IMG/VR virus record: IMGVR_UViG_3300031519_004866
Direction: 5' to 3' (one strand)
Length of the DNA: 64,000 nt
Source of the DNA: a virus
Shown: positions 1-64,000 of the stretch, piece after piece
Numbering within the stretch: position 1 is the stretch's first letter
Layout of the letters: each line of letters opens with the position of its first letter
Notes under the pieces: generated by a model
Told to the model about the DNA's origin: nothing
Databases searched by the model: none
The model's input: the letters and a program-made list of their open reading frames with translations, nothing else
Position numbers and translations under genes: made by a program

Positions 1-2
1 GG

Positions 3-374
3 ATCGAAATTAGCAGTAGATCCGTGGCTATATTCTTCGCCGTAATATGATAGGCTAGGTTCGTAATCTTTGTCGGCTGCGACAAGGATCGATTCTACCT
101 CGACTTTCTGAATTTCAACTTCACCAAGTTCGGGGCAGTCTACTTTCATCTTTCTTGACCAACGACCGTGTGCAATTAAAATCCAATCACCTGGTTCGTA
201 TTCGTCTTTGTTCGCAGGACCTTTAGCATAAACTCTTGCCCAACGAGCCTTAACACCATGTGCTTTACCATCATCATTTCCAATGATAATTCCACCTGAT
301 GTGGTTGTTTCCCCGAAGTGCATATCGTATACTAATACATTATCGTGGATTGGTTTAACTTTACCTTTAATCAT
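3..374 (-). CDS. groES: Co-chaperonin GroES (3' end runs off window)
   Basis: Not in ORF track; manual translation MIKGKVKPIHDNVLVYDMHFGETTTSGGIIIGNDDGK...GRWSRKMKV...VESILV has the GroES 'P..D.V.V' and 'T.SGII' mobile-loop motifs; SD AGGA upstream. Confidence 0.9.
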   Translation of the reverse strand, partial: MIKGKVKPIHDNVLVYDMHFGETTTSGGIIIGNDDGKAHGVKARWARVYAKGPANKDEYEPGDWILIAHGRWSRKMKVDCPELGEVEIQKVEVESILVAADKDYEPSLSYYGEEYSHGSTANFD

Positions 375-390
375 TTCTTATCCTAACTAA

Positions 391-612
391 TTATTTTTTG
401 CGACTAACAATTTCTTCTTTAATAGCCCTTGGATTTTGTTTGTAGTAGTCTGCTAATACTTCTTCTCTTGTACGAACAATTGCACCACCTGCGCCTAATT
501 CGTCACCGCGAGCATTTACTTTTGCATTTCCTACAGCAGGAGTTTCTTCATTTCTAAGATTTAACTTTTCCATGTCAACTTCCTTGCCTCTCATACTTTT
601 TACTAGTGCCAT
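391..612 (-). CDS. Hypothetical phage protein (73 aa)
   Basis: Co-oriented in operon, SD GGAG upstream, sits between DnaE fragment and groES. Confidence 0.8.
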   Translation of the reverse strand: MALVKSMRGKEVDMEKLNLRNEETPAVGNAKVNARGDELGAGGAIVRTREEVLADYYKQNPRAIKEEIVSRKK

Positions 613-623
613 AACTTATTCTC

Positions 624-1103
624 CTATGTTTTGGGTTCTTCTTTAAAAAACTCATTTAATGGTATATTGTATTTAATACTATCTATCTTATGGACCCCTA
701 GTAAGTGGAGTACATAACTAGCTACGCTACTACCTCTACCAACACCCCAAACAATATTGTGTTGTCTTAGTGTGTCTATTATATATACCATTTGTTTAAG
801 TAGTGGAAATAAATTTCTGTTTTCAAATTCTGTTAATTCAATTACTGCTCTTTGATATTGTTCTTCGTTCTGTGTCTTTGATAGTACAAAGTCAATGATA
901 TTCATGTCTCTATATTTTTGAGGCACGAACCAATTAGAATGATCGATATCAGTCTTAGGTAATGGGTAATCTAAGAATTCTTGAGAGATTCTGTTCTTGT
1001 AAACTGTAAGGTCATCGTTACATATACAGTTTTCTAAGATGTTAGGACCATATTTTACTATGCCCTTAATTAGTTGTTCAGTAGTATTTGTTTTAGTCCA
1101 CAT
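624..1103 (-). CDS. dnaE: Stand-alone fragment of DNA polymerase III alpha (DnaE) polymerase domain
   Basis: WGVGRGSSVASYVLHLLGVHKIDSIKYNIPLNEFF matches DnaE motif G.GRGS.AGSLVAY.L.IT.IDP..Y.LLFERF; only 159 aa, ends before catalytic PDxDxD. Confidence 0.8.
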   Translation of the reverse strand: MWTKTNTTEQLIKGIVKYGPNILENCICNDDLTVYKNRISQEFLDYPLPKTDIDHSNWFVPQKYRDMNIIDFVLSKTQNEEQYQRAVIELTEFENRNLFPLLKQMVYIIDTLRQHNIVWGVGRGSSVASYVLHLLGVHKIDSIKYNIPLNEFFKEEPKT

Positions 1104-1326
1104 TAATCAATTGATCCAAATCCTGGTCTTGTTCTTCAAATTTCATATTAATGGCTCTTTGTGAAAGCTCATTTCTATATATTATAACAAATGTTTGGAG
1201 TTGTGTCAATAGGTCTTGATTGCCAAAACGTGCGGCTAGGTAATATTTTTTGTTCAATTCAGACAGCTTTTGTTCAACATCAACTGTCTTCATCTCACTA
1301 AGATCTTTCTCTAATGGATGGAACAT
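1093..1326 (-). CDS. Hypothetical protein (77 aa, helical)
   Basis: TAATG coupling with upstream gene, overlaps downstream start. Confidence 0.75.
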   Translation of the reverse strand: MFHPLEKDLSEMKTVDVEQKLSELNKKYYLAARFGNQDLLTQLQTFVIIYRNELSQRAINMKFEEQDQDLDQLINVD

Positions 1327-1940
1327 TAGCTATAGATGCCCAAGTATTTCATAAAGATTGTTGTTTGGTCATGTCTCCAAACTTCAATAAACGTAGGATT
1401 AGTTGTTGATGATATTACAAGGCTTGCAGGAAAGTTAGCATCTTTCTTAATAACAGTACCACCAGTTGTTGTAAATGTAACAGCTCTATCACCTGCACCT
1501 GATGTGCGAAGTTCTAAAGTTATTTTACTTACGCCACCTTGGGTAGCAGTTTCTTCACCGTTTGCAGGATCACCTGCAAGATTAGTAAAGTTTAAGTTTA
1601 ACGCTGAAGATGCTGCAAGTATAAAGTAAGAACCAGTTTGAAAATCAATTTCAGTAACTGTTCCACCGACTAACGGCACAGTACCAAGATTATTAGTTTT
1701 TTCTCTATTGTTTAAAAATACAGATCTAGTAATTTGGTTTAACTGAAAGTCGTTAACATACGCACCACCACCTGGATTTGTTAATCTAGCAGTAGTATCT
1801 TCAAGTGCTTGTACTTCTGTTTTAGTAGTTTGCAAACTTGTTTTAATTGTATCAAAATTATCTCTAAATGTCTGAGTGTCGTTATCGGCACCAGCCACTG
1901 GAAAATTTTCATTAATGCTTAAATAATTTATATTGCTCAC
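1326..1940 (-). CDS. Putative virion structural protein
   Basis: Thr/Asn/Gly-rich, N-terminal 'DNDTQTFRDNFDTIK' reminiscent of fibre attachment helix; coupled to baseplate-like gene. Confidence 0.65.
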   Translation of the reverse strand: MSNINYLSINENFPVAGADNDTQTFRDNFDTIKTSLQTTKTEVQALEDTTARLTNPGGGAYVNDFQLNQITRSVFLNNREKTNNLGTVPLVGGTVTEIDFQTGSYFILAASSALNLNFTNLAGDPANGEETATQGGVSKITLELRTSGAGDRAVTFTTTGGTVIKKDANFPASLVISSTTNPTFIEVWRHDQTTIFMKYLGIYS

Positions 1941-4411
1941 GGTCTTTTCTCTCCACGTTGCGGGAATACAATGTATTTATCCTCAATTTGCCCATCAATT
2001 ATATCTACGATATAACGATCTGCTTCAAAGTTAATAGTCTTAAAATCAAAGCCATTTGCTTTAATTCTTGCTACTACTTTTTGAGACTTCCCTGGTTTAG
2101 TATAACATAACACTAGTGCTTTAGTAAACCCAAGTTCATATGTTGCGGTATCTTGGATACTTCTCATCCAAAGCGGTAAAAATCCTCGATCTCTTTCTCC
2201 TAATGTACGTATTCTCTTACGCATGTTATTTACTGAATTAGGAAAAATTCTTTGATGATCTGAGTCGCTAACTAGCGGAACATCACTATCAATAGTAATT
2301 GCGTCATAACTTACAATTATTTTACTATTAATGTTATCTTTTAGTTCTACTACCTGCGATATACTCTTACCATTTTTTTCTAAATCATCAACAAGATCCA
2401 CATATACTACTTCATATAATGTGTTATTAGTCAATGGGTCTTTTGCTATTGCTTGTTTAATATTACCAAACGTAAAACGTTTGTTGTAGTGATTCTGCCC
2501 CATAGCAGATACAAACATTTGTGCTGTTTTACTTTCAATCCCAGCAAACAGTAGTGCTTTTAGTTCACTTTGGATACCGTAATTTTGGTCTCCATATCGA
2601 TATATTTCTTCTGCTTTAAATATTGTAGAATCTGTAATAAAATTAAACCAATTTAATCTTTTCTGCTTAGACTGTAATGCTTTAACATATATGTTTGAAA
2701 ATACTTTTTGATTGTCAGCAACTACTTTAAGTTTAAATGTTCTTAAACTTTCAGCAAAATTTGCACCGTCTTGTGCTTTAACAGTGAATCTAAATTCTTT
2801 GTCAAAACTTGTAGTTGTTTGATCAAATGTTAAACTGAAATCTCTTGACAATGTTGATGAATCTTCGCCTGCACTATCTCGATCAAAGAATCTAGTTAAC
2901 CCCAACCCTTTATTATCCTGAAATTGTTTTACTTTTCCTTGAACTAACCCTGTAGGTAGAAATTCTAATCCAGGCGGAAGTGATCCACTCTCTAGTGTGT
3001 ACAGTAATCTTCCACCGTATAACAAACTTTTTGCTTCAACGTATATGTTGCTAGGATCATTAGGTTTAATAGTACCTCTATCACTAGGGGTAATCCATGA
3101 AATTGAACTTTCAATTTCACCAATGATGTCTACATTAAATGTTCTTTCAGCTGATGAAACTCCTAGTATCCAATAATTAGTGTCAGTTGGTAATTTATTA
3201 AGGTGTGCTTCAATACAAATATAAATTAGTCCATCAACTACAACAGCATCGTTAACGTTATAAGTACGCAAACTGCTCCAGTCGCCAGTGAGCACATAGT
3301 TAATTTTTGCAAGACTTACTGGAAAGTTTACAGCTCTCATTGTAAACTTATAATTTTCAGTAACAGCAGCTTGATAAGGAACAACGCCTGATAAGTCACC
3401 TGTTACTGTATCTAATGTTAGCCCCGGCGGCAATGTACTTGGAGTGCCATCTGGATTATTAGCAACTAAAAAATATGTAATAGTTCCTGACAGGGTTGGC
3501 GGATCGTATACATCTAATGGTAAAGTTAAAAAGTTGTTAGCTCTATACTTGCCTAAGTATGATGGAGTAATCCATAGTGGTTGTCTATCTCTACTAGAGT
3601 CTGCTTGAAACAAGTTTGTGTCAACTTGCATCAATGTGTTATCTGCTTGTAAAAATTCTTCAGTTACAACATATATTTTAAATGTTCTATGTACAGCATT
3701 TATACCGTCTGTAATTGCAACACTAAATGTATAACTTCTACTTAACTTATCAGGTATTCTACTACCTTCTGAAAAGTCATACCTTGTATTATCATAAAAG
3801 TATGTGTCAAATCCTGTTGAAGTATTTTTTGCAATGTCAAGCGGAACAGTATCAAACGAGTGTGTGTCGTATGCTCCTGATTCATTTGAGTTATATGCTA
3901 CTGCTTGAACTGGCTGTGTAAACCCAGAAATGTTACCGGTTTCGGACAGTAATAATCCAGGAGGTAATAATCCACTATTAGGAACAATATAGTATTTTAA
4001 AGTTTCCCCTGCAATTAAATCTTTATCAGTTGCTTCGAGTTGAAAGTTAACTTCTGAATCATCTAGTACAAAGTATGCATCGCCGTTACCAACATTTAAA
4101 TATCCAGCAGTTGTAATCCATTCTGGAAAGTCAGCACCATCAATAGACATACTAAATGTTCTATCCATACAGCCGTCTGTACCATCATTAGCTCTGATAA
4201 CAAACTTTGATTGTGTAACTTTTGTAACTTCGCCAGGTGCTCCTTTGATAACACCATCACGTAATATACAACCTATAGGAAGTTTACCTGCAATAATAGT
4301 GTATGAAATTGGTTGACCAGAGTCAGTAGACGCTTGAATAGGAATATTTACAGTAACTCTTTCTTCAAAAGTTCCTAAATCTCCTGCAGGCGTAATCCAA
4401 GTAATTGCCAT
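1937..4411 (-). CDS. Putative baseplate wedge protein with repeated Ig-like modules
   Basis: Repeats 'WITPAG.LG', 'G.LPPGL.L...G.ISG' typical of Ig-like/He_PIG modules; in structural operon. Confidence 0.7.
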   Translation of the reverse strand: MAITWITPAGDLGTFEERVTVNIPIQASTDSGQPISYTIIAGKLPIGCILRDGVIKGAPGEVTKVTQSKFVIRANDGTDGCMDRTFSMSIDGADFPEWITTAGYLNVGNGDAYFVLDDSEVNFQLEATDKDLIAGETLKYYIVPNSGLLPPGLLLSETGNISGFTQPVQAVAYNSNESGAYDTHSFDTVPLDIAKNTSTGFDTYFYDNTRYDFSEGSRIPDKLSRSYTFSVAITDGINAVHRTFKIYVVTEEFLQADNTLMQVDTNLFQADSSRDRQPLWITPSYLGKYRANNFLTLPLDVYDPPTLSGTITYFLVANNPDGTPSTLPPGLTLDTVTGDLSGVVPYQAAVTENYKFTMRAVNFPVSLAKINYVLTGDWSSLRTYNVNDAVVVDGLIYICIEAHLNKLPTDTNYWILGVSSAERTFNVDIIGEIESSISWITPSDRGTIKPNDPSNIYVEAKSLLYGGRLLYTLESGSLPPGLEFLPTGLVQGKVKQFQDNKGLGLTRFFDRDSAGEDSSTLSRDFSLTFDQTTTSFDKEFRFTVKAQDGANFAESLRTFKLKVVADNQKVFSNIYVKALQSKQKRLNWFNFITDSTIFKAEEIYRYGDQNYGIQSELKALLFAGIESKTAQMFVSAMGQNHYNKRFTFGNIKQAIAKDPLTNNTLYEVVYVDLVDDLEKNGKSISQVVELKDNINSKIIVSYDAITIDSDVPLVSDSDHQRIFPNSVNNMRKRIRTLGERDRGFLPLWMRSIQDTATYELGFTKALVLCYTKPGKSQKVVARIKANGFDFKTINFEADRYIVDIIDGQIEDKYIVFPQRGEKRP

Positions 4412-4425
4412 TTAGTTGTAACTCC

Positions 4426-5004
4426 CTATGACAATCCGCCGACATCTAAATTGATTCCCGAAGCGTATGTGAGTGTACCAAAATCAATATTAGAACCTTG
4501 TAGCGCCAATTGTATTGCGTTTTCAAAAAGACCTGACCCAACAGGCCCAAAGTCGTATGTTGTTAAGTACTCTGTAACAGGTATAATAGTTTTAAATTTT
4601 ATAGTACTGCCTACAGAAGTAACTTCAATGTCTTTAACACCGTTTTCTGATAGCGGAGCACTTGTGCCTTCAAAAGTTATTTGTTGATGCACATTAGCAT
4701 ACATGCTACCTGCATCAGTATCAATTCTAGTAAATGCATCTGGTGCTGTGCTTGAAACAACAATTGCTTCTTCACCTTGGTCTAGTTGCATTTTAGTTCC
4801 AGCCACTAATTTTCTAAATTCTAAATTAGCCCCAGTTTTTTGTCTAAAAACATTAACACCGTTTGCACCTTGGTTAGTTGCAGTTATTGTTAATTCTGTT
4901 TCTAGTGTTGAAAAGTTTGTGTTTACTTTTTGGAACGCAGTGCGTAAATCGTCACCAAGTCCGTCGTTTACAATGTTACCAATGTTAATTAAACTGATTG
5001 TCAT
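4426..5004 (-). CDS. Structural protein with T4 gp9/gp10-like N-terminal motif
   Basis: INIGNIVNDGLGDDLRTAFQKVNTNF resembles gp9/10 N-terminus. Confidence 0.7.
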   Translation of the reverse strand: MTISLINIGNIVNDGLGDDLRTAFQKVNTNFSTLETELTITATNQGANGVNVFRQKTGANLEFRKLVAGTKMQLDQGEEAIVVSSTAPDAFTRIDTDAGSMYANVHQQITFEGTSAPLSENGVKDIEVTSVGSTIKFKTIIPVTEYLTTYDFGPVGSGLFENAIQLALQGSNIDFGTLTYASGINLDVGGLS

Positions 5005-5014
5005 TTATACGCTC

Positions 5015-5353
5015 CTATAATCCTGCTATTCTTGATTTAAATGCTGCAAAGTCAGCACTTGCTGCTACTTCAGTTTTTAATGTTGCTAAACTTATGTAGC
5101 CTGTAATATCGCCAGTAACGGTTAAGTTACCGTCTACAGTAGTGTTTTGCGCAACTGTAATAGCACTTGAATCTGTTGTAGTCATTACACTACCTGCAAA
5201 CTCGAACGCACCTAAATTAAGTCCACCGCTATCTAATCCTAGCTCAGTATATAATTCTGTAAAGTTAGTATTAATCTTTTCAAACGCTGAGCGTATTGAG
5301 TCACCTGTTCTATCGTTTGCGGATGTTCCAATGTTTACTGTTAGTTTACTCAT
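5015..5353 (-). CDS. Short structural protein with gp9/gp10-like N-terminal motif
   Basis: VNIGTSANDRTGDSIRSAFEKINTNFTELY. Confidence 0.7.
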   Translation of the reverse strand: MSKLTVNIGTSANDRTGDSIRSAFEKINTNFTELYTELGLDSGGLNLGAFEFAGSVMTTTDSSAITVAQNTTVDGNLTVTGDITGYISLATLKTEVAASADFAAFKSRIAGL

Positions 5354-5366
5354 CTATCTATCCACC

Positions 5367-7319
5367 CTATACCAAGTTAACCCAAGCACTATCTTCATAG
5401 CCTTGAAATTTATTATCAGTGGAATTGTAAATAACCATTCCATTTACCGCAGCTAGTGCATTACGCTGTGTGGTAGTTAAACTGCTAAACTGTACAAAGC
5501 CTGTGCTAACTATGTTTCCTGCGTTAATTACTGGAGCAGTTAATTCGTTTTGTACACTAACATCACTGCTAAACACTGTCATTGGTGTAACAGTAATTGC
5601 ACTACTATCTGCACTGTCAATTAAGTTTGTAAATATGTTTCCAGTGTGTGTTCCAATAACATCGCCGTATATTTTATTTTCGACCGAGTCAATAATCTTA
5701 GTAGAGTCATCACCAAATACACTACCTTTTATATCGCCTGTATGATAACCTGTTGAGTTACCTGTTAAGTTACCTACAACATTACCTGTTACATCACCTG
5801 TTAATGAAGCAATCACTTTGTTATCAACTGCATCAATCATGAGCGTTGAATCGTCTGCAAATAAACTTCCTGTTACATCGCCTGTAATGCTACCAACAAA
5901 TTGATTTGAATATACAGTATTAAATGGACTTGAAACTGATCCAATTGTAGTACTAAGCCCTGATGGTAATATTGATGTAAGAACTATATCATTTCCAGAA
6001 GTTGCAATAGGAACACTATCAATGTATAACGGTCCTTGCGTATCTACTGGACCAACAATTTTCGACAACACCCCATCAATAAGTAATGCACTGTCATCAC
6101 CAAATACACTACCGTTAATATCAATTTCTTTGTTAACAGTAAATATTAACTTGTCATTGATAGTATCAGTAGTAATAGTAATTCCATACCCATTTTCAAA
6201 CGTTAAAATATCAGCAGTATTATCTGCTGCAATGTTTGTTTGTCCATCGACTGCAATTTGTTGGAATGTTGGTACAGCTGGCGCCGAGTTTGAAACAGTT
6301 GCAACACCTGTTGCACCATCTGTTGAAACTGTAATACCAAAACCTTGTTGTACTTCTAGTACACCTGTGTTAGTAAACTGTACTGCGCCAGTTGTTGTAC
6401 TAACTGTAACACCTTCTCCCGGTGTACGTCCTGTTGCTCTAGCTGGAATGTTAGTTGTATTTTGTGCAGATGTAACACCTGTGTTAGTAATAGTTACATT
6501 GCCTGTTGCAGAACTAACTGAAATACCTGTACTAGCAATAGATTGTGTTACACCAGCATTAATAAATGTAATGCTGTCTGCATCACTACCTGCAACTAGT
6601 TGAACTCCCGTTCCACCGTAAAACGATAGTGTATCGTTAGTGTGATCAGCTTCAACAATGTCGCCATCGTCTAAGTTAATGTATCTAAAATATCTTTTTT
6701 CAGGATCAATAATTAAATCGCCTGCAATTGTTGAACCAAAAGGTAAATCAACTTTTCCTGATTCTCCTTTAATACGAGCTGTTCCTAAATATAATCCGTT
6801 ATCTTCTTGTCCAGCTACTTGTAATGTTTCAGCAATGTGTGCTTGTTTCCATTTGTGTGTAGCATCGCCAAATACATAAGTTGCATCAGTTCCTGGCTTA
6901 ATTGAAGTTGTTAATGCTTCAAGGTTAAGAGCACTAAACTCTAACAACGGTTGCGCTAATCCACTACCGGTATATGCGCCAAATCCTGTGCCGTCGGTTG
7001 GAGTAGATATTCCTGCATCGCTAAACAATCCAAACGCGATATTTGAAGCAACATCAACAAAAAATGTTTGTCCATTAAGTTGAGTCATACCAGCAGCATT
7101 TGTAATTGTTACACGCTGCCCGTCAACTAATCCGTGTGCTGCTGAAGTTGTTACTATAACTGGACTTGCTTGAGTAGCAGAAATAATAGACTTTTGCTCT
7201 CCCCCTGCAAGTGTTGCACCAATGGTTACAAAGTTTGCATTAACTTCATCTAATGCTTTTCTAAAGCTATCCCAAACTAGTGGAGGATTACCAGGTTGTA
7301 TGTTTGAATTATACGCCAT
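5367..7319 (-). CDS. Tail fibre/spike-like protein with FCCH-like domain and GSVFGDDS repeats
   Basis: ISATQASPVIVTTSAAHGLVDGQRVTI module; three GS(V/L)F(G/A)DDS repeats; C-terminal 'RNALAAVNGMVIYNSTDNKFQGY...WVNL'. Confidence 0.75.
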   Translation of the reverse strand: MAYNSNIQPGNPPLVWDSFRKALDEVNANFVTIGATLAGGEQKSIISATQASPVIVTTSAAHGLVDGQRVTITNAAGMTQLNGQTFFVDVASNIAFGLFSDAGISTPTDGTGFGAYTGSGLAQPLLEFSALNLEALTTSIKPGTDATYVFGDATHKWKQAHIAETLQVAGQEDNGLYLGTARIKGESGKVDLPFGSTIAGDLIIDPEKRYFRYINLDDGDIVEADHTNDTLSFYGGTGVQLVAGSDADSITFINAGVTQSIASTGISVSSATGNVTITNTGVTSAQNTTNIPARATGRTPGEGVTVSTTTGAVQFTNTGVLEVQQGFGITVSTDGATGVATVSNSAPAVPTFQQIAVDGQTNIAADNTADILTFENGYGITITTDTINDKLIFTVNKEIDINGSVFGDDSALLIDGVLSKIVGPVDTQGPLYIDSVPIATSGNDIVLTSILPSGLSTTIGSVSSPFNTVYSNQFVGSITGDVTGSLFADDSTLMIDAVDNKVIASLTGDVTGNVVGNLTGNSTGYHTGDIKGSVFGDDSTKIIDSVENKIYGDVIGTHTGNIFTNLIDSADSSAITVTPMTVFSSDVSVQNELTAPVINAGNIVSTGFVQFSSLTTTQRNALAAVNGMVIYNSTDNKFQGYEDSAWVNLV

Positions 7320-10300
7320 TATGTTCTCCCTACCGCTACTTCAATGGTTCCAATATGATCGCTATCATATGTTTCTAATGCTTTACCAATGATAGTTCCT
7401 GCTCTAACATCACCATCGGCTGCAATTCCTACTCCGTGTATTGCTGCTGTCACTATCAAATCGCCTTTGTTAATTTTACCAACTACTCTAACTGGAATTC
7501 TGCCTTGTAATCCAACAAGGTTTTTAAGTCCAGGACATGCAGTATACATAACATATGCAGCTCTATCTGAAACAACGCCTGCTACTCTTGTATCAGCATA
7601 TCTATTAGATGTAGTAACTTCCTTGTCACCCCCAAATACTAACACTGTACCGACTTCGTATTCCTTGTCACCCTCGTAGTATTCAGCAAGGTCAGCAGCA
7701 TAAGTTGCTTCAAACCTTGATTCGCTTGGTGTTGTTCCTGTTAATGACCAACGTCCTGTAATTGTACCTGCTGTAGTATTACCACCAGTAGTTAACGCAG
7801 TAGTAAGTACTTGTGATGTTTCAATTGGAGCAAGTGAAACACCGCTTTGTGTTCTAAATCTGTGGTAATCGTTATCATAAAAGTTACGTTTATCAGATGC
7901 TAACGAACCTGTTTGTAAGTATAACCCACCACTACCGCTTGATCCTGTATAAAGTCTTGTGTAACTAGCAGTACCAGATGTACCATGCGCCATTGTTGTG
8001 TTGCCGCTGACTGTAAACGAATTTGTAGCGTTCCATATTCTTGCACTAGCATCTGCGTTACCGTCTCTTTGTATCAATGTACTTGAAGTTGAATTTGATG
8101 TTGCTTCAATTATGCTATAATCAACATCAGCAGTATTACTAGATCCACTAATTCTTCTTAAGAATCCTGTACTACTATATTGTGTTTTCTTAATAGCACC
8201 ACCGTCATCAACAATAGTAGTAAATGTTACATCGGCTGGTGTTGCAGGAGCAAGTGTGTTATTACCAATTACAGACTTAGCAGCAACATTTGTTAGTTTT
8301 GATTTTGGAATAGTACTGTTTGTAATAGTTACCCAACCGTCAGTAACAGTAAAGTATGTATTATCAAGTGCTACAATGCCTTTTTCTGCTTGTGTAATGC
8401 CAGTTGCATTTGCTCTTGTTTGGGCATTGGCCATAGCTAACTTACTTTGAGCAATCGCTGCTGATGCATTAATATCATTGTTTAAAATAACACCTGGTTG
8501 TATCTGTGCATCAATTGTACCAAGTGTTGAGTCTATGTCTAATGTAATATCACCAACTACTGTACTGTTAATAGCATCGTTACCGTTGCCAGTAAACACT
8601 AAAAGATCATTTGCTTTAAGGTTAGTAACTGTAAATTCTTGTAAGTTAGTAAATGTTAAACTTCTAAGGTTAACACCGTCTGTTGGTTGTGTAGGATCTG
8701 CAATATCAATAATCTTTTGATTACCTAGCGACATTGGAGACTTCATAGACAACGACCCGTCTAGAGCCATAAAGCCACCACTAATTGATGGTATTAAGTT
8801 AGCTTGTGTAATAGGAGCACCACTATGCGATGTACCTAGTCGTCTTTCCATATAAAGTCTTGTTGCGTTCTCTGTTGGAACAGTATCAACAGCGTTATCA
8901 GTAAATGCTGAGTCTGTTGAAAATTCACTAACTGGAACACCACGTTTAAATCCAATACCGTCCAAGTTACTCAAAGCAATAGCTGCTGAGAATGTAACCT
9001 GACCTGTACCTTGGTCAACTCTAAAGTATGGTCCAACGTTGAAGTTACCAAATTGGTCAGTGGTTACATAGAACACACGTCCCACTGTACGTTCATCAGT
9101 TTCAGTGTCAGGGTTAAATGCGTTAACCGGTGGTCCATAAATTTCTGTTGGATAGTTTGTATCAGCATATGAGCCAGTACCAATCTCAAGTAAATCGTGT
9201 GATGTAACACGAGTCAATGAAATCCTAATTGTTAGCTTACCTCTAGCACCAAGCGACCCTCTACGCACCGCTGATTTAATAGAGTATGTTGCTTCAAACT
9301 GTGTTAAGCTATCTACTAATGGACGGTCAAGTGTAAGTCTGCCCCATGGATTACCAGTTACAGTTTCATCTTCGTAGGTGTCAATTACATATATTTCACC
9401 GTTCCATACAAATGTACTACCTGCTACTCTTGATCTTTCTTGCGGTGCAACAGCAACAACTGCAAAACTACTATCTCCTACTGCCCCTGTTGGAACATGA
9501 TATGTATGTGTACCTGTTTGTGTGCCAGTTGTGTCAACTTGAACAGCGCCTGCTAGTGTTGGATATCCAACACTTACTGTAAATGTGTTTGAATCTAAAA
9601 CTGTGTGTACAAAGTAATGGTTACTTGTGTTTAACCCTGTTGGCAATGCGCCTGTGGTGTTAAGAGTAATTGGGTCACCTTGACTAAATCCGTGGCTGGA
9701 TTTTGTAATCACTCCTGGACTTGCAACCGACACTGTAAATGTCTGTGTTGTAGCAGCTTTTGCTTCACCTGGTTTGTAAACAGTTAAGTCAATGTAGTTA
9801 TAGTTTTCTCTAAGTGTTGTTCTAGTAAGACCTTCAATAATCGCACTATGCGTACCAGTACCAGTATTAGTAATTTCAACTGGCCCAGCTCCGTTAATAA
9901 TATTTGATATTTCAAAAGTTGTTGCAGTTAGATTTTCTTCTCTAATCCAATACGTTTCACCTGCAGTGATTCCTGCTGGTAATGTATTACTTGAACTAAA
10001 ACTTAGTCTATAGTTGTATAGTAGTTTGTGTGGAACAACTACTTTTAAATTAGGAGTTGCATCTGATAGTGTTACTGCACTACCGCCTGCAGATGTACTT
10101 AAAACAACGCTAGTATATGCTGGTACGTCGATAACATGGTATGTTGTACCGCCAGTTAATCCACCACCAGAGCCGTCTGGAACAATTGTATCTCCAACAA
10201 CTAATCCGTGATTCTGACTAAATGTTGCTACATTTCCGCTTGATGCAGTTGTTGATATAGTTGCTTTAAATGTAAACACACCAGGATTAGTAGCAGTAGC

Positions 10301-13300
10301 AGTAAATTCATAATTACCTCTACTATCTGTTTCTGACTCAAATTGTAACACACGATAAACATCAGTGTATTCTTGTAAAATCAAACCTGTGGATGGTCTT
10401 GTAGCAACGTTAACAAGTTCACCTGTTAACATAACCTGTGAGTTTGAACGTAATGACATCTTAGTGCCGTTTGGAATAACAGCAAATATTCCGTCAAAGT
10501 TACCAGTTGTGTCGCTGGTTAAGTTAAGTCTAACAACACCTGCAGGTAAGTCGGCAGTTGCAACCGATGTAACTGGGTATCTATAAATTAGGTTTCCGTG
10601 ATTAACTTCAAGTTCTGAATTGTTTAATGGTGTATAATCGTAACCACTAACAAACAAAAACAGTCCGCTTTGTACGTTTGCATACGATGCACTAGGGAAG
10701 TAACATTCAACTGATTGTGCTAGATCATGATACAATGTTGTTGGTGTCGGAACTTCTAATGGATCCGAGCCTTCAGCAACAAGTGCGTAGATACCATGCG
10801 CACTTGACCCACCAACGGATCTAATTTGCGCACCGTTAATTGACATATACGAAGCATAACAGTAATATGTAAACATAGATACTGCTTCTGTTAAACCACC
10901 GTTTGTTGCTAGTAGGCCGTAACCCATATCAGCAACTTGTGTAAAGTCGTTTGATAGCATTGATCTGTTACCAGGCATCAATACTTCATAAATTCTTTCG
11001 TGACTGTGTGTTCCAGACCCTGCTGTAGTTGTGTTAATGTCTACACCACCCGGCGTAGCACTAACTTGGAACGTGTTAGTAGTTATATTTGTACCAGATA
11101 CATAATAATCTTGCCCAACTACTAACGGCGAAGGTAGTGTTCCTGTTGTAGTAAATCTAACAACAGCACCTTCTTGTAGTCTGTGTGCTACTCTTGTAAA
11201 TGTTGCTGGACTTGCTTGTGAAATAGTTGTTACAACAGCACCAGCAGTTCTAGTAAAAGCAGTAGTTTCATCTAAAATAAATGATGCAGATGATCCGTTT
11301 TTATTGTATACAAAATCTCTAACATAGTTAATTCTAAAAACAGTGTCATCAACAATAAACGACGCAGGCAACTGCGGCAGTCTTTCTAATCCTGTAACTT
11401 CAATTCTTGTATTAGATGTTGATGAAGCGTGTTGAAACTGTAAGTTACCAGCAAAGCCGTCAACAAACATACCACCAGCAAATGTTTGCTTGTTAATAGA
11501 TTTACTAAATGATGCAGATTCTTGACAGTACGGTGACTTAGCAAGTATTTGTCCTTCTGGATCAAGCACCATCATAAAGCCGCCATGTCCTTGACCAGTA
11601 ACAGCTCTAATAATGTTAGCATCGTTCATTAAGAACACATCTAGTACATCATTTTCTTTTGGATAGTTAACTGAACCTGAACCGTCCATAACATCTTCAA
11701 TAGCATCAAATAATTCAGCAACTACTCCTTGTGAGCCAGTTTCTGCTATGAATGAAGTATCAATAATTTGTAGTGCAGTAGTAATTGTGCCAGGTAGTGC
11801 AACGTTGGTAAGAACATAGTCAATTGCTGTTTGGGCTCTTTCAAGACCTGCAATTGTTTGAGATAGCTGCGCACCAATAGCAACACGCCCACTCGCACTT
11901 TGATAATATTTTAAACCTGCGGAAATTGTTCTGTTATATCCACCATACTTTATATCAAAGATCATAGCGTCAACAACTAGTCCAACATCACGTTTACATA
12001 GTGCTTGATTATATGTAAATGATTGTGTAAACGGTGCAGTATTTGTAGCAATCTGCTGATTGATCCATTCAACAACTTCGTTTTGGATAAACGATTTGTT
12101 TAATTTAATAAGCGCCGCAGCCTTTGTACGTCCGCCGGCATTATCAATTTTAGGGTATACAGGTGCAGTTGAATCACTTAGATAATGATGACCGTATAAT
12201 TGTGTTGCAACAGTCAACCCGTCAACTACAGGGTCTCTTCTAAACTTCTGGAATGACCAAGGAGAACTCGATGTTCCTGGTCTTGGCTTAATTAATACTC
12301 GTCTAAATTCATCACCAATGATAGCAACGTTCTGCGGTACTTTAAGTGGATAGTTTTCTTGGTATATGCCACTTTCAATAAACAATGAAATTTGTACTTG
12401 GTTAGTAATGTCACCGTATGAAATAGCTTCGTCAATTAAGAATGTACCATACTTAATGTCAACATCAAATATTTCGTTGCCGTTACTATCTAATGCACCT
12501 GAGTGTGCTAGTATCTGTGCTAACGCTCCAGATGTTTCACCTCGTAAGTATAAACCTTCTCTAATGTCTCTAGTTCTAAATGCTACAGGAGTATCTGTTA
12601 ATACATCACCTGTGTAATCTGTACGATATCCGCCGGTTGCTAATAAGAATCTTGGTAAGTCAACTTCAACTGTTGGTACTGTTGTAAAGTTTGAACCTGC
12701 ATCTAAAATGTCAACACTAGTAATAATTCCGCCACTAATAACTGCATTACCAAACGATCCTACAGCCGGAAGTGGTGCGCTTACTCTTACTGATACTAAA
12801 CTATAACCACTACCACCAGCACTAATATCAACCCCATTGACTTTATATGTAATATCAAATGTAGCTCCAAGACCAAATGTACTATCGGAAGTAGTTACAA
12901 CTCCTACAGTTCCTGGTAATACTGTATAATCACCTTGTGCTACTAGTTGAAACGTTGTAATTGCACCTGGAGAAGTTGCTGTTGAAAGCACCTTAATAGT
13001 TGCACTTGTTCCTGTACCACCTGACAGTGTAATAATATCGCCTGCTTGATAGTTTGCCCCAGGAGCATTCATTGTAACTTTGTCAACACTCATTCTAGCA
13101 GTACCAGCAAATCCAGTACCTGAATCAGGTGAAGTATCAATTTGTGATAGTGTTACAATTCCTGAACCGTTATTGTAAGTAAGTTGTTTTTTGTATGGAC
13201 CAATATCGTCTAATGATTCTAAAACAATTTCTTCTGCACGTTTTAGAGCAGCTTCAATTGTTTTGTATGCATAAGCAAGAGCTCTACCTTGTAGTTCTTC

Positions 13301-13975
13301 ACTTACACCTACTCTTTCGTCTTGTCCTGATGTAGCAACATAAAGATTTACACTACTACCAAACGCTGCACCATCAACATATTGTTTTGTTGCAGCAATT
13401 AAGCCGTCATATAGCTCGTCATCTTCTGGCTCTGGGCTTCTGCTTAAAATTAACGGCCCTGTCATAGTACCAAACGCTACGTTTTGGTTGCCTGTAGCAG
13501 GGTCAATAGTACCAACACCTGCTCTTGAAATTTTAGTATCTGCGTATCCTTTAGAAGCAGCCTCATCTGAAGTTACCGGAGTATCTAAGCCTTGAATTCT
13601 GTAGGTGTTACCACCTGATTGTACTGAAAGGTTACCACCTAGTTGTGGTGAAGTATCGCCTGAAATTTCACTAAATTCAGTGGATATAATAATTTGGTTA
13701 GAGTTTGATATATCATCAACTGTGATGCCAAGACCAGCTGTAAGTTGCTTAAACTGTACTCCGTCAGTGGTTGGATTAACCGCTAATATTGCACCTTCTT
13801 GCCCTAAGAATGACTGTGGTGTATCATCAAGAGCAATAAATGTAAGTTTATCACCAAGTCCTAATGAGCTATACAGCTCTTTGAAGTTGTCATTTGTTTT
13901 ACGAAACGAATCTCTAATACTATCGCCGGTACCGTCGTTTCCAATACTACCAATATCTACAATTTTACGTGCCAT
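7319..13975 (-). CDS. Giant tail fibre/virion protein (2218 aa) with C-terminal peptidase G2-like chaperone domain
   Basis: gp9/10-like N-terminus (DIGSIGNDGTGDSIRDSFRKTNDNF), several HGxxxGD/TYYV modules, C-terminal ADLAEYY...GTVL...GRIPVRV.G.I.KGD...GTIIGKALE. Confidence 0.85.
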   Translation of the reverse strand: MARKIVDIGSIGNDGTGDSIRDSFRKTNDNFKELYSSLGLGDKLTFIALDDTPQSFLGQEGAILAVNPTTDGVQFKQLTAGLGITVDDISNSNQIIISTEFSEISGDTSPQLGGNLSVQSGGNTYRIQGLDTPVTSDEAASKGYADTKISRAGVGTIDPATGNQNVAFGTMTGPLILSRSPEPEDDELYDGLIAATKQYVDGAAFGSSVNLYVATSGQDERVGVSEELQGRALAYAYKTIEAALKRAEEIVLESLDDIGPYKKQLTYNNGSGIVTLSQIDTSPDSGTGFAGTARMSVDKVTMNAPGANYQAGDIITLSGGTGTSATIKVLSTATSPGAITTFQLVAQGDYTVLPGTVGVVTTSDSTFGLGATFDITYKVNGVDISAGGSGYSLVSVRVSAPLPAVGSFGNAVISGGIITSVDILDAGSNFTTVPTVEVDLPRFLLATGGYRTDYTGDVLTDTPVAFRTRDIREGLYLRGETSGALAQILAHSGALDSNGNEIFDVDIKYGTFLIDEAISYGDITNQVQISLFIESGIYQENYPLKVPQNVAIIGDEFRRVLIKPRPGTSSSPWSFQKFRRDPVVDGLTVATQLYGHHYLSDSTAPVYPKIDNAGGRTKAAALIKLNKSFIQNEVVEWINQQIATNTAPFTQSFTYNQALCKRDVGLVVDAMIFDIKYGGYNRTISAGLKYYQSASGRVAIGAQLSQTIAGLERAQTAIDYVLTNVALPGTITTALQIIDTSFIAETGSQGVVAELFDAIEDVMDGSGSVNYPKENDVLDVFLMNDANIIRAVTGQGHGGFMMVLDPEGQILAKSPYCQESASFSKSINKQTFAGGMFVDGFAGNLQFQHASSTSNTRIEVTGLERLPQLPASFIVDDTVFRINYVRDFVYNKNGSSASFILDETTAFTRTAGAVVTTISQASPATFTRVAHRLQEGAVVRFTTTGTLPSPLVVGQDYYVSGTNITTNTFQVSATPGGVDINTTTAGSGTHSHERIYEVLMPGNRSMLSNDFTQVADMGYGLLATNGGLTEAVSMFTYYCYASYMSINGAQIRSVGGSSAHGIYALVAEGSDPLEVPTPTTLYHDLAQSVECYFPSASYANVQSGLFLFVSGYDYTPLNNSELEVNHGNLIYRYPVTSVATADLPAGVVRLNLTSDTTGNFDGIFAVIPNGTKMSLRSNSQVMLTGELVNVATRPSTGLILQEYTDVYRVLQFESETDSRGNYEFTATATNPGVFTFKATISTTASSGNVATFSQNHGLVVGDTIVPDGSGGGLTGGTTYHVIDVPAYTSVVLSTSAGGSAVTLSDATPNLKVVVPHKLLYNYRLSFSSSNTLPAGITAGETYWIREENLTATTFEISNIINGAGPVEITNTGTGTHSAIIEGLTRTTLRENYNYIDLTVYKPGEAKAATTQTFTVSVASPGVITKSSHGFSQGDPITLNTTGALPTGLNTSNHYFVHTVLDSNTFTVSVGYPTLAGAVQVDTTGTQTGTHTYHVPTGAVGDSSFAVVAVAPQERSRVAGSTFVWNGEIYVIDTYEDETVTGNPWGRLTLDRPLVDSLTQFEATYSIKSAVRRGSLGARGKLTIRISLTRVTSHDLLEIGTGSYADTNYPTEIYGPPVNAFNPDTETDERTVGRVFYVTTDQFGNFNVGPYFRVDQGTGQVTFSAAIALSNLDGIGFKRGVPVSEFSTDSAFTDNAVDTVPTENATRLYMERRLGTSHSGAPITQANLIPSISGGFMALDGSLSMKSPMSLGNQKIIDIADPTQPTDGVNLRSLTFTNLQEFTVTNLKANDLLVFTGNGNDAINSTVVGDITLDIDSTLGTIDAQIQPGVILNNDINASAAIAQSKLAMANAQTRANATGITQAEKGIVALDNTYFTVTDGWVTITNSTIPKSKLTNVAAKSVIGNNTLAPATPADVTFTTIVDDGGAIKKTQYSSTGFLRRISGSSNTADVDYSIIEATSNSTSSTLIQRDGNADASARIWNATNSFTVSGNTTMAHGTSGTASYTRLYTGSSGSGGLYLQTGSLASDKRNFYDNDYHRFRTQSGVSLAPIETSQVLTTALTTGGNTTAGTITGRWSLTGTTPSESRFEATYAADLAEYYEGDKEYEVGTVLVFGGDKEVTTSNRYADTRVAGVVSDRAAYVMYTACPGLKNLVGLQGRIPVRVVGKINKGDLIVTAAIHGVGIAADGDVRAGTIIGKALETYDSDHIGTIEVAVGRT

Positions 13976-14006
13976 TTATAACCCCAATAAGTCTTTCATC
14001 TACATA

Positions 14007-14012
14007 TATTTA
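14007..14012 (-). promoter_or_regulatory. Putative late promoter (TAAATA) for structural operon
   Basis: GCTAAATA about 30 nt upstream of the 2218-aa gene start, in the only intergenic gap. Confidence 0.5.
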
Positions 14013-14044
14013 GCCAATAATTTTATAAGCCTAATGTAAAAGAG

Positions 14045-14050
14045 TAAATA
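14045..14050 (+). promoter_or_regulatory. Late-type promoter, leaderless (TAAATA-N5-ATG)
   Basis: TAAATA ataac ATG(14056), no SD. Confidence 0.65.
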
Positions 14051-14055
14051 ATAAC

Positions 14056-14343
14056 ATGTTCATAAAGACAGAAAGAATTAATACTCATTACACTCGGCAA
14101 AGCAAATTAGGCAATACTCACGAATATTGTCGAGCTAAAACCATTGTACATTTACAATGCGACAATTGTGATACTGTATTTACCAGAGACCTTAAGAAGA
14201 TTAATAGAACTAGATTAAGCAACAACTATTTTCATGTGTGTAGCAACTGTGATGCCAAAAGATTTGCACAACGAAAAGGTGTAGAGCAAAAGCAAATATG
14301 GGATCTTCCAATATCTCAAGACATCCCAATCTCTAAATTTTAA
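14056..14343 (+). CDS. Zn-ribbon hypothetical protein
   Basis: Two CxxC pairs (CDNC, CSNC). Confidence 0.75.
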   Translation: MFIKTERINTHYTRQSKLGNTHEYCRAKTIVHLQCDNCDTVFTRDLKKINRTRLSNNYFHVCSNCDAKRFAQRKGVEQKQIWDLPISQDIPISKF

Positions 14344-14395
14344 AATTATTTTTAACTAAATATACATGTGAGCGAAAATTATATGGAGAAACAAA

Positions 14396-14563
14396 ATGAA
14401 CCCTATTAATTGGATTAAAGATAGATTAGAAGAAAGAACATCATGGGACGGGACAATTTTAATTGCAGTCGGTGTGATAGTTTTAATAGCAGGACCATTT
14501 GCTAAAATAGCAGCATATGGCGCAATCGGTTATGGTGCATGGACAATTTGGAAAAAAGATTAG
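14396..14563 (+). CDS. Small membrane protein (55 aa), possibly holin-like
   Basis: Below ORF-track cutoff; MNPINWIKDRLEERTSWDGTILIAVGVIVLIAGPFAKIAAYGAIGYGAWTIWKKD; SD GGAG; TAAATA at 14357-14362. Confidence 0.75.
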   Translation: MNPINWIKDRLEERTSWDGTILIAVGVIVLIAGPFAKIAAYGAIGYGAWTIWKKD

Positions 14564-14877
14564 TCTCAATCACACAGTCAGCTATCGACCACATGTCGAC
14601 TCTGATCACTGAACAAGGCCAACCTGTCGTCCGACTTCAAGTCAAGGGCGGCGGGTGCGCCGGATTTCAATACGAATGGAAGATGGAAGATGCTGTTGAA
14701 GCGAATGACGAAGTTATTGACTTACCCAATGGCAAGTTTGCTATTGATGAGTTTAGTGTTATGTATGTCGCTGGCACTGAAGTTGATTTTGTTAAAGAAG
14801 TTTTTGGATCTCAACTTGTAATTAGAAATCCTAATGCAACATCAAGCTGCGGCTGCGGCGAGAGTTTTGCTGCCTAA
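14539..14877 (+). CDS. iscA: Fe-S cluster carrier IscA/ErpA/HesB family
   Basis: GGGCAGFQY and C-terminal CGCGESF; start uncertain (14539 or 14593). Confidence 0.92.
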   Translation: MDNLEKRLVSITQSAIDHMSTLITEQGQPVVRLQVKGGGCAGFQYEWKMEDAVEANDEVIDLPNGKFAIDEFSVMYVAGTEVDFVKEVFGSQLVIRNPNATSSCGCGESFAA

Positions 14878-15891
14878 GTAATGCTCATACAATTTAATAC
14901 TCGCTAAATTCTTACATTTACTTTCACACATAATATCTGCATAGTCTAAGAAACTTAATGCCCAGTCATTAACTTTATCATTAGGATAATAATCACTGTG
15001 CGCTCTTAGTTTACCTTTTTTGTAGCCTTGTTCTAATAGTACAGGCATATCAGGCATAGTGTCATGTGCAAAGCCTTCAGGCAAGTGTTCTGTTCTGCTG
15101 TAGCTGTAATGCATTGCAGGACGTACACCGCGCCAACTATCAACTATGCGTTTAAATCTATCATCGGTGGGTAAAATATATTCACCTTCTCTTGCCCAGT
15201 GATGGTGTATGTCGAGTACAAGTGCGCAGGTATTGGCAAGCTCAAGACTGTCTGCGATTCCCCATTTGTTTTCGTCGTTCTCGATCGTAATAGTGTTTCG
15301 CGCCTCTTGAGAAAGTCTGTTGTTGACTGCATGTTTAATACCGGCTGGACCTTGCCTGCCTGATATATGGACGTTGCACTTGAAGTCTTGGAATGTGCGT
15401 CCATAGCCCATCCAGCGGATGACATCGGTGTGATATTCAAATTCTTCTATGCTCCTCTCTACTATTTCCGGACTATCTGAAGCAAGGACTGTAAATTGGC
15501 CTGGGTGCATGGAGAGTCTAACATCGAGGGCTCTTGCTTGTTTGCCAACGTTTGCAAAGTTTTTCTCACAGTACGCAACAACATCCGGCTTGCGCCAAAA
15601 ATAAGACCACTCATGCTGAGTATACACAGGAAGTACATCACTACCAAGTCTAACCATTCGTAATTCATTTGGTAAACCTCCAACATATGTAATTAGGTTC
15701 ATGTACGATTGTACATTATGAACCATAATATCCCACAACCGTTCTTCAGCAACTTCACGGGTTTGTCTATTAAGCCACTGTACTGTTGTACTTTTTGTAT
15801 TTAGTGGCCGCTGAATTTCTTCTAATACTTTCTTAGTCTGTGTTTGGTCCGGGTGCATGTATTTACATGCGAAGCCTATACGTTTAATCAT
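14842..15891 (-). CDS. uvsE: UV damage endonuclease UvsE/UvdE
   Basis: RIGFAC, RLSMHPGQF.VL.S, NVHISG, TIENDE, LDIHHH, HSDY, MCESKCK motifs. Confidence 0.92.
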   Translation of the reverse strand: MIKRIGFACKYMHPDQTQTKKVLEEIQRPLNTKSTTVQWLNRQTREVAEERLWDIMVHNVQSYMNLITYVGGLPNELRMVRLGSDVLPVYTQHEWSYFWRKPDVVAYCEKNFANVGKQARALDVRLSMHPGQFTVLASDSPEIVERSIEEFEYHTDVIRWMGYGRTFQDFKCNVHISGRQGPAGIKHAVNNRLSQEARNTITIENDENKWGIADSLELANTCALVLDIHHHWAREGEYILPTDDRFKRIVDSWRGVRPAMHYSYSRTEHLPEGFAHDTMPDMPVLLEQGYKKGKLRAHSDYYPNDKVNDWALSFLDYADIMCESKCKNLASIKLYEHYLGSKTLAAAAA

Positions 15892-16588
15892 GTTGTTTTA
15901 ATAATTCCCAAGTGTGTTTCCAGTCTATTACAGTATAACACATTCCTAAATCATTGTCAATGATTTGTCGCTTTAAAGGATAGTCATTTCCTTCTTTGTG
16001 CATAGCATCACCAAAAAAGTGTAGTTCGTCATTAGAATCAAAGTCGCTTAATATTTGACTTTTATCATTGCCACGTGGTGCAATATCAATACCAGTTTCG
16101 CCACCTACAGTTGCTTGTAAATTTGGAAACAAATTATTGAATTCTGATGCAATTTTATTTCGTTCGTTGTGTTCGTTGTCGTAAATAGCATACAGTTTGC
16201 GTTCTTTCATTGTAGCATTACGCCCTACAATACTATAGTTTACCATACCTGTACGATTTTCAATATGTAATCCAGTGCGTAAAGGAAATGTACTTTCGAC
16301 TAACTTTCCATCTAAAAAAGACTTTTCTACTAACGGTAAAACCCAGTCTGAACTTCTAATATTCTTTCCAGCTTCCCAAACATCACTACCGCTACAATTG
16401 TAAACAGTATTAACATTTTCAACAATACTAGTACCAACTTGTTCTACAGTTTTAGGATAGTCACTGCCTGTAACAAGATGTACAGCGTTGTCGTATGTGA
16501 ACTCTAAAAACCAGCGTTGAAAATCAGCATTAATGCGCTGCCTGCTAGGTGTTAGTGTTCCGTCAACATCAAAAATAAATCGTTTCAT
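15884..16588 (-). CDS. HAD-superfamily phosphomannomutase-like enzyme
   Basis: FDVDGTLTP, VTGSD, GG.TGIDI.P.G.DK, FFGD...GNDYP motifs of HAD-type (eukaryote-like) PMM. Confidence 0.85.
   Translation of the reverse strand: MKRFIFDVDGTLTPSRQRINADFQRWFLEFTYDNAVHLVTGSDYPKTVEQVGTSIVENVNTVYNCSGSDVWEAGKNIRSSDWVLPLVEKSFLDGKLVESTFPLRTGLHIENRTGMVNYSIVGRNATMKERKLYAIYDNEHNERNKIASEFNNLFPNLQATVGGETGIDIAPRGNDKSQILSDFDSNDELHFFGDAMHKEGNDYPLKRQIIDNDLGMCYTVIDWKHTWELLKQHD
15932..15960 (-). promoter_or_regulatory. Sigma70-type promoter for uvsE (inside PMM 3' end)
   Basis: TTGACA-N17-TATACT with TG extension. Confidence 0.7.
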
Positions 16589-16707
16589 GGTTCAATTGTA
16601 TAAAATGGGTCCACATAAAATAACATAGTGTACACATCAGACCCGTATAAGATACAAAGTTCTGTTAAAAAAATTATAGCTAAGACTTTTAAAATATTGT
16701 TAAGCAT
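16585..16707 (-). CDS. Small hydrophobic protein (40 aa)
   Basis: MLNNILKVLAIIFLTELCILYGSDVYTMLFYVDPFYTIEP; SD AAGGA; ATGA coupling to PMM. Confidence 0.55.
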   Translation of the reverse strand: MLNNILKVLAIIFLTELCILYGSDVYTMLFYVDPFYTIEP

Positions 16708-16720
16708 AGTAGTTCCTTTT

Positions 16721-17545
16721 TTAAAGTTTAGATTTTGGATATTTCTTTTTGAAGTGCTTAAATAATTTCATTACTCTTTGTACTTTAGCAACTACGTTAT
16801 CTGTTTTAGCAAACTTGTGATGATTAGCAAACACAAATGCATCTTCAACTTCTCGTTCAATATCGCCGCCAGTGTCCACTGTTATTTCGTGTTCGTGTAA
16901 CATTGATCGACTAATTGGGATATACTGTGCTAATGGAGTGCCTGCTTTAACTAATGTCTCGCCTTCAAGTACATGCCAAAACAATTGCACAGGAATGGCA
17001 TGCATATACATTGGATCAATAATTCCGTAAGCAGCCGTAAATCTTGTTTCGTTGTTATACGAAACAGGCATCTGTAATAACAACATGTCATCACTAGCTT
17101 TTACTCTCCAAGGAGTTTCAACTTTAACTGCTGAATTATGATAGGGCTTATTTGTATTCTTAGTGTCATCTGGAATTAATGGTTCTGTCTGCCAAGGCGC
17201 ATGCCAATTAATATAGTACTCGTATCCTTGAATAGTGTAATTGCCACTATTAGGTTTTACAAAGTGAAATGGAACTTCCCAACCAAGGTTTTCAATATCA
17301 GGCCCTGTTTTAATAACAAAGTCTGCTGGCGCTCTAAGAACATATCCTGACTTCATCAACGGTTTGATACCGGGACAATTTTTAGATATTTGATTACCAC
17401 TTTCAGGGCGAACCCTTCTAGTTCCTACATCATTAAATTTACGGTCTGCATTACCTGCAGGCTCAATTGGATATAAGGTAGCAACGTTCTCATCTAGTGA
17501 GTAAAAACGTAACCAACTTTTCTTATTTCGTTTAAAGTTAAACAT
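16721..17545 (-). CDS. Hypothetical protein, possible dUTPase-like beta fold
   Basis: CPGI..LM.SGYVL.AP.DF and GIID...VKAGTPLAQYIP; similar pattern in 52286..53002. Confidence 0.6.
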   Translation of the reverse strand: MFNFKRNKKSWLRFYSLDENVATLYPIEPAGNADRKFNDVGTRRVRPESGNQISKNCPGIKPLMKSGYVLRAPADFVIKTGPDIENLGWEVPFHFVKPNSGNYTIQGYEYYINWHAPWQTEPLIPDDTKNTNKPYHNSAVKVETPWRVKASDDMLLLQMPVSYNNETRFTAAYGIIDPMYMHAIPVQLFWHVLEGETLVKAGTPLAQYIPISRSMLHEHEITVDTGGDIEREVEDAFVFANHHKFAKTDNVVAKVQRVMKLFKHFKKKYPKSKL

Positions 17546-17563
17546 AATATTATATTACTATCT

Positions 17564-18376
17564 TTATTGCCAGTTGTCAACTACAAAACTATCTTTTACT
17601 TGTGCTGGATTTGGATCTCCATGAAACACTGCAATTGAGCAATCTGAATGTGGTTTAATATCGTTTCTAATATCTCTAAAGTTTCGTTGTCCGTCACGCA
17701 TTGTTAATTCATCACGACTGCGTATTTCCCATTTGTAACTTTGTATCCATTCGTCAGGCCAAAATCTAAGTTCTTCCCTACACTGTTGCCAAATCCAATC
17801 TTGGTCACCGTGGAGTTTTTGAGCGTGAGCTGGATTTTCAATAAACCTTTGAAAGATTTTTTGTTGGGTTCTAGCATTCCATGCCATAACTGAACTGTTT
17901 AAATGTTTGTAACCAGGATGGAACTTTCTATTAAAATCTCTAATTCCTATAAAATCATCTAGCCACACATTACAAAATTTATCAATACTCTTGTGTACAA
18001 CAACATCAAGATCCATGTATAATATTCTACCTTCTAATGGTAATGACGGATCAAACATATGTACTTTGTGCCACCAACCTCGAGGATATCCTTTGTTTGG
18101 TATAACAATGTTGTTTACGCCTTCTATAGGTTTTGGATCATCAGTTAAGCAATTGAACGTGTATGGCACATGACAATGTCTTGCAATCATGTTGCGTAGT
18201 TTAATAACATATTCGTGTCCGTACTTGTTACCAAACCTAACACATAAAATGTTTGTTACTGGGCCATTGTCGTTTTGACGGAGTTTATCAGTATTTCTAA
18301 ACTCTTTTTCTAAACGCCTAGCTGCTTTTTGCGCTTTACGTTCTGCCTTAGTAAAGTTGTGGTTTTCTATAGCCAT
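17564..18376 (-). CDS. Glycosyltransferase (GT-A fold, GT8-like)
   Basis: LYMDLDVVV (DxD), NSSVM, GDQDWI, VFHG.PNP. Confidence 0.8.
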   Translation of the reverse strand: MAIENHNFTKAERKAQKAARRLEKEFRNTDKLRQNDNGPVTNILCVRFGNKYGHEYVIKLRNMIARHCHVPYTFNCLTDDPKPIEGVNNIVIPNKGYPRGWWHKVHMFDPSLPLEGRILYMDLDVVVHKSIDKFCNVWLDDFIGIRDFNRKFHPGYKHLNSSVMAWNARTQQKIFQRFIENPAHAQKLHGDQDWIWQQCREELRFWPDEWIQSYKWEIRSRDELTMRDGQRNFRDIRNDIKPHSDCSIAVFHGDPNPAQVKDSFVVDNWQ

Positions 18377-18379
18377 TCA

Positions 18380-19162
18380 TTAGCACTCAGCATGGCGGAC
18401 AATGCTGTCGACCACTGCTTCAAAATCTTTTAAATGTAATGCATTAGGTCCATCGCTAGGTGCGTTGTCTGGATCTTCGTGTACTTCTAAAAAGAAATTC
18501 CTAATACCCAAAGCACTTGCTGCCCGGCATAAGCCAGGAACGTAATCCCTATTGCCACCGCTACTGCTTCCGTTACCACCTGGTTTTTGTACAGAGTGGG
18601 TAACGTCGAATACGATATCAGCACTGATATTGTTAAGCATGTAATCCATACCAGTGAAATCAACGACCAAAGTATTATATCCAAAACTAGTTCCTCTTTC
18701 TGTAATCCAAACCTCTTTGGCACCTTCAGTTTTACTTAGTATATTTTCAATATCCCATGGTGCTAAGAATTGTCCTTTTTTAATATTAACAATTTTATCT
18801 GTAGCACATGCTGCCTGCACTAAATCTGTTTGTCGGCATAAGAACGCTGGAATCTGTAAAGCATCTACAGTGTCGTTAAATCCTTCTGTAATCCAATTGA
18901 TTTGTGGTACTGTATGCACGTCAGTGATTGTCTTTACAAGAAGTCTATCTTTGATAGTTTCAAAATCGTGTAGTGTAGCATTTAATCCAAGTCCACGCTG
19001 ACCGTTAATACTTGATCTATTTGCTTTATCAAAACTAGCTTTAAAGTAATATTCAATACCGTGCTTTTCACATACACGTTTACACTCTTCAGCAATTCTT
19101 AATGATTGCTTTAGTGATTCGTGCTGACACGGACCTGCTATAATTCTCATACCTTCCGTCAT
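18380..19162 (-). CDS. kdsA: KDO8P synthase
   Basis: IAGPCQ, KASFDKANRSS, TDVH, QIPAFLCRQTDL, NIKKGQFLAP, ERG.SFGY, DVTHSVQKPG, EVH.DP..A.SDG; start may be 19150. Confidence 0.96.
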   Translation of the reverse strand: MTEGMRIIAGPCQHESLKQSLRIAEECKRVCEKHGIEYYFKASFDKANRSSINGQRGLGLNATLHDFETIKDRLLVKTITDVHTVPQINWITEGFNDTVDALQIPAFLCRQTDLVQAACATDKIVNIKKGQFLAPWDIENILSKTEGAKEVWITERGTSFGYNTLVVDFTGMDYMLNNISADIVFDVTHSVQKPGGNGSSSGGNRDYVPGLCRAASALGIRNFFLEVHEDPDNAPSDGPNALHLKDFEAVVDSIVRHAEC

Positions 19163-19645
19163 TTAATCTTCCTTGTATGTTTCTCTGCGTGTATGATATG
19201 GTGTATAGATTGCACTGTTTGCACCGTGTTCTGCACACTCTGCCGACTCACACCAACAACGATTGTTAGTTGCTTCACGTATAAGTTTATCTGCAAATTG
19301 CCATGCATGTTCTGCAAACTTCTCTGCACCTACACCATCAAATACTCTAATCTCTGCTAAGCCTTTAGCTTCAAGATCCATAAATGTTTCCATGTGTGGA
19401 TCTTTAACATCAATTGCTGTTTTGTGATCGAAATGATCTTCTAACCAAGCCTTCAAAGGTTTTAATCCTCCAAAGTCAACTGCCCAGTTCTTATTGTCTA
19501 AATCACTGCAACCAAATACAAACTTAAATTGTAAGCTGTATCCGTGTAGTAAATGACAATGCGAATGATCAGCATTAGGTTGTCTAAACACAGCACTCAA
19601 CCCAATGTTGTGTCCGTATGTTTTTGTTGAAAAATATTGTCCCAT
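19163..19645 (-). CDS. queD: 6-pyruvoyl tetrahydropterin synthase / QueD family
   Basis: HC.LLHGY, VDFGGLK, FDH, AE.FA, E...N.A motifs. Confidence 0.88.
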   Translation of the reverse strand: MGQYFSTKTYGHNIGLSAVFRQPNADHSHCHLLHGYSLQFKFVFGCSDLDNKNWAVDFGGLKPLKAWLEDHFDHKTAIDVKDPHMETFMDLEAKGLAEIRVFDGVGAEKFAEHAWQFADKLIREATNNRCWCESAECAEHGANSAIYTPYHTRRETYKED

Positions 19646-19653
19646 AATTGTAA

Positions 19654-19692
19654 CTCCTATATATGGGCGGCAGAATTAGAAGGGTTGACGCC
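19654..19692 (-). ncRNA. Candidate cis-regulatory pseudoknot in queD 5' leader
   Basis: GGCGUCA/UGCCGCC stem (one U-C mismatch); loop CUUCUA complementary to SD UAGGAG. Confidence 0.4.
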
Positions 19693-19720
19693 AAGACCTT
19701 TTGTTAATATAATAATACTA

Positions 19721-19748
19721 ATTATACACGATCTTGTGCAGAAGTCAA
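19721..19748 (-). promoter_or_regulatory. Sigma70-type promoter for queD-kdsA-GT operon
   Basis: TTGACT-N16-TATAAT. Confidence 0.6.
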
Positions 19749-20353
19749 GATATTGATTTAAAAAATTGTTCAAAACGCACATTAGGCTTTTTCCACTGTG
19801 CTGGAAAGTCCCATTCGTGCATGTTTTTTATAATAAATTGTTTGTTAGGAAAGTGTTTAAAAATTAATCCAATTTGTCTAACCCAAAACGAAGGATCAAT
19901 TGGATGTGAATGTTCATCTGAATAGTTGTCTGTGCCTTTGTACAAGTTATTAACTTTCTCGTTTATTCCGTATAAATCAAATCCTAATAGAGTTATTTCG
20001 TCACTCTCTAAGTTTGCAGCAACTAACACTGCATACGGTCCACTGCCCCAGTTAATAGGTTGATTTTGTTTTTGTTCGTCGGTGTAAGGAAGTTCAGGCA
20101 CTGCATGAATACGTTTATCTTTTCTAACTTTACGAAAGTACTGATAGTTTTCTTCACGAACATATATCTTTGTGTCCGTTGTGTTCAACCCCTCAGTGGA
20201 TTCGTGTACCATGCGTCGATCACAACAGACAAGATGTTCAACCGTCATATCTCTATGTACAGCGTTACATCCTACTAATGTGTATTTTGGAAATAGTTGT
20301 GGTAAATCTAAGCCTTTTCGACTCTCTCCATTACCTAATACTAACGTTGGCAC
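19745..20353 (-). CDS. Rossmann-like protein resembling GT42/CstII sialyltransferase (or DUF115/MptE-like)
   Basis: LVLGNGESR...VGCN and WGSGPYAVLVAA...ITLLGFDLY parallel CstII IIAGNGPS...RCN and TSGVYM..A...IYLSGIDFY; GTG start. Confidence 0.55.
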   Translation of the reverse strand: MPTLVLGNGESRKGLDLPQLFPKYTLVGCNAVHRDMTVEHLVCCDRRMVHESTEGLNTTDTKIYVREENYQYFRKVRKDKRIHAVPELPYTDEQKQNQPINWGSGPYAVLVAANLESDEITLLGFDLYGINEKVNNLYKGTDNYSDEHSHPIDPSFWVRQIGLIFKHFPNKQFIIKNMHEWDFPAQWKKPNVRFEQFFKSIS

Positions 20354-20356
20354 AAG

Positions 20357-21166
20357 CTATCGAATTTCTCCAAATGGTGCCCATATACCTGGGTTACCTG
20401 CTTGGATACATACCCAACCAATGTATGATTTTTGTCTTGCTTTAGTGTTCCAACAAATATCACCTTGATTGTAATTTCCACCTTGCGGTGCTTCTGTGCC
20501 GTTAATGTGTAATGCGTTGTTAAATTTAATTGGACCTCTAACATGTAGGTCAACCTGTGCATCAGGATTTGAAACACCTACTGCTAACTTACCAGCAATT
20601 TTTGCATCGTTTGTAATTTTAACATTGCCACCTGCTTCTACAACAATTCTATCTTGATTATCAGTTTTGATGTGTAAAGCATGACTACCGTATGTACCAA
20701 GATATGCTTTTGATGCATCTTCTGCACCTAATACAATTTCAATACCATCTTCAGCAATACTAACTTGGCCATTTGGTTGATCAGTACCAATACCTAATCT
20801 ATCAGATCCAGCATCGTAGTAAACATACTGGTTAATAGACATCGAACCGTCTACAATCAACCCACGTAATCTACCTAATGTTTTAAGGTTACTTTCAGTA
20901 ACACTGCTACCTAGTGCGCTTTGTGTTAATACGTCAAGTCCACCTACTTTGAATCCTTTGTTTTTAGCAACGTCTACATTCTCAGTTGAAAAGATATTAT
21001 CCTCCATCAACACAAGTTGTTTAGTGTAGTCGCTGCCAGCCCAAAATATGCCTTTGCCGTTAACATCGGTTTTAAACATTACTGACTGATTTGTAGCCCA
21101 GCCACCATCGTTTGTGAGTGCTGATTCTAAGTCTAAGAGTGCTTGATTAAGTTTTGTCTGATCCAT
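20357..21166 (-). CDS. Hypothetical protein, probably virion-associated fibre-like
   Basis: Repeated R(L/I)GIGT/AVGVSNP fibre-type motifs, C-terminal W.C...G.PG.W; late-type promoter. Confidence 0.6.
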   Translation of the reverse strand: MDQTKLNQALLDLESALTNDGGWATNQSVMFKTDVNGKGIFWAGSDYTKQLVLMEDNIFSTENVDVAKNKGFKVGGLDVLTQSALGSSVTESNLKTLGRLRGLIVDGSMSINQYVYYDAGSDRLGIGTDQPNGQVSIAEDGIEIVLGAEDASKAYLGTYGSHALHIKTDNQDRIVVEAGGNVKITNDAKIAGKLAVGVSNPDAQVDLHVRGPIKFNNALHINGTEAPQGGNYNQGDICWNTKARQKSYIGWVCIQAGNPGIWAPFGEIR

Positions 21167-21171
21167 ACTAC

Positions 21172-21177
21172 TATTTA
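21172..21177 (-). promoter_or_regulatory. Late-type promoter, leaderless (TAAATA-N5-ATG)
   Basis: TAAATA gtagt ATG(21166), no SD. Confidence 0.65.
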
Positions 21178-21204
21178 TTCCTTTACGCAGAAAAGCTGTT
21201 TTCG

Positions 21205-22506
21205 CTATTGTACTTTCAATAATATTATATCATTATTTATGCGTCCGTTTAGCTTAATATCAACCGCTTTAATATCATCTAAGAACGTTCGCAGTTTAAC
21301 TTTACCGGATGTCTTAAACTCTTTAAGTTGTTCTTCAGGTTTACGTAAGGTCTTCTGAATACTTTCAGTTTCTTTAAACCCAGTAATAGTTGTACCTTTT
21401 ACACTAAGTCCACTACCTTCTCGACCTGCACCTAGCGGATCGATGATATCAGCAACATACTTGCCAATTTTACGTGTTTTAGTATTAAACACCCAAAGCT
21501 CGTTAGCTTTGATAATATCTTCTGGATTGATACTAGCTAATTGATACTTGTCATCAGTCTTAGCATATTTCATCTTAGCAACAAGTTTATCTGCACTGTA
21601 CACTTTACGCTTACGAGGCTTACGTGTTGCTTTACTAGATTCAATAATAACATCACATGCGCCTACTAGTCGATCTAATGCTGCAATAAACTTCTTAGCA
21701 TCAGCTTTGTTAACATGTGCATATGCTTCTTGCAATTGTGCTGCATGATCGTGATCCATTTCAGTTGCCTTCTTAGACAACTTAGTCGGTGAAACATATT
21801 CTTTCATTTCATCAAGTTCGGGCTGATACATCGATGCTATCATCCTTGCATGAGCTTGAGTAATTTTCATTACTGCAAAATGTCTTGCAAAGTCAAACTT
21901 CTTTGGATCAAACTTCTTTGGATCGTCACAAAAGTCGTCCAACCACAGGTCAAACTTTTCACACGCTGCAACAGACTGCTCTCGAATACGTTCTTGAATA
22001 GTAAGAACACGCACATTGCTTTTTGCTTTTTCTTCAGCTACCTTTTCTTCAATTTTGTCTTTGCCTTGTTCAATAGCATTATAGATTCTTTTTTCTAAAA
22101 ATTCAATTGATGATTTTAAATGCCCACTTGTACCAGCTAATGATAACCAATGTTCTGCTTCTACAGTACAATCCCTAGGTGCGCCAAGCATGTCCATCCT
22201 AGCAACAATAGCAGCCGTAACACTTAATGCTGATTTAGGAGCATTTTTTGCCCACTTAATCTGTTCTTCAGTATACGTACCTTGAGTTTTCATCCATTCG
22301 TAAACATACCCATACAAATCGTCAGGTTTGAAGTTTTCGTAGTACCAAGTTGAAGTGTGTCTACGAAACTTATGAACTTCTTCACCAGTCCATTCTTCGT
22401 ATCCTTCCCAACTAGGTTCCTTTAGCTTTGCTCCACGCATAATGCGAGGTGCCGAACGAACGGTTTTCTTTTTAGGTTTAGCTGCTGCTTTGTTAGCCCT
22501 GGCCAT
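21205..22506 (-). CDS. Hypothetical phage protein (433 aa, basic N-terminus)
   Basis: Long ORF, SD GGAG, own sigma70 promoter. Confidence 0.85.
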   Translation of the reverse strand: MARANKAAAKPKKKTVRSAPRIMRGAKLKEPSWEGYEEWTGEEVHKFRRHTSTWYYENFKPDDLYGYVYEWMKTQGTYTEEQIKWAKNAPKSALSVTAAIVARMDMLGAPRDCTVEAEHWLSLAGTSGHLKSSIEFLEKRIYNAIEQGKDKIEEKVAEEKAKSNVRVLTIQERIREQSVAACEKFDLWLDDFCDDPKKFDPKKFDFARHFAVMKITQAHARMIASMYQPELDEMKEYVSPTKLSKKATEMDHDHAAQLQEAYAHVNKADAKKFIAALDRLVGACDVIIESSKATRKPRKRKVYSADKLVAKMKYAKTDDKYQLASINPEDIIKANELWVFNTKTRKIGKYVADIIDPLGAGREGSGLSVKGTTITGFKETESIQKTLRKPEEQLKEFKTSGKVKLRTFLDDIKAVDIKLNGRINNDIILLKVQ

Positions 22507-22538
22507 TTTCTGCTCCTGTATATCCTGTAGAAAAATTA

Positions 22539-22567
22539 ACTATACGCTGATATATATCATTTGTCAA
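22539..22567 (-). promoter_or_regulatory. Sigma70-type early promoter
   Basis: TTGACA-N17-TATAGT upstream of 22506. Confidence 0.75.
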
Positions 22568-22581
22568 GAGATTTTTTCTCT

Positions 22582-23268
22582 TTACGATTTAATTGTGTCC
22601 ATCAACGGAAAGATTTCTGCGATTACTTTAGCACAAGCATGGGCAATTTCCATGTGTTCTTTTTGAGTGCCATTGGCTCCACGTAGGTCAATATAATGTA
22701 CCCAACTACGAATACTACCTTGCATATACAAACGTGACTTAGTTAAGCCTTCTGGCAAAACTTTACGAGCTTGTTCTTTAGCAATACCATTTTCAATTGC
22801 CCAGTCATATGCATCTTTTGCGGCATCAATTACTCTTTGTTGTTTATTTTTCCAAGTGCCTTGGAGAATAGCATGTCCATCACTTTCAGGATCTAAGTCA
22901 ACAGAGTTCTGCCTGTTCTTAGGATCTTGCAAACGTGCTTCACTTATTACAAACTGATCACCCATACTTGCTGGATCAGCATACCGTTGACTAAATTCTT
23001 GAAACGCAAAACTACGATGTCGAACAACCTGGTGTGCAATATCTCGAGTGGTATCAATTTCCAATGTGGCGTTAACCATTTCGAGTGGTGACCAATGTTG
23101 GTGTTTAATCAAATACTTAATTAAGCGTTCGCTAGTTTCCATATTGATTTGTGCTGTAGGATTTGAAACCTTTGCACAAAATGCAATAAGTTCCTGTAGA
23201 TCTGTTAAACCTTCTGCTTCAAAATCATCCGTTGCTTTTGAATAGCATACTAGACGTACTGCTGTCAT
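22582..23268 (-). CDS. thyX: FAD-dependent thymidylate synthase
   Basis: HWSPLE, RDIAHQVVRHRSFAFQEFSQRY, EQAR.VLP, LR....TQ.EH. Confidence 0.96.
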   Translation of the reverse strand: MTAVRLVCYSKATDDFEAEGLTDLQELIAFCAKVSNPTAQINMETSERLIKYLIKHQHWSPLEMVNATLEIDTTRDIAHQVVRHRSFAFQEFSQRYADPASMGDQFVISEARLQDPKNRQNSVDLDPESDGHAILQGTWKNKQQRVIDAAKDAYDWAIENGIAKEQARKVLPEGLTKSRLYMQGSIRSWVHYIDLRGANGTQKEHMEIAHACAKVIAEIFPLMDTIKS

Positions 23269-23290
23269 TTACTTTTCCTTTATGTGTAGA

Positions 23291-23317
23291 TAAAATGTAG
23301 GGCGCAAAGGCCCTACA
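23291..23317 (-). terminator. Rho-independent terminator after Hc1-like gene
   Basis: TGTAGGGC-ctttgc-GCCCTACA followed by TTTTAT on minus strand. Confidence 0.8.
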
Positions 23318-23330
23318 CGTTTATGGGTGG

Positions 23331-23525
23331 TTACTGTCCTAATGCTGTATCTTTCCGTGCATTTTTTGTGTCAGTAATTTCTTTTCTAATTTCTTTAGCT
23401 GCCTTAGTGATTTCTTGTAGTGCCTTGCGAGCTCTTGTACCAGCTGCGCCGTTGCCTGCTTCAAATTTTACGTTCTCTTCCAAAAACGCCTCAAAGTTTG
23501 TTTTGAGGTTTTCTAAATTACTCAT
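23331..23525 (-). CDS. Histone H1-like Hc1-family small DNA-binding protein (64 aa)
   Basis: F..GN.AAG.RARKALQEI.K.AKE.RKEI motif; start revised to 23525 (SD AAGGA). Confidence 0.75.
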   Translation of the reverse strand: MSNLENLKTNFEAFLEENVKFEAGNGAAGTRARKALQEITKAAKEIRKEITDTKNARKDTALGQ

Positions 23526-23570
23526 ACTATTTTTCCTTTTAAAATGCGGCATTCGTTTGCTGCATGTTCT

Positions 23571-23599
23571 ATTATATAAGCCTAGACTGTGTTTGTCAA
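23571..23599 (-). promoter_or_regulatory. Consensus sigma70 promoter for Hc1-like gene
   Basis: TTGACA-N17-TATAAT, perfect match. Confidence 0.85.
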
Positions 23600-23626
23600 G
23601 CATTAAAGTGGTTAAATACGTATATA

Positions 23627-24607
23627 ATGAATGATTTTACTTTAATACCGTTTCACAATATTGTTAAGTTTGGGCAAAAGACCATGCTTGACCAGCCATT
23701 GTTTAATGTTAGCTGGATATTAGGCCGCTTTTGTAATTACAGTTGTAGCTACTGTTGGCCGTATGCAAACACAAATGTACCGGATCATCAGGAGTTTGAA
23801 ATATATACTAATGCGCTTGATGAGATAAAACGTCAGGCTAGAGATAATGGCTTTACAGAATTCCACTTTAGCTTTAGTGGTGGTGAGCCTACTGCGTATA
23901 AGAAGTTTGGTGATTTAATAGAACACTATGCCAACGATGATGATGCTAAGTATCTAAGTTTGCATCTAACAACGAATTTAAGTCCAGGTAGTAAATGGTG
24001 GAACAGATTTATTGATGCTACACAGCATTTACACCGTCGAAGTATTACTGCAAGTTATCATGCAGAGTTTGCTAATGAACAAGAGTTTGGAGATAAATGT
24101 CTTCAGCTTATGAAAGGAGGAGTTTATGTTACGATCAATCAAGTTATGGTTCCTGAAATGTTTGAGGAACTTTACGAACGCCTGGAACGATTTGCCACCA
24201 GAGGTATCAATGTCACTCTCAAACCCCAATCTGACCCCACCGCATCTTTCGTTGTACATGGATACACTGAAGAACAAATCACAAGAATGCAAAGAGGATT
24301 CCCACAGCACTGGAAAGAAAAAGAAGTAATGCAAATGTACATGGAAGATGCCAAAGGCAACGACTATGGGTTGGACCAAGCTGAACGCATGAACGCTTTT
24401 GGATTTAATAAATTTAAAGATTGGACATGTAACGCAGGATATCAAAGCTGCATTATAAGCGGTGATACTGTCAAGAGAGCATATAGTTGTAGCGATAAAC
24501 CATTAGGTACGCTACAGGGCGGTTTTACGCTGTTTAAGACACCAACTAAATGTATTACCGATACATGTGTAAGTAGTGCAGACAGTAAGATACCAAAGGT
24601 AAAGTAA
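23627..24607 (+). CDS. Radical SAM protein 1 (C-terminal Twitch/SPASM-like)
   Basis: CNYSCSYC, SFSGGEPT, C-terminal C..G...C...C.....C; start revised from 23564; TAAATA at 23613-23618. Confidence 0.9.
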   Translation: MNDFTLIPFHNIVKFGQKTMLDQPLFNVSWILGRFCNYSCSYCWPYANTNVPDHQEFEIYTNALDEIKRQARDNGFTEFHFSFSGGEPTAYKKFGDLIEHYANDDDAKYLSLHLTTNLSPGSKWWNRFIDATQHLHRRSITASYHAEFANEQEFGDKCLQLMKGGVYVTINQVMVPEMFEELYERLERFATRGINVTLKPQSDPTASFVVHGYTEEQITRMQRGFPQHWKEKEVMQMYMEDAKGNDYGLDQAERMNAFGFNKFKDWTCNAGYQSCIISGDTVKRAYSCSDKPLGTLQGGFTLFKTPTKCITDTCVSSADSKIPKVK

Positions 24608-25209
24608 TGAAGATTGATATTCAAGATATAAAGTTTTGGATGGACGCTATTCGCAACAGCGAAGATAGAGACCGTACACTTGAAAGTTTTTGGGGAGGCC
24701 AGTTAAAATCAAAAACTTGGTTAATTGAAACTTTAGAAAAGTCTAATCATGTTGCCAATGCTGAAGTAGTTATATTTGGTGGATGGAATGGAGTGTTAGC
24801 TAACATGCTGTTTAATAGTAGCATAGGGTTTAAACATATTACAAGTGTAGACATTGATCCTGTATGCGAAACCGTTGCATTGACAATTAACAAACGTCAA
24901 GAAATGGAAGGACGTTTTATAGCAGTAACATCAGATATGTGTGATTACGAATATACAAATAAACCTTATTTTGTTATTAATACAAGTTGCGAACATATTA
25001 GTCAACAACAATATAATAAATGGTTAAGTAATGTTCCAGAAGGCTCGAAGATAATATTACAATCAAATAACTATTTTGACCTTGAAGAACATGTTAACTG
25101 TAGTGCATCATTAGAAGAATTTGCAAGAAAGTCTAAGTTAAAAGTATTACACTCAGCTGAATTAGAATTACCTAAGTACAAAAGATTTATGATTATAGGA
25201 AACCTTTAA
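24607..25209 (+). CDS. Class I SAM-dependent methyltransferase-like protein
   Basis: VIFGGWNG, SVDID, INTSCEH motifs; TAATG coupling. Confidence 0.7.
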   Translation: MKIDIQDIKFWMDAIRNSEDRDRTLESFWGGQLKSKTWLIETLEKSNHVANAEVVIFGGWNGVLANMLFNSSIGFKHITSVDIDPVCETVALTINKRQEMEGRFIAVTSDMCDYEYTNKPYFVINTSCEHISQQQYNKWLSNVPEGSKIILQSNNYFDLEEHVNCSASLEEFARKSKLKVLHSAELELPKYKRFMIIGNL

Positions 25210-26291
25210 TGTTTGACTTTAATGATCTAAAAACTATTCACATTGAGCTAACAACAAACTGTCAAGCAAAATGTCCAATGTGTTCAAGAAACATACACAG
25301 CGGAGTAGAAAATCCGCTATTACGAATAGTACAATGGACATTGGACGATTTTAAAACTATTATTAACAAAGAAGTACTAGACACAATTAACCGTGCGTAC
25401 TTCTGTGGTAACTTTGGCGATCCATTACTAAATGACAGTCTTATTGATATGTGCAGATATGTAAAGGACACCAGTCCTAAGACAGCAATAGGTATACATA
25501 CAAACGGTAGTTTAAGGAATGCAAAATGGTGGTCAGATCTAGCAAAAGCATTACCAGAAGACCATTGCGTTTACTTTGCTCTTGACGGACTAGAAGACAC
25601 TCATAAATTATATAGAGTTGGCACAGATTGGAATCGTATTATTGAAAATGCAAAAACATTTATTGCAGCCGGAGGCCGTGCTAACTGGACATATATCAAA
25701 TTCAAACACAACGAGCACCAAGTTGATAAATGTAGACAAATTGCAAAAGATTTAGGCTTCCAAGATTTCACAGTTAAAAACACATCAAGATTTTTAGTTG
25801 AGCCTAAGTATGATGTATGGGATAAAAATAAAATTCCACTGTATAGTTTAGAAGCACCATCTGATACCGAAACACACTTTTTACCTAAAGAAGTTATTGA
25901 CAATTATAAATCAGTTTTAGACGAAGCAGAAATAGATTGTCATGTACAACAAATAAAAGAAATATACATTGATGGTTCTAAAACAGTATTACCATGTTGT
26001 TGGTTAGCACAAACTCCAATGACTCATTATGATCCTGCACATGTTTGCGAAGATGTTATAGATATGTTAAGAGGACAATATAGTAAAATGATAAGTGACT
26101 TTGGCGGTATAAGCAATCTTGATGCAACTAAAGGAATAAAAAATATTATTGACTCTGACGTTTGGCAAAACATATGGAAAAAGAAATGGAATGAAGATAA
26201 AATGCTAATGTGTGCAAGAACATGTGGTAAGTTTAAAACATTTAATATCTCACAACCACAAGATCAATTTATTGAAAGAGAAATGTTATGA
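25209..26291 (+). CDS. Radical SAM protein 2 (C-terminal SPASM/Twitch)
   Basis: CQAKCPMC, FCGNFGDP, HTNG, FALDG, PCCW, C.RTC. Confidence 0.9.
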   Translation: MFDFNDLKTIHIELTTNCQAKCPMCSRNIHSGVENPLLRIVQWTLDDFKTIINKEVLDTINRAYFCGNFGDPLLNDSLIDMCRYVKDTSPKTAIGIHTNGSLRNAKWWSDLAKALPEDHCVYFALDGLEDTHKLYRVGTDWNRIIENAKTFIAAGGRANWTYIKFKHNEHQVDKCRQIAKDLGFQDFTVKNTSRFLVEPKYDVWDKNKIPLYSLEAPSDTETHFLPKEVIDNYKSVLDEAEIDCHVQQIKEIYIDGSKTVLPCCWLAQTPMTHYDPAHVCEDVIDMLRGQYSKMISDFGGISNLDATKGIKNIIDSDVWQNIWKKKWNEDKMLMCARTCGKFKTFNISQPQDQFIEREML

Positions 26292-27694
26292 CAGATTGGC
26301 ACTACGATAAAGAAGATACTAGATTAGGCAAGTTTCAAAGAGAGCTTGAATCTGTTTCTAGTAGTACGTTTTGTGTACTTCCGTGGATACACATGGCAAC
26401 TAGGCCTAACGGTGATATGCGCTTATGTTGTACTGCTAATGCTAGTGGAGCTGGAGACGATCACGAAGTTGGTCTTGTAAAAATGGAAGATGGCAAACCT
26501 GCAAACTTTGGCAAACATACTCCAATGGAAGCATGGAATAACGATTACATGAAAAGTGTACGTACAACTATGCTTAAAGGAGAGATCCCTGCAAGTTGTA
26601 AAGGATGTTTCAAAGAAGAGTCACAAGGCATTGTTAGCAAACGTATATGGGAAAGTGCAACATGGAAAAATGATGAAGGTATTGATATACCAGAACTTAT
26701 TGCACAAACACAAGAAGACGGAACCGTGCCTGAACAATTAAAATATCTGGATCTAAGATTAGGACATACATGCAATATTAAGTGTGTAATGTGTAGCCCG
26801 CATGATTCAAGTAAGTGGGTTGCGGACCATAAAAAACTTATTCCTGTACTACAAGACCCAGAAGTTAAAAGACAAATGCAATGGGATAAGAAACTTTTTA
26901 ACAACAAATGGCACGAAAAAGATGCTTTTTGGCAAGAACTCAATGCGCAAATACCTTACCTTAAACAAGTATATTTTGCTGGAGGAGAGCCGTTAATGAT
27001 CAAAGAGCATAAACGCTTTCTTAAAGAAATTATTACACAGGGCTATGCTGACAAAATTTTAGTAAGGTACAACTCCAATGGTTTGCTAGTTGACAACGAG
27101 TTAATTGATATATGGAGTAAGTTTAAGAAAGTTAAATTTGCAGTAAGTATCGACTCGTATAAAGAGCGTGACGAATACATTAGATTTCCAACTAACTTTA
27201 AACAAGTTGAAAGCACATTACATTTACTAGATAACACTCCCGACAACATTCATGTTAGCATTGCAACAGCAGTACAAATATTCAATATAAAAACTATACC
27301 CGAATTTATTAAATGGAAAGTTAATAGTAATTTTAAAAAGATGAATGTTGGTTTGATTGATGGACATATTATGGGAGGCGGCCTTTTAAATGCACACTTA
27401 GTACACATACCAACATTTTTAAATATTACAATACTGCCTGAAAAAGACAAGCAAGAAGTACGTGAAAAGTTCGCTGAACTAAAACAATGGTTATGGAATA
27501 ACTTTACACAAGACGATGAGTTTTGGAAACACAATCCTAAAGGTTGGCGCCAATGGGAAGGGTTACTAAAGCACATGGATAGTTGTGATAACAGTCATAT
27601 GTTACCTGGCTTTAAAGAGTATGTAAATAAATTAGATGCAATCCGTGGCTTGAATGCCGCATCAGTATTTCCGGAGTTATCACATTTACTATGA
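26288..27694 (+). CDS. Radical SAM protein 3 (N-terminal Twitch-like domain)
   Basis: N-terminal FCVLPW...RLCC...C.GC; CNIKCVMC; FAGGEP; YNSNG. Confidence 0.92.
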   Translation: MTDWHYDKEDTRLGKFQRELESVSSSTFCVLPWIHMATRPNGDMRLCCTANASGAGDDHEVGLVKMEDGKPANFGKHTPMEAWNNDYMKSVRTTMLKGEIPASCKGCFKEESQGIVSKRIWESATWKNDEGIDIPELIAQTQEDGTVPEQLKYLDLRLGHTCNIKCVMCSPHDSSKWVADHKKLIPVLQDPEVKRQMQWDKKLFNNKWHEKDAFWQELNAQIPYLKQVYFAGGEPLMIKEHKRFLKEIITQGYADKILVRYNSNGLLVDNELIDIWSKFKKVKFAVSIDSYKERDEYIRFPTNFKQVESTLHLLDNTPDNIHVSIATAVQIFNIKTIPEFIKWKVNSNFKKMNVGLIDGHIMGGGLLNAHLVHIPTFLNITILPEKDKQEVREKFAELKQWLWNNFTQDDEFWKHNPKGWRQWEGLLKHMDSCDNSHMLPGFKEYVNKLDAIRGLNAASVFPELSHLL

Positions 27695-28701
27695 CAGATA
27701 TTATTAAGATTGTTAATACTAGAGAAGAAGATTATATAGCAATTACATACTTCCCTACAGATATTTGTAATTTTGATTGCACGTATTGTTTTCCAGGAAG
27801 TCACCCATCTAAATATAGATACAGAAAAGACACAGACTTTGTCATTGACAACTTTAAAAAATTATTTGCTTTTTATAAATTAAAATTTAATAAATCTAAA
27901 ATATATTTTGAAATTGCCGGTGGCGGCGAACCAACACTATGGCCGGATTTATTAAAATTTTGCAAAGAAATTAAAAAAGTTCCAGACTTATCTATAGCAC
28001 TAGTATGCAACGGATCAAGAACACTTCGTTGGTGGGACACTATTATTCCCTATATTGACGAAGTTATGTTAAGTTACCATAACGAATTTACAAAAACAGA
28101 TCATTACATCAATGTAGCAGATTTGATTTGGGAGAATGGTAAGAAAGTAAATGCTATGGTATTAATGGATTATCCTAATTGGGATAAGTGTATCGATGCA
28201 ATTGAACAAATGAAACAAAGTAAATACAACTGGTTTATAAATGCAAAAGAAGTAGTAACTGCTCCAGGGCACGATGTAGAATCATATACTTTAGAACAAA
28301 AAGAATATTTAAAACAACCTATTAAGCGGTTGCCTGATTCAAGTTATATACTAAACAATCTACAAGATTATAGAATGGTCGAAAGTGTTGCAATACTTAA
28401 TAACGACAAAGTAGTTACAGCAGGTCCTAATTATTACTTAATAAACTCTATTAATAATTTTAAAGGATGGGCATGTAACGTAATATCTGAAAAAATAACT
28501 ATTTTTCCTTCTGGCAAAATAACAGGATCGTGTAATATAGACTTTGATTATGATTTAAATTTATACTCGACCACGTTAGAAAAAGACTTAAAACAAGTTA
28601 CATTACCTTATGTAACATGTACTATGAATTGTTGTGCTTGTCTAAGTGATAATCACATTACAAAATCAAAGCCAGCTATTATTCCTGCAGTACCTTTGTA
28701 A
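27691..28701 (+). CDS. Radical SAM protein 4
   Basis: CNFDCTYC, GGGEPT, CNGS, C-terminal Cys cluster. Confidence 0.9.
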   Translation: MTDIIKIVNTREEDYIAITYFPTDICNFDCTYCFPGSHPSKYRYRKDTDFVIDNFKKLFAFYKLKFNKSKIYFEIAGGGEPTLWPDLLKFCKEIKKVPDLSIALVCNGSRTLRWWDTIIPYIDEVMLSYHNEFTKTDHYINVADLIWENGKKVNAMVLMDYPNWDKCIDAIEQMKQSKYNWFINAKEVVTAPGHDVESYTLEQKEYLKQPIKRLPDSSYILNNLQDYRMVESVAILNNDKVVTAGPNYYLINSINNFKGWACNVISEKITIFPSGKITGSCNIDFDYDLNLYSTTLEKDLKQVTLPYVTCTMNCCACLSDNHITKSKPAIIPAVPL

Positions 28702-29602
28702 GAGGTATATCAGCAGCACACGTACACCATTTACGAGTACAAGTTATCCATTCTTCAGGCTGCTCAAAACTGCCATCATAGATGTTACCTATACTTCCAC
28801 CTACTCTACAAGTAGCACGATGTACATCGCCATCCCAATTAATCATTAGGCTTTCAATTCCTGCACTGCATTTCCAACCTTTAAATTGATTTAGGTGTTG
28901 TTTAATAACATCGTTGGCATGCATCTTAGTTGTGTCGTCAATAATTACATTAGGATTTACGGTAGACGTTCTGTCTAATATCCATTCTAAATCTTTACCT
29001 TCATATTTCAAATCATCAAACACATCATGGTCACCTTCTGTCCATCGTATTCGTCTTACAACATAAGGAATACAGTGTCCATCAAACATTGTAGCACACT
29101 CTTTTACTCTATCCATAAATTGATGATGTGCCATTAAGTTAACTTGAAATGGCTTTTGTGTATACGCACCTTCATTTAATTGAGAAAACAATAATACTGT
29201 TTCTGCGCATCGTCTCCAATTTTCAGTATCTTCTACGTGCAAACTAAACACAATGTGACTTACATTAAGATCGTTGTAGTACTCGGCTGTGCGGGTTCCG
29301 TTGGTAGTTACGTTAACCCACTCAAGCTGTTGACCTTGCATTGCATGATCAACTAGTTCTACAAACTGTGGATGAACACACGGCTCACCGCCTGTGAAAC
29401 TTACACGTATTGGCTTGCCAATTTCCCCTAGTGCATCAACTGCATCTAACAATACTTTAATATTTGTGTGTGGGCTAGTGTTGTCATGAATTGCTGCTGG
29501 GCAATAACTACAATCTAAGTTACAGCGTTTACCTAAATTCCATTCAACATGAACGCTATCTTGTCGATCATAACTAGAAGCTATTTTAAACATACGGCGC
29601 AA
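28679..29602 (-). CDS. Radical SAM protein 5
   Basis: CNLDCSYC, FTGGEP, TTNG, C.AG...C...C...C.C. Confidence 0.9.
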   Translation of the reverse strand: MRRMFKIASSYDRQDSVHVEWNLGKRCNLDCSYCPAAIHDNTSPHTNIKVLLDAVDALGEIGKPIRVSFTGGEPCVHPQFVELVDHAMQGQQLEWVNVTTNGTRTAEYYNDLNVSHIVFSLHVEDTENWRRCAETVLLFSQLNEGAYTQKPFQVNLMAHHQFMDRVKECATMFDGHCIPYVVRRIRWTEGDHDVFDDLKYEGKDLEWILDRTSTVNPNVIIDDTTKMHANDVIKQHLNQFKGWKCSAGIESLMINWDGDVHRATCRVGGSIGNIYDGSFEQPEEWITCTRKWCTCAADIPLTKVLQE

Positions 29603-30857
29603 ACTCTGGATTTATAACTTCAAACGGTCCTTGCTTACGACTTTTGTCTAAGTTACGATTAAAGTTAATACAGTCTTGCCATAACTCGTCGTGTAAATCG
29701 TCTGCTTGTAAGAAGTTAATATTATCCTGAATCTGCGTTAATGTAAAATCTTTAATTCTGCTATCACTTTTTACAAGTTTGTAATCTAAAACTTTTTCTT
29801 TCATTGCTTCTAGTTTATCAATTACTTGTAGTTTTAGTTCATTAGGAATAACCTGTGCTGATAACGCCTTAGGATATTGTACTCTATGACTGTAGAATAT
29901 AATTTCCATGTTCTCCATAAAGTACTCAATTACTTTATCAATTTGCATTATATTGTTTGACTGTACAGTAAATGCTCCAACAATTCTACTAACTGTAGGA
30001 ATTGTTTTCATAATTTTAATATTTTCTTCAATCTCAATAAACTTGCCATTGCCTCTAATGTATTCATAGATATCGTGTATACCGTCTATGCTTACATTAA
30101 CAGCAACACTTTTAAACTTAGGCCAATATTCGTGTACAGTTCGACCGCCCTTAATACCAAGTGTAGTTCCGTTAGTAGCATACTTTAATTCAATGTTCTC
30201 TCCATACGGTGCTAACATATCTAAAATTTTATAATGTTGAGGATCCATTAATGGTTCGCCGCCTGCAAACTCTACTCGTCTAAAGTAGGGCAATAGTTTC
30301 TTAAAACTACTCCACCAATTATCTGTATCTTCAAATGCATCAATATATTGACCTGGCTTTTTAACCAGTGCATTAACTGTTGGAATGAGAAAGTTATTTT
30401 CTTTTTTGTAAAATTCTGTAACTTGATCCCAGTCTTTCCATTGTGTGCTATCTAACGGGTTACACATACGACATTTAAGATTACATAAGTTGTTTAACTT
30501 TACTTCCATTGTAGGTATTTCAAATGGCATTGAATAATCATCTTCTAAGGCGTCTAATGCATTAGGATATAAATTAATCCTAGCTTCTGGTATAACACCT
30601 TCTATATGTCGCTGACGTAAACTTTGAACTCCTTGGTCTTCTAACCTAAAACAAGGTGCGCATACTTCAGGTCGTTCGTCATTCATTACCTGCCGGCGTA
30701 CCTCTTTAATCTTGTCTCCGTTCCAAATTTCTTCTAGTGTGTTATCTTTGATATCGCCAATAGGAGCACTGCGGCAACAAATCTTAATTGCGCCATCTTC
30801 TCTAGTTGCTAATCCTGTAAAAGGATGCATACAAAAAGTTTTACTGTTGCATGGCAT
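29586..30857 (-). CDS. Radical SAM protein 6 (N-terminal Twitch-like domain)
   Basis: FCMHPF...ICC...C..C; CNLKCRMC; FAGGEP; start revised to 30857 (SD GGAG). Confidence 0.92.
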   Translation of the reverse strand: MPCNSKTFCMHPFTGLATREDGAIKICCRSAPIGDIKDNTLEEIWNGDKIKEVRRQVMNDERPEVCAPCFRLEDQGVQSLRQRHIEGVIPEARINLYPNALDALEDDYSMPFEIPTMEVKLNNLCNLKCRMCNPLDSTQWKDWDQVTEFYKKENNFLIPTVNALVKKPGQYIDAFEDTDNWWSSFKKLLPYFRRVEFAGGEPLMDPQHYKILDMLAPYGENIELKYATNGTTLGIKGGRTVHEYWPKFKSVAVNVSIDGIHDIYEYIRGNGKFIEIEENIKIMKTIPTVSRIVGAFTVQSNNIMQIDKVIEYFMENMEIIFYSHRVQYPKALSAQVIPNELKLQVIDKLEAMKEKVLDYKLVKSDSRIKDFTLTQIQDNINFLQADDLHDELWQDCINFNRNLDKSRKQGPFEVINPEFAPYV

Positions 30858-31581
30858 TGGTAACTCCCCATTGTCTTTCTTGGCACCAAAAACATTTTTT
30901 ACATGTTGGAACATATTGTCCTGGCTTGTATGTTGCGTAGTCTAATCCTTTAAACACTTCCGGATATTGCTCATTATCACCTTCGCAACTTCTTGTTATA
31001 TTGAGTAACTCGGCAATATCATATTTTATAAATTGCCCAATAATCCAATCTTTTCTAGTTTCTATAAATGGGTGACAAACTGTAACTCCCATATGTAACA
31101 TTATAGCATCTATTGATGGTGTTTGTCTATCATTTAATGCACCTTCTAACTCTACATCGGGGTTTAATGTTACTCCTGCAAACCATGCATCTAACTTTTC
31201 CTTGTGTGCTAGATACTCATTAAACGATCGTAAAATAATTCTGTTTCCAGATTTCATTTTACCATTTTCGTCTTTGATCATAGTTGTGTGTGGTTCTTCT
31301 AGATCGGGTGGTATAAAGTTTGTGTGTCTTATAAATTCAAGTTCTGGAAATTTAGCAATAAACCAATCAAACACTTCAGCTGAAATGTGTTCTTGCCATG
31401 GCCTTGTTTTCCAACAGCGTATCTGTGTACTAATATGTACCCTGCAATTTACAGGTAAATTTTTACATACCAAATATGTTAATAATGCACTGTCTGCGCC
31501 ACCGCTAAGGCTTATGCCAATATTTCTCCATTTTGGATCAATGGGGAAATCTACATGATCTATTTTAATCCACTTACGCAT
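30841..31581 (-). CDS. QueC-like PP-loop ATPase
   Basis: SLSGGADSALL PP-loop; TRSC...CKKCFWC.ER zinc motif; start revised to 31581. Confidence 0.75.
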   Translation of the reverse strand: MRKWIKIDHVDFPIDPKWRNIGISLSGGADSALLTYLVCKNLPVNCRVHISTQIRCWKTRPWQEHISAEVFDWFIAKFPELEFIRHTNFIPPDLEEPHTTMIKDENGKMKSGNRIILRSFNEYLAHKEKLDAWFAGVTLNPDVELEGALNDRQTPSIDAIMLHMGVTVCHPFIETRKDWIIGQFIKYDIAELLNITRSCEGDNEQYPEVFKGLDYATYKPGQYVPTCKKCFWCQERQWGVTNAMQQ

Positions 31582-31586
31582 GATAA

Positions 31587-31630
31587 TATTTACCAAGTTC
31601 TGTACGCAGTTAATACAGTTCCGGTAAATA
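31587..31630. promoter_or_regulatory. Back-to-back leaderless late-type promoters
   Basis: Minus TAAATA(31587-92) ttatc ATG(31581); plus TAAATA(31625-30) ttagt ATG(31636). Confidence 0.7.
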
Positions 31631-31635
31631 TTAGT

Positions 31636-32298
31636 ATGCTAGAAAAAACAACATACACAGTCCCCTTGGAAATGCTTAGTTTGGTTGATGTTAACGAGCT
31701 TAACGGCAAAACTTCAATTAACAAGCCAACTGGAAATTTCTTTTACGATCCGTGGATTATATCTGCTGATTATAGAGACACTGTATGGCATAAAATTTTA
31801 CAAACACTAGATTGCTCTAATATTGGTGAAGCACGAGTTATAGTTTTAAATTCTCCAAGCTGCTATACCAAACATGCAGACATTGACGATCGCTGGCATT
31901 TAAATATATTTGGCGATCAAGGATATCTAATTGATCTTGACACTGAAATAATGCACAAAACAGAACAAGATGGCATTTGGTACAAAATGGATGCTGGTGT
32001 TATGCATACTGCTATAAGTGTTGGCGAGCATAAAAGAGTCCAACTAATTGTAAGAGAACTTTTAGAACGTAACAAATTAGTTGACCCAGTAAAAGTATGG
32101 ATATCATTAGTAGGTAACAATCCAAGATACGTGTTTGATAACACACTAAGTCCTTGGCTTAACAAAATACATAAACAAAAACTAATGTCAAATTTTGAAG
32201 CAGGCAGCACTATGGTTAAATTTGATATTGAAAAAGAATTACTTGCAGAACTTAACAAAGTGAAGCCAGTGCAATTTACAATAGGAATATATGAATGA
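31636..32298 (+). CDS. 2OG-Fe(II)/Asp-Asn beta-hydroxylase-like oxygenase
   Basis: HADID..H...HTA...R facial triad pattern; start revised from 31555. Confidence 0.75.
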   Translation: MLEKTTYTVPLEMLSLVDVNELNGKTSINKPTGNFFYDPWIISADYRDTVWHKILQTLDCSNIGEARVIVLNSPSCYTKHADIDDRWHLNIFGDQGYLIDLDTEIMHKTEQDGIWYKMDAGVMHTAISVGEHKRVQLIVRELLERNKLVDPVKVWISLVGNNPRYVFDNTLSPWLNKIHKQKLMSNFEAGSTMVKFDIEKELLAELNKVKPVQFTIGIYE

Positions 32299-33209
32299 AA
32301 ATACTAATGACAGGAAGTTCCGGTTTTATCGGACAACACTTAACTGCTAGATTAAAAGATCACAACGTACATCACATGGTAAGTGACCTTCGAGATCATA
32401 AAGCAGTCACTGACGAAGTAATAGCTGTTAAGCCTGACATCATTGTACATCTAGCAGCACGTACAGAAGTTGAACAAAGTTTTTATGAACAGATTACTTT
32501 CAGTGAGATTAATTACGTTGGTACTGTTAATTTAATTGAAGCAGCAGCAAAAGTTAAAAATTTAAAAAACTTTGTATTTGCTAGTACTATGGAAGTTTAT
32601 GGGTGGCAACCTATTAGTGACGAAGTTGAAAAACATACTATACCAGATAACTTTGTAGCCTTTGATGAAAATACACAACCTAATCCAAATGCTCCATATG
32701 CAGTTGCTAAGTACGGATGTGAAAAATATTTAGAATACGCACATCGTTGTTTGGATCTTCCGTTTACTGCATTTAGACAAACTAACTGCTATGGTAGAAA
32801 AGACAACGACTATTTTGTAACGGAACAAATTATTAGCCAGATGCTAGTTAGTGATGAATGTAACTTAGGGTACGCAGAGCCATATCGTAATTTTATACAT
32901 GTAACTGATATGCTAGATGCATGGCAAACTGTAATAGAAAACCCGGACAAATGCAATGACGGAATGATATTTACAATTGGTCCTGACAACCCTATCAAGA
33001 TCAAAGACTACGCAGAACTAATTGCAAAGAAGATTGGGTTTACAGGTAAGATTAACTGGAACACAAAACTTTTCCGTGCAGGAGAAATTTATTGGTTAAA
33101 CAGTAACAACACCTTAATTACTGAACGATTAGGATGGGAACCTAAAGTTAGCCTAGACGAAGGTCTAGATAAAACAATTGACTATTGGAGAAGTAAACTT
33201 GAAGGATAA
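32295..33209 (+). CDS. NAD-dependent nucleotide-sugar epimerase/dehydratase
   Basis: TGSSGFIG, HLAA, STMEVYG, YAVAK (YxxxK), R.F.HV.D. Confidence 0.92.
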   Translation: MKILMTGSSGFIGQHLTARLKDHNVHHMVSDLRDHKAVTDEVIAVKPDIIVHLAARTEVEQSFYEQITFSEINYVGTVNLIEAAAKVKNLKNFVFASTMEVYGWQPISDEVEKHTIPDNFVAFDENTQPNPNAPYAVAKYGCEKYLEYAHRCLDLPFTAFRQTNCYGRKDNDYFVTEQIISQMLVSDECNLGYAEPYRNFIHVTDMLDAWQTVIENPDKCNDGMIFTIGPDNPIKIKDYAELIAKKIGFTGKINWNTKLFRAGEIYWLNSNNTLITERLGWEPKVSLDEGLDKTIDYWRSKLEG

Positions 33210-33891
33210 TTGGAAACCATATCTTAAGTTTGATCCAGTTGGGTGGCCGTGTATGGCTCAACAAACTTATGAACCACTTGTAAGCGAAGACGGCACAACG
33301 TTTTGTAAAAACTATGATGTTGATAGCGAATATCAAAAGATGGAAGGTAAAGACCGTCCTCTATACACCAAAGAAGTTGTTGATTGGTTTTTTCAAAACG
33401 AACTAACATATCTTGAACTTTTTAAAGACAAACCGTATGCTCCGGAAGTTAAAGACATTGATTACAAAAATCAAAAGATTTATCTCAAATGGTACGGTAA
33501 AAGTTGTAATCAAGTAATATACGATAAACAAAGCGAAGGCTGGCCAGAGTATATGTGGCGCCAACAAATTAGAGATATTATAGTTGATCAGTATGATGAA
33601 GGTATCTATAAACTAACAATGTATCCACATTGTCATTACATAGACAATCACAGACAGATGAGAGCTATCGACTGGTATGGGTGTGTTCCTATTGACGACC
33701 CATATATTGAATTAAAATACATGGATGGTATTATACATGATACAGCACAATTTAGATTAGATGAAACAGGTGCACCTATTGACGATAAAGTAAATTTAGA
33801 AATTATGTTTAAGCGTAGTTTGAGTACACATGTGTTATGGGGAGATGAAAACATGAGTTACATACACAAGGAAATATTTGGAGATGGCTAA
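33178..33891 (+). CDS. Protein-kinase-like fold protein A
   Basis: F.NE..YL...P.V..ID...IYL.W pattern and AIDWYG (DFG-like); paralog of 38158..38853; likely TTG start at 33199. Confidence 0.5.
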   Translation: MTIGEVNLKDNWKPYLKFDPVGWPCMAQQTYEPLVSEDGTTFCKNYDVDSEYQKMEGKDRPLYTKEVVDWFFQNELTYLELFKDKPYAPEVKDIDYKNQKIYLKWYGKSCNQVIYDKQSEGWPEYMWRQQIRDIIVDQYDEGIYKLTMYPHCHYIDNHRQMRAIDWYGCVPIDDPYIELKYMDGIIHDTAQFRLDETGAPIDDKVNLEIMFKRSLSTHVLWGDENMSYIHKEIFGDG

Positions 33892-34462
33892 ACTAGTTGG
33901 ACTTACAGAAAATATAATCGACTGGGATCCTATTGTTGATCTTTGTGCCAACTGCACAACAGGCGATTACAATTCTGTTAAAACAGTTGTTGATCGTTCA
34001 GAAGGCAACTGGAGAGAAAATCCTGAATTACTAGGATCGTATCATGACGTTATCGATACTTGGGATAACGCAGGTTACAATTTAGATGAAATCGAATGGT
34101 GGGATTATTATCCAGGAGACCATTTTGATATTGATATACAAAACAAGTTTGCAAAAATTATAGATGCAGAACCGTTAAGAGTGTTTGTTAGCGATGTTAG
34201 ACCAGGCACAAATGTTCCATATCATTGGGATGTAGAAGATAAAGAAGAAGAATGGTTAGCACTTGGCGAACTTAAACGTTGGGTATGTTTTATGGATAAG
34301 CCACGATGGGGTAATGTGTTAATACTAGAAGACCAAGCATTTCATAATGTAGCTCAAGGCGAGATATGGGAATGGGATAGTTATCGTAGTCATCATGCTG
34401 GAACAAGCTGTGGTATACATCACCAATACTTGTTTCATTTTTTAGGAAGGCCAAACAAATGA
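33884..34462 (+). CDS. 2OG-Fe(II) oxygenase-like protein
   Basis: PG...PYHWD ... W.W......HHAG. Confidence 0.75.
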   Translation: MAKLVGLTENIIDWDPIVDLCANCTTGDYNSVKTVVDRSEGNWRENPELLGSYHDVIDTWDNAGYNLDEIEWWDYYPGDHFDIDIQNKFAKIIDAEPLRVFVSDVRPGTNVPYHWDVEDKEEEWLALGELKRWVCFMDKPRWGNVLILEDQAFHNVAQGEIWEWDSYRSHHAGTSCGIHHQYLFHFLGRPNK

Positions 34463-34986
34463 AAAACTTAGGCGTATGTGATACAATAGATTGGAACAAC
34501 GTTATTGCACAATGTGCTAGTGTTGATCCTGAGTTTGTAGGTCCAAGCCACAAACGTGGAGATACAATACCTGGACTAGATCCTATACTAGATATGTGGG
34601 AACAAGCAGGATATAAAACTGTACACGAAGGTGGCACAGCAGGATGGGATATGTTTATGCCCGGCAAGCAATTTGATCAAAGTGTAGCAGATGCATGGAA
34701 TGAATTTTATGGATTAAAGTGTGAAAACATTTGGATAAGCAGAGTATGGCCCGGACGGTTTGCTCCTATACATTGGGACGTACACGATGACGAAGTTAAC
34801 TTGCCCGACTGCCCAAGATATCATAGCCATATAGGAGAACCGCAATGGGGCCACATTTTTATTGCAGATGAAGAAATATTTTATAACCAGCCACAAGGTA
34901 CAACTTGGGAATGGACTGATAGAAAGATATGGCACGCCGGAACTAATTGCGGGTTAGTGCCTAAGTATATATGGAACGCATGGTAA
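34459..34986 (+). CDS. 2OG-Fe(II) oxygenase-like protein
   Basis: PG.FAPIHWD ... WHAG.N; tandem paralog of previous gene. Confidence 0.75.
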   Translation: MKNLGVCDTIDWNNVIAQCASVDPEFVGPSHKRGDTIPGLDPILDMWEQAGYKTVHEGGTAGWDMFMPGKQFDQSVADAWNEFYGLKCENIWISRVWPGRFAPIHWDVHDDEVNLPDCPRYHSHIGEPQWGHIFIADEEIFYNQPQGTTWEWTDRKIWHAGTNCGLVPKYIWNAW

Positions 34987-35585
34987 TGGAAAATATTTTA
35001 TATTTAGATCATCCATGGATCATGGTTTACAAAGATGTGTTAGACGATGAAACTTGTGATAAGTTTGTTAAAAAGTATGACGAGTTAGGAATGAATCCAA
35101 ACGCAGGATTAGAATCTAGAGAACAAACATACGGACAGATTACAGAAGAAGTAGAACAGCGCAGTATTAGTTGGGACACTTCACCTGAAGATAGACAGTT
35201 TTTTAGAGATAAAATTTGCGAAGTATTAAAGATACCTGACAGCCATATTGAAGCTGGTGACATTTATAGATATGATACTGGGCAGTACTTTGGCCTACAT
35301 CATGACTTTCCGTACACACCTGAAGATATTGCGTACTATGCCAAAGGCGGCGATAGAAAAGCAACTGCAATCTTTTGGTTGAATGACGGATACGATGGTG
35401 GAGAATGCAAGTTTCCTGAATTAGCCGTTAGTGTTGTACCTATGAAAGGCGGCATGATGTATTTTGAATACGACTACGATGATGAAATAATCAATAAAAT
35501 GACAATACACGAAGGCATGCCAATTACCAAAGGCGCAAAATGGATAGCAGCTTTCTTTATTGCCAACGGTCCGAGGGTAGAATGA
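34986..35585 (+). CDS. Prolyl-4-hydroxylase-like 2OG-Fe(II) oxygenase
   Basis: Y..GQYFGLHHD, R.AT..FWLN....GGE..FP, HEG.P...G.KW; start revised to 34986 (TAATG). Confidence 0.88.
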   Translation: MENILYLDHPWIMVYKDVLDDETCDKFVKKYDELGMNPNAGLESREQTYGQITEEVEQRSISWDTSPEDRQFFRDKICEVLKIPDSHIEAGDIYRYDTGQYFGLHHDFPYTPEDIAYYAKGGDRKATAIFWLNDGYDGGECKFPELAVSVVPMKGGMMYFEYDYDDEIINKMTIHEGMPITKGAKWIAAFFIANGPRVE

Positions 35586-36040
35586 AAGTTGTAGTATTAG
35601 GCGGATCAAAAGGTTTAGGGCAACTCCTTTCAGCATATTTCAAACTTAAAAATTCTGATGTAAAAGAGTTTAGTAAAAACAGTTCGTTTGATGAAGTAAT
35701 TGCAGTTGCTAAAACTTGTGATGTTTTTGTTTGTAACGCTTACGCAGACGGCATGCAAATAAACTATATAGAAACACTAAAAGACTATAACATCAAAATT
35801 ATAGTAAGTGGTAGTATTGCAGCAGACTCTCCTGATCCTAATATGCCTGTGTATAGTCTAGACAAAAAGAACCTGCGTGAAAGAGTAATTGAATTATCAC
35901 AATCTCGTAATACATGTAAAGCAAGTATACTGTTATTAACACTAACAGGAACAGCAGTAAAAGAATATCAAACAATACACAATACATTAGACTATTGGCT
36001 GGAAAATGACACAATTAACGAAATTAGGTTTACAATATAA
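35582..36040 (+). CDS. Short SDR-like oxidoreductase
   Basis: VVVLGGSKGLG, D.F.CNA, Y..DK; start revised to 35582. Confidence 0.7.
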   Translation: MKVVVLGGSKGLGQLLSAYFKLKNSDVKEFSKNSSFDEVIAVAKTCDVFVCNAYADGMQINYIETLKDYNIKIIVSGSIAADSPDPNMPVYSLDKKNLRERVIELSQSRNTCKASILLLTLTGTAVKEYQTIHNTLDYWLENDTINEIRFTI

Positions 36041-36643
36041 ATGACTAAAAAAATAGTAATCACAGGACACACTAGCGGTATTGGTAAAGCAATTTTTGAT
36101 AAGTTTAGCGAACGCTACAGAAGCCATGAGATTATAGGTATGAGTCGTAGCAACGGATACGACATTGAAAAAGATTTTGATAAAGTTGTAGATGAATCCG
36201 TCGGTGCAGAAATTTTTATTAACAATGCTTATAGAGATCAGCAGCAACTAAAATTATTTAATGCACTCAAAGACAAAGTAGATATGATGGTTGTTATGGG
36301 CAGTGTAAGTAGACTTTACCCTGAACTTATTCCCACAGACTATGTACAAGATAAACAAGCTCTTGCAGAAGCATGCCGCTTAGAAAGTATTAATCCTAAT
36401 GGTATTCCTGTGTTGCATTTAGACTTAGGCTTTCTCGAAGGAACTACAGTAAGTGGAGATGATCCTGCAGAATTTTTAAGTGACTCTACTACTCCTTTAG
36501 AAGATGTAGTAGATACTATTATCTTTTGGGCAGGCAAGCCTACTATTAGACAAGTTGAATTTCGTTGGAAGCTGACAGATCATCTACGTGCAGAACTAGA
36601 GCGTATTAATCCTAACTTAGACCCATCTCGGATACAGTTCTAA
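36041..36643 (+). CDS. SDR-like oxidoreductase
   Basis: ITGHTSGIG, FINNA, Y...K. Confidence 0.78.
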   Translation: MTKKIVITGHTSGIGKAIFDKFSERYRSHEIIGMSRSNGYDIEKDFDKVVDESVGAEIFINNAYRDQQQLKLFNALKDKVDMMVVMGSVSRLYPELIPTDYVQDKQALAEACRLESINPNGIPVLHLDLGFLEGTTVSGDDPAEFLSDSTTPLEDVVDTIIFWAGKPTIRQVEFRWKLTDHLRAELERINPNLDPSRIQF

Positions 36644-37174
36644 ATTTTCATAAAACTTTTCAGGATGTATTTCCCACACAGTTTGATCAGTGTGTCTGTA
36701 ATGCACTTCTTTTACTTTACTAACAATACCTATCTTTGCTAGTGTAGGAAAGTAATAACTGTGAACAAGTCGTTGACTTGCTTCTTTACTAGCATTTGAA
36801 GTAGCAAACACTCTACCTTTATCCCCAACCCATTTTAAACATTGCGGAAGTAAAAATTGATCAGTTAAGTTTTGATGTTGTGCTACAAGACGTTTGGGTG
36901 TAATAAGGCCTTTGTCTTTACGTGCTTCTGCAAAGGTGCATACACGAGTTAGTATACGATAGCCTCCTGGAACAACATCGTCAAATGAATGTGCAGCAAC
37001 ACTACCTATAGCTTGTCCATCTTTATATAATATCCATGCTTCCCACTCACGCTCACTGCGAAAGCAGTCAATCATTGCTGCCTGACTACTGTTATTTTTA
37101 AATCCTCTACGCTCTGCTTCTGCATAAAAGTTAGATAAGTCTAACAGGTCGTTCCACTTAGATAGCTTGTACAT
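36617..37174 (-). CDS. Putative GNAT-like acetyltransferase
   Basis: ILY.DG.AIG.VA...YRILTR pattern; weak motif-level call. Confidence 0.45.
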   Translation of the reverse strand: MYKLSKWNDLLDLSNFYAEAERRGFKNNSSQAAMIDCFRSEREWEAWILYKDGQAIGSVAAHSFDDVVPGGYRILTRVCTFAEARKDKGLITPKRLVAQHQNLTDQFLLPQCLKWVGDKGRVFATSNASKEASQRLVHSYYFPTLAKIGIVSKVKEVHYRHTDQTVWEIHPEKFYENLELYPRWV

Positions 37175-38168
37175 TTATTTTTCTTTTGTTAGGCAACACC
37201 ATCTCCGGTGTTTTAGTAAAGTCGTCGCCGTTCTTAGGACACATTTGACATTGTTTAACAGATCTATATTTGTCTAAGTTAAACTGTGCTACTTCCTCGT
37301 CTGTACAAGTTTCTAAATCCAACGGCTTGTACTCTAAATACATTTGCCAATCAGGGTCATCTAAACTATTATGATGTGATAAGAATCTATGTAGTGTTCC
37401 TAGTGAGCCACACTTCCATAGCTTCTTGTCGTGCATATATGTACACCATGGACTACAACACCCTCTTTTATACGATGAAGTGGGATCACCTTCGTTATAT
37501 GGTTTAGGCTTTCCAAACTCATCAATATAATGATGTTTTTGAAATGTGCCGTATTGTTTGTAGTATAGACCGTGCTGTTCTTTTAAGAAAAACAAATCAT
37601 GTTCTAACCCACCGTTTATATCTTCGTGTGTAACACTTAACAGGTCCAGCCAACCTTGAAACAAAGGATCTTGCTTTTCATTCTTAAAGTCAAATATTTT
37701 GTAAAACCAATCTACAGGATCTAACTGAGGATATTGAATTCTTTCTTGAACTTCAATTGCTGCCTGCCTAACTTTATTTGATAATTTTTTATCTTCAAAC
37801 TGTGCAAAGTGATCACTAACAATTAGTAATACCTTGTATTTTTCAATTAACTCTACGCACCATTCTCTATTCTTTGATAATAATGCTCCATTAGTAGGAC
37901 ACATAATAACTGTATCAGGTGCAATAGACCTAATGTATTTTGCTAGTTCAATAATCCTGTCCATGTATAAAAGAGGCTCGCCACCTAGCAGTGTATAGTT
38001 TTCAATTTCAAACTTTTCACTTGCAAGTCTTATGCCTTCTTTGATATTTTCTAAATCTTTGTCATACTCGCCCTTTCTAAATATATCGCTACGTACATCA
38101 CATTGTGAACAGGTAAGGTTACACATGTTTCCATAGAACACATCAAGTATTTTTAATTTAGGCTGCAT
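37158..38168 (-). CDS. Radical SAM protein 7
   Basis: CNLTCSQC, LLGGEPLL, TNG, C-terminal CC...C...WKC...C.MCP. Confidence 0.9.
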   Translation of the reverse strand: MQPKLKILDVFYGNMCNLTCSQCDVRSDIFRKGEYDKDLENIKEGIRLASEKFEIENYTLLGGEPLLYMDRIIELAKYIRSIAPDTVIMCPTNGALLSKNREWCVELIEKYKVLLIVSDHFAQFEDKKLSNKVRQAAIEVQERIQYPQLDPVDWFYKIFDFKNEKQDPLFQGWLDLLSVTHEDINGGLEHDLFFLKEQHGLYYKQYGTFQKHHYIDEFGKPKPYNEGDPTSSYKRGCCSPWCTYMHDKKLWKCGSLGTLHRFLSHHNSLDDPDWQMYLEYKPLDLETCTDEEVAQFNLDKYRSVKQCQMCPKNGDDFTKTPEMVLPNKRKINVQAI

Positions 38169-38853
38169 ATATTTGTTTTGCCTTTTCCATTACATCGTCA
38201 CGAAAGTTAGTTTTAAAACTTTCAAACGCCAGCTGTTGTATAGCATTATGATTAGTAGGTGCATCGACATCAATGCCCATTGTTTCCATTTTAGGAAATA
38301 AGTCTGCTTGTCTATCTTCACTGATATGACTCATTACACTACGTAAGCTAATATTAACATCATTATTATCATATGTAAAGAAGTAATTCATACTTTTTAG
38401 TTTACCGTCTACAATAAAATAACTGCTAGGGTGCATACTGTATTTGTATAATCCTAAGTCTTTGTGTGCTTGAATAATTTCTAACATTTGTATGTCCCAG
38501 TCTGGTAGTACAGATGTATAATCATTTGTATTACAGCCCGCTAATTCCCACATGTCTGGTCCGTCAATTTCTAAATATATTTTACGCCATTCGTAATCTA
38601 CAGTATATGCAGGTATGTGCTGAGGATACTCTTTACGCATTATACTAAGGAATTTTATTTCACGTTCAAACTTTTCATCCATTAAATTAGGATCAACTAC
38701 TTGATTGTGTCCTTTGTGATAGTCAGTATCATTGTAGTACCATTGACAAAACTGTTTCTTGTTATTGTCAACAAGACTGGTGTATATTAAGTTATTGCGG
38801 CAAAGGCCTTTTCCGGGAACGTTGTTGTAGTAATATTCAAAGTTAGTGTTCAT
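38158..38853 (-). CDS. Protein-kinase-like fold protein B
   Basis: F.REI.FL...P.Y.VDY...KIYL, YKYSMHPSSY; paralog of 33178..33891. Confidence 0.5.
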   Translation of the reverse strand: MNTNFEYYYNNVPGKGLCRNNLIYTSLVDNNKKQFCQWYYNDTDYHKGHNQVVDPNLMDEKFEREIKFLSIMRKEYPQHIPAYTVDYEWRKIYLEIDGPDMWELAGCNTNDYTSVLPDWDIQMLEIIQAHKDLGLYKYSMHPSSYFIVDGKLKSMNYFFTYDNNDVNISLRSVMSHISEDRQADLFPKMETMGIDVDAPTNHNAIQQLAFESFKTNFRDDVMEKAKQIYAA

Positions 38854-38858
38854 GCTGT

Positions 38859-38874
38859 TATTTAACGATAAGTA
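38859..38874. promoter_or_regulatory. Back-to-back leaderless late-type promoters in a 26-bp gap
   Basis: Minus TAAATA(38859-64) acagc ATG(38853); plus TAAGTA(38869-74) ttact ATG(38880). Confidence 0.7.
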
Positions 38875-38879
38875 TTACT

Positions 38880-39695
38880 ATGATTAGAGGAATTGGCGGC
38901 AAGCCTTATATTAACTTAGACCCATACTTAGACATCACAGGTTTCAAAAATTTGCATCCGGAGATTGCTAAAGGATTTGCATTAGCAAGAGATTATGCTA
39001 AAGAAGGCACCTGGATGGCCCCTGGTTTTGATTGGAAAGATTCTAGTTACATACTAGATTGGAAACCAATTTATAAAGCCATGGAAGAATACGAAGCATT
39101 GCCTGATGACGATCCTATTAAAGTACAAGGACAACTAATACTTCCTAAAGATTTTGGCGACTACAAACAGCGTAATATTTTTACTCGCTATCTTAAAGCT
39201 ACTATGGGAGCAAATGATCCTTACATTTATTACTTTTTATGGAACGAAGGAGATTGGAATGAGCGTAATGCAGAAAGACAATTAACTGAAGAGTCAAAGT
39301 ATTTTCCGGGTGTAGTTAACTGGGTGCAAAGTATGCAAAATGAAGGTATTATTGATCGTATTGGTAGAGTTATATTTTTCCATTGCGACCATAATGGCAA
39401 AGCATTTGAACACAGAGACTTGGACGCTAATAATGGAGTACACGATGATAAGCAATACAGTCCGCACAATAATGAATTCATACATATACGCTATCGCACA
39501 AAGAGAGGATTTTATATTTGGGATCCCGAGAGTGAAAACAAACAGTACCTCAACTGCAACGCAGCATTTTGGAACGACCAAGATTGGCATGGCGGTGAAA
39601 GTTCTAAAGAAGTAGAATACGGCTTACGTATTGATTGCAAATTTTCAAATGCATTTCGCAAACAGCTAGGTATTGACACACTGGATCATTATTAA
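38880..39695 (+). CDS. 2OG-Fe(II)/cupin oxygenase-like protein
   Basis: EHRD ... WHGG ... R.D. Confidence 0.6.
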   Translation: MIRGIGGKPYINLDPYLDITGFKNLHPEIAKGFALARDYAKEGTWMAPGFDWKDSSYILDWKPIYKAMEEYEALPDDDPIKVQGQLILPKDFGDYKQRNIFTRYLKATMGANDPYIYYFLWNEGDWNERNAERQLTEESKYFPGVVNWVQSMQNEGIIDRIGRVIFFHCDHNGKAFEHRDLDANNGVHDDKQYSPHNNEFIHIRYRTKRGFYIWDPESENKQYLNCNAAFWNDQDWHGGESSKEVEYGLRIDCKFSNAFRKQLGIDTLDHY

Positions 39696-39697
39696 AT

Positions 39698-40198
39698 ATG
39701 GATTGGGTAGGTAACTTTAATAACACACTAGCTCCTGAAATAAATGATCTTGTAATGATCTCAACTGGTCAAGCTCGACCTGGTGATTGGGAACCTATTA
39801 ATGCTGTTGAAGAAGATCTTTGGAAACAAGGCCAAGAAACATTTAACTTTGATAAAGTAATGTGGTATGTATATGAACAGCAAGACTTACAAATTGATCT
39901 AAAGTTTCCTTGGACAACTGGAAACTGTCATTGGTGGATCACTAAACTACTACCTGGGCAAATGATGCCTATGCATACAGATCCACACACTCACGATGAT
40001 GGCACATGCAAACGATATTGGGTACCTTTACAAGATTATATTCCTGGGCATGTTTTTATATACAATGATGTAATGGTATCAGATTACAAAAGAGGTGATG
40101 TGTTTCAATACTCACATTCGCAAGACGAACACGGTGCAGCAAATCTTTCTTTTGTACCAAGGATAGTGCTACAAGTTACTGAGTACACCAATCATTAA
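39698..40198 (+). CDS. 2OG-Fe(II) oxygenase-like protein
   Basis: PGQMMPMHTD ... HGAAN....R. Confidence 0.78.
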   Translation: MDWVGNFNNTLAPEINDLVMISTGQARPGDWEPINAVEEDLWKQGQETFNFDKVMWYVYEQQDLQIDLKFPWTTGNCHWWITKLLPGQMMPMHTDPHTHDDGTCKRYWVPLQDYIPGHVFIYNDVMVSDYKRGDVFQYSHSQDEHGAANLSFVPRIVLQVTEYTNH

Positions 40199-41414
40199 TA
40201 TGCCAAGTAGGGCATTTAAATTCATCAATATTATATACAAGAATATCTTTTGCAGTCCCATATAAGTTATAAGGTGTAAACGCTTCTGAAGTTCTTGAGC
40301 TAAAGTTTATTTGTGCGTCTGGCATTTCTTGCTTTAAATAATTGATTAAATGGTTCTCTTTTTGCAGTTTATACTTAATGTTGTATAGTGTATTAGTGCC
40401 TTCATAGCAAAAAATGTTGCTTATGTTGTACAATGTATACTTTATGTAACGTTTTTCCAGGTAATCACATATATTAACATGCTCTCCTAGTAAATCCCAT
40501 TTAACAAATTTGTATGTTACGTTAGGCAAACGTTCAACATTTTCTTTCCAGTAAGCTAAACTGCTTTCATTGTAATCATAAAGTACAACAGTTACAGGCT
40601 TAGTTTTGTGTATCCATGATTTATACATTTCACCACTTGCTGGAGCAACTACTTGTCTTAGATTTTCGTAAATCCTATTATGATGTTCAGTGTGATCTGT
40701 ATGTATATGCTCGGTCCTGCAAAAATTATCTTTGTAATATACATACTCCAACTGCTTGTAAAAGTCAGTAGGACTTTCAGGATAAAGATGTTTTTTATTG
40801 TTTCTAATATCTTCAGGAAATGCTTTAACATGAAACCCTTTTTTTAATGCAACACTAATAATATTCCATCCGTGACATTTATGATTGTATTTGGTGTTTC
40901 CAGACGGCGTATCTAGTTTAATCCAATGAGGAGTATAGCTGTCATGAAAGTTATTAGTTGAACGTTGTACTGCTAGTTGTGTGTGCTGCTCACCAAGTTG
41001 CTGTTGTCCAATTTTTGGACACCCTAGGTCTTTATAGTTTGTTAGGTTAACCAAAAAACACTGTTGGTGCAGTTCGTAATATGCATCGCCTCTATCCAAA
41101 ATATGCCCTTTAACTAGATAGTCAGGTTGGCATTCTTTGAGCAGCGCATCTATTGCTGTTGTGCCATTAGTAAATTCAGTACCCGTAGACAGCATACAAG
41201 CGTGTTTAAAGCGTTTCATTGCTTCCTGTAGTAGTAAGTCCCCACTTGTGCCTTGCAGCACTGTATAGCCCTTAGAGAAGAGGTTCTGTAGTGTAAAGTC
41301 AGCTTGGTTCTTAGTAAGCTCTTTGATCCACGGATCAGTTATTTTGGTAGTTGTATCCAAAATACAAAATACTAGTTCGTTGTCGCCATTAGGATTATAT
41401 TCAACTATGTTCAT
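40176..41414 (-). CDS. Hypothetical protein (412 aa)
   Basis: Long coupled ORF; GHILDR...YELH.QCF motif; no family recognised. Confidence 0.8.
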   Translation of the reverse strand: MNIVEYNPNGDNELVFCILDTTTKITDPWIKELTKNQADFTLQNLFSKGYTVLQGTSGDLLLQEAMKRFKHACMLSTGTEFTNGTTAIDALLKECQPDYLVKGHILDRGDAYYELHQQCFLVNLTNYKDLGCPKIGQQQLGEQHTQLAVQRSTNNFHDSYTPHWIKLDTPSGNTKYNHKCHGWNIISVALKKGFHVKAFPEDIRNNKKHLYPESPTDFYKQLEYVYYKDNFCRTEHIHTDHTEHHNRIYENLRQVVAPASGEMYKSWIHKTKPVTVVLYDYNESSLAYWKENVERLPNVTYKFVKWDLLGEHVNICDYLEKRYIKYTLYNISNIFCYEGTNTLYNIKYKLQKENHLINYLKQEMPDAQINFSSRTSEAFTPYNLYGTAKDILVYNIDEFKCPTWHINDWCTQ

Positions 41415-42132
41415 GCTGTTTTCGATAACTCCTTGCTACAAGCTCTGCAAAATCTTTTTTACTCTTTCCTGGAATGCCATGCGATATTAAATGTATCCTT
41501 GATTGATTAGATGGATTAATAACACTATGATAATTTCTAATGTTTATAATAAATGCTTTGCCTTCTTCAAAGGGAACACAGCCATATCCTTCGAGAGTCA
41601 TTACACAATCCTTAGGGTGTATAATTGCTATGTTAATAGGAACCCCAAACTCTAATATATCTAAGTTATCTTCTCCAGGTAATTTACCAGGTGCGTCACT
41701 ATGTGGGCTAATATAACCTTTTGGCTCTATCTGCATAAGTCGTATTCTTCGATAAGTTTCATATGGAAACTGTTGCCAAAAACTTTTTATACTTGGGGTG
41801 GATTCACTTAGCGTAGTCCATTTGTAAGGAACATCTTCTTCACGCTCATACCCATAATTTGTCCATGCACCTGTCTTGTCAACATCGATGCCATGAATGC
41901 AGGCACTATTCCAGCCTGGGTGATCATTTCCTCTATGGTTATAGAATCTAGCATGTTGCACATCTAACTTCCATGAGTCTATAGGAATATCAATGTCTAA
42001 TTCTAGCCAACCAAAGGCGGCCTCGTTTAACAACCAATGTGCTAGTTCTACATCATTGCTGCAATTGGCAGGTGCCGCAGGCATTTTCCATGTACAATTT
42101 TTATTCTTTTCGTAGAAATTTACAGCATTCAT
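41401..42132 (-). CDS. Asp/Asn beta-hydroxylase-like 2OG-Fe(II) oxygenase
   Basis: R.RLM..EP.GYI.PHSD ... HSV.N.S...RIH. Confidence 0.82.
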   Translation of the reverse strand: MNAVNFYEKNKNCTWKMPAAPANCSNDVELAHWLLNEAAFGWLELDIDIPIDSWKLDVQHARFYNHRGNDHPGWNSACIHGIDVDKTGAWTNYGYEREEDVPYKWTTLSESTPSIKSFWQQFPYETYRRIRLMQIEPKGYISPHSDAPGKLPGEDNLDILEFGVPINIAIIHPKDCVMTLEGYGCVPFEEGKAFIINIRNYHSVINPSNQSRIHLISHGIPGKSKKDFAELVARSYRKQHEHS

Positions 42133-42137
42133 ATAGT

Positions 42138-42166
42138 TACTTATGTGCGTAGTTAACTTATAAATA
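42138..42166. promoter_or_regulatory. Back-to-back leaderless late-type promoters
   Basis: Minus TAAGTA(42138-43) actat ATG(42132); plus exact T4 late box TATAAATA(42159-66) gtaat ATG(42172). Confidence 0.75.
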
Positions 42167-42171
42167 GTAAT

Positions 42172-43140
42172 ATGGATAATAGATTAAGCCTGCCTGATAA
42201 TGAATTCGGCCAAGCAGCAGTATGCATTATCATAAACAATACTTGTAATCTTACATGTAATGAATGTGGTACATTGCAAAATTATAACTTTGCAGGAGTA
42301 ATGTCTTGGAAGGAAGAAAAGCATCTTTATGAAGAATGGGCTAAGAAAGCAAACTTCCCAGATATTGACATACTAGGAGGAGAGCCATATCTTAATCCTG
42401 AACTACTAGATTGGGCGTTAGGTATTAAAACCCTATGGCCAGAGAGCCGAGTGAGTGTTGTAACTAACGGAACACTATTAGGATTGAAAAAGAATGTCGA
42501 AGCAACTCGTACATTTTTAGAAGCAGGTGTGTGTTTAAATTTATCAGGCCATGCTCAAAAAGATGTTCCTAAATTTAAAATGTTCATTGATAAAATTCTA
42601 GAACCATTCGGCGACAGAGCTCAAAGGATAAATCCAGATTATGATGATCCACACGGAATTGAACATCTAGATATGTGGCAGATTGATGGACAGTATGCTA
42701 TTGGACACACTCTTGTAGATAAGATGTTTCCTAATTATATAAAAGAAGTAAAAGATAACACAATAATTTTAGATGATGGCGATAGAGAAAAGAGCCACGA
42801 TGCGTGTATATACGGACAACACTGTCATACGCTACAACGAGGCAAACTATTTAAATGTCCTCTAGTGTTAAACTATGACGAATTAAAAACACAAACATAC
42901 TACGAAGAAAGAGCATATCCATTATTAGAAGATTATAAAGCGTTAACAGTGGATCAAGACAAAGAAACAATGCAAGACTTTTTTAACAATATAGGAAAGT
43001 CAATTCCAGCATGTTCTTTGTGTGCTATGCATAAAAAACCAGATCCAAAAAAACTTTCAGTTGATGTAAAATTTGATAAAAACAGAAAGAAAGCATTCAA
43101 AGGAGTAGATCTTGTCAAAGTTAAAAATCTCACATCTTGA
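42172..43140 (+). CDS. Radical SAM protein 8
   Basis: CNLTCNEC, ILGGEP, TNG, C...C..L..G.LFKC, C.LC. Confidence 0.9.
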   Translation: MDNRLSLPDNEFGQAAVCIIINNTCNLTCNECGTLQNYNFAGVMSWKEEKHLYEEWAKKANFPDIDILGGEPYLNPELLDWALGIKTLWPESRVSVVTNGTLLGLKKNVEATRTFLEAGVCLNLSGHAQKDVPKFKMFIDKILEPFGDRAQRINPDYDDPHGIEHLDMWQIDGQYAIGHTLVDKMFPNYIKEVKDNTIILDDGDREKSHDACIYGQHCHTLQRGKLFKCPLVLNYDELKTQTYYEERAYPLLEDYKALTVDQDKETMQDFFNNIGKSIPACSLCAMHKKPDPKKLSVDVKFDKNRKKAFKGVDLVKVKNLTS

Positions 43141-43948
43141 GTGGCACGTAGCTCACTCATGTAATCTTACATGTGTAGGGTGTGGGCATTTTAGTAATCA
43201 TAGACATACAGGTATAGTAAAATATGACGAATTAGAATCTTGGTACAAGAGTTGGGCTCATAGACTTGATCCGAAAACAATTGACATACTAGGAGGAGAG
43301 CCTCTACTAAACAAAGACATTTATAACATTCTTTTCTTAACAAGAAAGTATTGGCCAGACTGTGAAAATTTAAATTTACAAACTAATGGCTTTTTGCTTT
43401 ACAAGTATCCTGACTTACCTAAAGTGCTAGAAGAAACTAATATATCTATTAGCCTTAGTAAGCACAGTACTAAAGAAGCATATATGAAAAAGTTTACGCC
43501 TGCAGAAGAATTACTATTACAATGGAAAAAAGATTATAATATTAAAGCAGAAGTTTCCCCATGCCATACATATTGGTTTGAAATATATAAAGGGTATGGA
43601 AACAACATGATGCCCTATGAAGATAATGATGCACAGAAAAGTTGGGATAATTGTATTACCGGACAAGATTGTTTCCAACTACTAGATAACGAAATATACA
43701 AATGTTCGCCACTAGCATATCTTCCGTTTCAAAAGAAATTATACAACTTATCTCCTAAGTGGGATCCCTATTTAAAGTATAAGCCAATAACAGCAGATTG
43801 CACAGATCAAGATCTAGCAGAGTTTTTTGCTAGAGGATGTGAAAGTTTTTGCTCAATGTGTCCTACTAATCCAAAGCGTATGGATCAACAAGGTGATCCA
43901 ACAACACCAAGATCACACTACGAAAACATAAAAATTCAACAGGTATAA
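43112..43948 (+). CDS. Radical SAM protein 9
   Basis: CNLTCVGC, ILGGEPLL, TNG, C...C.QL....YKC, C.MCP; tandem paralog of protein 8. Confidence 0.9.
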   Translation: MSKLKISHLEWHVAHSCNLTCVGCGHFSNHRHTGIVKYDELESWYKSWAHRLDPKTIDILGGEPLLNKDIYNILFLTRKYWPDCENLNLQTNGFLLYKYPDLPKVLEETNISISLSKHSTKEAYMKKFTPAEELLLQWKKDYNIKAEVSPCHTYWFEIYKGYGNNMMPYEDNDAQKSWDNCITGQDCFQLLDNEIYKCSPLAYLPFQKKLYNLSPKWDPYLKYKPITADCTDQDLAEFFARGCESFCSMCPTNPKRMDQQGDPTTPRSHYENIKIQQV

Positions 43949-43949
43949 T

Positions 43950-44885
43950 ATGCAAAAGTTTCCATACGATAAAAAACATTTACCATTTGGACATTCAGGA
44001 GCAGTCCTCGATCAAGAAGTAATGAACTTTTTGAACATGATACCTCTTAGATTCACAGAACACATGTATGATGTAAATGTAACTGAAGAATATTTAGAAA
44101 GATATCATGCTTGGATTAGAATGTCAGCTCTAAATTTAATAGCAGGGCTAGATGATTTTCCTTACAAATGTTACTCTCATGGTACTACTGAATCATTTGA
44201 TAAGTTTTACATGAAGCACAAAGATAGAAGATTTAGATGCTTTAGAGGTGAATATCTATATCATCAGTTAGCATGGCGTGATAAATTTAATTGGTTGTAT
44301 GCCGATGATGATTGCTTAGATGCTAATGACGCACTAGTTATTAGTTTACCTTTTAGTAATACAGGAAACAAACACAAGTTACACGAAGCAGCATTAAATG
44401 AATGCGATAGACTAGGTATACCTGTTTTACTTGACTGTTGTTACTTTGGTATATCGTCTGCTATAGAATTTAATTTTAAGCATGAATGTATAACTGATAT
44501 TGTTTTTAGTTTATCAAAAACATTTCCAGTAGCACATGCAAGAATAGGTATGCGTTTAAGCAAATACGATGACGATGATACTTTGTTTGTTTATAACAAA
44601 AACAGTTACGTGAATAGACTAGGTGCTTATATAGGTTTACAGTTAATGGAAAATTACAGTCCTGACTTTATCTACAAAAAGTATAAATCACAACAATTAG
44701 AATTTTGTAAACATCTGGATGTTGAGCCTAGCAGTACTGTGTTGTTTGGTATTGCGCCTCAAGATAAGTATGTTGAATACAATAGAGGCAGCGGCAGTCC
44801 TGATGCTGAACTAAACAGGCTTAGTTTTCATAAATTTTTATCTATGTCAGTTGAGGAGTTTGCACAGTGCATAAAGCAAGAGTAG
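43950..44885 (+). CDS. PLP-dependent fold-type I enzyme (aminotransferase-like)
   Basis: SLPFS, LDCCY, FSLSKTF.....RIG (PLP lysine). Confidence 0.78.
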   Translation: MQKFPYDKKHLPFGHSGAVLDQEVMNFLNMIPLRFTEHMYDVNVTEEYLERYHAWIRMSALNLIAGLDDFPYKCYSHGTTESFDKFYMKHKDRRFRCFRGEYLYHQLAWRDKFNWLYADDDCLDANDALVISLPFSNTGNKHKLHEAALNECDRLGIPVLLDCCYFGISSAIEFNFKHECITDIVFSLSKTFPVAHARIGMRLSKYDDDDTLFVYNKNSYVNRLGAYIGLQLMENYSPDFIYKKYKSQQLEFCKHLDVEPSSTVLFGIAPQDKYVEYNRGSGSPDAELNRLSFHKFLSMSVEEFAQCIKQE

Positions 44886-46054
44886 TTAATATTGAATGGA
44901 CTGCTGATAATAACAGATGGAATCTTGATAAAACGGTATTCAGCGAATTAAAACTAAAGTGGATATTCAAAGAATTTAAACAAGCAGCCAAAGACGGATG
45001 TAATACTGTTATTGCAGTAATGATGATCGATGGTGTTCTAAACCCAGAGCCAGATATTTGGCCAGGTGAAGTTGCTAGAATGAAAGAACGTTGTACAAAA
45101 CTAGGAATAGAAAAACTAGTGTTTGTTTCGGGTCATGGCGGTTACGAATATATAGTACCTTTAGCATTTGATAAAATATATGCTATTGATTACACACTCC
45201 AATTTACTTATAAGTCTTACGAAGATAGAATTACCAAAAACAAACTAACTGAATATAATCCACATGCAGATAAATTTCTATTTCTTGGCGGCGTGCCATC
45301 GAGGATGAATCGTATAGGATTGCTTTACAAGTATTATAAACTTGGAATGTTAGACTACAATGCTATTTGGACATTCTTTGTTCCATGGACAGAAAGTGAA
45401 CGCAAAGTGTGCAAGGATTTAATGCACATGTTAACAGACGAAGATCTAACCAAGTTTTACAATTTTGCCAAAAGAAGAATAGGCGATGAGTACGAACATG
45501 CTAAACAGTTTTTTGCAGATAACACAAGTGACTGGCATGATGTTGGAGAAACTGATTGGGCTAGAGCACCTGCACTGATTAACAGTAGTATATTTCCAGA
45601 AACGTGTTTAAGCATTATTAGTGAAGGTCCTAACTATTGGGATCACAATGCAAACAATTCTTTTGTAACAGAAAAGTTTTGGAGAGCAGCATTTCACAAA
45701 CATCCGTTCTTGTTTGCGGGCGACTTAGATCAATTTAAATATATGGAAACTCTTGGGTTCCGAACCTTTGCAGAATATATGACTATACCAGAGTATGCAT
45801 ACCTTGAAACAGAGGAGCAACGTCTTGATGCAATTGTAACCAATACAGCAGACTTTTTAAAACTTCAGAAGCCACAAAAATTAATTGATGATATAGAACA
45901 CAACTATCAATTAGCAAAGCGTTATGTTGATAAGCAACATTTACTTCTTGATCATCTAGTTGATCATTATGGGGCACCAAGAAATGAAGTAAATTATTAT
46001 CTTAATCAAACAGGATATACTAATCTAGTACAGAGGCCGCCATCGTATGAGTAA
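44867..46054 (+). CDS. Putative glycosyltransferase (GT-B, GT10-like C-terminus)
   Basis: FLFLGG...R, SIISEG, FVTEK.W, PF...G....L..LGF.TF. Confidence 0.5.
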   Translation: MHKARVVNIEWTADNNRWNLDKTVFSELKLKWIFKEFKQAAKDGCNTVIAVMMIDGVLNPEPDIWPGEVARMKERCTKLGIEKLVFVSGHGGYEYIVPLAFDKIYAIDYTLQFTYKSYEDRITKNKLTEYNPHADKFLFLGGVPSRMNRIGLLYKYYKLGMLDYNAIWTFFVPWTESERKVCKDLMHMLTDEDLTKFYNFAKRRIGDEYEHAKQFFADNTSDWHDVGETDWARAPALINSSIFPETCLSIISEGPNYWDHNANNSFVTEKFWRAAFHKHPFLFAGDLDQFKYMETLGFRTFAEYMTIPEYAYLETEEQRLDAIVTNTADFLKLQKPQKLIDDIEHNYQLAKRYVDKQHLLLDHLVDHYGAPRNEVNYYLNQTGYTNLVQRPPSYE

Positions 46055-46961
46055 ATGTGCAGCATTTTATAAGCATACTAATGTGCGTAGCGGAAATAGA
46101 ATATTTCCTTGTTGTCGCTATAAAGAACCTATAGCTGTGTTCGACGGTAATTTAAACAGGGTACTTGACTTACCAGAGATGCAAAAGTTAAGAGAAACAC
46201 CTGTTGAAGATAACCCTAATTGTGCAAAATGTGTACACGAAGAGTCGTTAGGAAAAAACAGTTTGCGTGAACGCTTTAATGCTGAGTATAACACACAAGA
46301 AGTAAAATTAGAATATTTAGAAATAGGGTTTGATAATATTTGTAATGCAGCCTGTGATGGGTGTTATCCAGAGTTTAGCAGCGAGTGGGGTAAGATACTA
46401 GACCCAAACAAAAAGAATCATATTGTAAGCAGTGACGAAATAACTTCTATTCCAGATACTGTAACAAAGATATTATTCTTAGGAGGCGAACCATTAATGA
46501 CTAACAGACACAGACGCCTATTAGAAATGGTAACCGACCTAAGTAACATGACAGTAATATACAACACCAATGGTACATTTATGTTAGACAAAGAAACTAT
46601 AATACAACTTGAAAAATGTAAAAGTGTTGAATTTATTCTAAGTCTTGATGGCTATGGTGAGCTAAATGAGCGTGTAAGAAAAAACTGTAAATGGAGTAAG
46701 ATAGAACGCTTTATTGATCAAGTAAAGATATGTGGTTATAAATTAAGTGTAAACACTGTACTCCACAAAAATAACTATCACGGACTTGTTGATTTAGAAA
46801 ACTATATTAACAGTTTAAAAGATGTTGAATGGTCAGTAAACATACTTACATTCCCTCAAACATTAGATGTTAATACGGTTGAAAATAAACAAGCAGTAAT
46901 AGATAGTATAGTGAAAACAAATATAGCAAACAAGGAAGCACTTATTAAACATGTTACATGA
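46047..46961 (+). CDS. Radical SAM protein 10 (N-terminal Twitch-like domain)
   Basis: C....PCC...C.KC then CNAACDGC, FLGGEP, YNTNG, SLDG. Confidence 0.9.
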   Translation: MSKCAAFYKHTNVRSGNRIFPCCRYKEPIAVFDGNLNRVLDLPEMQKLRETPVEDNPNCAKCVHEESLGKNSLRERFNAEYNTQEVKLEYLEIGFDNICNAACDGCYPEFSSEWGKILDPNKKNHIVSSDEITSIPDTVTKILFLGGEPLMTNRHRRLLEMVTDLSNMTVIYNTNGTFMLDKETIIQLEKCKSVEFILSLDGYGELNERVRKNCKWSKIERFIDQVKICGYKLSVNTVLHKNNYHGLVDLENYINSLKDVEWSVNILTFPQTLDVNTVENKQAVIDSIVKTNIANKEALIKHVT

Positions 46962-47502
46962 TATTAGATTATACGCTGACTATGACAAGTTTTTACAAGT
47001 AGTAGAAGCAGCAAAGACTGCTATACCAAATAAGTTTTGTATTGTAGAACATCTAGTTAATGTAACAGAATATGATGACAGCCCTGACTTGACAGATATA
47101 CACCCAAAAGATAGAAATAACGTAGACTTCCGTGTCTGTATATTTTATCCAGACAAAGATAATACAATACCAAGACTAAAACCTGTGTGCGATATACTTG
47201 AAAATATGCAAGGAGTTGAACGTGCTGCAATTATCAACATAGGTCCTAAGTCTATTATGCCAAAGCACATTGATGATATGGAAAGACCTTTATACGAAGA
47301 AACTCCATTCTATAATGTGTTTACAGGTTTTCAAATTCCACAAGGAGATTTAGGTGTTAAAGTTGGAGAAGATTTAGCAGACGTTAGCAACCCGATAGTT
47401 TTTAATGCACAAATACCACACGAAGCATGGAATCAAACTTCGCAAGACTGGTTATCTTTACTGATATATATTAATAACGATACATTTAAAAAGGAACAAT
47501 AA
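46951..47502 (+). CDS. Asp/Asn beta-hydroxylase-like oxygenase
   Basis: P.S.MPKHID ... F....PHEAWN. Confidence 0.72.
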   Translation: MLHDIRLYADYDKFLQVVEAAKTAIPNKFCIVEHLVNVTEYDDSPDLTDIHPKDRNNVDFRVCIFYPDKDNTIPRLKPVCDILENMQGVERAAIINIGPKSIMPKHIDDMERPLYEETPFYNVFTGFQIPQGDLGVKVGEDLADVSNPIVFNAQIPHEAWNQTSQDWLSLLIYINNDTFKKEQ

Positions 47503-48554
47503 TGAAAGTATCTACTCACAACCATTGGGATCCCTTAGAAGAGATAGTAGTTGGAATAGCTGACCATGCTAGAGTACCAACTGTAGATCGTAGCACTATG
47601 AGCATGAGCTACACTAATCATCCTATGGATTTGATTAAACCTTTAGAGGGTGAATATCCTAAATGGCTTATTGATGAAGCAAATGAAGATCTACAAGGGT
47701 TAAGTGATGTACTATCTAAAGCAGGTATAAAAGTACACAGACCTATTCCAATTGATCACAGCAAAGAATTTAGTACTCCTGAATGGAAAACTACAGGATG
47801 GTATACATGGTGTCCTAGAGATTTACTATTGCCTATGGATAACTTAGTTATTGAAACTCCTAGTGCTTGTCGTGCAAGACAGTACGAAACTAGAGCATAC
47901 AGAGATATTATGTTAGAAGCAATTGCCGACGGTGTTGAATGGATTGCTGCGCCTAAACCAACCCTACCGGATGAAGGCTATCAGTTTGATGACATTGAGG
48001 GTAAACCCAGTTTGTTAAATCTAGAGCCTATCTTTGATGCACCTAACTGTGTACGTCTGGGCAAAGACATATTGTTTCAAATTAGCAACACAGGAAACCA
48101 TTGGGGATTAAAATGGTTGCAAAATGTACTAGAGCACAGAGGGTATCGTATACACCCTGCAGAACACATTTATAGTTACGGACACTTTGACAGCACAATA
48201 GTACCTCTACGTCCTGGATTAGTATTATTAAACAGTTCAAGAGTAACCGCAGAAAACTGTCCTAAAGTATTTGAGAAATGGGATAAAATTTGGTTTGATG
48301 ATTGTGTTGCCCAAGGCAGCAAAATTCCAGGAGGAGTTGCACCATGCAGTCCTTACATTGGTATGAACATTTTAAGTATTGATCATAATACAGTTGTTGT
48401 AGACGATACGCAAGAACCTCTAATGCGTGAGTTAGACAAGCACGGTATTACTAGTGTACCTGTACGCTTTAGACATGCTATGACTTTAAGTGGTGGGTTG
48501 CATTGTGCAACACTTGATTTAAAACGTAAAGGCGTATTGGAGGATTATACATAA
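47502..48554 (+). CDS. L-arginine amidinotransferase (StrB1/GAT family)
   Basis: HN.WDPLEE, CPRD, FDA, HFDST..PLRPG, GG.HC.T catalytic Cys/His/Asp. Confidence 0.92.
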   Translation: MKVSTHNHWDPLEEIVVGIADHARVPTVDRSTMSMSYTNHPMDLIKPLEGEYPKWLIDEANEDLQGLSDVLSKAGIKVHRPIPIDHSKEFSTPEWKTTGWYTWCPRDLLLPMDNLVIETPSACRARQYETRAYRDIMLEAIADGVEWIAAPKPTLPDEGYQFDDIEGKPSLLNLEPIFDAPNCVRLGKDILFQISNTGNHWGLKWLQNVLEHRGYRIHPAEHIYSYGHFDSTIVPLRPGLVLLNSSRVTAENCPKVFEKWDKIWFDDCVAQGSKIPGGVAPCSPYIGMNILSIDHNTVVVDDTQEPLMRELDKHGITSVPVRFRHAMTLSGGLHCATLDLKRKGVLEDYT

Positions 48555-49048
48555 TGTTAAAGTATTGGGGCAATGTAACTGACTTCTGGAAAGAAGATTT
48601 ACAGAATTACACATGGCCTGAGTCTGTAAGTACAGGACAGAACGAAAATTTTCATGATGCTTACTTTGATGAATCTAATAATTTAATGCAAGGGTTTGAT
48701 GGGCAATTGCCAACCTGCTGTGATAGATTCTTTAAAGAACTATACATTGAAAAAAAAGAAATTAGCAGCATAAGTTGGACACAAATTAAACCGTCAGGGA
48801 CTATTCCTGTACATGCAGATAAATTTTTTAAACTTAGAACAAAACATAATTTAGATATTGATGATTGTGTAAGATATCTTATATTTTTAGAAGATTGGAC
48901 GTTAGGTCATATGGTTGAGTTTGAGCAACAACCAGTTACTAAATGGAAAAAAGGTGATGTATGGACATTTACACACGACGATTTACACTGTGCTGGAAAT
49001 GCCAGTAACCATAACTTTAACACATGCCAAGTAAACACGAGGAAATAA
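48554..49048 (+). CDS. 2OG-Fe(II) oxygenase-like protein
   Basis: P.GTIPVHAD, R.LIFL.DW..GH, HCAGN. Confidence 0.78.
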   Translation: MLKYWGNVTDFWKEDLQNYTWPESVSTGQNENFHDAYFDESNNLMQGFDGQLPTCCDRFFKELYIEKKEISSISWTQIKPSGTIPVHADKFFKLRTKHNLDIDDCVRYLIFLEDWTLGHMVEFEQQPVTKWKKGDVWTFTHDDLHCAGNASNHNFNTCQVNTRK

Positions 49049-50175
49049 TGGAACTAACTTCTCTACAAAAAGAATGGAATAACTGTACACTTGAGTACGA
49101 TCTAGAAAGATTTAATTGGCCTGCATGGGCTTTAAGTGTTGTACAAGAAGTAGCGCCAACTGTTACTAAATTAGAAACACTACACGAAGTGCTATCTCCT
49201 AAAGAGATTGTAACAGTTAGTAAGCATGTACAGAATGCGTGTAGCCGTAAAGACTTTATGGAACGCTTTGATGCGTTTGTTGCTGAATACATTCCGCAGC
49301 GTATTGACGGTAAACGATTTATGATACAGCGCCAAGGAACATTGCGTGTTGTTATTCCAAATCAAGCAAAAGTAGGCAGACGTTTGCAGTTTCATCAGGG
49401 CATTTTTGTAGGCAACGGTAGAGGTTGTAGAACTATATGGACACCGTTCACTGAAGCTCGTGGCACTAATACAATGTGGATGGTTGACCTAGAAAACAGC
49501 CGCCGTATTACTAAAGACTTTGTTACAGAAAAATGGAGTCTCGAACGTATGGAAGATGAATGTTTAAAGGTTGCGTTTCCTGTTACTCTTAAACCAGGAC
49601 AAAGTCATTTATTTTTCCAAGAAATGTTACACGGCAATGTCAACAACGAAGAAGGATATACTCGTGTTAGCATGGATATGCGTATCTTAATTGAAGGTGA
49701 AGAATACGGACGCAGACATCCAGGAGGCTTTATGCGATTGCCTGGCGATCATGAAGTAGCAGAACTAGGAGACTATTCCGGCAAGAGTGCAATTACATAT
49801 GCAGGATGGGCTAGTGATTTTTCTAGGAATGTTACACTACCTATGCAAAGAGCAATTATTGATCAGTACTGCGAAAGAACAAATATACAATACACTAGTT
49901 ATGAATTTGAGAATGATCATTGTGATTGGCAGCCAAGTTTAGAATATTTTATTAAACAACAACCTGATGTGATTGTTCTTAACAGTATGTACAGCCTTAC
50001 TGATGATGCAGAGCGCAGAACAGAATTATTAAATTTAGCATTAAGATTAGGTGTAGAGTTGCATTTTGCAAACGAATTGACAGTTCTTAAAACACAAGAT
50101 GATTTAGATAAAATTGAAACCTATCTCAATTTTGCAGTAGAAAAATTAGAACCTTATGTTTGGGAATTAGTGTAA
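49048..50175 (+). CDS. StrG-like 2OG-Fe(II) oxygenase fused to a resolvase-like / 'sporadic carbohydrate cluster' domain
   Basis: FHQG...IWTP...HGN..N....TRVSMD.R N-domain; C-domain Q...I..YC...Y...E...S.Y.L......G.ELHFA.E; start revised to 49048 (TAATG). Confidence 0.6.
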   Translation: MELTSLQKEWNNCTLEYDLERFNWPAWALSVVQEVAPTVTKLETLHEVLSPKEIVTVSKHVQNACSRKDFMERFDAFVAEYIPQRIDGKRFMIQRQGTLRVVIPNQAKVGRRLQFHQGIFVGNGRGCRTIWTPFTEARGTNTMWMVDLENSRRITKDFVTEKWSLERMEDECLKVAFPVTLKPGQSHLFFQEMLHGNVNNEEGYTRVSMDMRILIEGEEYGRRHPGGFMRLPGDHEVAELGDYSGKSAITYAGWASDFSRNVTLPMQRAIIDQYCERTNIQYTSYEFENDHCDWQPSLEYFIKQQPDVIVLNSMYSLTDDAERRTELLNLALRLGVELHFANELTVLKTQDDLDKIETYLNFAVEKLEPYVWELV

Positions 50176-51645
50176 GTTAACCCAAGTGCTACCAGCATAC
50201 GCCTGTATCTTACTATCAGTAGTATTATAAATCATTTGACCGTTTACTGCTGTAAGAGCATTACGTTCTGTAGTGGACAAAGATTTAAGCTGTGCTGGTC
50301 CACCAAATACTGTTTCTTGTTTTGAGTTAAATGTAACTGCTGTTTGTAGGGCACCTGCTGCATCTGCTGTTTGTACTTTATATCTACCTGGAACTTGGTT
50401 AGCTGCAATAGCACCATCTGCTTCAGCGTCGACAACCACTGCTACACCAATTGATGATTCAGCTCCTGTGCCGTAGCCCATATAAGCAATTCTAAAGATA
50501 CCGTCGCCATTTTGAATAGCTGCTGGACTTGCTTTTGTACCACGTGTTTTAACAACCTGTTGTGCCGGTGCATCTGCGCCAGTGTTGTAGGCTTTGAATG
50601 TGAATAGATCGTAATTATCTTCACCGTCACCTTCTGTTTCAAGGAATAAACCGCCAGCTGCAAGATCACTGTTAATAATAATATTAGAAGTAGTTACACT
50701 GTCGTTAACAACATTACCTTGTACTGTACCGCTTGTTGAATCAATAATAGCAGAGCTATCATCACCAAAAACACTACCTCTTAAATCACCGTAGATATTA
50801 GCTGCAACAATTTTTCTGTCAATGGCATCAACCATAACTGAACTATCATCACCATACAAACTACCTCTGAAATCACCAACAACTTGGTTTGCAGTTACCG
50901 TATTAAAGATACCACTGTTAGTAGATGTATTAATAATAAGACTTGAATCGTCACCAATAATATTTGCATTAACGTTTGCACCTGGCTCAGCAACACCACC
51001 TAGTGTTAAACCGCCTACAGTTGATCCTGCAGGTAATTCAATTGCTCCGCCATTGTTTGCCATCTTTGCGCCACCAATCCATACACCGTCACCGGCATAT
51101 ACATTGGCAAATGTTGTTCCTGGTGCACCAACGTTACGTGTATTAGTAGCATCTGGAATTACGTTATCTTTAATAGTGCCGTTTAAGTTAATTGCACTGT
51201 CTACTGCATTAATAAGAATAGAAGAATCGTCACCAAATACTGAACCTGTATAGTCTGCTACAATTTTACCTGTAACAGTTAAGTTGCCACCAATTGTGCT
51301 GTTTCCAGCAATATCCAATCCACCACTGCCAGTAATGTTATATGAATTTAAATCTAAATTTTGTAGTAATTGAGGTGGGCTAACTGTTGCGCTGATAGTG
51401 TTTGCGCCATCGTTGTAAGCAAATGTAATTCCTGTATTGGGGCCTGCTACTAGCATGTTCCCAACTGCATCTTGTGCATCTTCTGCATTAAAACCTGTTA
51501 CTGGCTCTAGCGCATTTAATAATGTTGTACCGTCTCCGACGTACAATTTGGCCTGATCTGTAATCCAAATAAGCTCTCCTGCCTGTGGTGCAGTGGCTAG
51601 CGTTTGGCGTTCAGCGTCGGTCCCTCTTCGAATTTGTAGTGGCAT
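50167..51645 (-). CDS. Tail fibre-like protein with Mtd-type N-terminus and GSVFGDDS repeats
   Basis: MPLQIRRGT...GEL....D...LYVGDG; four G..GDDSS repeats; C-terminus paralogous to 5367..7319; TAAATA at 51687-51692. Confidence 0.78.
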   Translation of the reverse strand: MPLQIRRGTDAERQTLATAPQAGELIWITDQAKLYVGDGTTLLNALEPVTGFNAEDAQDAVGNMLVAGPNTGITFAYNDGANTISATVSPPQLLQNLDLNSYNITGSGGLDIAGNSTIGGNLTVTGKIVADYTGSVFGDDSSILINAVDSAINLNGTIKDNVIPDATNTRNVGAPGTTFANVYAGDGVWIGGAKMANNGGAIELPAGSTVGGLTLGGVAEPGANVNANIIGDDSSLIINTSTNSGIFNTVTANQVVGDFRGSLYGDDSSVMVDAIDRKIVAANIYGDLRGSVFGDDSSAIIDSTSGTVQGNVVNDSVTTSNIIINSDLAAGGLFLETEGDGEDNYDLFTFKAYNTGADAPAQQVVKTRGTKASPAAIQNGDGIFRIAYMGYGTGAESSIGVAVVVDAEADGAIAANQVPGRYKVQTADAAGALQTAVTFNSKQETVFGGPAQLKSLSTTERNALTAVNGQMIYNTTDSKIQAYAGSTWVNLH

Positions 51646-51720
51646 ATTTTTTTAAACTCCTGGCAGTATTCGTTTCTTATACGTAGTATTTATGCCTAGT
51701 CACACTTTGTAGCATATTTC

Positions 51721-52293
51721 CTAAGATAATATTTCAACGTCTGCAGCTATTATATATCTATATTTATCACTTTGCGGCATTGCTGGTCTATGCCAGTAAT
51801 GGCTTGGGTATACTAACCAACTGTAATCAGCTGGTTTTACAAAGAATTTACCTTCCTTTTCAGGCCCGTTAGGTGCAAATTCAGTTCCGCAGTAATCTTT
51901 GTTTTCAACGTTATCAGGAATTTCTAAATACATAATGCCGCTCATACTTTGTGGCTGCGGTTTGTGTTGATGATGGTGCCATAGCTTTTCTCTATCTTCT
52001 GCACCTGCTGTATTAGTTTTAAAACTCCATGCCTGCATATTACCTACTTTAACTTCTTTATCAAAGTACATGAAAATACTAAACAAGAAGCTCATACGGT
52101 ACTTTAACCATAAAGGTTCTGGCCTAGCAAATATGTTTTCTTTAGTTTGAAATTTAGGAGAGTTTTCCCAATAGTTGCCGCTGTCAATGATGCTGTTAAC
52201 AATTTGAATAGCGTTTTGATTATCTTCTGCTGTTATAGTAGAACTAAAATCAAACTTTTTAAACGTTGAATTAGAATCAATTAAATTATCCAT
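51721..52293 (-). CDS. Putative 2OG-Fe(II) oxygenase
   Basis: WHHH...SGI.YL, .YPS..WHRP, R...A.D. Confidence 0.7.
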   Translation of the reverse strand: MDNLIDSNSTFKKFDFSSTITAEDNQNAIQIVNSIIDSGNYWENSPKFQTKENIFARPEPLWLKYRMSFLFSIFMYFDKEVKVGNMQAWSFKTNTAGAEDREKLWHHHQHKPQPQSMSGIMYLEIPDNVENKDYCGTEFAPNGPEKEGKFFVKPADYSWLVYPSHYWHRPAMPQSDKYRYIIAADVEILS

Positions 52294-53002
52294 CTACAAG
52301 ATTCTCTTTAATTTGTTTTAAAACAAGTTGTTTCATCCGTGTTTCTTTAAACCTTGCATACCTATTTGCCAAAGGTACCCACGAGTCCCAAGATGTTGAT
52401 GTACTACATGCAACCGAATAACGCTTTAGCTCGTCATTCATTTTAAATCTAATAAACTCAATAGGTTTCTCTGTACCAAATCCAAAGTAGCATAACGGTT
52501 CATCTTCTTTAATTGTAAACTTTTTAAGACCTGGATCTAGCATGAACTCTACATTAACTGCCCTAAACCACTTGCCAATATCGTACCTAGCAGGTACCAT
52601 AGTTGCAGTCTTCTGCCATAGACTGTTATTAAACCACGGAGCAGTAAGAGTACAGTCTAAGCTATCAGCATCAGTAAAGAACACATAACGCAACCCATAT
52701 TCTAATAGGATTTGATCATGCAAGTTAGGTTGTCGAACAACATTTGCAAACACACCTTGACGTGTAGTTGGCGGTATCATCTGTCCATTGTTATCAAACT
52801 CGAACGTTGATGTAAGAGGGTTCTTAAATTCTAGTGTATTTTTTGCTAAATGTTTAAAGGCAGGGCAATAGAACATACTGTCATACTTGTTGACATCTGT
52901 TTTTTGTTTATATGATTTATCAAAAACACTGATTGGATCTGCATACAACATGTTCCAATCAATACTAGTGTGTTCGTAATCGGGTGCCCAATAAACCTTC
53001 AT
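52286..53002 (-). CDS. Hypothetical protein, possible dUTPase-like beta fold
   Basis: CPAF...F..P and D...W.R.VN..F...IK.DEPL pattern similar to 16721..17545. Confidence 0.6.
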   Translation of the reverse strand: MKVYWAPDYEHTSIDWNMLYADPISVFDKSYKQKTDVNKYDSMFYCPAFKHLAKNTLEFKNPLTSTFEFDNNGQMIPPTTRQGVFANVVRQPNLHDQILLEYGLRYVFFTDADSLDCTLTAPWFNNSLWQKTATMVPARYDIGKWFRAVNVEFMLDPGLKKFTIKEDEPLCYFGFGTEKPIEFIRFKMNDELKRYSVACSTSTSWDSWVPLANRYARFKETRMKQLVLKQIKENLVDG

Positions 53003-53454
53003 GCTAATTCTTCTTTATCGTTACCTATCCAGTTAGCTACATCATCACCGTAATTACGAATAAAGTTTCCGTTCTTAACTTTCATTGCAACTGCGCCGCC
53101 ACCCGATCTAATATACTGCCGGCCTCCGTCAATCATTTTATCGCCTACAACTTTGTAGTCGTGGTGTGACTGACTGTAATAGTATTTACCGTCAACTTCA
53201 ATCATACCAAACTCAAGTTCTTCTATTTTATCAGCATTAGTGATCATCATACAGTCACGTATCGAATCCCAATATAAACCAAAATACCTATTACCAAAGT
53301 CAGGGTGAGGCTCGGCCCTGTAAAAAATGTCACAAGGAACGTCACTAGCATTGAGATCGCTAGTGCATACATATCGTATTTCACATCCGTCTTTTCGTCC
53401 ATAGAGTTCTTCTACCTTTGCTGTATCAAATAATGGCTCGTGTTTGATGTTCAC
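52999..53454 (-). CDS. Hypothetical phage protein
   Basis: YSQSHHDY...IDGGR.YIR; coupled ORF. Confidence 0.75.
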   Translation of the reverse strand: MNIKHEPLFDTAKVEELYGRKDGCEIRYVCTSDLNASDVPCDIFYRAEPHPDFGNRYFGLYWDSIRDCMMITNADKIEELEFGMIEVDGKYYYSQSHHDYKVVGDKMIDGGRQYIRSGGGAVAMKVKNGNFIRNYGDDVANWIGNDKEELA

Positions 53455-53985
53455 TTACATTAATCCTTCTTGTCCTAATAGTTCAACATTTTCATCTGTT
53501 AGCGGAATTTCAGTCTTGACCATTAATTCAAAGATCTCTTCTTCAAGTGCTTGTCGACTCATTGTAAGACTGCCAACTTCTGCTTTAGCTTGTTTAATTT
53601 GTTCTAATGATACAACACCTGTACTTACGCTTCCATCTACTTCGTCTAAATAGCCTTTGAGCGCATCAGGGTCTGTTAGCGGAATTGCATCTGCAATCTG
53701 TTTTACCTGTGCAATCCTATTATCAACAAACCCAATCTTAGCTTGTGCAGTAGTAATACCACTACCTGCCATAGCTTGTGAAACTAGTGCTGCAATATTG
53801 TAATAGGTTTGAAGTAGACGTTGTCTACGCTCGTCAGTTTTAAAAAGTGTTTCGTTAGCACTTTCAAGTGTTTTAATAATATCATCGTCTTTCTTAACTT
53901 CGTGTGAAAAGTTAAGGTGTACAGAATCAATATGTCGCTTAATACTATTCTGTAAATGTGTTGCTTTGCGAATGCTCAGTTCCAT
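53455..53985 (-). CDS. Hypothetical coiled-coil protein
   Basis: Start revised to 53985 (SD GGAGG). Confidence 0.75.
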   Translation of the reverse strand: MELSIRKATHLQNSIKRHIDSVHLNFSHEVKKDDDIIKTLESANETLFKTDERRQRLLQTYYNIAALVSQAMAGSGITTAQAKIGFVDNRIAQVKQIADAIPLTDPDALKGYLDEVDGSVSTGVVSLEQIKQAKAEVGSLTMSRQALEEEIFELMVKTEIPLTDENVELLGQEGLM

Positions 53986-54268
53986 AATTATCCTCCTCGT
54001 TAATTGCTGCAATTAGTTCTTCTTCAGCATTGTTTACAAGACCATTATAATGATCTTCGGTATACATACCAAGTGCAATTTCTTTTATTGCAATTGTTGT
54101 AACTTTTTGGCCAGGATGAATTTCTACCCTAGGTGCAGATCCTTGCTGAAGTTCTCGAGCTCTTTTTGATGCCATCAAGCACAACAAATGTTGATTATCT
54201 ACAGCATCGTGTGCTGCCTGATGTAGTGTATATGCTTCACGTTGTTTTTGGTCTGCTACAGTAGCCAT
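53945..54268 (-). CDS. rpoZ: RNA polymerase omega subunit homolog
   Basis: N...L..MASKRAREL..G..P.V......K.TTIA..EIA.G matches RpoZ core (E. coli NRFDLVLVAARRARQMQ.GG..P.V...NDKTTVIALREIEEG). Confidence 0.8.
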   Translation of the reverse strand: MATVADQKQREAYTLHQAAHDAVDNQHLLCLMASKRARELQQGSAPRVEIHPGQKVTTIAIKEIALGMYTEDHYNGLVNNAEEELIAAINEEDNYGTEHSQSNTFTE

Positions 54269-54299
54269 AATTTAATTCCTTTATATTTGTTACAATATC

Positions 54300-54328
54300 A
54301 TTGTAGCACGTTTTAAACAGTATGTCAA
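54300..54328 (-). promoter_or_regulatory. Sigma70 early promoter for rpoZ homolog
   Basis: TTGACA-N17-TACAAT with TG extension. Confidence 0.8.
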
Positions 54329-54332
54329 CATA

Positions 54333-54944
54333 TCATTTAGCAATAAGTTTAGCATCCCATGCCAAAATAGTTCTACAACCTTGACCGCTCCATGGATACA
54401 CTGTGTGCGGTATGTAACTTGGAAAAATAATCATTTTTAATGGCTGCGGTTTAAATCGCCATTGATCAGTAAACACAAAATGTGCTGGATTTCTAATTAC
54501 TGGTAATCTAAATTCAATATTTGCATCGCTTGGCCTAGCGTTTTCTTCTAGTAACGGTATGTCAATATAAATGTTACCACTAATGTGTGCTTCATGACTG
54601 TGAAGTGCTTGGTAGTCCCCGCTTTCTTGTTTAATAGTCCATGCTGAAATTAATACAGGATCATATCCATATAAGTCACCAACGCCACTAGTTTTAATAA
54701 TGTTAGCAATATACTCTTTACAGCGATTCTCAACAAAGTCTTTTAGGTGTGTAGTATTCAACCCAAGTTCGTTTGGTAACAACTGTATTTGTTGCCCACC
54801 TCTAATGCTAATCTCAGGATTGCCTTCATCGTTCTTTTCGCTGTGTTCGTGAGCAGCATCTGTTAGTGCTTTTAGTTGTGAATAATCTCCTGACGGAACA
54901 TCGTCAACTGCCATCACTGTTGGATTAAAATATGCAAACTTCAT
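54333..54944 (-). CDS. Putative 2OG-Fe(II) oxygenase (TIGR02466-like)
   Basis: SAW..KQ..GDYQ.LHSH...SG.IY, IFPS.I.H.V.P, R...AW. Confidence 0.75.
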   Translation of the reverse strand: MKFAYFNPTVMAVDDVPSGDYSQLKALTDAAHEHSEKNDEGNPEISIRGGQQIQLLPNELGLNTTHLKDFVENRCKEYIANIIKTSGVGDLYGYDPVLISAWTIKQESGDYQALHSHEAHISGNIYIDIPLLEENARPSDANIEFRLPVIRNPAHFVFTDQWRFKPQPLKMIIFPSYIPHTVYPWSGQGCRTILAWDAKLIAK

Positions 54945-55543
54945 TATACATTTAACCTTGTTAGAGTTTGACCGTTAATTTGACCTTTGACAAACGTGTT
55001 AAAACTTAGTGTAATTCTAGGTGTTGTTCCTGTGTACGACTGTACCAAGTGTTCCATGCTAGAAGGAAAAATTAGCATTGTACCAACTGTCGGTTCAACT
55101 GACCAACTTTTACTGTTCCACAAGTTTGGTTCTGTGATTTCAAACTCTAGTGTGTCGTATGCACCTGTAATGAAGCTAGTATGTCCGCCTTGCTCTGCGT
55201 CACCACTAAGGAATACAATTGCAGAAAGTACTGAGTTAGGATGCCAATGTCTATGATGTGTTTGATTAGTTTCTGTTTTATTAAACCAAGACTCTGTAAT
55301 GTAAATTTCTGTTACAGGGTCAACATGCATAACGTCATAAAAGTAATCGTGTATACCTTTCATACATTCTTCTTTAAGTTTCTTAAAGTTATCATCATCT
55401 AGCACTGTTTGACTAGTACTAATGTTGTTATGATAGTTAGGCACCCATTCAATTTTGCTTATGTCTGTACCTTCTAAATCTACTGTGGTACGTATAACTG
55501 TTTTAGCAAACAGTGGATATACTTCTAAGTTTTCGTTGTTCAT
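54944..55543 (-). CDS. Putative 2OG-Fe(II) oxygenase (TIGR02466-like)
   Basis: SW.N......HH.H.HPNS.LS...FL, IFPS...H.V, R.TLSFN. Confidence 0.82.
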   Translation of the reverse strand: MNNENLEVYPLFAKTVIRTTVDLEGTDISKIEWVPNYHNNISTSQTVLDDDNFKKLKEECMKGIHDYFYDVMHVDPVTEIYITESWFNKTETNQTHHRHWHPNSVLSAIVFLSGDAEQGGHTSFITGAYDTLEFEITEPNLWNSKSWSVEPTVGTMLIFPSSMEHLVQSYTGTTPRITLSFNTFVKGQINGQTLTRLNV

Positions 55544-56184
55544 GTTCTTTCCTTTGGTATCATTATCCTGTCTATGTTTCTTTCGCAGATATCTACAACT
55601 ACATAATCTAATTTGTTTTCTAGATAGTCGATAGCATAATGTTGTTGCTGAAAGCGAAGTGCTTCGTCAGGCGCAGCTTCGCAAATAATTAGTGGTCTGT
55701 ATTTCTCAATAGTTTTTAACGCTCCTTGGATGATATCATATTCAAAGCCATCAGTGTCTATTTTAATGTAGTCAATATTAGGAAGATTAAAACTATCTAA
55801 CGTATAAGTTTTAAGTTCGCTTTGGCCAAATGTTGTATCTAATCTTGGGTACTTGTTTTTAGTATTTCCTAGACAACATGTAAAGTGCGTAACTTTTTCT
55901 TGACTTACATTTCTAGGAAATAGTTTACGCTTACGAGGATCAAAACAAAATACATGTTCAAAGTCTTCTTGTAGATAACGAGTAAATTCACCATCTCTAC
56001 AACCAATGTCAACTGCATTGCGTCTTGAGTGTATGTGTGGAACACTCTTAACCCAAGTTAATTTACAATGATGATTAGGAAACTCTTGAATGCCATCCGT
56101 GCTATGAAAGAAATCTTTATCATACCATGACGGATCATAGATGTACTGTTCTGGTAAAAATTCTGTTATAGATACTGGGTACAT
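55540..56184 (-). CDS. FkbM-family methyltransferase
   Basis: VDIGCRDG, TLDSF.L..IDYIKID.DGFEY..I.GA; start revised to 56184 (longer start overlaps tRNA). Confidence 0.8.
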   Translation of the reverse strand: MYPVSITEFLPEQYIYDPSWYDKDFFHSTDGIQEFPNHHCKLTWVKSVPHIHSRRNAVDIGCRDGEFTRYLQEDFEHVFCFDPRKRKLFPRNVSQEKVTHFTCCLGNTKNKYPRLDTTFGQSELKTYTLDSFNLPNIDYIKIDTDGFEYDIIQGALKTIEKYRPLIICEAAPDEALRFQQQHYAIDYLENKLDYVVVDICERNIDRIMIPKERT

Positions 56185-56202
56185 TATAATCCTTTTATTA
56201 TA

Positions 56203-56278
56203 TGGTGCCGGCAGCAAGATTCGAACTCGCGACCTATGGTTTACAAAACCATTGCTCTACCAACTGAGCTATGCCGGC
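56203..56278 (-). tRNA. trnT: tRNA-Thr(UGU), CCA encoded
   Basis: GCCGGCA TAGCTCAGTTGGTAGAGCA ATGGT TT-TGT-AA ACCAT AGGTC GCGAG TTCGAAT CTTGC TGCCGGC A CCA, 76 nt cloverleaf; TAAATA 7 nt upstream. Confidence 0.95.
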
Positions 56279-56958
56279 GTCTTGTTATTTAACTCCCATG
56301 CTGTTACATCAGCAGGAGAATTGATTTCTATTCCGTTAAAGTCCACACAACTGCAACCTATATCCCAGCCTGCTTTAAGCCAACGTAACTGTTCTAGTTT
56401 TTCAACCTGTTCTTCTTGTGTAACTTCCATGCCTTTATAGAATAATAACGGATTGCGTTTGTATCCGTAAATACCTAAATGCCAATGTCCGTATCCAGTT
56501 AGTCCTCTACCAAACCACAGAGCTTTGTCACCAGCACGTACCATCTTAACTGAGTTAGGATCGTCTTGCATTGCTTTAGGCATTTCTGCGTATACTGTGC
56601 TTATTTGATAATACTTGAGCCATTCTACACAACGTTCAATCATTTGTAGTGTTACATCAGGCATATCGCCTTGTACATTAATAAATTGATCGTACTCATT
56701 AAAGAAGTCGTTTTGTACTGCGCCTGCAACACGTTCTGTGCCGTTGTCGTAATCTTTTTCATCAATCCAGCAGTTATCCGGGCCAAACAAATTAAAGATA
56801 CGCATGTCATCTGTTAGTACATATGTTGGTATCTTAGACGCAACACAAGCGTCATACACACGTTTAATCATAGGAACTCCATCTAACATAGCAAGAGGCT
56901 TTCCAGGGAAACGTGTGCTACCGTAACGTGCAGGTATTAGAATAGCAGTGTTAGGCAT
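56269..56958 (-). CDS. kdsB: CMP-KDO synthetase
   Basis: IPARYGSTRFPGKPLA, NGTER, INVQGD.P, VK.V, H.GIYGY, E...EKLEQLR.L, I.S.ADV; start 56958 (SD AGGTGA). Confidence 0.93.
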   Translation of the reverse strand: MPNTAILIPARYGSTRFPGKPLAMLDGVPMIKRVYDACVASKIPTYVLTDDMRIFNLFGPDNCWIDEKDYDNGTERVAGAVQNDFFNEYDQFINVQGDMPDVTLQMIERCVEWLKYYQISTVYAEMPKAMQDDPNSVKMVRAGDKALWFGRGLTGYGHWHLGIYGYKRNPLLFYKGMEVTQEEQVEKLEQLRWLKAGWDIGCSCVDFNGIEINSPADVTAWELNNKTPA

Positions 56959-57229
56959 TAACTTCACCTACTGTAACTACATTATCCCAACGAAAGCTGC
57001 GCCAGCCTTTTGCATTGATATCCCAAACAATTTGTACTTCTGGATTAATAGCTCTTATTTTCTTTAGTGATGCTGGGTCTTGCTTAGTTGCAGCAGGAAC
57101 AACACCTTCTTTAAGTGTACAAGTCATTACTCGTTTGTCACCATTAATCTTAGTAAATGTTACTACAACTTCTTCTTTTAAAAGTTTAGGAACTGTTTGT
57201 TCTTTTAGTTCTTTAGCTTGGTCTTTCAT
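56951..57229 (-). CDS. SH3-like WYL/DUF2693-type phage protein
   Basis: V.FTK.NG..R.M.CT ... VWD....GWRSF. Confidence 0.72.
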   Translation of the reverse strand: MKDQAKELKEQTVPKLLKEEVVVTFTKINGDKRVMTCTLKEGVVPAATKQDPASLKKIRAINPEVQIVWDINAKGWRSFRWDNVVTVGEVNA

Positions 57230-57239
57230 AAGTTCTCCT

Positions 57240-57407
57240 CTACCATAACCCTATAGTTTTTCCGTTTCCAATAATAATGAAAAAGCAGGTTACGATGTGT
57301 ATGATCCACCAAAAGGTTCGTACCACCGCAACCATGTCAGCTTGACTATCAGTCTCGCCTACTTTTTCACCCAGACTTTTAGCCCAGATTCTCCACACCT
57401 TCTTCAT
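57240..57407 (-). CDS. Small membrane protein (55 aa)
   Basis: MKKVWRIWAKSLGEKVGETDSQADMVAVVRTFWWIIHIVTCFFIIIGNGKTIGLW; ATGA coupling to HD gene. Confidence 0.75.
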   Translation of the reverse strand: MKKVWRIWAKSLGEKVGETDSQADMVAVVRTFWWIIHIVTCFFIIIGNGKTIGLW

Positions 57408-57928
57408 ACATCTCCTGTGATGTACTTGTTAACAATATCAAATGCTTTTGCTCTGAGACTTGCATCTCCTTTGTCCATAACATCTAACAATAATTTCTTT
57501 TCTTGCATAAACACTTTGGCAAAGCTAGGATCATGTTTGATGATACTAGATGAGTTAGCAATTAAATCGGCGTACTTGATAGTCTGCGCATCAGCAGAAG
57601 CAGCAGCAGAGTGATCTCTATCTTTTGCTTTTCTTACAGCTCTATTACCGTCTTCTGGTGTAGAGATATCTGTAAGATCTGATACAAGTGCAGCAACCTT
57701 TTCGCCAAATGCTTCTGTAATAAGCTCGATGCTTGTAGGAGTATCCTCAACTACATCGTGCAATACAGCAGCCATTAACATTTCAGTCGAGTGGGGAACA
57801 GTCCGTACAATACCCATAACTTCTAATGGGTGACCGATGTACGGAGCACCAGTGTACTTGCGCTTTTGCCCTGTGTGAGCAACAGTAGCAAGATGAATAG
57901 CTCTGTCTAATGGGCGCATAATGCTCAT
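57404..57928 (-). CDS. RelA/SpoT-type HD hydrolase (small alarmone hydrolase, Mesh1-like)
   Basis: AH.GQ.RK....PY..HP..V, AAVLHDVVEDT, V..LTD, IK.AD...N. Confidence 0.88.
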   Translation of the reverse strand: MSIMRPLDRAIHLATVAHTGQKRKYTGAPYIGHPLEVMGIVRTVPHSTEMLMAAVLHDVVEDTPTSIELITEAFGEKVAALVSDLTDISTPEDGNRAVRKAKDRDHSAAASADAQTIKYADLIANSSSIIKHDPSFAKVFMQEKKLLLDVMDKGDASLRAKAFDIVNKYITGDV

Positions 57929-57960
57929 ATCATACTCCTGTTCTGTTTGTTTATACTATG

Positions 57961-57989
57961 ATTATACAATCTATCAACTAGAATGTCAA
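57961..57989 (-). promoter_or_regulatory. Consensus sigma70 early promoter for HD hydrolase operon
   Basis: TTGACA-N17-TATAAT, perfect match. Confidence 0.85.
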
Positions 57990-58222
57990 GCAAATTTTAA
58001 TAAAAAAATCATCTTTTCTTGGTCTGTTGAGAACTCAGCTGTGAGTTTGTATATATGGCCGTACGAGTAATCGTCAGCATTTCTTGTCCACTTTATTCTA
58101 GCGTTGTCCATGCAATATTTGCCAGCGGGTGTTTGCTGCCATTCGAATATTGCTGATTGAGCATAAAGATCTGGATCTTCAACATCGCCCATTTTGAATT
58201 CATGTACAAGTGTGCCAGCCAT
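57986..58222 (-). CDS. Hypothetical phage protein
   Basis: F.M.DVEDP.LYA...I.EW; TAATG coupling. Confidence 0.72.
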   Translation of the reverse strand: MAGTLVHEFKMGDVEDPDLYAQSAIFEWQQTPAGKYCMDNARIKWTRNADDYSYGHIYKLTAEFSTDQEKMIFLLKFA

Positions 58223-58509
58223 TAATCACCAGTAAAGTCGAAGTCTTCTCCTTCGGGTCCATATTGATTCATTAAGATGTGTTTACCAATTTCAAACAAC
58301 CCAACGCCGCCGGCAATATCACCAACGCTGGTCCAAATAACAGCATTACCTGATTGATCTAAACTTGCGCCAACAAATTCGATAATTTCACCGTCTTTAA
58401 CTCGTTTGCGTAGTGAGTCAACTATCTCCAATCGACTTTTAATATCGTCACTAAGCTCTTCTTGACTGTTGTTGAAACTAACAACTTTCATATCTACTTC
58501 CTTATCCAT
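58222..58509 (-). CDS. Hypothetical phage protein
   Basis: Coupled ORF with SD. Confidence 0.72.
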   Translation of the reverse strand: MDKEVDMKVVSFNNSQEELSDDIKSRLEIVDSLRKRVKDGEIIEFVGASLDQSGNAVIWTSVGDIAGGVGLFEIGKHILMNQYGPEGEDFDFTGD

Positions 58510-58524
58510 GTAGCAAATTCCTTC

Positions 58525-59082
58525 TTATAGGATATGATCCGCAATTTTAAGTTTGATCAGATCTTTTGCGGTGTAATACTGATCACTTGGGCTATCAAAA
58601 TATTCTTTAACTTTTGCTAAACTATATCCTGTAGCGTCTCTTAGAATGTGTAAACTACGATACTCGCAGTTATTATTTTCAATCATAGCTGACTTCATGT
58701 CGTGCAACTTTGATTCTATATGATCTGAGTGTTGATGATTCATAATACCTGTGTTCTTACCAATGTATCTATGTCCTTGTTCACCACTTGCAAATATTAA
58801 AAACCCTGCACTCATAACAGCACCAACACCGTATGTTGCAATGTTATGCCTACTTTGTTTCATAATATCAATAAGTGCAAATGCTTCATATACTTCGCCA
58901 CCATAGGTGTTAATATACAGTTTTAGAGTACGTTTTGGTTTAATCTTTAAGTTTGCACTTAGTATCCATTTGATTGCTGGTGCTACTGTTTCAGCACTAA
59001 TGTCTCCGTTGAGATAGAAAATATCGTTGTCTACTAGACTTTTGTCTATAGCGTCTGATGCTGTCCAGTTGTCATATTGCAT
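58525..59082 (-). CDS. clpP: ClpP-like protease subunit
   Basis: LYINT.GG.V, MSAG (Ser), M.HQ (His), D..Y.A (Asp); TAAATA at 59112-59117. Confidence 0.88.
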   Translation of the reverse strand: MQYDNWTASDAIDKSLVDNDIFYLNGDISAETVAPAIKWILSANLKIKPKRTLKLYINTYGGEVYEAFALIDIMKQSRHNIATYGVGAVMSAGFLIFASGEQGHRYIGKNTGIMNHQHSDHIESKLHDMKSAMIENNNCEYRSLHILRDATGYSLAKVKEYFDSPSDQYYTAKDLIKLKIADHIL

Positions 59083-59119
59083 AAAGTGTTACCTTTAAAT
59101 TAATGTACGCATATTTAGT

Positions 59120-59323
59120 TTAGATTTTAATACCAGCTTGTTCATTATGATCACTGCCATATTTTAGTCCAAAAAGTGTTGCATCTCTTGAGTTTTTAAA
59201 ATACCATGTACCGCTTCTATTATAAAACTTAGACTCACAGTTTTCTAAGCACCAACACAGCTTTTCATTAGTGTCAGTTGATTTTACTATACTCCAGTCT
59301 TTTATTATAGTATGTAGGTCCAT
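59120..59323 (-). CDS. Hypothetical protein (67 aa)
   Basis: W..ENC ... WYF...DA..F.L.Y; own promoter. Confidence 0.7.
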   Translation of the reverse strand: MDLHTIIKDWSIVKSTDTNEKLCWCLENCESKFYNRSGTWYFKNSRDATLFGLKYGSDHNEQAGIKI

Positions 59324-59329
59324 TGTTTT

Positions 59330-59358
59330 ATTGTAGCATAGTTGCTAATTGATGTCAA
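59330..59358 (-). promoter_or_regulatory. Sigma70 promoter, leaderless geometry
   Basis: TTGACA-N17-TACAAT, then 6 nt, then ATG(59323). Confidence 0.72.
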
Positions 59359-59406
59359 GTTATATTATGCTATAAAAATGCTAAATACGTATGGAGCGTA
59401 GAAATT

Positions 59407-59685
59407 ATGGACTTTTTAACAATTGTTAGTGAAGTAGGTTTTCCAATTGCAGGTGCCCTTGCAGCCGGATTCTTTGTGTTTTTAACACTGAAATTTATAT
59501 TGGCGGGCGTAACTGATAGTGTAAAAACACTAAAAGGTATTATTGGATCACTTGACAATCGTGTTCAAACTATGAACAATGATTTGGTTAAAATAGATGC
59601 TCTATTAAGTTATGCACTAGGCGTGAAACCAAACATAGATCGAATAGCAGCAAACGAAGGTAAGGAGGATGCTCGACGTGATTAA
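59407..59685 (+). CDS. Small membrane protein, GFPI motif (paralog A)
   Basis: VGFPIAGA...FF.F TM helix then coiled coil; SD GGAG; TAAATA at 59382-59387. Confidence 0.75.
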   Translation: MDFLTIVSEVGFPIAGALAAGFFVFLTLKFILAGVTDSVKTLKGIIGSLDNRVQTMNNDLVKIDALLSYALGVKPNIDRIAANEGKEDARRD

Positions 59686-59872
59686 GATAACGCTGAACGG
59701 TAAAGAATTTGAAGTTGAAGCAAATAGTGTTTCACAAGGAATAAAACTTATTCGTGAACAACAAGAATCTAATAAACTAGGATTCAGTAATGTACAAGAA
59801 ATGAAATGGGCAAAAGCAAATGGATTTGCTGATAAAGCTGCATGGTGGGCAGCAGAACAACTAAAAGGATAA
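59669..59872 (+). CDS. Hypothetical protein
   Basis: Coupled ORF, SD GGAGG. Confidence 0.65.
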   Translation: MLDVIKITLNGKEFEVEANSVSQGIKLIREQQESNKLGFSNVQEMKWAKANGFADKAAWWAAEQLKG

Positions 59873-59878
59873 TACACT

Positions 59879-60094
59879 ATGATGTGGGTTGATTACACTA
59901 TTAATAGCATACCCGGCGGCAACGGCTTTAAGGTAGAAGGTGACACGCCAACTGAAGTAATGGACAAAGGCTTGTACAAACCAGGTGACGTGTTCGTTGT
60001 AAACGAAAATGGCTGGCTAGTTAAGTCAGATGAACTAGCTGTAATGATAATGAAACACAAGGCGAAAACAGATGAAGAAAAACTTTCCCAATAA
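59879..60094 (+). CDS. Hypothetical phage protein
   Basis: MMWVDY.I ... LYKPGDVF.V...GWL. Confidence 0.7.
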   Translation: MMWVDYTINSIPGGNGFKVEGDTPTEVMDKGLYKPGDVFVVNENGWLVKSDELAVMIMKHKAKTDEEKLSQ

Positions 60095-60233
60095 TACAGA
60101 TTTCTATAAAAGTCAAAATGCATCAACACAAGCATATTTAGATAGAACACCAATTTGGCATGATAGAGATGTGTTACTTGTAGCAATTGGAAGTGCATTA
60201 ATAGGCTTCATTGCAGGCATAATAATTTTATGA
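60072..60233 (+). CDS. Small C-terminally anchored protein (53 aa)
   Basis: MKKNFPNNTDFYKSQNASTQAYLDRTPIWHDRDVLLVAIGSALIGFIAGIIIL; ATGA coupling to 60230. Confidence 0.65.
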   Translation: MKKNFPNNTDFYKSQNASTQAYLDRTPIWHDRDVLLVAIGSALIGFIAGIIIL

Positions 60234-60556
60234 ATCTAGACTTAGTAACAGCTATTAAGGACTTTGGTTTTCCTATCATAGCCGCAATGGGTATGGGATA
60301 TTTTATCTATTTTATATGGAAATGGGTAACTGAAACTATCGATCCTGTTATTGGTGAAACTATGGGTACACTAATACGACTTGTTGATCGTGTGCGTATG
60401 TTAGATAACGACATGATACGCCTAAACAGTAAATTAAGTATGGTATTAGAACATCGTGCTAAATTAGATCCAGTTGCTCAAGAAGAGCTTGATGATCTAG
60501 TGTCTAAGTATCAAAGCCTTAGCGAGCAATTTGATAGCACCGGAAAGGAAAAGTAG
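60230..60556 (+). CDS. Small membrane protein, GFPI motif (paralog B)
   Basis: FGFPIIAA.GMGYFIYF, R...LDND..R. Confidence 0.75.
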   Translation: MNLDLVTAIKDFGFPIIAAMGMGYFIYFIWKWVTETIDPVIGETMGTLIRLVDRVRMLDNDMIRLNSKLSMVLEHRAKLDPVAQEELDDLVSKYQSLSEQFDSTGKEK

Positions 60557-60934
60557 TTGGAACTTGTTCTACTTTCATTACTATTAATAAAGCACACTAT
60601 AGTTGACCTTGCACTACAGTATTACCTAAAGGGTCAACAAAAACTACAGTGGTTAAATCCTAAAGCACATATTCACTATGCACAACACGGTATAGGCACA
60701 CTAATTGTTACAGTTCCTCTTACTGGGGATTTGTTGGTTTCTGCATTAGTTTCGCTTTTAGACTATCTAATTCATTGGCACGTTGATTGGGCAAAGCATC
60801 ATTGGATTGCTCGACACGGTTGGAGCTCTGCTGATAGTGGTTATTGGTGGGCTGCTGCGATTGATCAGGCTCTGCATTACTTAACTTACTGCGCAATCGT
60901 ATTGTTACTTGCAAGTCATGTATACGTCTTCTAA
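60557..60934 (+). CDS. DUF3307-like membrane protein
   Basis: KH...D..LQ, H...HG.GT, H...D..K, DQ.LH His pattern; TTG start. Confidence 0.75.
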   Translation: MELVLLSLLLIKHTIVDLALQYYLKGQQKLQWLNPKAHIHYAQHGIGTLIVTVPLTGDLLVSALVSLLDYLIHWHVDWAKHHWIARHGWSSADSGYWWAAAIDQALHYLTYCAIVLLLASHVYVF

Positions 60935-60972
60935 TATTAATAACTTTATCATCTAAACTTAACTGCTTAAAA

Positions 60973-63024
60973 TTACTTGGTCGTTGCAATGAAAACTCCA
61001 TTCCAATCTTCAGGTAAGTCTTGTGTCTTTTGGAATTCACAACGTTCTATCCACATTGTATAATAGCCTTCTAATTGACCACTAAAGTGTCTTTTTAGTT
61101 TTTCACAAATCCAAATTGCTTCATCAAACTTTTGAGCTCTATATGCTTCATACATACGCTGGTGCATGTTTTGGCTTTTATATTCAGCTTTTGTGCCTTT
61201 AACGTCTAGCACTGTCCATATCCCAATGCCTACAGTTTTTCCTTTAACTGCTAGGTCGTCTATCTTTAAGTAGAAGAAGTCGTCTTTAGTAGTTTGGTAT
61301 GTCGCATCTCCAACAAGTAATACACATCCGTACTCTTTACATTTGCTTTCAATACGAGCGGCTGTACTAACTGCATCTCCGAGGACATCATAACTGTGTC
61401 GGGCTGTTGAACCCATCTCGCCAAGATAGCCAAGACCAGTATTAATGCCAGCCCCCATACCCACTGGGGGTCTTCCTTCTTTGGTAATCTTATCATTAAA
61501 TATCTCCACTGCTTTTAACATATCCAATCCACATTGTACCGCCGTTCTAGGATGATGTGGATCTTCAATTGGTGCATTGTGTATGTGCATACTTGCGTCA
61601 CCAATATACTTAATAACCATACCGTCTGCATCTAGTATGGGCTGTGTAATAGCGTCCATGTAGCCATTCATAATTTTAGTTAGGCCTTTTACATCATCAC
61701 CAAATGATTCACCTAGTGGAGTAAAGCCTCTTAGGTCTGAGAAACAAATTGAAACTTCTTTCTTCATACCGTCTTTGATTAGTTCAGGATTTTCTTGTAG
61801 TAGTCTTACTACTGTTGGTGATGCATATCCAGCGAACTGTTTCTTAATTGCTTGTTTTTGGAAATACTCGTTTACAAATCGGTTAAACACTGCATGAAAG
61901 CCAACAAATGTACTTACTAGTAGTACCCAACTAACGTCCCATAGCTGTAACTGCCCTTTAAACAGCGTGTAAGCACCGTACAAGCACGTTGCATATATCA
62001 CAAGTAGCAATGCTCCAACTACATAATACGGTGCAAAAACAGCAGCAATTATAAGAATAACACCAATTGCAATAGATGCAATGTACTCTACAAATGTAGC
62101 ATAATCAAAACGTACAATGTTATCTCCACTAATAATAGTTTGGAGAGCTGTTGCTCCTGCAACATGACTATACATTTCTCCTTTTGGAGTACCAATCACA
62201 CCTCCTAGTCCTTCTGCTGTTATACCAATAATAACAGTTTTTCCTGCTAGACTAGAGTAGTCTTCATTTGCAGCACTAAGTGTGCTAAACTCTTTATTCC
62301 AACGCAACCAAATTCTAGCATTTGGGTCTGTTTTAATAGTTGCATACGCAGGAACTCGTAACGCAATAATTCCGCCTGGTCCTGTTTTAACTTGATAACT
62401 AGGATCTCCAACAGCAACTCTAATAGTTTCTAATGCAATTGCAGGATATACTTCTTCTCCTACTCTCATCAACAATGGCATACGTCTTACAACACCATCG
62501 ATCTCTGGAGCAGTATTAATAACACCAACACCAGCAGCAACATCGCCTAACTCAGGTATAGGTCCAAGCATGCCTGGCCACTCAAATAACCAAGGAAACG
62601 GATCTCCTATTTTAGCAACACCTCTTGGCACTGCATTTTTGTTTGTTTGAGTTGTTCCTACTTGTGCAATAACAACACCGTTGTCTTTAAGTGCAAAAAC
62701 TAAATCGTTGTCGCCTTGCAATCTATCTGACTCAGAAAACAGTATTGGCATTACAATAATACCAGCGCCTGCTTCTCGCAATTTGTAAATAATATCTGCT
62801 AGTACATCACGCTTCCAAGGCCACTGTCCGTATTGCTGTATAGACGCTTCGTCTATTTCTAGTATTGCAACATCTTGAGATTGTTCTGGAGTGTCGTACT
62901 GTTGTATAAGATCAAATGACTTCAGTCGCATTGTTTCTTTAACAAAAGGATCATTAAATCCTAAAATGCTAATAACAGCCAATGTAATTACTGCTGTGAA
63001 CCAATGTGTAATATATTTGCCCAT
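60973..63024 (-). CDS. CHASE2-domain class III adenylate/guanylate cyclase
   Basis: IDE.SI..YGQWPW.R, D.DGVVRR, three TM helices, FSDLRGFT, KYIGDA, G.GINTG, YDVLGD.V..AAR.ES. Confidence 0.92.
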   Translation of the reverse strand: MGKYITHWFTAVITLAVISILGFNDPFVKETMRLKSFDLIQQYDTPEQSQDVAILEIDEASIQQYGQWPWKRDVLADIIYKLREAGAGIIVMPILFSESDRLQGDNDLVFALKDNGVVIAQVGTTQTNKNAVPRGVAKIGDPFPWLFEWPGMLGPIPELGDVAAGVGVINTAPEIDGVVRRMPLLMRVGEEVYPAIALETIRVAVGDPSYQVKTGPGGIIALRVPAYATIKTDPNARIWLRWNKEFSTLSAANEDYSSLAGKTVIIGITAEGLGGVIGTPKGEMYSHVAGATALQTIISGDNIVRFDYATFVEYIASIAIGVILIIAAVFAPYYVVGALLLVIYATCLYGAYTLFKGQLQLWDVSWVLLVSTFVGFHAVFNRFVNEYFQKQAIKKQFAGYASPTVVRLLQENPELIKDGMKKEVSICFSDLRGFTPLGESFGDDVKGLTKIMNGYMDAITQPILDADGMVIKYIGDASMHIHNAPIEDPHHPRTAVQCGLDMLKAVEIFNDKITKEGRPPVGMGAGINTGLGYLGEMGSTARHSYDVLGDAVSTAARIESKCKEYGCVLLVGDATYQTTKDDFFYLKIDDLAVKGKTVGIGIWTVLDVKGTKAEYKSQNMHQRMYEAYRAQKFDEAIWICEKLKRHFSGQLEGYYTMWIERCEFQKTQDLPEDWNGVFIATTK

Positions 63025-63028
63025 ACTG

Positions 63029-63034
63029 TATTTA
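63029..63034 (-). promoter_or_regulatory. Late-type promoter, near-leaderless (TAAATA-N4-ATG)
   Basis: TAAATA cagt ATG(63024), no SD. Confidence 0.55.
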
Positions 63035-63253
63035 TTAATGATCGTACACGTTAGGACCGTCTTGTACTTTTACAGGCTTACAATATGCTGTAAGTCTATG
63101 TTCTTCTGGTACTAGATAACTGTGGTCATAGTTTCCGTACTGTCTTGGTATACGTACAGCATAATATTGGCAAACATCAATGCTTCTAAAGTACATAGGA
63201 CTAGGTTGTTGCTTGCCTGCTATTAATACTACTAACATAAATGCATGTATCAA
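63035..63253 (-). CDS. Hypothetical small protein
   Basis: M.F.SI..C.YYA ... AYC.P; Cys pair. Confidence 0.7.
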   Translation of the reverse strand: MIHAFMLVVLIAGKQQPSPMYFRSIDVCQYYAVRIPRQYGNYDHSYLVPEEHRLTAYCKPVKVQDGPNVYDH

Positions 63254-63736
63254 TTATATCATTCCTTTTGCTTTTGCTATAAAATACACAATGCCAAACA
63301 GTATTGCACAACCTGCTAACATTAGTGCAATAATTGCTACTCCGTTTACAAATGCTTGTCTAGCTTCTGCTGCTGCATATACTTGTTTCTGTCGGTCAGC
63401 ACGTATCTTACGTTGCATCTCTTTTAGTTCGTCCCAGGTGCCAAAGCCAAAACGCATGTTTAGCATTTGCTGTAGTTCTAGTTGCATCTCCAGAACTTTC
63501 TTTTCATGGATTAATAGATTCAGTGCTTCTTCTTCGACTGACCCTGCAGCCAAAAGTTTTCTGAATATAGGAGGGTTCTTTTGCATCTCCTTTCCTTTAC
63601 GGAAGTCAGATACTGCACTGTACCATTTGCCCATTTGCCCCATGCAGTTTTCAAAATCTTGACCTGCGTGTACAAATTTCTTAATCGTATTAAATGCCGT
63701 GGTGGCTGCTGCTACTGCTGTAAACGGATCTATCAT
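63254..63736 (-). CDS. Hypothetical membrane protein
   Basis: MIDP.TA.A.AT.AF..IK; C-terminal TM helix; SD GGAG. Confidence 0.78.
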   Translation of the reverse strand: MIDPFTAVAAATTAFNTIKKFVHAGQDFENCMGQMGKWYSAVSDFRKGKEMQKNPPIFRKLLAAGSVEEEALNLLIHEKKVLEMQLELQQMLNMRFGFGTWDELKEMQRKIRADRQKQVYAAAEARQAFVNGVAIIALMLAGCAILFGIVYFIAKAKGMI

Positions 63737-63765
63737 TGTCGCTCCTTCCGTCTGTTCAGCTGTAT

Positions 63766-63900
63766 TTATGTGTTTCTTTTAGGTTTGGGGGATCTCTTCT
63801 TGCTACGTTTTTTAATTATCTGTAGTGTTGATAAATGTTTATCTTCTTCGTGCTGACGCAATAACTTTTCTATATGTTTTTGAAATTCTTTGTCAGTCAT
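63766..63900 (-). CDS. Small basic protein (44 aa)
   Basis: MTDKEFQKHIEKLLRQHEEDKHLSTLQIIKKRSKKRSPKPKRNT, starts right after upstream stop. Confidence 0.5.
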   Translation of the reverse strand: MTDKEFQKHIEKLLRQHEEDKHLSTLQIIKKRSKKRSPKPKRNT

Positions 63901-63999
63901 TTAGTATTGAGTAACAGTAACCGCACATCCACCTAATGTAACACAACTTCCAGTTAGACTGTAAGTTTGTGCATTTGCTGAATTTTGTGTAGTTGATAT
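63901..63999 (-). CDS. C-terminus of a possible curlin-repeat-like protein (partial)
   Basis: ...ISTTQNSANAQTYSLTGSCVTLGGCAVTVTQY-stop; 5' part outside window. Confidence 0.45.
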   Translation of the reverse strand: MSTTQNSANAQTYSLTGSCVTLGGCAVTVTQY

Positions 64000-64000
64000 A

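Follow-up and report, generated by a model that had tools for sequence, protein, structure and literature searches.

Clusters of radical SAM genes with a 'glycine amidinotransferase' were noted in the Campylobacter phages CP220 and CPt10 by Timms et al. 2010 (PMC2853527). These T4-related myophages have 11-12 radical SAM genes and one amidinotransferase gene (PMC2853527). The cluster is packed with sugar-transferase-like genes and adjoins baseplate or tail genes, and the CP220 amidinotransferase lies next to two nucleotide-diphospho-sugar transferase-like genes. In the Synechococcus phage S-SCSM2R (2025), the ORF305-310 module was read as 'antibiotic synthesis genes', a reading given without data, and purified virions of this phage contained a second amidinotransferase-like protein as well as a 2OG oxygenase (PMC12801897). 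Pelagimyophages and cyanomyophages have a host recognition cluster, a variable island in which tail-fibre and glycosyltransferase genes lie together with radical SAM cassettes (Zaragoza-Solas et al. 2020, PMC7029224). No amidinotransferase cassette is described in that study, whose proposal of host O-chain modification rests on GT8 genes.

We analysed a stretch of 64,000 nucleotides (the window) of an uncultured T4-like marine phage, a relative of Melnitz and HTVC008M. A near-identical stretch was found in marine and brine metagenomes from 16 studies. The window has 10 radical SAM genes, close to the number in CP220/CPt10, and its island resembles the pelagimyophage host recognition cluster in being large, variable and placed between structural genes. 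According to the ORF listing of the window, nine plus-strand genes with overlapping ORFs form one operon at 42172-50175, and the overlaps indicate that they are translationally coupled. The operon and its upstream flank contain the following features:

39698-40198, plus strand: paralogue of the small double-stranded-beta-helix (DSBH) protein, 166 aa; aligns with 48554-49048, with the H-x-D...H columns in common
40176-41414, minus strand: member of a virus-only protein family, 412 aa, co-occurring with the cassette
41401-42132, minus strand: Asp/Asn-hydroxylase-like 2OG oxygenase, 243 aa, divergently transcribed; PF05118 28.5 bits
42159-42166, plus strand: T4-type late-promoter box TATAAATA; the first operon gene has its ATG 5 nt downstream
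42172-43140, plus strand: radical SAM enzyme, 322 aa, first operon gene; PF04055 33.9 bits, CxxxCxxC motif
43112-43948, plus strand: radical SAM enzyme, 278 aa; PF04055 38.7 bits
43950-44885, plus strand: fold-type-I PLP enzyme, class I/II aminotransferase-like (HisC/AspAT/CobD type), 311 aa
44867-46054, plus strand: GT-B fold glycosyltransferase-like protein, 395 aa; SEG...TEKFW motif
46047-46961, plus strand: N-terminal-twitch radical SAM enzyme, 304 aa; PF04055, NF033640 164.8 bits (cutoff 170)
46951-47502, plus strand: small Asp/Asn-hydroxylase-like cupin, 183 aa; PF05118 21.2 bits, slightly below the cutoff of 22.6
47502-48554, plus strand: StrB1-type L-arginine amidinotransferase, 350 aa; 323.6 bits to 1bwd
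48554-49048, plus strand: small DSBH (2OG/Fe-type) protein, 164 aa; invariant H87-x-D89...H145
49024-50175, plus strand: StrG-like PhyH-type 2OG oxygenase domain (H124-Q-G126...H203) joined to a LIC12192/TIGR04323-like domain, 383 aa

A first-pass annotation of this DNA had named four of these genes, encoding the PLP enzyme, the GT-like protein, the amidinotransferase and the oxygenase fusion, as one plus-strand cassette. All four are intact, overlapping plus-strand ORFs at the coordinates listed above. The extent had to be corrected, because the operon begins at 42172 rather than 43950, and five members had been missed, namely the three radical SAM genes and the two small cupin/2OG-type genes.

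The box TATAAATA is the single perfect match across the 64 kb window, for a chance expectation of 9. The spaced form TAAATA-N5-ATG was seen 7 times against 2.4 expected, a count reached in none of 100 shuffles. In related contigs (L001, L002, L013-15 and L023) the same box stands ahead of the radical SAM or the PLP gene. The operon has the layout of a T4-type late transcription unit, with TATAAATA just upstream of its first gene. Contigs from RNA libraries span parts of the operon, a coverage that is no proof of transcription or timing.

Against StrB1 (PDB 1bwd) the amidinotransferase scores 323.6 bits (E 1.4e-95), with residues 3-349 aligned to 4-346 of the chain without large gaps, while HsvA, SxtG and the glycine amidinotransferases give 194-212 bits. 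StrB1 of Streptomyces griseus is about 45% identical over the full length (counted on the alignment), equally compact, and has the same Asp/His/Cys set. D107, H228, D230 and C335 are invariant among 19 relatives and D179 is kept in at least 90% of the rows; in the alignment the catalytic residues coincide with the StrB1 stretches FDAAN, HVDST and GGFHCATLD. In the tree the enzyme falls inside the StrB1-like radiation, which includes the Nocardia strB1-strG locus, and the phage sequences form a branch separate from the actinomycete ones, joined by a few bacterial sequences. The scores, the conserved triad and the tree placement bear out its initial assignment as a StrB1-type enzyme with a full catalytic triad. 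The case named at the outset as fatal to that assignment was a plain arginine:glycine amidinotransferase, that is, an auxiliary metabolic gene for guanidinoacetate/creatine-type metabolism with unrelated neighbours. Relatives of the enzyme are indeed auto-annotated 'glycine amidinotransferase', and an ocean AMG survey discussed creatine-pathway genes in viruses. We consider this extremely improbable, since 324 bits to StrB1 stand against 194-202 to the glycine enzymes, the length is the compact one of StrB1, the clade is that of StrB1, and the gene appears translationally coupled within a conserved nine-gene operon. The best reading, and a well-founded one as far as sequence goes, is that the enzyme would move an arginine-derived amidino group onto an amine.

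Homologues of the amidinotransferase occur in 41 viral contigs at 54-97% identity, and in about 30 of the 41 it lies beside the PLP and GT-B genes. Because of this recurrence, the cassette is not a chance arrangement. Metagenomic relatives number more than 1300. The CP220 amidinotransferase is 30% identical and is the sole recognisable homologue in that cluster; counterparts of the PLP, GT-B and StrG-like proteins were not detected there. The S-SCSM2R module is closer in content, with a radical SAM enzyme (42% identity), a small 2OG protein (26%), an amidinotransferase (36%), a PLP enzyme and glycosyltransferases, five of which surround ORF309. However, its PLP enzyme is short and of the AHBA-synthase/DegT type, unlike the class I/II enzyme here, and it has no StrG-like fusion. 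The gene combination is therefore not new to phages. The earlier statement that such a pathway is not described for phages holds for its product, as none has been identified for the CP220/CPt10 and S-SCSM2R clusters.

The PLP enzyme gave no match in Pfam (including PF00155), NCBIfam or PHROG searches, and its assignment comes from structure. The AF2 model (pLDDT 92) matched HisC (2f8j, E 2.8e-11), AspAT (2gb3), CobD (1lc7) and GntC (8ffu) in Foldseek, all with probability 1.00 and E between 2.8e-11 and 1e-9. The Schiff-base Lys, the pyridine-N Asp and an Arg eight residues past the Lys are all present in the family; D162 (DxxY), K190 (SLSK) and R198 are invariant across 20 homologues. The family profile matched AspAT 2gb3 with E 0.03 over the Asp...SxSK...R stretch, and a Bdellovibrionota homologue scored 15.8 bits against PF00155, under the gathering score of 19.7. 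The fold and the invariant residues confirm a fold-type-I PLP enzyme, as first proposed, and the model places it in class I/II of the aminotransferases rather than with the StsC/DegT type.

Nucleotide sugars are usually aminated by DegT-class enzymes. The class found here (HisC, AspAT, CobD, GntC) is an amino-acid/phospho-amine one, so the amine could be a non-sugar. In that case a PLP-made, possibly phosphorylated amine would be amidinated and then oxidised, or a virion protein would be modified by the hydroxylases and radical SAM enzymes. All the structural neighbours of the PLP enzyme, GntC of guanitoxin/enduracididine chemistry among them, use amino acids or phospho-amines, and the Asp/Asn-hydroxylase-like and SPASM/twitch radical SAM families are often peptide-directed. 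The second amidinotransferase-like protein and the 2OG oxygenase in S-SCSM2R virions would fit as well. Nevertheless, we regard such a pathway as rather unlikely. Neither a precursor peptide nor a gene of the ATP-grasp/NRPS type is apparent, the cassette retains its GT-B gene as strongly as its PLP gene, and all independent amidinotransferase contexts have glycosyltransferases or NDP-sugar enzymes. Nor is any pentein amidinotransferase known to use proteins as substrates.

The protein encoded at 44867-46054 gave no match in sequence-family searches. Its AF2 model (pLDDT 86) has two Rossmann domains, and in VIA-align all 50 of the 50 best rows were GT-B enzymes (Z 8.3-10.9, 226-287 residues aligned), which substantiates the early label of a GT-like protein. 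E253, E269, K270 and R273 are invariant. Fucosyltransferase structures reached Z 8.3-8.9, and hhalign against the GT10-annotated S-SCSM2R ORF240 aligned the SEG...TEK stretch alone (E 0.07, probability 0.8%). The fold alone names neither the donor nor the acceptor. The best structural matches include the alpha- and beta-glucosyltransferases of T4 (Z 10.9 and 9.9), and genes for ThyX and a QueD/PTPS homologue lie in the window, which would suit DNA hypermodification; the GT-B protein and the amidinotransferase would then decorate a modified base, for example by glycosylating or amidinating an aminomethyl group. We hold this to be very unlikely, because the Z scores of the T4 enzymes tie with those of dozens of ordinary GT-B enzymes, and the operon has a late-type promoter and lies amid tail-fibre genes, whereas the DNA-modification genes of T4 are early or middle. 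In addition, both Campylobacter phage genera have amidinotransferase homologues, yet they carry different DNA modifications (PMC6884629).

The last operon gene had been described as a StrG-like oxygenase fused to a domain resembling a Leptospira 'sporadic carbohydrate cluster' protein. Both domains were detected in the correct order, residues 46-221 with TIGR04324 (77.1 bits, cutoff 150) and residues 271-369 with TIGR04323 (40.8 bits, cutoff 55). With both scores beneath the curated cutoffs, the domains would count as relatives of these families, not as members by NCBI's rule. In hhalign the family profile matched a protein named StrG from S. bluensis with a probability of 99.4% (E 4.6e-21), and BLASTP to the Nocardia StrG orthologue gave E 1e-9; the description is upheld, and these alignments make the oxygenase domain a genuine homologue of StrG. 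The fusion of the oxygenase to the LIC12192 domain is the usual architecture of the family and not particular to this phage. Fused forms are already named in metagenome annotations, and one bacterial relative is additionally fused to a glycosyltransferase. StrG itself is a single domain of about 199 aa with H-R-D...H, while the phage protein has 383 aa, an extra C-terminal domain and H124-Q-G126. Compared with the TIGR04324/TIGR04323 'sporadic carbohydrate cluster' pair, the phage clade has Gly in place of the iron-binding Asp, and G126 takes the position of the Asp ligand in PtlH (FHQD, 2rdn). Among 11 phage homologues H124, H203 and R214 are invariant and Q125 and G126 are kept in at least 90%. 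The StrG-like family has 24 HxG and 75 HxD motifs, and D and G were swapped at least 4-6 times inside one clade. A PDB profile search with the StrG-like domain returned hydroxylases and dioxygenases only (PtlH, AndA, EasH). As a separate observation, HxG in place of the HxD of StrG, with the 2OG-binding Arg retained, is a halogenase-type signature.

Several of the other genes recur with amidinotransferases as well. The small DSBH protein at 48554-49048 is a conserved neighbour that adjoins the amidinotransferase in L082-L084 too, and its homologue in S-SCSM2R, ORF308, is immediately upstream of the amidinotransferase there. ORF306 of S-SCSM2R is the protein 42% identical to the radical SAM enzyme at 43112-43948, and it likewise lies near an amidinotransferase. 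The divergent oxygenase at 41401-42132 adjoins the cassette in most related contigs (54-93% identity). Its neighbour, the 412-aa protein at 40176-41414, had no match in Pfam, PHROG or PDB searches, and its atlas neighbours are viral.

Likeness to the streptomycin cluster extends to gene order. A StrG homologue is encoded near the phage amidinotransferase, as in actinomycete loci, and strB1-strF-strG-like adjacency is seen in the actinomycete locus L090 (DegT, amidinotransferase, GT2_5, StrG orthologue, AKR, DegT). Together with StrB1, the inosamine-phosphate enzyme, as the best solved match, and with the 'antibiotic synthesis' reading of the S-SCSM2R authors (PMC12801897), this would suit a streptidine-like aminocyclitol or other free small-molecule effector, in which an inosamine-type or small amine is amidinated and the product is diffusible or intracellular. 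We judge this quite improbable. The partner aminotransferase belongs to class I/II instead of the StsC/DegT type, and the inositol, kinase and phosphatase steps are missing: Pfam and NCBIfam searches of the scanned island ORFs returned no inositol dehydrogenase, inositol-phosphate synthase, StsC/DegT aminotransferase or kinase, nor did these ORFs show a phosphatase, an exporter or a resistance gene. The phage clade stands apart from the actinomycetes, and the late-promoter position amid tail-fibre genes suits a structural role better.

The nearest bacterial amidinotransferase homologue (L081; 62% identity, on a 240-kb contig of GC 58-72%) lies in a GDP-sugar operon. Its co-directional run comprises Gmd (533 bits, over the cutoff), an Fcl-like protein, a DegT sugar aminotransferase, a NodU-like carbamoyltransferase, the amidinotransferase, an FAD oxidoreductase and a second carbamoyltransferase; a methyltransferase and a radical SAM/SPASM gene follow directly downstream on the opposite strand. 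This sugar-operon context is one bacterial locus. Since the scanned island ORFs yielded neither a DegT protein nor a kinase or inositol enzyme, and L081 lies in a Gmd-Fcl-DegT-carbamoyltransferase operon, a sugar fits better than a cyclitol. A guanidino or amidino sugar or cyclitol had been proposed before, and this is partly supported: amidination is well founded and a sugar is favoured, while for the cyclitol the other streptidine steps did not turn up among the scanned island ORFs. A nucleotide amino sugar is favoured because of the GT-B transferase, the L081 operon and the NDP-sugar SDR at 32295-33209; KdsA and KdsB are also encoded in the island. In the viral lineage of L028 the amidinotransferase is paired with GT2-like and StrG-like genes, and the glycosyltransferase or sugar-transferase-like genes around the S-SCSM2R and CP220 amidinotransferases, like the glycosyltransferase fused to a bacterial relative of the fusion protein, also speak for a sugar. 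On the other side, the window yielded neither a nucleotidyltransferase nor a flippase or polymerase.

While the enzyme classes, catalytic residues, operon structure and conservation rest on homology or structure, for the acceptor amine, the order of the steps and the final target we infer the following. The PLP enzyme would aminate a keto intermediate, the likeliest being a deoxy-hexose linked to a nucleotide or another sugar acid, to give a primary amine. The amidinotransferase would take the amidino group from L-arginine onto Cys335, release ornithine and pass the group to the amine, which becomes a guanidino group. Tailoring of the sugar unit could then fall to the StrG-like enzyme, the small cupin oxygenases and the three radical SAM enzymes, by hydroxylation, epimerisation or C-methylation, with halogenation less likely. 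Most likely, the operon equips an amino sugar with a guanidino group, which is positively charged. With moderate confidence, we read it as a late-expressed glycan-tailoring module in the host-recognition island, which would supply a guanidino-bearing, further oxidised sugar unit to a glycoconjugate. The GT-B enzyme would hand this unit to its acceptor, which may be the host envelope or a protein of the virion, for instance a tail fibre.

The genes between 43950 and 50175 belong to a real, conserved and intact phage operon. This stretch holds seven overlapping plus-strand ORFs, and the four components that the first-pass annotation had named within it are all real. The unit is larger than was proposed there, with the operon starting at 42172. 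The operon and its neighbours comprise the following features:

40176-41414, minus strand: 412-aa protein
41401-42132, minus strand: AspH-like gene, divergent from the operon
from 42172, plus strand: two radical SAM genes, first in the operon
43950-44885, plus strand: PLP enzyme
44867-46054, plus strand: glycosyltransferase (GT)-like protein
within the operon, plus strand: twitch radical SAM gene (NF033640, 164.8 bits)
within the operon, plus strand: Asp/Asn-hydroxylase-like cupin
47502-48554, plus strand: amidinotransferase
48554-49048, plus strand: small double-stranded-beta-helix (DSBH) protein with an invariant H-x-D...H triad
49024-50175, plus strand: StrG-like fusion protein
50167-51645, minus strand: tail-fibre-like protein

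The amidinotransferase matched StrB1 over its whole length (323.6 bits, E 1e-95), compared with 194-212 bits for HsvA, SxtG and glycine amidinotransferases, which bears out its assignment to the StrB1 type. Its catalytic and guanidino-binding residues are kept in 19 relatives, and the predicted amidination chemistry is well supported. In a maximum-likelihood tree, the phage enzymes grouped within the StrB1-like radiation in a clade with an SH-aLRT support of 99, into which a few bacterial sequences also fell. PHROGs has families for this enzyme (phrog_25854, function unknown) and for the radical SAM genes only, among the operon genes.

IMG/VR has 41 contigs that carry the amidinotransferase (54-97% identity), and over 1300 proteins from metagenomes are related to it at E <= 1e-20. 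The stretch itself occurs in near-identical form in marine and brine metagenomes from 16 studies. About 30 of the 41 loci also carry the PLP and GT-B genes, usually with the small DSBH protein, the divergent AspH-like gene and the 412-aa protein alongside. On Bdellovibrionota and Synechococcus lacustris contigs, an amidinotransferase is likewise grouped with a small oxygenase and a PLP-like gene. Two short contigs from bacterial MAGs (Verrucomicrobiales, L079, and Puniceispirillum, L080) have the cassette in phage gene order, 73-95% identical, and are probably mis-binned phage contigs. None of 50,697 phage records gave a megablast match to 42000-50200. The cultured relatives Melnitz and HTVC008M lack the amidinotransferase; they also lack the fusion protein, for which a tblastn search of phage records came back empty. 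PDB sequence-profile searches returned only borderline 2OG oxygenase matches for the small DSBH proteins and nothing useful for the 412-aa protein. The latter belongs to a virus-only family with no detectable fold or wider family, and an Atlas lead suggests forms fused with an Asp/Asn-hydroxylase domain in other viruses.

The fusion protein matched TIGR04324 and TIGR04323 in tandem, each below the curated cutoff. It resembles a Nocardia gene (E 1e-9) that is 66-73% identical to proteins named StrG, and its family profile matched S. bluensis StrG with 99.4% probability. The links to StrG and to the sporadic carbohydrate cluster, proposed in the first-pass annotation, are therefore correct. A C-terminal domain derived from a serine recombinase was also considered and rejected; the only lead in that direction is a weak Atlas one (score 0.77, Resolvase in 18% of one cluster), and there is no DNA-binding part. 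The fusion is separable from the amidinotransferase, occurring with it in 15 loci and alone in many contigs. The StrB1-like and StrG-like pairing was nevertheless found in three independent settings: the lineage of the window, a second viral lineage adjoining DNA polymerase (L028; GT2-like, StrG-like, unknown, amidinotransferase) and an actinomycete locus (L090; DegT, amidinotransferase, GT2_5, StrG orthologue, AKR, DegT). We found no literature report on the 'sporadic carbohydrate cluster' or strG together with strB1.

The acceptor had been proposed to be either a sugar or a cyclitol. In a bacterial contig of 240 kb with a GC content of 58-72% (L081), a 62% identical amidinotransferase that falls in the phage clade lies in a co-directional run of GDP-mannose 4,6-dehydratase (533 bits, above cutoff), an Fcl-like enzyme, a DegT sugar aminotransferase, a NodU-like carbamoyltransferase, the amidinotransferase itself, an FAD oxidoreductase and a second carbamoyltransferase; next to this run, the opposite strand carries a methyltransferase and an rSAM/SPASM gene. 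Homologues in Synechococcus phage S-SCSM2R and Campylobacter phage CP220 are flanked by glycosyltransferases or sugar-nucleotide enzymes, and one bacterial relative of the fusion protein has a glycosyltransferase fused to it. The island ORFs that were scanned with Pfam and NCBIfam gave no inositol enzyme, kinase or DegT gene. Given this gene context, an amino sugar is a better candidate for amidination than a streptidine-like cyclitol, and a sugar-type acceptor is probable.

The PLP enzyme leaves room for a different acceptor. It had no match in Pfam, NCBIfam or PHROGs, and its AlphaFold model (20 homologues as input, pLDDT 92) retrieved the class I/II aminotransferases HisC, AspAT, CobD and GntC in Foldseek (E 3e-11 to 1e-9). 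The invariant D162, K190 and R198 align with the Asp...SxSK...R stretch of AspAT. Since the modelled enzyme falls in the amino-acid/phospho-amine class, a non-sugar amine is possible as the acceptor. The GT-like protein gave nothing useful in a PDB sequence-profile search; with its model (pLDDT 86), the best 50 VIA-align matches were all GT-B glycosyltransferases (Z 8.3-10.9). Its conserved SEG...TEKFW motif is reminiscent of fucosyltransferases. Membership in GT10 was not significant, and the protein is not a StrF by hhalign, which detected no relationship to the Glyco_tranf_2_5 gene in the Nocardia locus.

The iron motif of the StrG-like domain, which has a PhyH-type scaffold, is H124-Q-G126...H203 with the Arg kept (codons 49393-49401 and 49630-49632). 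Among 11 phage homologues H124, H203 and R214 are invariant, and Q125 and G126 are at least 90% conserved. StrG and most relatives have H-x-D where the phage domain has H-x-G, and in the hydroxylase PtlH the residue aligned with G126 is the Asp ligand (FHQD). The 99 scorable representatives comprise 75 HxD and 24 HxG forms; the latter all fall in one clade, with at least 4-6 D/G swaps there. Loss of this carboxylate is a hallmark of Fe/2OG halogenases. As we found no link of the domain to any proven halogenase, the halogenase-type signature is a lead and not a conclusion. We consider it unlikely that the domain is an Fe(II)/2-oxoglutarate halogenase with which the phage builds a halogenated guanidino-bearing sugar. 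If it were, phages would have their first Fe/2OG halogenase and the StrG/sporadic-carbohydrate-cluster family its first halogenase; it would also suggest that StrB1-type and StrG-type enzymes share one substrate from streptomycin clusters to marine phages.

Five nucleotides separate the first ATG of the operon from an upstream T4 late-promoter box, TATAAATA (42159-42166). It is the only perfect box in the 64 kb, where nine are expected by chance, and in related contigs the box precedes the radical SAM or PLP gene. This position and its conservation argue for late expression, together with virion genes and possibly from a leaderless transcript. The pattern TAAATA-N5-ATG occurs seven times in the window against 2.4 expected (14045, 21164(-), 31579(-), 31625, 38851(-), 42161 and 56468) and also stands ahead of a tail-fibre-like gene and each of the other island operons, which suggests leaderless or near-leaderless late transcripts. 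An RNA-library contig of a related phage has a 20-nt insertion, ACTGCGCATATAAATACTAG, between 43948 and 43949, which gives the ATG of the PLP gene its own TATAAATA box 5 nt upstream, the second in that operon, as in contigs L001 and L002. Much of the operon is matched at 90-99% identity by RNA-library contigs of two studies, and one contig begins at most 2 nt from the ATG at 42172. Such contigs cannot show transcription, ends or timing, and none was counted as expression evidence.

The window has a GC content of 34-39% and encodes T4-like phage functions. Its best taxonomic anchor is a 683-aa adenylate/guanylate-cyclase-like protein (60973-63024, minus strand), which shares 69% identity with its counterpart in Methylophilales phage Melnitz and 48% with the one in Pelagibacter phage HTVC008M. 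The variable island, at about 23.5-50.2 kb, is flanked by tail-fibre-like genes and holds ten radical SAM genes, an NDP-sugar-type SDR (32295-33209) and many 2OG-type oxygenases; it matches the pelagimyophage 'host recognition cluster' (PMC7029224). Given the late-type promoter, the tail-fibre neighbourhood and the lack of membrane steps in the window, the predicted pathway would fit decoration of a virion protein or the host envelope. The tail-fibre-like protein just downstream has four GDDSS-x-(I/M)-(I/V)-(N/D) repeats and is a possible modification target. Purified virions of S-SCSM2R were reported to contain a 2OG oxygenase and a second amidinotransferase-like protein (PMC12801897). The latter is a distant relative (ORF266) whose gene directly adjoins KdsA/KdsB (L136:21919-24247), and the window encodes KdsA and a KdsB homologue of the CMP-Kdo pathway (18380-19162(-) and about 56287-56949(-)), which together hint at a link of amidinotransferases with Kdo-type sugars.

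The gene combination is not new to phages. Timms et al. 2010 (PMC2853527) described Campylobacter phages with clusters of five radical SAM genes and a putative glycine amidinotransferase, and in the S-SCSM2R paper of 2025 the 'antibiotic synthesis genes' listed include an 'inosamine amidinotransferase' together with a radical SAM gene and a PLP enzyme. The module had thus been noticed but never explained. To these reports we add the GDP-sugar setting of L081, a direct test of StrG homology, the count of HxD and HxG forms across the family, the uniqueness of the late-promoter box and the presence of the stretch in 16 metagenome studies. The enzymes are soluble and small, and S-SCSM2R, a cyanophage in culture, has a related module, so the question can be tested directly. 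If the proposed reading is true, T4-like phages that are abundant in the sea and in fresh water produce a cationic guanidino sugar, late in infection and beside tail-fibre genes. We know of no report of a guanidino sugar modification in bacterial or viral glycans. The reading would explain the 'radical SAM plus amidinotransferase' clusters known in Campylobacter phages since 2010 and offer a first way into the function of StrG and 'sporadic carbohydrate cluster' proteins, while phage-host recognition or superinfection exclusion would gain a new layer of chemistry.

What the first reader, a model, noticed from the sequence alone, without database searches (positions are those of the whole stretch)
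53945..54328. Phage-encoded RNA polymerase omega with an N-terminal extension, under an early promoter
Seen: RpoZ core preceded by about 10 extra residues (MATVADQKQRE...) and lacking the N-terminal MAR motif, with an acidic C-tail and a TTGACA/TACAAT promoter. Established: in E. coli, omega residues 2-5 form ppGpp site 1 with beta-prime. Inference: a decoy omega that replaces the host subunit, making RNAP blind to ppGpp at site 1 or favouring the phage late sigma.
Basis: partly seen in the sequence, partly recalled or inferred. Interest (0 to 1): 0.8.

Follow-up and report, generated by a model that had tools for sequence, protein, structure and literature searches.

The report
Phage-encoded RNA polymerase omega subunit
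An uncultured giant marine T4-like phage carries its own, selected copy of omega, the smallest subunit of bacterial RNA polymerase, rebuilt at the end that normally helps bind the starvation signal ppGpp, so the phage probably fits its own part into the host's transcription enzyme, although no binding or ppGpp effect has been shown.

Summary
Window 53945-54268 (-) encodes a 107-aa protein that passes the curated cut-offs for omega (PF01192, TIGR00690). It aligns to solved omegas with a 10-residue offset, has Tyr where E. coli has Arg3, carries an acidic tail, and sits 31 nt behind TTGACA-17-TGcTACAAT.

The window is phage: an uncultured marine relative of Melnitz/HTVC008M, probably about 340 kb.

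- The gene belongs to a large virus-only omega clade. Most members keep the MAR start, so ppGpp blindness cannot explain the family.
- The extended form is a derived, strongly supported subclade under purifying selection.
- Omega is always translationally coupled to a conserved helical protein of unknown function.
- This subclade lacks the ~315-nt structured leader RNA found upstream of omega in most other lineages.
- A (p)ppGpp-hydrolase-type HD gene lies 3 kb away, but it also accompanies MAR-type omegas.

No cultured phage in the phage collection carries the gene, and I found no paper on phage omegas. This scan has already noted phage omegas on other DNA.

Best reading: a substitute omega for host RNA polymerase with an altered ppGpp site 1. 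Binding to beta-prime and any ppGpp effect are untested.

The parts
53945..54268 (-). Phage omega (RpoZ homologue), 107 aa. Residues 1-16 are the extended, MAR-less N-terminus, 17-76 the omega core, and 77-107 the acidic tail.
   Evidence: PF01192 38 bits (cut-off 26) and TIGR00690 28.8 (cut-off 23.6). Offset of 10 residues against solved omegas. All top-50 Foldseek rows for the AF2 model are omega/Rpb6/RpoK chains. dN/dS is about 0.1 in the core and 0.25 in the N-terminus.
54300..54328 (-). Sigma70-type promoter: -35 TTGACA (54328-54323), 17-nt spacer, TG at 54308-54307, -10 TACAAT (54305-54300).
   Evidence: An equivalent promoter is conserved in L001, L003 and L009.
54277..54281 (-). Shine-Dalgarno AAGGA, 8 nt before the omega ATG.
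   Evidence: Read.
53455..53985 (-). Conserved partner gene, 176 aa, all-helical, function unknown. Its ATG at 53985 and its GAGGAGG site (53998-53992) lie inside the omega tail, giving a 41-nt overlap (translational coupling).
   Evidence: AF2 pLDDT 93. 36-40% identical partners follow omega in every other lineage examined. No Pfam family and no informative fold match. Absent from cultured phages.
51721..53454 (-). Three further genes on the same strand, without gaps: 151 aa, 238 aa (PHROG families of unknown function) and a 190-aa weak 2OG-Fe(II) oxygenase-like protein. They are probably co-transcribed with omega.
   Evidence: The same order is seen in L021/L022.
54333..55543 (-). Two 2OG-Fe(II) oxygenase genes directly upstream of omega, a conserved synteny anchor.
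   Evidence: PF13759 at 51 and 67.7 bits. The same neighbours occur in L005, L007, L010, L021 and L044.
57404..57928 (-). HD_4 (RelA/SpoT-type HD hydrolase) gene, 174 aa, behind a 12/12 consensus promoter at 57989-57961. This is context for the ppGpp reading.
   Evidence: PF13328 63.9 bits. Promoter. It is also present next to MAR-type omegas.

Best explanation
The gene encodes a virus-adapted omega subunit. It is made early from a host-sigma70 promoter and takes the omega position on the host beta-prime subunit, so infected cells hold RNA polymerase with a phage part.

Shown:
- It is an omega homologue with the conserved core motifs.
- It lies in a phage.
- It is under purifying selection.
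- It belongs to an old virus-only omega clade.
- It is always co-translated with one conserved helical protein.

Inferred:
- It binds beta-prime as cellular omegas do.
- In this subclade the N-terminus, which in E. coli supplies Ala2/Arg3 to ppGpp site 1, has been replaced by a segment 9-10 residues longer with Tyr in place of Arg. Polymerase carrying it should therefore bind ppGpp at site 1 poorly or differently.
- The coupled partner probably works with omega on the polymerase.

The general reason for phages to keep an omega is more likely to hold or retune host polymerase (assembly, stability, docking of the partner) than to abolish ppGpp sensing, because most family members keep MAR.
For: - Domain scores over the curated cut-offs.
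- Invariant or near-invariant core columns are shared with cellular omegas: L29, A33, R36, R38, G43, P46, A60, E63, I64, G67.
- The AF2 model matches only omega/Rpb6/RpoK chains.
- Phage context: tail fibre, baseplate, thymidylate synthase and other PHROG hits. A 683-aa cyclase is 69% identical to Melnitz and 48% to HTVC008M.
- Core dN/dS is about 0.1.
- Related proteins sit on hundreds of marine contigs of up to 347 kb with the same gene order.
- The tree gives a viral clade at 88/81 support and the extension subclade at 100/99, nested among MAR lineages.
- The partner is conserved and overlapping in all lineages.
- No beta-prime domain was found on 221-kb and 270-kb omega-bearing relatives, so a host polymerase is the likely target.
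- Omega Ala2/Arg3 contact ppGpp in E. coli (PMC13192712). MAR is the recognised motif (PMC6416229).
Against: - No binding data exist, and no complex model could be run.
- The host and its beta-prime and omega are unknown.
- The omega AF2 model is only moderate (pLDDT 73, and 62-78 over the first 30 residues).
- Most viral omegas keep MAR, so the N-terminal change may be neutral drift after a 5' rearrangement.
- The extension in the window has Lys8 and Arg10, which might replace Arg3.
- Sigma and beta-prime searches covered fragments only, and Pfam may miss divergent phage polymerases.
Confidence: 0.5

Rival explanations
1. Plain supply of a host-like part. The phage omega only acts as the beta-prime folding and assembly helper, keeping enough intact polymerase for a ~340-kb genome in a slow, streamlined host. 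It causes no regulatory change, and the N-terminal difference is neutral.
For: The gene sits in an early region rich in proteostasis genes: ClpP in the window, and HSP70, Cpn10 and peptide deformylase in relatives. Most family members keep a host-like MAR start.
Against: The viral clade is old and diverged. The best cellular match is at most 50% identical over 44 residues (best 42-45%). It has its own GLYT signature and an obligatory partner, which is more than a spare part needs. The extension itself is conserved within its subclade, with dN/dS about 0.25.
Confidence: 0.25
2. Docking adaptor. The phage omega is mainly a handle on the polymerase for the co-translated helical partner (or another phage factor), which redirects transcription. 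This is analogous to GafA, which acts on RcGTA genes through omega.
For: The omega-partner overlap is invariant across lineages that differ in everything else at the 5' end. In a separate lineage, omega is followed instead by a DksA/TraR zinc-finger protein, a known polymerase binder. The precedent is PMC9638019 (listed).
Against: The partner has no recognisable DNA-binding or polymerase-binding fold. Its only matches are generic helical hairpins and the unknown-function structure 3kdq. Gene overlap alone does not show a physical interaction.
Confidence: 0.15
3. Subunit of a phage-encoded multisubunit polymerase, or a role unrelated to transcription such as a decoy for a host factor.
For: Large phages can encode highly diverged beta/beta-prime proteins that Pfam models miss. 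Only fragments of this lineage (13-76% complete) could be searched.
Against: No RNA_pol_Rpb1_2 match was found on nine omega-bearing viral contigs, including ones of 221 kb and 270 kb. The phage uses near-consensus sigma70 promoters. Cultured relatives are T4-like and depend on host polymerase (PMC9004378).
Confidence: 0.07

Closest known systems
Proteobacterial RNA polymerase omega subunit (RpoZ; Pfam PF01192, NCBIfam TIGR00690), e.g. the P. aeruginosa (7f0r_E), Vibrio (9gdo_E) and E. coli (10ma_K) chains
   Same: The core matches, and the conserved helix motifs are kept. The predicted fold matches omega chains. An acidic, poorly ordered tail is also seen in P. aeruginosa omega.
   Different: It is encoded by a phage rather than in the usual bacterial rpoZ setting (gmk and rpoZ upstream of spoT, as PMC6416229 describes for Acidithiobacillia). 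It has 10 extra N-terminal residues and Tyr in place of Arg3, so the MAR motif is not met. It has a GLYT signature in place of the usual Gly-Leu-Val/Ile-Thr/Asn. The best identity to any cellular omega is about 45-50% over the core. It overlaps an obligatory partner gene.
MAR-type omegas of sister phages (MARVF and MARITS groups; loci L005, L007, L010, L011, L037, L040, L043)
   Same: They fall in the same viral clade, with the same 2OG-oxygenase, omega, partner gene order. The MARVF group has the same ClpP, HD_4 and KdsB neighbours.
   Different: They keep the canonical N-terminus and are preceded by a ~315-nt structured leader RNA with its own promoter. The window's subclade has neither. It has a 64-nt spacer with the promoter directly upstream.
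GafA-omega control of the Rhodobacter gene transfer agent (PMC9638019)
   Same: A phage-like element exploits the omega subunit to steer host polymerase.
   Different: In that case the host's own omega is used as a contact. Here the virus brings its own omega. No regulator contact has been shown.
T4-type takeover of host polymerase by phage-encoded accessory subunits (gp55 late sigma, gp33, gp45)
   Same: A T4-like phage without its own polymerase supplies proteins that become part of the host transcription complex. Relatives such as Melnitz use this scheme (PMC9004378).
   Different: Those proteins replace or mimic sigma and its co-activators. Replacement of a core subunit has not been described in any paper I could find.

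Membership tests
RNA polymerase omega / Rpb6 family (PF01192, TIGR00690) | Sequence score over the curated family cut-offs | tested here: met
   PF01192 38 bits vs 26; TIGR00690 28.8 vs 23.6. The lineage-specific equivalog NF001579 scores 29.5 vs 58, which is not met.
RNA polymerase omega / Rpb6 family (PF01192, TIGR00690) | Conserved core residues of the two omega helices (Leu-x3-Ala-x2-Arg-x-Arg ... Gly ... Ala-x2-Glu-Ile-x2-Gly) | tested here: met
   L29, A33, R36, R38, G43, P46, A60, E63, I64 and G67 are invariant or at least 90% conserved across viral and cellular rows.
RNA polymerase omega / Rpb6 family (PF01192, TIGR00690) | Omega fold | tested here: met
   AF2 model with pLDDT 73. All 50 best Foldseek PDB rows are omega, Rpb6 or RpoK chains. 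The best has E 0.018, TM 0.62-0.70 on the target length and probability 1.00. The E-values are weak because the protein is small.
RNA polymerase omega / Rpb6 family (PF01192, TIGR00690) | Binds beta-prime and is part of core polymerase | not testable with these tools
ppGpp-site-1-competent proteobacterial omega | N-terminal Met-Ala-Arg, with Ala2/Arg3 placed to contact the ppGpp 5' diphosphate | tested here: not met
   There is a 10-residue offset and Ala12-Tyr13 at the aligned positions. The contacts are described in PMC13192712 and the motif in PMC6416229.
ppGpp-site-1-competent proteobacterial omega | Matching beta-prime pocket (Arg362, Arg417, Lys615, Ile619 and others) in the host | not testable with these tools
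   The host is unknown and no genome is held for the window.
Viral GLYT-type omega clade (defined here) | Gly-Leu/Phe/Met-Tyr-Thr after the second conserved helix, phage context, and an overlapping ~175-190-aa helical partner gene downstream | tested here: met
   Y69 and T70 are conserved. 110 of the 120 best representatives carry the motif. The partner overlap is shown, and the clade has 88/81 support.
Viral GLYT-type omega clade (defined here) | ~315-nt structured leader RNA directly upstream of omega | tested here: not met
   An nhmmer profile of the leader finds 19 related loci (E 1e-85 to 6e-20). It finds nothing in the window or in L001-L004, L012 and L021-L026.

The most novel reading that the evidence does not exclude
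The extended, MAR-less N-terminus removes or plugs ppGpp site 1 once the phage omega has replaced the host subunit. Together with the nearby HD_4 alarmone hydrolase, this gives the phage a two-pronged escape from the stringent response of a nutrient-starved ocean host. The co-translated helical partner docks on the phage omega to steer the rebuilt polymerase. The repeated independent losses of MAR in viral omegas would then be adaptive.
Probability: 0.2. Interest if true: 0.85.

Novelty: new variant of a known kind. Interest (0 to 1): 0.7.

Why it matters
Phages are known to retune host RNA polymerase with sigma factors, anti-sigmas, ADP-ribosylation and small binding proteins. Replacing a core subunit is not in any paper I could find.

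Here the gene is not a one-off. It defines a diverse, virus-only omega clade in abundant uncultured marine and freshwater T4-like phages, many of them probably jumbo phages. It comes with a fixed partner protein and, in most lineages, a structured leader RNA.

Omega is the least understood polymerase subunit. A natural series of viral variants would be a ready-made tool to dissect three things:
- ppGpp site 1;
- omega-dependent sigma competition;
- how starvation signalling limits phage growth in oligotrophic oceans.

The series runs from MAR kept, through +3 and +9/10 extensions, to other replaced N-termini (starts such as MSK, MIR, MSV).

Tried and rejected
- **Bacterial DNA or a host island.** Rejected. 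There are PHROG hits throughout the window, Melnitz/HTVC008M kinship, and identical synteny on viral contigs.
- **Cultured phages with the gene.** tblastn of the window omega, a MAR-type omega and the partner against 50,697 phage records gave only records that look like bacterial DNA filed as phage (Acinetobacter phage MD-2021a, short enterobacterial fragments), or nothing.
- **A recent cellular donor.** A pattern scan of 185,579 species genomes gave one mis-binned phage contig (58% identity). Otherwise it gave at most 50% identity over 44 residues.
- **The phage's own polymerase, sigma or DksA.** No PF00623, PF04542 or PF01258 match on nine omega-bearing viral contigs. These are fragments, so the result is inconclusive.
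- **DksA/TraR in the window.** A C4-pattern scan gave one candidate at 14035-14340 (+), which is not DksA by Pfam.
- **Partner function by fold.** Foldseek and VIA-align returned only generic helical hairpins and 3kdq, a structure of unknown function. Pfam found nothing.
- **HD_4 as a partner specific to MAR-less omegas.** Rejected. MAR-type lineages carry HD_4 too, and more distant omega-bearing phages lack it.
- **The TTGACC box just upstream of MAR-type omegas as a promoter.** I first read it that way. It is part of the closing helix of the leader RNA, and the real promoter lies about 300 nt further up.
- **Rfam match for that leader.** None found.
- **Literature.** Eight completed searches found no paper on phage-encoded omega.

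Full report
**1. What is at the coordinates**

The minus strand of 53945-54268 holds an ATG-started ORF of 107 aa.
- It scores 38 bits on Pfam RNA_pol_Rpb6 (cut-off 26) and 28.8 bits on NCBIfam TIGR00690 rpoZ (cut-off 23.6).
- It matches no PHROG family.
- A sequence search of the Protein Data Bank returns only omega chains. The best are P. aeruginosa 7f0r_E (E 2e-6), Vibrio 9gdo_E and E. coli 10ma_K.
- The register is constant: query residue 17 aligns with residue 7, and residue 20 with residue 10. The protein therefore has 10 residues more in front of the core than these omegas.
- In multiple alignments the positions of Ala2-Arg3 are Ala12-Tyr13.
- No in-frame start codon exists before Leu28, and an AAGGA ribosome site lies 8 nt before the annotated ATG. 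The long form is therefore the real product.
- Residues 77-107 have 8 acidic and no basic residues.
- An AlphaFold2 model built on 8 sequences has pLDDT 73 (about 90 over residues 31-70). Its 50 best Foldseek matches in the PDB are all omega, Rpb6 or RpoK chains.

**2. The promoter**

- TTGACA (54328-54323), a 17-nt spacer, TG, and TACAAT (54305-54300) lie in the 64-nt gap after the upstream gene.
- The whole window has 12 sites with at least 11 of 12 matches, against 3.5 +/- 1.7 in simulated sequence. Most have a perfect -35 box and a 17-nt spacer on the coding strand.
- Orthologous loci have TTGACT-17-TGnTATACT in the same place.
- In the related phage Melnitz, sigma70-type promoters were taken as the early class (PMC9004378). 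'Early' is therefore a reasonable inference, not a measurement.

**3. It is a phage**

- No cellular genome is held for the window.
- Large ORFs hit PHROG tail-fibre, baseplate-wedge, virion-structural, endonuclease, thymidylate synthase, QueD and DNA-polymerase families.
- A 683-aa CHASE2-cyclase is 69% identical to Methylophilales phage Melnitz and 48% to Pelagibacter phage HTVC008M.
- Proteins 58-63% identical to the window omega occur on hundreds of marine contigs (Tara, JGI, ENA), including contigs of 240-347 kb. The gene order there is the same as in the window: cyclase, ClpP, HD_4, WYL_2, KdsB, methyltransferase, two 2OG oxygenases, omega, partner, then Mtd_N.
- CheckV rates a 107-kb relative as 31% complete. 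The lineage is therefore probably a jumbo phage of about 340 kb.

**4. The wider family**

This part changes the interpretation.
- A full HMMER scan of 1.8 billion representatives finds only two hits below 1e-10, and the nearest others are 42-45% identical.
- Those nearest proteins start MARVF, have no extension, and also lie in phage contigs with the same synteny: 2OG oxygenase, omega, an overlapping ~186-aa ORF, with HSP70, KdsB, HD_4 and ClpP upstream.
- A profile scan of IMG/VR gives 20 viral contigs of up to 270 kb with omega genes. The N-termini vary, with starts such as MARVF, MARITS, MSKIAG, MKEAKQ, MSKVTS and MIRYF.
- Among the 120 best cluster representatives of a profile search of 5.8 billion proteins:
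  - 83 start MAR;
  - 7 start MAK;
  - 17 start MKE, with a 3-residue extension;
  - 5 carry the 9-10-residue extension;
  - 110 carry a Gly-Leu/Phe-Tyr-Thr signature.
- That signature is rare in cells. A pattern scan of 185,579 species genomes confirmed 9 loci, the best of which is a mis-binned phage contig.
- Two of these further groups were checked and are also in phage-like contexts with ClpP, a 2OG oxygenase and Mtd_N.
- A maximum-likelihood tree was built on a short alignment, so it should be read with care. It puts the GLYT-type viral omegas in one clade (88/81). The extension subclade (100/99) is nested among MAR-bearing lineages. A further group that starts MVY falls with cellular-type omegas.
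- MAR is thus ancestral in the viral clade and was lost several times.
- The MVY group lies in another phage-like contig, directly upstream of a DksA/TraR zinc-finger gene (44.5 bits) and ClpP.

**5. Selection**

- Between the window and its 116-aa relatives, and among those relatives, dN/dS is about 0.1 in the core (residues 17-76) and about 0.25 in the N-terminal 16 residues.
- It is 0.5-0.8 in the tail, where dS is depressed.
- The depressed dS in the tail is explained by gene overlap (next section).

**6. The partner gene**

- The next gene (53455-53985, 176 aa) starts 41 nt before the omega stop.
- Its GAGGAGG ribosome site is encoded by the Glu/Asp codons of the omega tail. Part of the 'acidic tail' is therefore shaped by the neighbour's translation signals.
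- Homologues 36-74% identical follow omega, with an overlap, in every GLYT-type lineage examined, whatever the omega N-terminus.
- Its model is confident (pLDDT 93) and entirely helical.
- Fold and family searches give only generic hairpins and 3kdq, a structure of unknown function.
- No cultured phage has it.

**7. A missing leader**

- In 19 related loci a conserved element of about 315 nt lies directly upstream of omega. It begins with its own TTGAC-17-TATAAT/TATATT promoter.
- It has a long-range closing helix, and 12 of 38 predicted pairs show compensatory changes. It has no Rfam match.
- A profile of this element finds nothing in the window or in any locus of the extended subclade.
- This subclade therefore differs at the 5' end in three linked ways: no leader RNA, a promoter moved next to the gene, and a new, longer N-terminus.
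- A single 5' replacement event would explain all three. That is an inference.

**8. Mechanism**

- In E. coli, omega Ala2 and Arg3 contact the 5' diphosphate of ppGpp in site 1, at the beta-prime/omega interface (PMC13192712). MAR is the motif used to predict this (PMC6416229).
- If the window protein sits on beta-prime like other omegas, these contacts are gone or displaced.
- That would fit the nearby RelA/SpoT-type HD hydrolase gene (57404-57928, PF13328 63.9 bits, with a 12/12 promoter).
- Three facts limit the claim:
  - most viral omegas keep MAR;
  - the MARVF sister lineage carries the same hydrolase;
  - more distant omega-bearing phages lack it.
- The extension of the window protein is charge-neutral, with Lys8 and Arg10. 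In the 116-aa relatives it is acidic.
- The family-wide role is therefore more likely occupation and retuning of host polymerase together with the partner. Altered ppGpp sensing would be a subclade-specific feature.
- No beta-prime-like domain was found on nine omega-bearing viral contigs, including ones of 221 kb and 270 kb. This favours host polymerase as the target, but these are fragments and Pfam can miss diverged phage polymerases.

**9. Novelty**

- No cultured phage in the phage collection carries the gene.
- The pelagimyophage and Melnitz papers do not mention it.
- None of the literature searches found a description of a phage omega.
- This scan's notebook shows that phage omegas were noted before on other DNA. 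These include forms with about 10-11 extra residues, and an operon with a leader RNA and a helical protein.
- I reached the same picture from this window independently. I verified the partner, the leader and the HD gene myself. Those notes are not independent evidence.

**10. Verdict**

- The gene is a new virus-borne variant of a known protein family. It has a plausible but untested role in rebuilding host RNA polymerase.

Noticed in passing
L005:7363-7683, L007:1880-2199, L044:9686-10000 and 16 further loci; absent from the window: A conserved ~315-nt element with its own sigma70-type promoter lies directly upstream of omega in most viral omega lineages. It has a long-range closing helix, and 12 of 38 predicted pairs show compensatory changes. 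It has no Rfam match, so it is a candidate structured leader or regulatory RNA.
   Followed up: partly
window 57404-57928 (-), promoter 57989-57961: A stand-alone RelA/SpoT-type HD hydrolase (PF13328, 63.9 bits) with no synthetase domain, behind a 12/12 consensus promoter. It is conserved next to ClpP in relatives with either omega type.
   Followed up: partly
L009:8001-8580: In a different phage-like contig, an omega with another MAR-less N-terminus (start MVY) is followed within 11 nt by a DksA/TraR zinc-finger gene (44.5 bits) and then ClpP. This pairs two polymerase-associated, ppGpp-related proteins.
   Followed up: partly
window 60973-63024 (-): A 683-aa CHASE2 plus adenylate/guanylate cyclase protein, 69% identical to Melnitz and 48% to HTVC008M. 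It appears to be a conserved signalling gene of this phage group.
   Followed up: no
window 58525-59082 (-) and 56951-57229 (-): A phage ClpP protease (87.5 bits) and a WYL_2 Sm-like protein (45.4 bits) lie in the same early-looking region. Relatives add HSP70, Cpn10 and peptide deformylase.
   Followed up: no
window 23564-50175: A long block of about 25 genes includes radical SAM proteins. Relatives carry AMP-binding, Asp/Arg hydroxylase and aminotransferase genes just past the omega operon, which may correspond to the 3' part of this block. Together with KdsB (56269-56967) and an FkbM methyltransferase (55540-56217), this suggests a large sugar or lipid modification cluster.
   Followed up: no
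window 56203-56278 (-): tRNA-Thr (TGT) lies between the KdsB and methyltransferase genes. It is the only part of 45-64 kb with nucleotide matches in the phage collection.
   Followed up: no
L012 (NYWG01000195.1) and protein P0058: A 9-kb contig filed under a Verrucomicrobiales MAG carries the phage omega (58% identity). It is most likely a mis-binned phage contig.
   Followed up: no
phage-collection records CAKLQH020000003.1 and CAKLQF020000004.1 (H1, H2) and H19-H24: Records named Acinetobacter phage MD-2021a, and several short 'phage' records, carry ordinary bacterial rpoZ and look like bacterial DNA filed as phage.
   Followed up: no
window 7319-13975 (-): A 2218-aa tail-fibre-like protein with several PHROG tail-fibre matches and a baseplate-wedge-like N-terminus.
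   Followed up: no

Follow-up and report, generated by a model that had tools for sequence, protein, structure and literature searches.

Several small genes of marine T4-like phages resemble host genes and are considered to reset the physiology of starvation or to fit into host machines, among them cyanophage MazG, a proposed ppGpp-lowering gene, and the ribosomal protein bS21 of HTVC008M, a phage-borne host-machine subunit. Early phage products presumed to act on the host RNA polymerase (RNAP) include T4 Alc, AsiA, gp33, gp55 and RpbA, T7 Gp2 and Xp10 P7, all of which are phage-invented binders or sigma-like factors. The RNAP omega subunit is a regulatory docking site for GafA, the omega-binding activator of the Rhodobacter gene transfer agent RcGTA (PMC9638019). 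The stand-alone alarmone hydrolase PaSpo of Salmonella phage SSU5 (SSU5_099) has experimentally neutralised all five toxSAS toxins tried (PMC7229694) and takes off the modification that FaRel2 places on tRNA (10.1101/2024.07.05.602228). The locus described here holds an omega homolog and a small alarmone hydrolase (SAH), protein families different from MazG and bS21; while the remodellers of T4, T7 and Xp10 are no core subunits and GafA, from a virus-like element, docks on omega, this phage encodes a core-subunit homolog, omega itself.

The window, that is the whole stretch of 64,000 nucleotides analysed, belongs on sequence comparison to a jumbo myophage of the Melnitz/HTVC008M type, marine and uncultured, with Methylophilales phage Melnitz and Pelagibacter phage HTVC008M as relatives; its CHASE2 cyclase is 69% identical to that of Melnitz and 48% to that of HTVC008M, and PHROG matches to tail fibre and baseplate proteins support the phage identity. 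The full genome is probably about 340 kb in size, with relatives found on contigs of 240-338 kb and fragments of 47-107 kb rated by CheckV as 13-31% complete. At least 14 studies have marine metagenomes in which the phage appears. Its promoter signals, early ones of sigma70 type and late ones of T4 type, imply use of the host RNAP, and the 4-kb stretch with omega and hydrolase is a portion of the early-gene region.

An earlier note on this DNA had reported an rpoZ homolog and a RelA/SpoT HD hydrolase with an HDxxED motif and no synthetase domain, each behind its own near-consensus sigma70 promoter; all coordinates check out, and the rpoZ homolog, the hydrolase architecture and both promoters were confirmed. 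The hydrolase gene (57404..57928, on the minus strand as are all features below; 174 aa) matches PF13328 (HD_4, E 1.9e-17) as well as PF01966 and phrog_990 (4.5e-40), and a Pfam domain search found no synthetase domain in the reading frame, leaving an HD-only architecture. The catalytic residues H33, H57-D58, E61-D62 (the HDxxED motif) and K118/D121/N125 can be read from the sequence. The protein is 45% identical to SSU5 PaSpo over 154 residues (E 3e-41), which bears out its affinity to phage SAHs with proven anti-toxSAS activity (PMC7229694), and it matches Rel, Mesh1 and SAH structures at 1e-14 to 1e-11. With SSU5 PaSpo and other phage and antitoxin SAHs (PbcSpo ATfaRel, PVP-SE1 SAH) it has in common the stand-alone HD_4 domain without synthetase, the catalytic residues, the phage encoding and the absence of an adjoining toxSAS gene, whereas its C-terminus is shorter (174 aa versus 213 aa in SSU5 PaSpo), its setting is a marine jumbo myophage with an early sigma70 promoter and its substrates are predicted ones. 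Relatives occur in 279 phage records, many of them jumbo phages, and the hydrolase is a common, ordinary gene for phages.

The phage-borne omega is the surprise, far more unusual than the hydrolase. The open reading frame (53945..54268; 107 aa) matches PF01192 (RNA_pol_Rpb6) at E 1.6e-9 with a score of 38 bits (cut-off 26), Pseudomonas aeruginosa RNAP omega leads the sequence matches in the PDB (7f0r/7xl3, E 2.3e-6), and in a Foldseek comparison of the AF2 model with the PDB the top 50 matches are without exception RNAP omega chains (probability 1.0), the nearest solved bacterial omegas being 30-40% identical by structural alignment. Together with the purifying selection described below, this identifies a genuine omega subunit maintained by selection. 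Common to the phage protein and proteobacterial RpoZ (E. coli, P. aeruginosa) are the PF01192 core with its helices, the fold, a K/R-R-A-R-E helix and an A-I-x-E-I-x-x-G motif, and the proximity to a ppGpp hydrolase gene recalls the bacterial order gmk-rpoZ-spoT. Unlike RpoZ, the protein is phage-encoded, has T, D or E at Arg3 and a 10-residue N-terminal insertion, carries Y-T-x-x-H-Y after the core, within the phage-specific signature G-[LFMK]-Y-T-x-x-[HDE]-[YF], and has a conserved acidic tail ending in H-x-Q-S-N-T; its gene is followed by that of a protein X where bacterial rpoZ is followed by spoT, and the hydrolase close by is an SAH of phage type instead of a long RSH.

A tblastn search of 50,697 phage genomes found no genuine omega record; two matching records were rejected, as their gmk-rpoZ-spoT context shows them to be bacterial contigs under a wrong label. 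When 1.84 billion representatives were searched with a profile, only 5 matched at 1e-10 or better, and identity to omegas on genome contigs is at most 50%, over short segments. The family is diverse and metagenome-only, with a phage-like context wherever checked, and is deeply diverged. In a quick tree, the phage-context omegas group together at SH-aLRT 86-91, a weak support owing to the few usable columns.

In the clade of the window, Arg3 of the MAR motif, the N-terminal element of ppGpp site 1, is changed to T, D or E, ten conserved extra residues are inserted after residue 4, and in the AF2 model residues 4-22 form a single continuous helix with the N-terminus displaced. These changes would probably cripple site 1 and with it ppGpp binding. 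The view that omega removes the ppGpp target is supported to this extent for the window clade but does not extend to the family, as the MAR N-terminus is intact in five of ten phage omega lineages checked, so that removal of the site is not the general reason for phages to carry omega.

The consistent partner of omega is the adjoining X, not the SAH. Protein X (53455..53985; about 176 aa) starts within the 3' end of omega with an overlap of 41 nt; it is helical (AF2 pLDDT 88), no Pfam family was found for it, and it belongs to a virus-dominated family whose structural relatives in BFVD are viral proteins without exception, all of them uncharacterised. Neither in sequence nor in fold was X found to resemble GafA or the RNAP remodellers of T4, T7 and Xp10 named above. 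X follows omega in nine of ten lineages checked, usually overlapping it. It lies directly downstream in the window clade and in P0007, P0008, P0009, P0019, P0020 and P0036, and 1.2 kb downstream in L019, while the genes flanking the pair vary from lineage to lineage. One contig from an RNA library spans the omega/X junction, and omega and X form an overlapping two-gene unit that is probably coupled in translation. On the other hand, X-family proteins also occur without omega (L021, L022 and gp272 of Caulobacter phage CcrColossus), so X needs no omega, and related marine myophages could simply have inherited the pairing as synteny.

Both promoters are intergenic, directly upstream of their own gene, with an AGGA/AGGAG ribosome-binding site. 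That of the hydrolase (57961..57989) reads TTGACA-17-TATAAT with 12/12 consensus positions, and that of omega (54300..54328) TTGACA-17-TG-n-TACAAT, an extended -10 promoter with 11/12. In relatives, the hydrolase promoter is TTGACA-17-TATTAT (L001, L005, L006, L008) and the omega promoter TTGACT-17-TATACT with TG, the -35 and -10 elements holding their positions despite diverged spacers. The window contains 12 sites of at least 11/12, above the chance level of 3.4 +/- 1.9 (at most 7) given by 100 first-order Markov simulations, and near-consensus promoters head many early units (e.g. 59330..59358 and 23571..23599), so they are not peculiar to omega and hydrolase. Omega (dN/dS about 0.15-0.25) and hydrolase (0.13-0.18) evolve under purifying selection, and X (0.03-0.06) is under stronger constraint than either. 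Metatranscriptomic libraries from four studies include contigs with the omega and hydrolase genes, which denotes presence and does not prove transcription.

Between hydrolase and omega lie seven genes and one tRNA, including a 55-aa reading frame overlapping the hydrolase stop (57240..57407; phrog_1679 at 2.2e-15, no Pfam match found), a 92-aa WYL_2 protein with an Sm-like SH3 barrel (56951..57229; PF10902 1e-11, phrog_1086 7.4e-20), a 232-aa cytidylyltransferase resembling CMP-sugar synthetases (56269..56967; PF02348 at 6.5e-22), tRNA-Thr (UGU) with encoded CCA (56203..56278; ARAGORN, Rfam RF00005 with 76 bits), an FkbM-type methyltransferase (55540..56217; PF05050 at 1.9e-12) and a tandem pair of genes for 2OG-Fe(II) oxygenases (54944-55543 and 54333-54944, together 54333..55543; PF13759 1.3e-18 and 2e-13). 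The tRNA-Thr keeps its position in relatives, which additionally have tRNA-Ala. Hydrolase and MAR-less omega stand in the same clade, as the model of the earlier note predicts.

According to that model, the SAH destroys (p)ppGpp while the MAR-less omega takes the place of host omega and so deprives RNAP of site 1, and phage transcription persists in starved hosts. Omega Ala2 and Arg3 contact the 5'-diphosphate of ppGpp in site 1, with MAR as the cited determinant, and the replaced Arg3, the insertion and the modelled helix that moves the N-terminus away all agree with such a function; both genes are early and occur together in every clade member with sufficient flank, and bacterial rpoZ beside spoT sets a precedent for omega linked to a ppGpp hydrolase. 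We nevertheless consider a two-pronged module unlikely. The co-occurrence is one inherited syntenic block and counts as a single evolutionary event; beyond this clade it breaks down, as none of the 279 phage records with an SAH has omega and in L019 the 10 kb around omega contain no SAH. The intervening genes are unrelated, the promoters separate, the steady partner of omega is X, and half of the lineages checked keep MAR. In E. coli, most control of initiation by ppGpp runs via the DksA-dependent site 2, so that little would be expected to change if site 1 alone were lost, and a search for a DksA/TraR-like gene found none, which also counts against the module. The alternative raised alongside it, a hydrolase acting as anti-defence antidote, has at least equal support. 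A doubtful proposal is that omega works by its supply and not by way of ppGpp: together with X, extra subunits would help to assemble or stabilise the core RNAP of the host and would favour the primary-sigma holoenzyme, with the SAH as unrelated anti-defence; near-consensus sigma70 early promoters, in which the phage is rich, would thereby be boosted in slow-growing marine hosts. In E. coli and cyanobacteria, omega loss is reported to move sigma usage off the primary sigma (PMC3147163, PMC3985657), an ordinary MAR N-terminus as in many phage omegas is expected of a normal functional subunit, and toxSAS toxins are neutralised by SSU5 PaSpo. Yet the post-core signature, the remodelled N-terminus and the tight pairing with X would be left unexplained, and host omega is not known as limiting in likely hosts.

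Among jumbo phages there are some with multisubunit RNAPs of their own, and the window covers 64 kb of a genome of about 340 kb, so omega might act off the host RNAP as subunit of a phage enzyme; as a decoy, it might titrate a host omega-binding factor, direct omega-binding regulators such as GafA of RcGTA being known (PMC9638019). This is very improbable, as the beta-prime catalytic motif is absent from the window and all fetched loci, PF00623 was not found in fragments of three relatives or in Melnitz, the promoter signals imply the host RNAP and the bacterial core helices are retained. That omega and SAH are recently captured host passengers without function in infection is scarcely credible: although both have bacterial homologs, which adjoin as rpoZ and spoT, both are under purifying selection with conserved promoters, omega has diverged far from the solved bacterial omegas within a deeply diverged phage family, the SAH is nearer to other phage SAHs than to solved Rel/SpoT hydrolase domains, and the phage recurs across marine studies.

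With moderate confidence, we thus favour two independent early host-takeover genes over one module, omega-X acting on the host RNAP and the hydrolase being a PaSpo-type SAH. Since the bacterial core helices are kept, phage omega would most likely dock on host RNAP by binding beta-prime and replace host omega, although the host enzyme already has its own omega, which counts against an exchange. Omega and X together would modify the host RNAP, whether omega is the handle by which X docks or the two change the make-up of RNAP in favour of phage early and late transcription. Loss of Arg3 together with the insertion would be a secondary trait of the window clade only, which may complement the hydrolase and would not be why the genes exist. 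The hydrolase would most likely cleave 3'-pyrophosphates from (p)ppGpp and (p)ppApp, with pyrophosphorylated tRNA ends as a possible further substrate, and early in infection would dampen starvation signalling and/or toxSAS-type abortive defence.

The novel element of this region is the pair formed by the phage omega and the protein encoded after it, named X. The assignment of the 107-aa product of the gene at 53945-54268 (minus strand) as an rpoZ homolog, first made in an earlier note, holds, as the protein matches the Pfam family RNA_pol_Rpb6 (PF01192) above the curated cut-off (38 bits versus 26; E 1.6e-9), and all 50 of the 50 best Foldseek PDB matches of its AF2 model (core pLDDT 83-92) are RNAP omega chains, with probability 1.0 and a TM by target of up to 0.82. 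Equally, a phmmer search recovers 20 different omega sequences from the PDB at E <=0.002, with the RNAP omega of Pseudomonas aeruginosa (7f0r/7xl3) as the closest solved relative by sequence. The dN/dS of this omega is 0.15-0.25. From the conservation of its core, it would be expected to bind beta-prime of core RNAP. A phage-specific signature, G-[LFMK]-Y-T-x-x-[HDE]-[YF], follows the core and is absent from the bacterial omegas compared, while the last 10 residues of the acidic C-terminal tail, E-H-x-Q-S-N-T-[LF]-T-[EK], are nearly invariant across the clade comprising the window and its syntenic relatives; both motifs are candidate interaction surfaces.

Phage-encoded omega appears to be undescribed so far, as neither the 50,697 deposited phage genomes, apart from mislabelled records, nor the full-text literature searched contains an example. 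The only tblastn matches among these records were two contigs of "Acinetobacter phage MD-2021a", which was rejected as a carrier, being a bacterial chromosome with gmk-rpoZ-spoT, pilus genes and ispH (locus L037, CAKLQH020000003.1 146742-154897); the MD-2021a records in the phage collection thus give false phage matches for host genes. A word-indexed search identified five close clusters, all on syntenic phage contigs, and among 1.84 billion representatives a profile gave 152 matches at E <=0.001, with just five at <=1e-10. The family is diverse and has so far been found only in metagenomes, its carrier phages being seen in many marine ones. Omegas whose phage context was verified group together in a quick tree, as a set of 10 rows (SH-aLRT 91) lying within one of 24 rows (SH-aLRT 86), with support limited because the alignment has only 99 columns; both sets are separate from the main proteobacterial group, which includes Acinetobacter rpoZ. 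A bacterial donor could not be named from the contig scan, which gave distant bacterial omegas (38-50% over ~45 residues) and, in addition, a single phage contig assigned to a Verrucomicrobiales MAG.

X is encoded at 53455-53985 on the minus strand, its start lying 41 nt before the omega stop, and is a helical protein of about 176 aa (~175-190 aa across lineages). In nine of the ten phage omega lineages checked X is found downstream of omega, overlapping or abutting it in eight and located 1.2 kb away in L019, where tRNAs stand between the two genes; these lineages are the window clade (including L023), P0007 (L017), P0008 (L018), P0009 (L033, L034), P0019 (L035, L036), P0020 (L041, L042), P0036 (L043) and L019. 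The only lineage without X is L016, the contig of which stops 650 bp past omega. The genes up- and downstream of the pair vary between lineages; in L018, a distant lineage, the ORF upstream of omega (2-343) resembles the DnaK/Hsp70 C-terminus, with the translation judged by eye, and in L019 omega and X sit inside a cluster of 20 tRNA genes. Among X, omega and the hydrolase of this region, X is the most constrained, its dN/dS of 0.03-0.06 pointing to very strong purifying selection. No Pfam family covers it, tblastn recovers no counterpart from isolate phages, and structure comparison of its confident helical AF2 model (pLDDT 88) was uninformative, with 3kdq, of unknown function, as the top PDB entry at a Z of 10.1 that is within the range usual for helical bundles. 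Its clear structural relatives in BFVD are solely uncharacterised viral proteins, including one from Caulobacter phage CcrColossus, identified as gp272 with a profile built from the X alignment, and viral members make up 79-100% of the atlas clusters with X-like proteins. As L021, L022 and CcrColossus have an X-family member but not omega, any dependence between the two would be that of omega on X.

The N-terminus of omega bears on the sensing of ppGpp. The contacts to the ppGpp 5'-diphosphate in site 1 of Escherichia coli RNAP come from omega residues Ala2 and Arg3 (PMC13192712), and the N-terminal MAR motif is the determinant cited for this site (PMC6416229). The window omega does not carry the motif, starting with M-A-T-V, and its relatives start with M-A-D-L, M-S-E-I or M-P-E-L. 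Furthermore, the omegas of the clade share a conserved insertion of ~10 residues after the start, in which Q9, E11 and Y13 are invariant, and residues 4-22 are modelled by AF2 as a single continuous helix. From the replaced motif, the insertion and the modelled helix it can reasonably be inferred that ppGpp site 1 has been lost in this clade. M-A-R-V/I is kept in the phage-context omegas P0007, P0009, P0019, P0020 and P0036, therefore removal of the ppGpp site cannot explain the carriage of omega by phages in general; several members of the same tree group beyond those with checked phage context likewise keep M-A-R-V/I. A DksA/TraR-type zinc-finger gene, relevant for site 2, was found neither in the real ORFs of the window nor in the fragments of three relatives, and the fragments searched for a phage multisubunit RNAP, which represent part of the genome only, gave no NADFDGD-type motif and no PF00623 match.

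The hydrolase (SAH), encoded at 57404-57928 on the minus strand (174 aa), is as previously described an HD-only RelA/SpoT protein with the full catalytic set. It matches HD_4 (PF13328; E 1.9e-17, 63.9 bits versus a cut-off of 27.2) and not the synthetase family PF04607, and H33, H57-D58, E61-D62, K118, D121 and N125 align to the catalytic positions of Rel and Mesh1; with this domain and His/Asp/Glu set, and devoid of synthetase and regulatory domains, it belongs to the SAH family. Rel, Mesh1 and SAH structures are matched at 1e-14 to 1e-11. The protein is closely similar to the experimentally validated SAH of Salmonella phage SSU5 (PaSpo subfamily), with 45% identity (E 3e-41). The SSU5 enzyme neutralised all toxSAS toxins tested (PMC7229694) and also takes off the tRNA 3'-pyrophosphate put on by FaRel2 (10.1101/2024.07.05.602228). 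For the hydrolase of the window, Hydrolysis of alarmones and/or tRNA pyrophosphate early in infection is its likely role. A toxSAS-SAH type IV toxin-antitoxin module was considered and rejected because a small alarmone synthetase toxin does not adjoin the SAH, the flanking ORFs (57986-58222, 58222-58509 and 57240-57407) having neither a Pfam family nor a RelA_SpoT synthetase domain. As phage alarmone hydrolases are already known, with relatives of this SAH in 279 phage records that include many jumbo phages, this half of the region contributes no more than a marine example.

Between 51.7 and 59.1 kb every gene of the window lies on the minus strand. In the order of transcription, the hydrolase is followed by a 55-aa ORF, WYL_2, a cytidylyltransferase, tRNA-Thr(UGU), an FkbM methyltransferase and two 2OG-Fe(II) oxygenases before omega is reached. 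The position of the tRNA-Thr (56203-56278, minus strand) is conserved in relatives (L001 7310-7385 and 7792-7867 being cited for the tRNA observation), in which a tRNA-Ala(UGC) and a 125-aa ORF, absent from the window, are also present. That this tRNA-Thr is an escape variant for toxSAS FaRel2 is ruled out because its acceptor stem (G1-C72, C2-G71, G4-C69, G5-C68) carries all positive determinants. Both promoters that had been described are present, TTGACA-17-TATAAT at 57989..57961 on the hydrolase side and TTGACA-17-TG-n-TACAAT at 54328..54300 on the omega side, each on the minus strand. They can be considered credible early promoters, because sites of such quality are enriched in the window (12 versus 3.4 +/- 1.9 expected from Markov simulations) and the -35/-10 positions of both are kept in relatives despite diverged spacers. 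Being two of a dozen, they are not peculiar to the omega/SAH pair. Just upstream of the hydrolase unit lies a gene for a ClpP-like protease (58525-59082, minus strand; PF00574, 1.3e-24), and 59358..59330 (minus strand) holds a third early promoter close to the consensus, TTGACA-17-TACAAT with TG.

The window derives from an uncultured marine T4-like myophage, as judged from tail-fibre and baseplate PHROG matches and a CHASE2 cyclase with 69% identity to that of Methylophilales phage Melnitz and 48% to that of Pelagibacter phage HTVC008M. Near-identical relatives lie on metagenome contigs of 240-338 kb (L001-L004, 240-310 kb; G001-G003), and CheckV completeness of 47-107 kb fragments is just 13-31%; the genome is therefore probably that of a jumbo phage of ~340 kb, more than twice as large as the 141 kb genome of Melnitz. 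Melnitz is devoid of omega, X and HD_4, synteny around the shared cyclase has no relation to the omega/SAH region, and megablast of the region against phages gave tRNA-Thr matches only. Elsewhere, the window encodes a UvdE-type UV endonuclease (14842-15891, minus strand; PF03851, 6e-39) and a 159-aa ORF (624-1103, minus strand) whose match to DNA polymerase III alpha is confined to the NTPase-domain portion (PF07733, 5.9e-9). Metagenomes of marine and brine origin in at least 14 studies contain near-identical sequence, as do metatranscriptomic libraries. Omega, X and the hydrolase are covered by contigs from four of the latter, one contig spanning the omega/X junction; as contigs that may stem from carried-over DNA, they demonstrate presence only. 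Individual contig sets left stretches uncovered, and some contigs ran across predicted promoters, with start, strand and level not readable from contigs. One contig of the clade with SAH, omega and X (L023, NYWG01000195.1, 9.4 kb) was binned in a 'Verrucomicrobiales' MAG, which is either a mis-binning or a hint to the host.

Omega and SAH had been proposed to form a two-pronged module against the stringent response. The genes and promoters underlying this proposal are confirmed and its interpretation is supported in part, with the inferred loss of site 1 beside a catalytically complete hydrolase; co-occurrence across independent lineages is not borne out. The two genes occur together in one syntenic clade only (the window, L001-L006, L008, L012, L014, L015 and L023), none of the 279 phage records with SAH has an omega, and no SAH was found within 10 kb of omega and X in L019, most other omega contigs being too short to judge. 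With co-occurrence confined to a single clade, Melnitz without either gene, L019 without SAH and hundreds of phages with SAH alone, the lack of association that would speak against such a module is largely found outside the clade, within the limits set by short contigs. A cooperating two-pronged system of omega and SAH is regarded as unlikely. Gene proximity in syntenic early regions of phages should not be equated with a functional module.

The reading towards which we lean, if only slightly, is that of two independent early genes for host takeover, a PaSpo-type SAH and an omega variant that would dock on host beta-prime and act together with X, the loss of MAR being an addition peculiar to this clade that could work together with SAH. 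A more far-reaching and rather doubtful version is that the omega of marine jumbo myophages displaces host omega and anchors X on RNAP, and in this clade also abolishes site 1 which, together with early SAH, would render phage transcription starvation-proof. If true, such an omega swap would represent the first instance of a phage encoding a subunit of bacterial core RNAP, together with a partner dedicated to it. No subunit of bacterial RNAP is less well understood than omega. A viral omega whose N-terminus is remodelled, which carries a phage-specific surface motif and is tightly coupled to its partner X, constitutes a natural experiment on omega function, which bears equally on the in vivo importance of ppGpp site 1 and on the takeover of transcription by phages of slow-growing, nutrient-limited marine bacteria.
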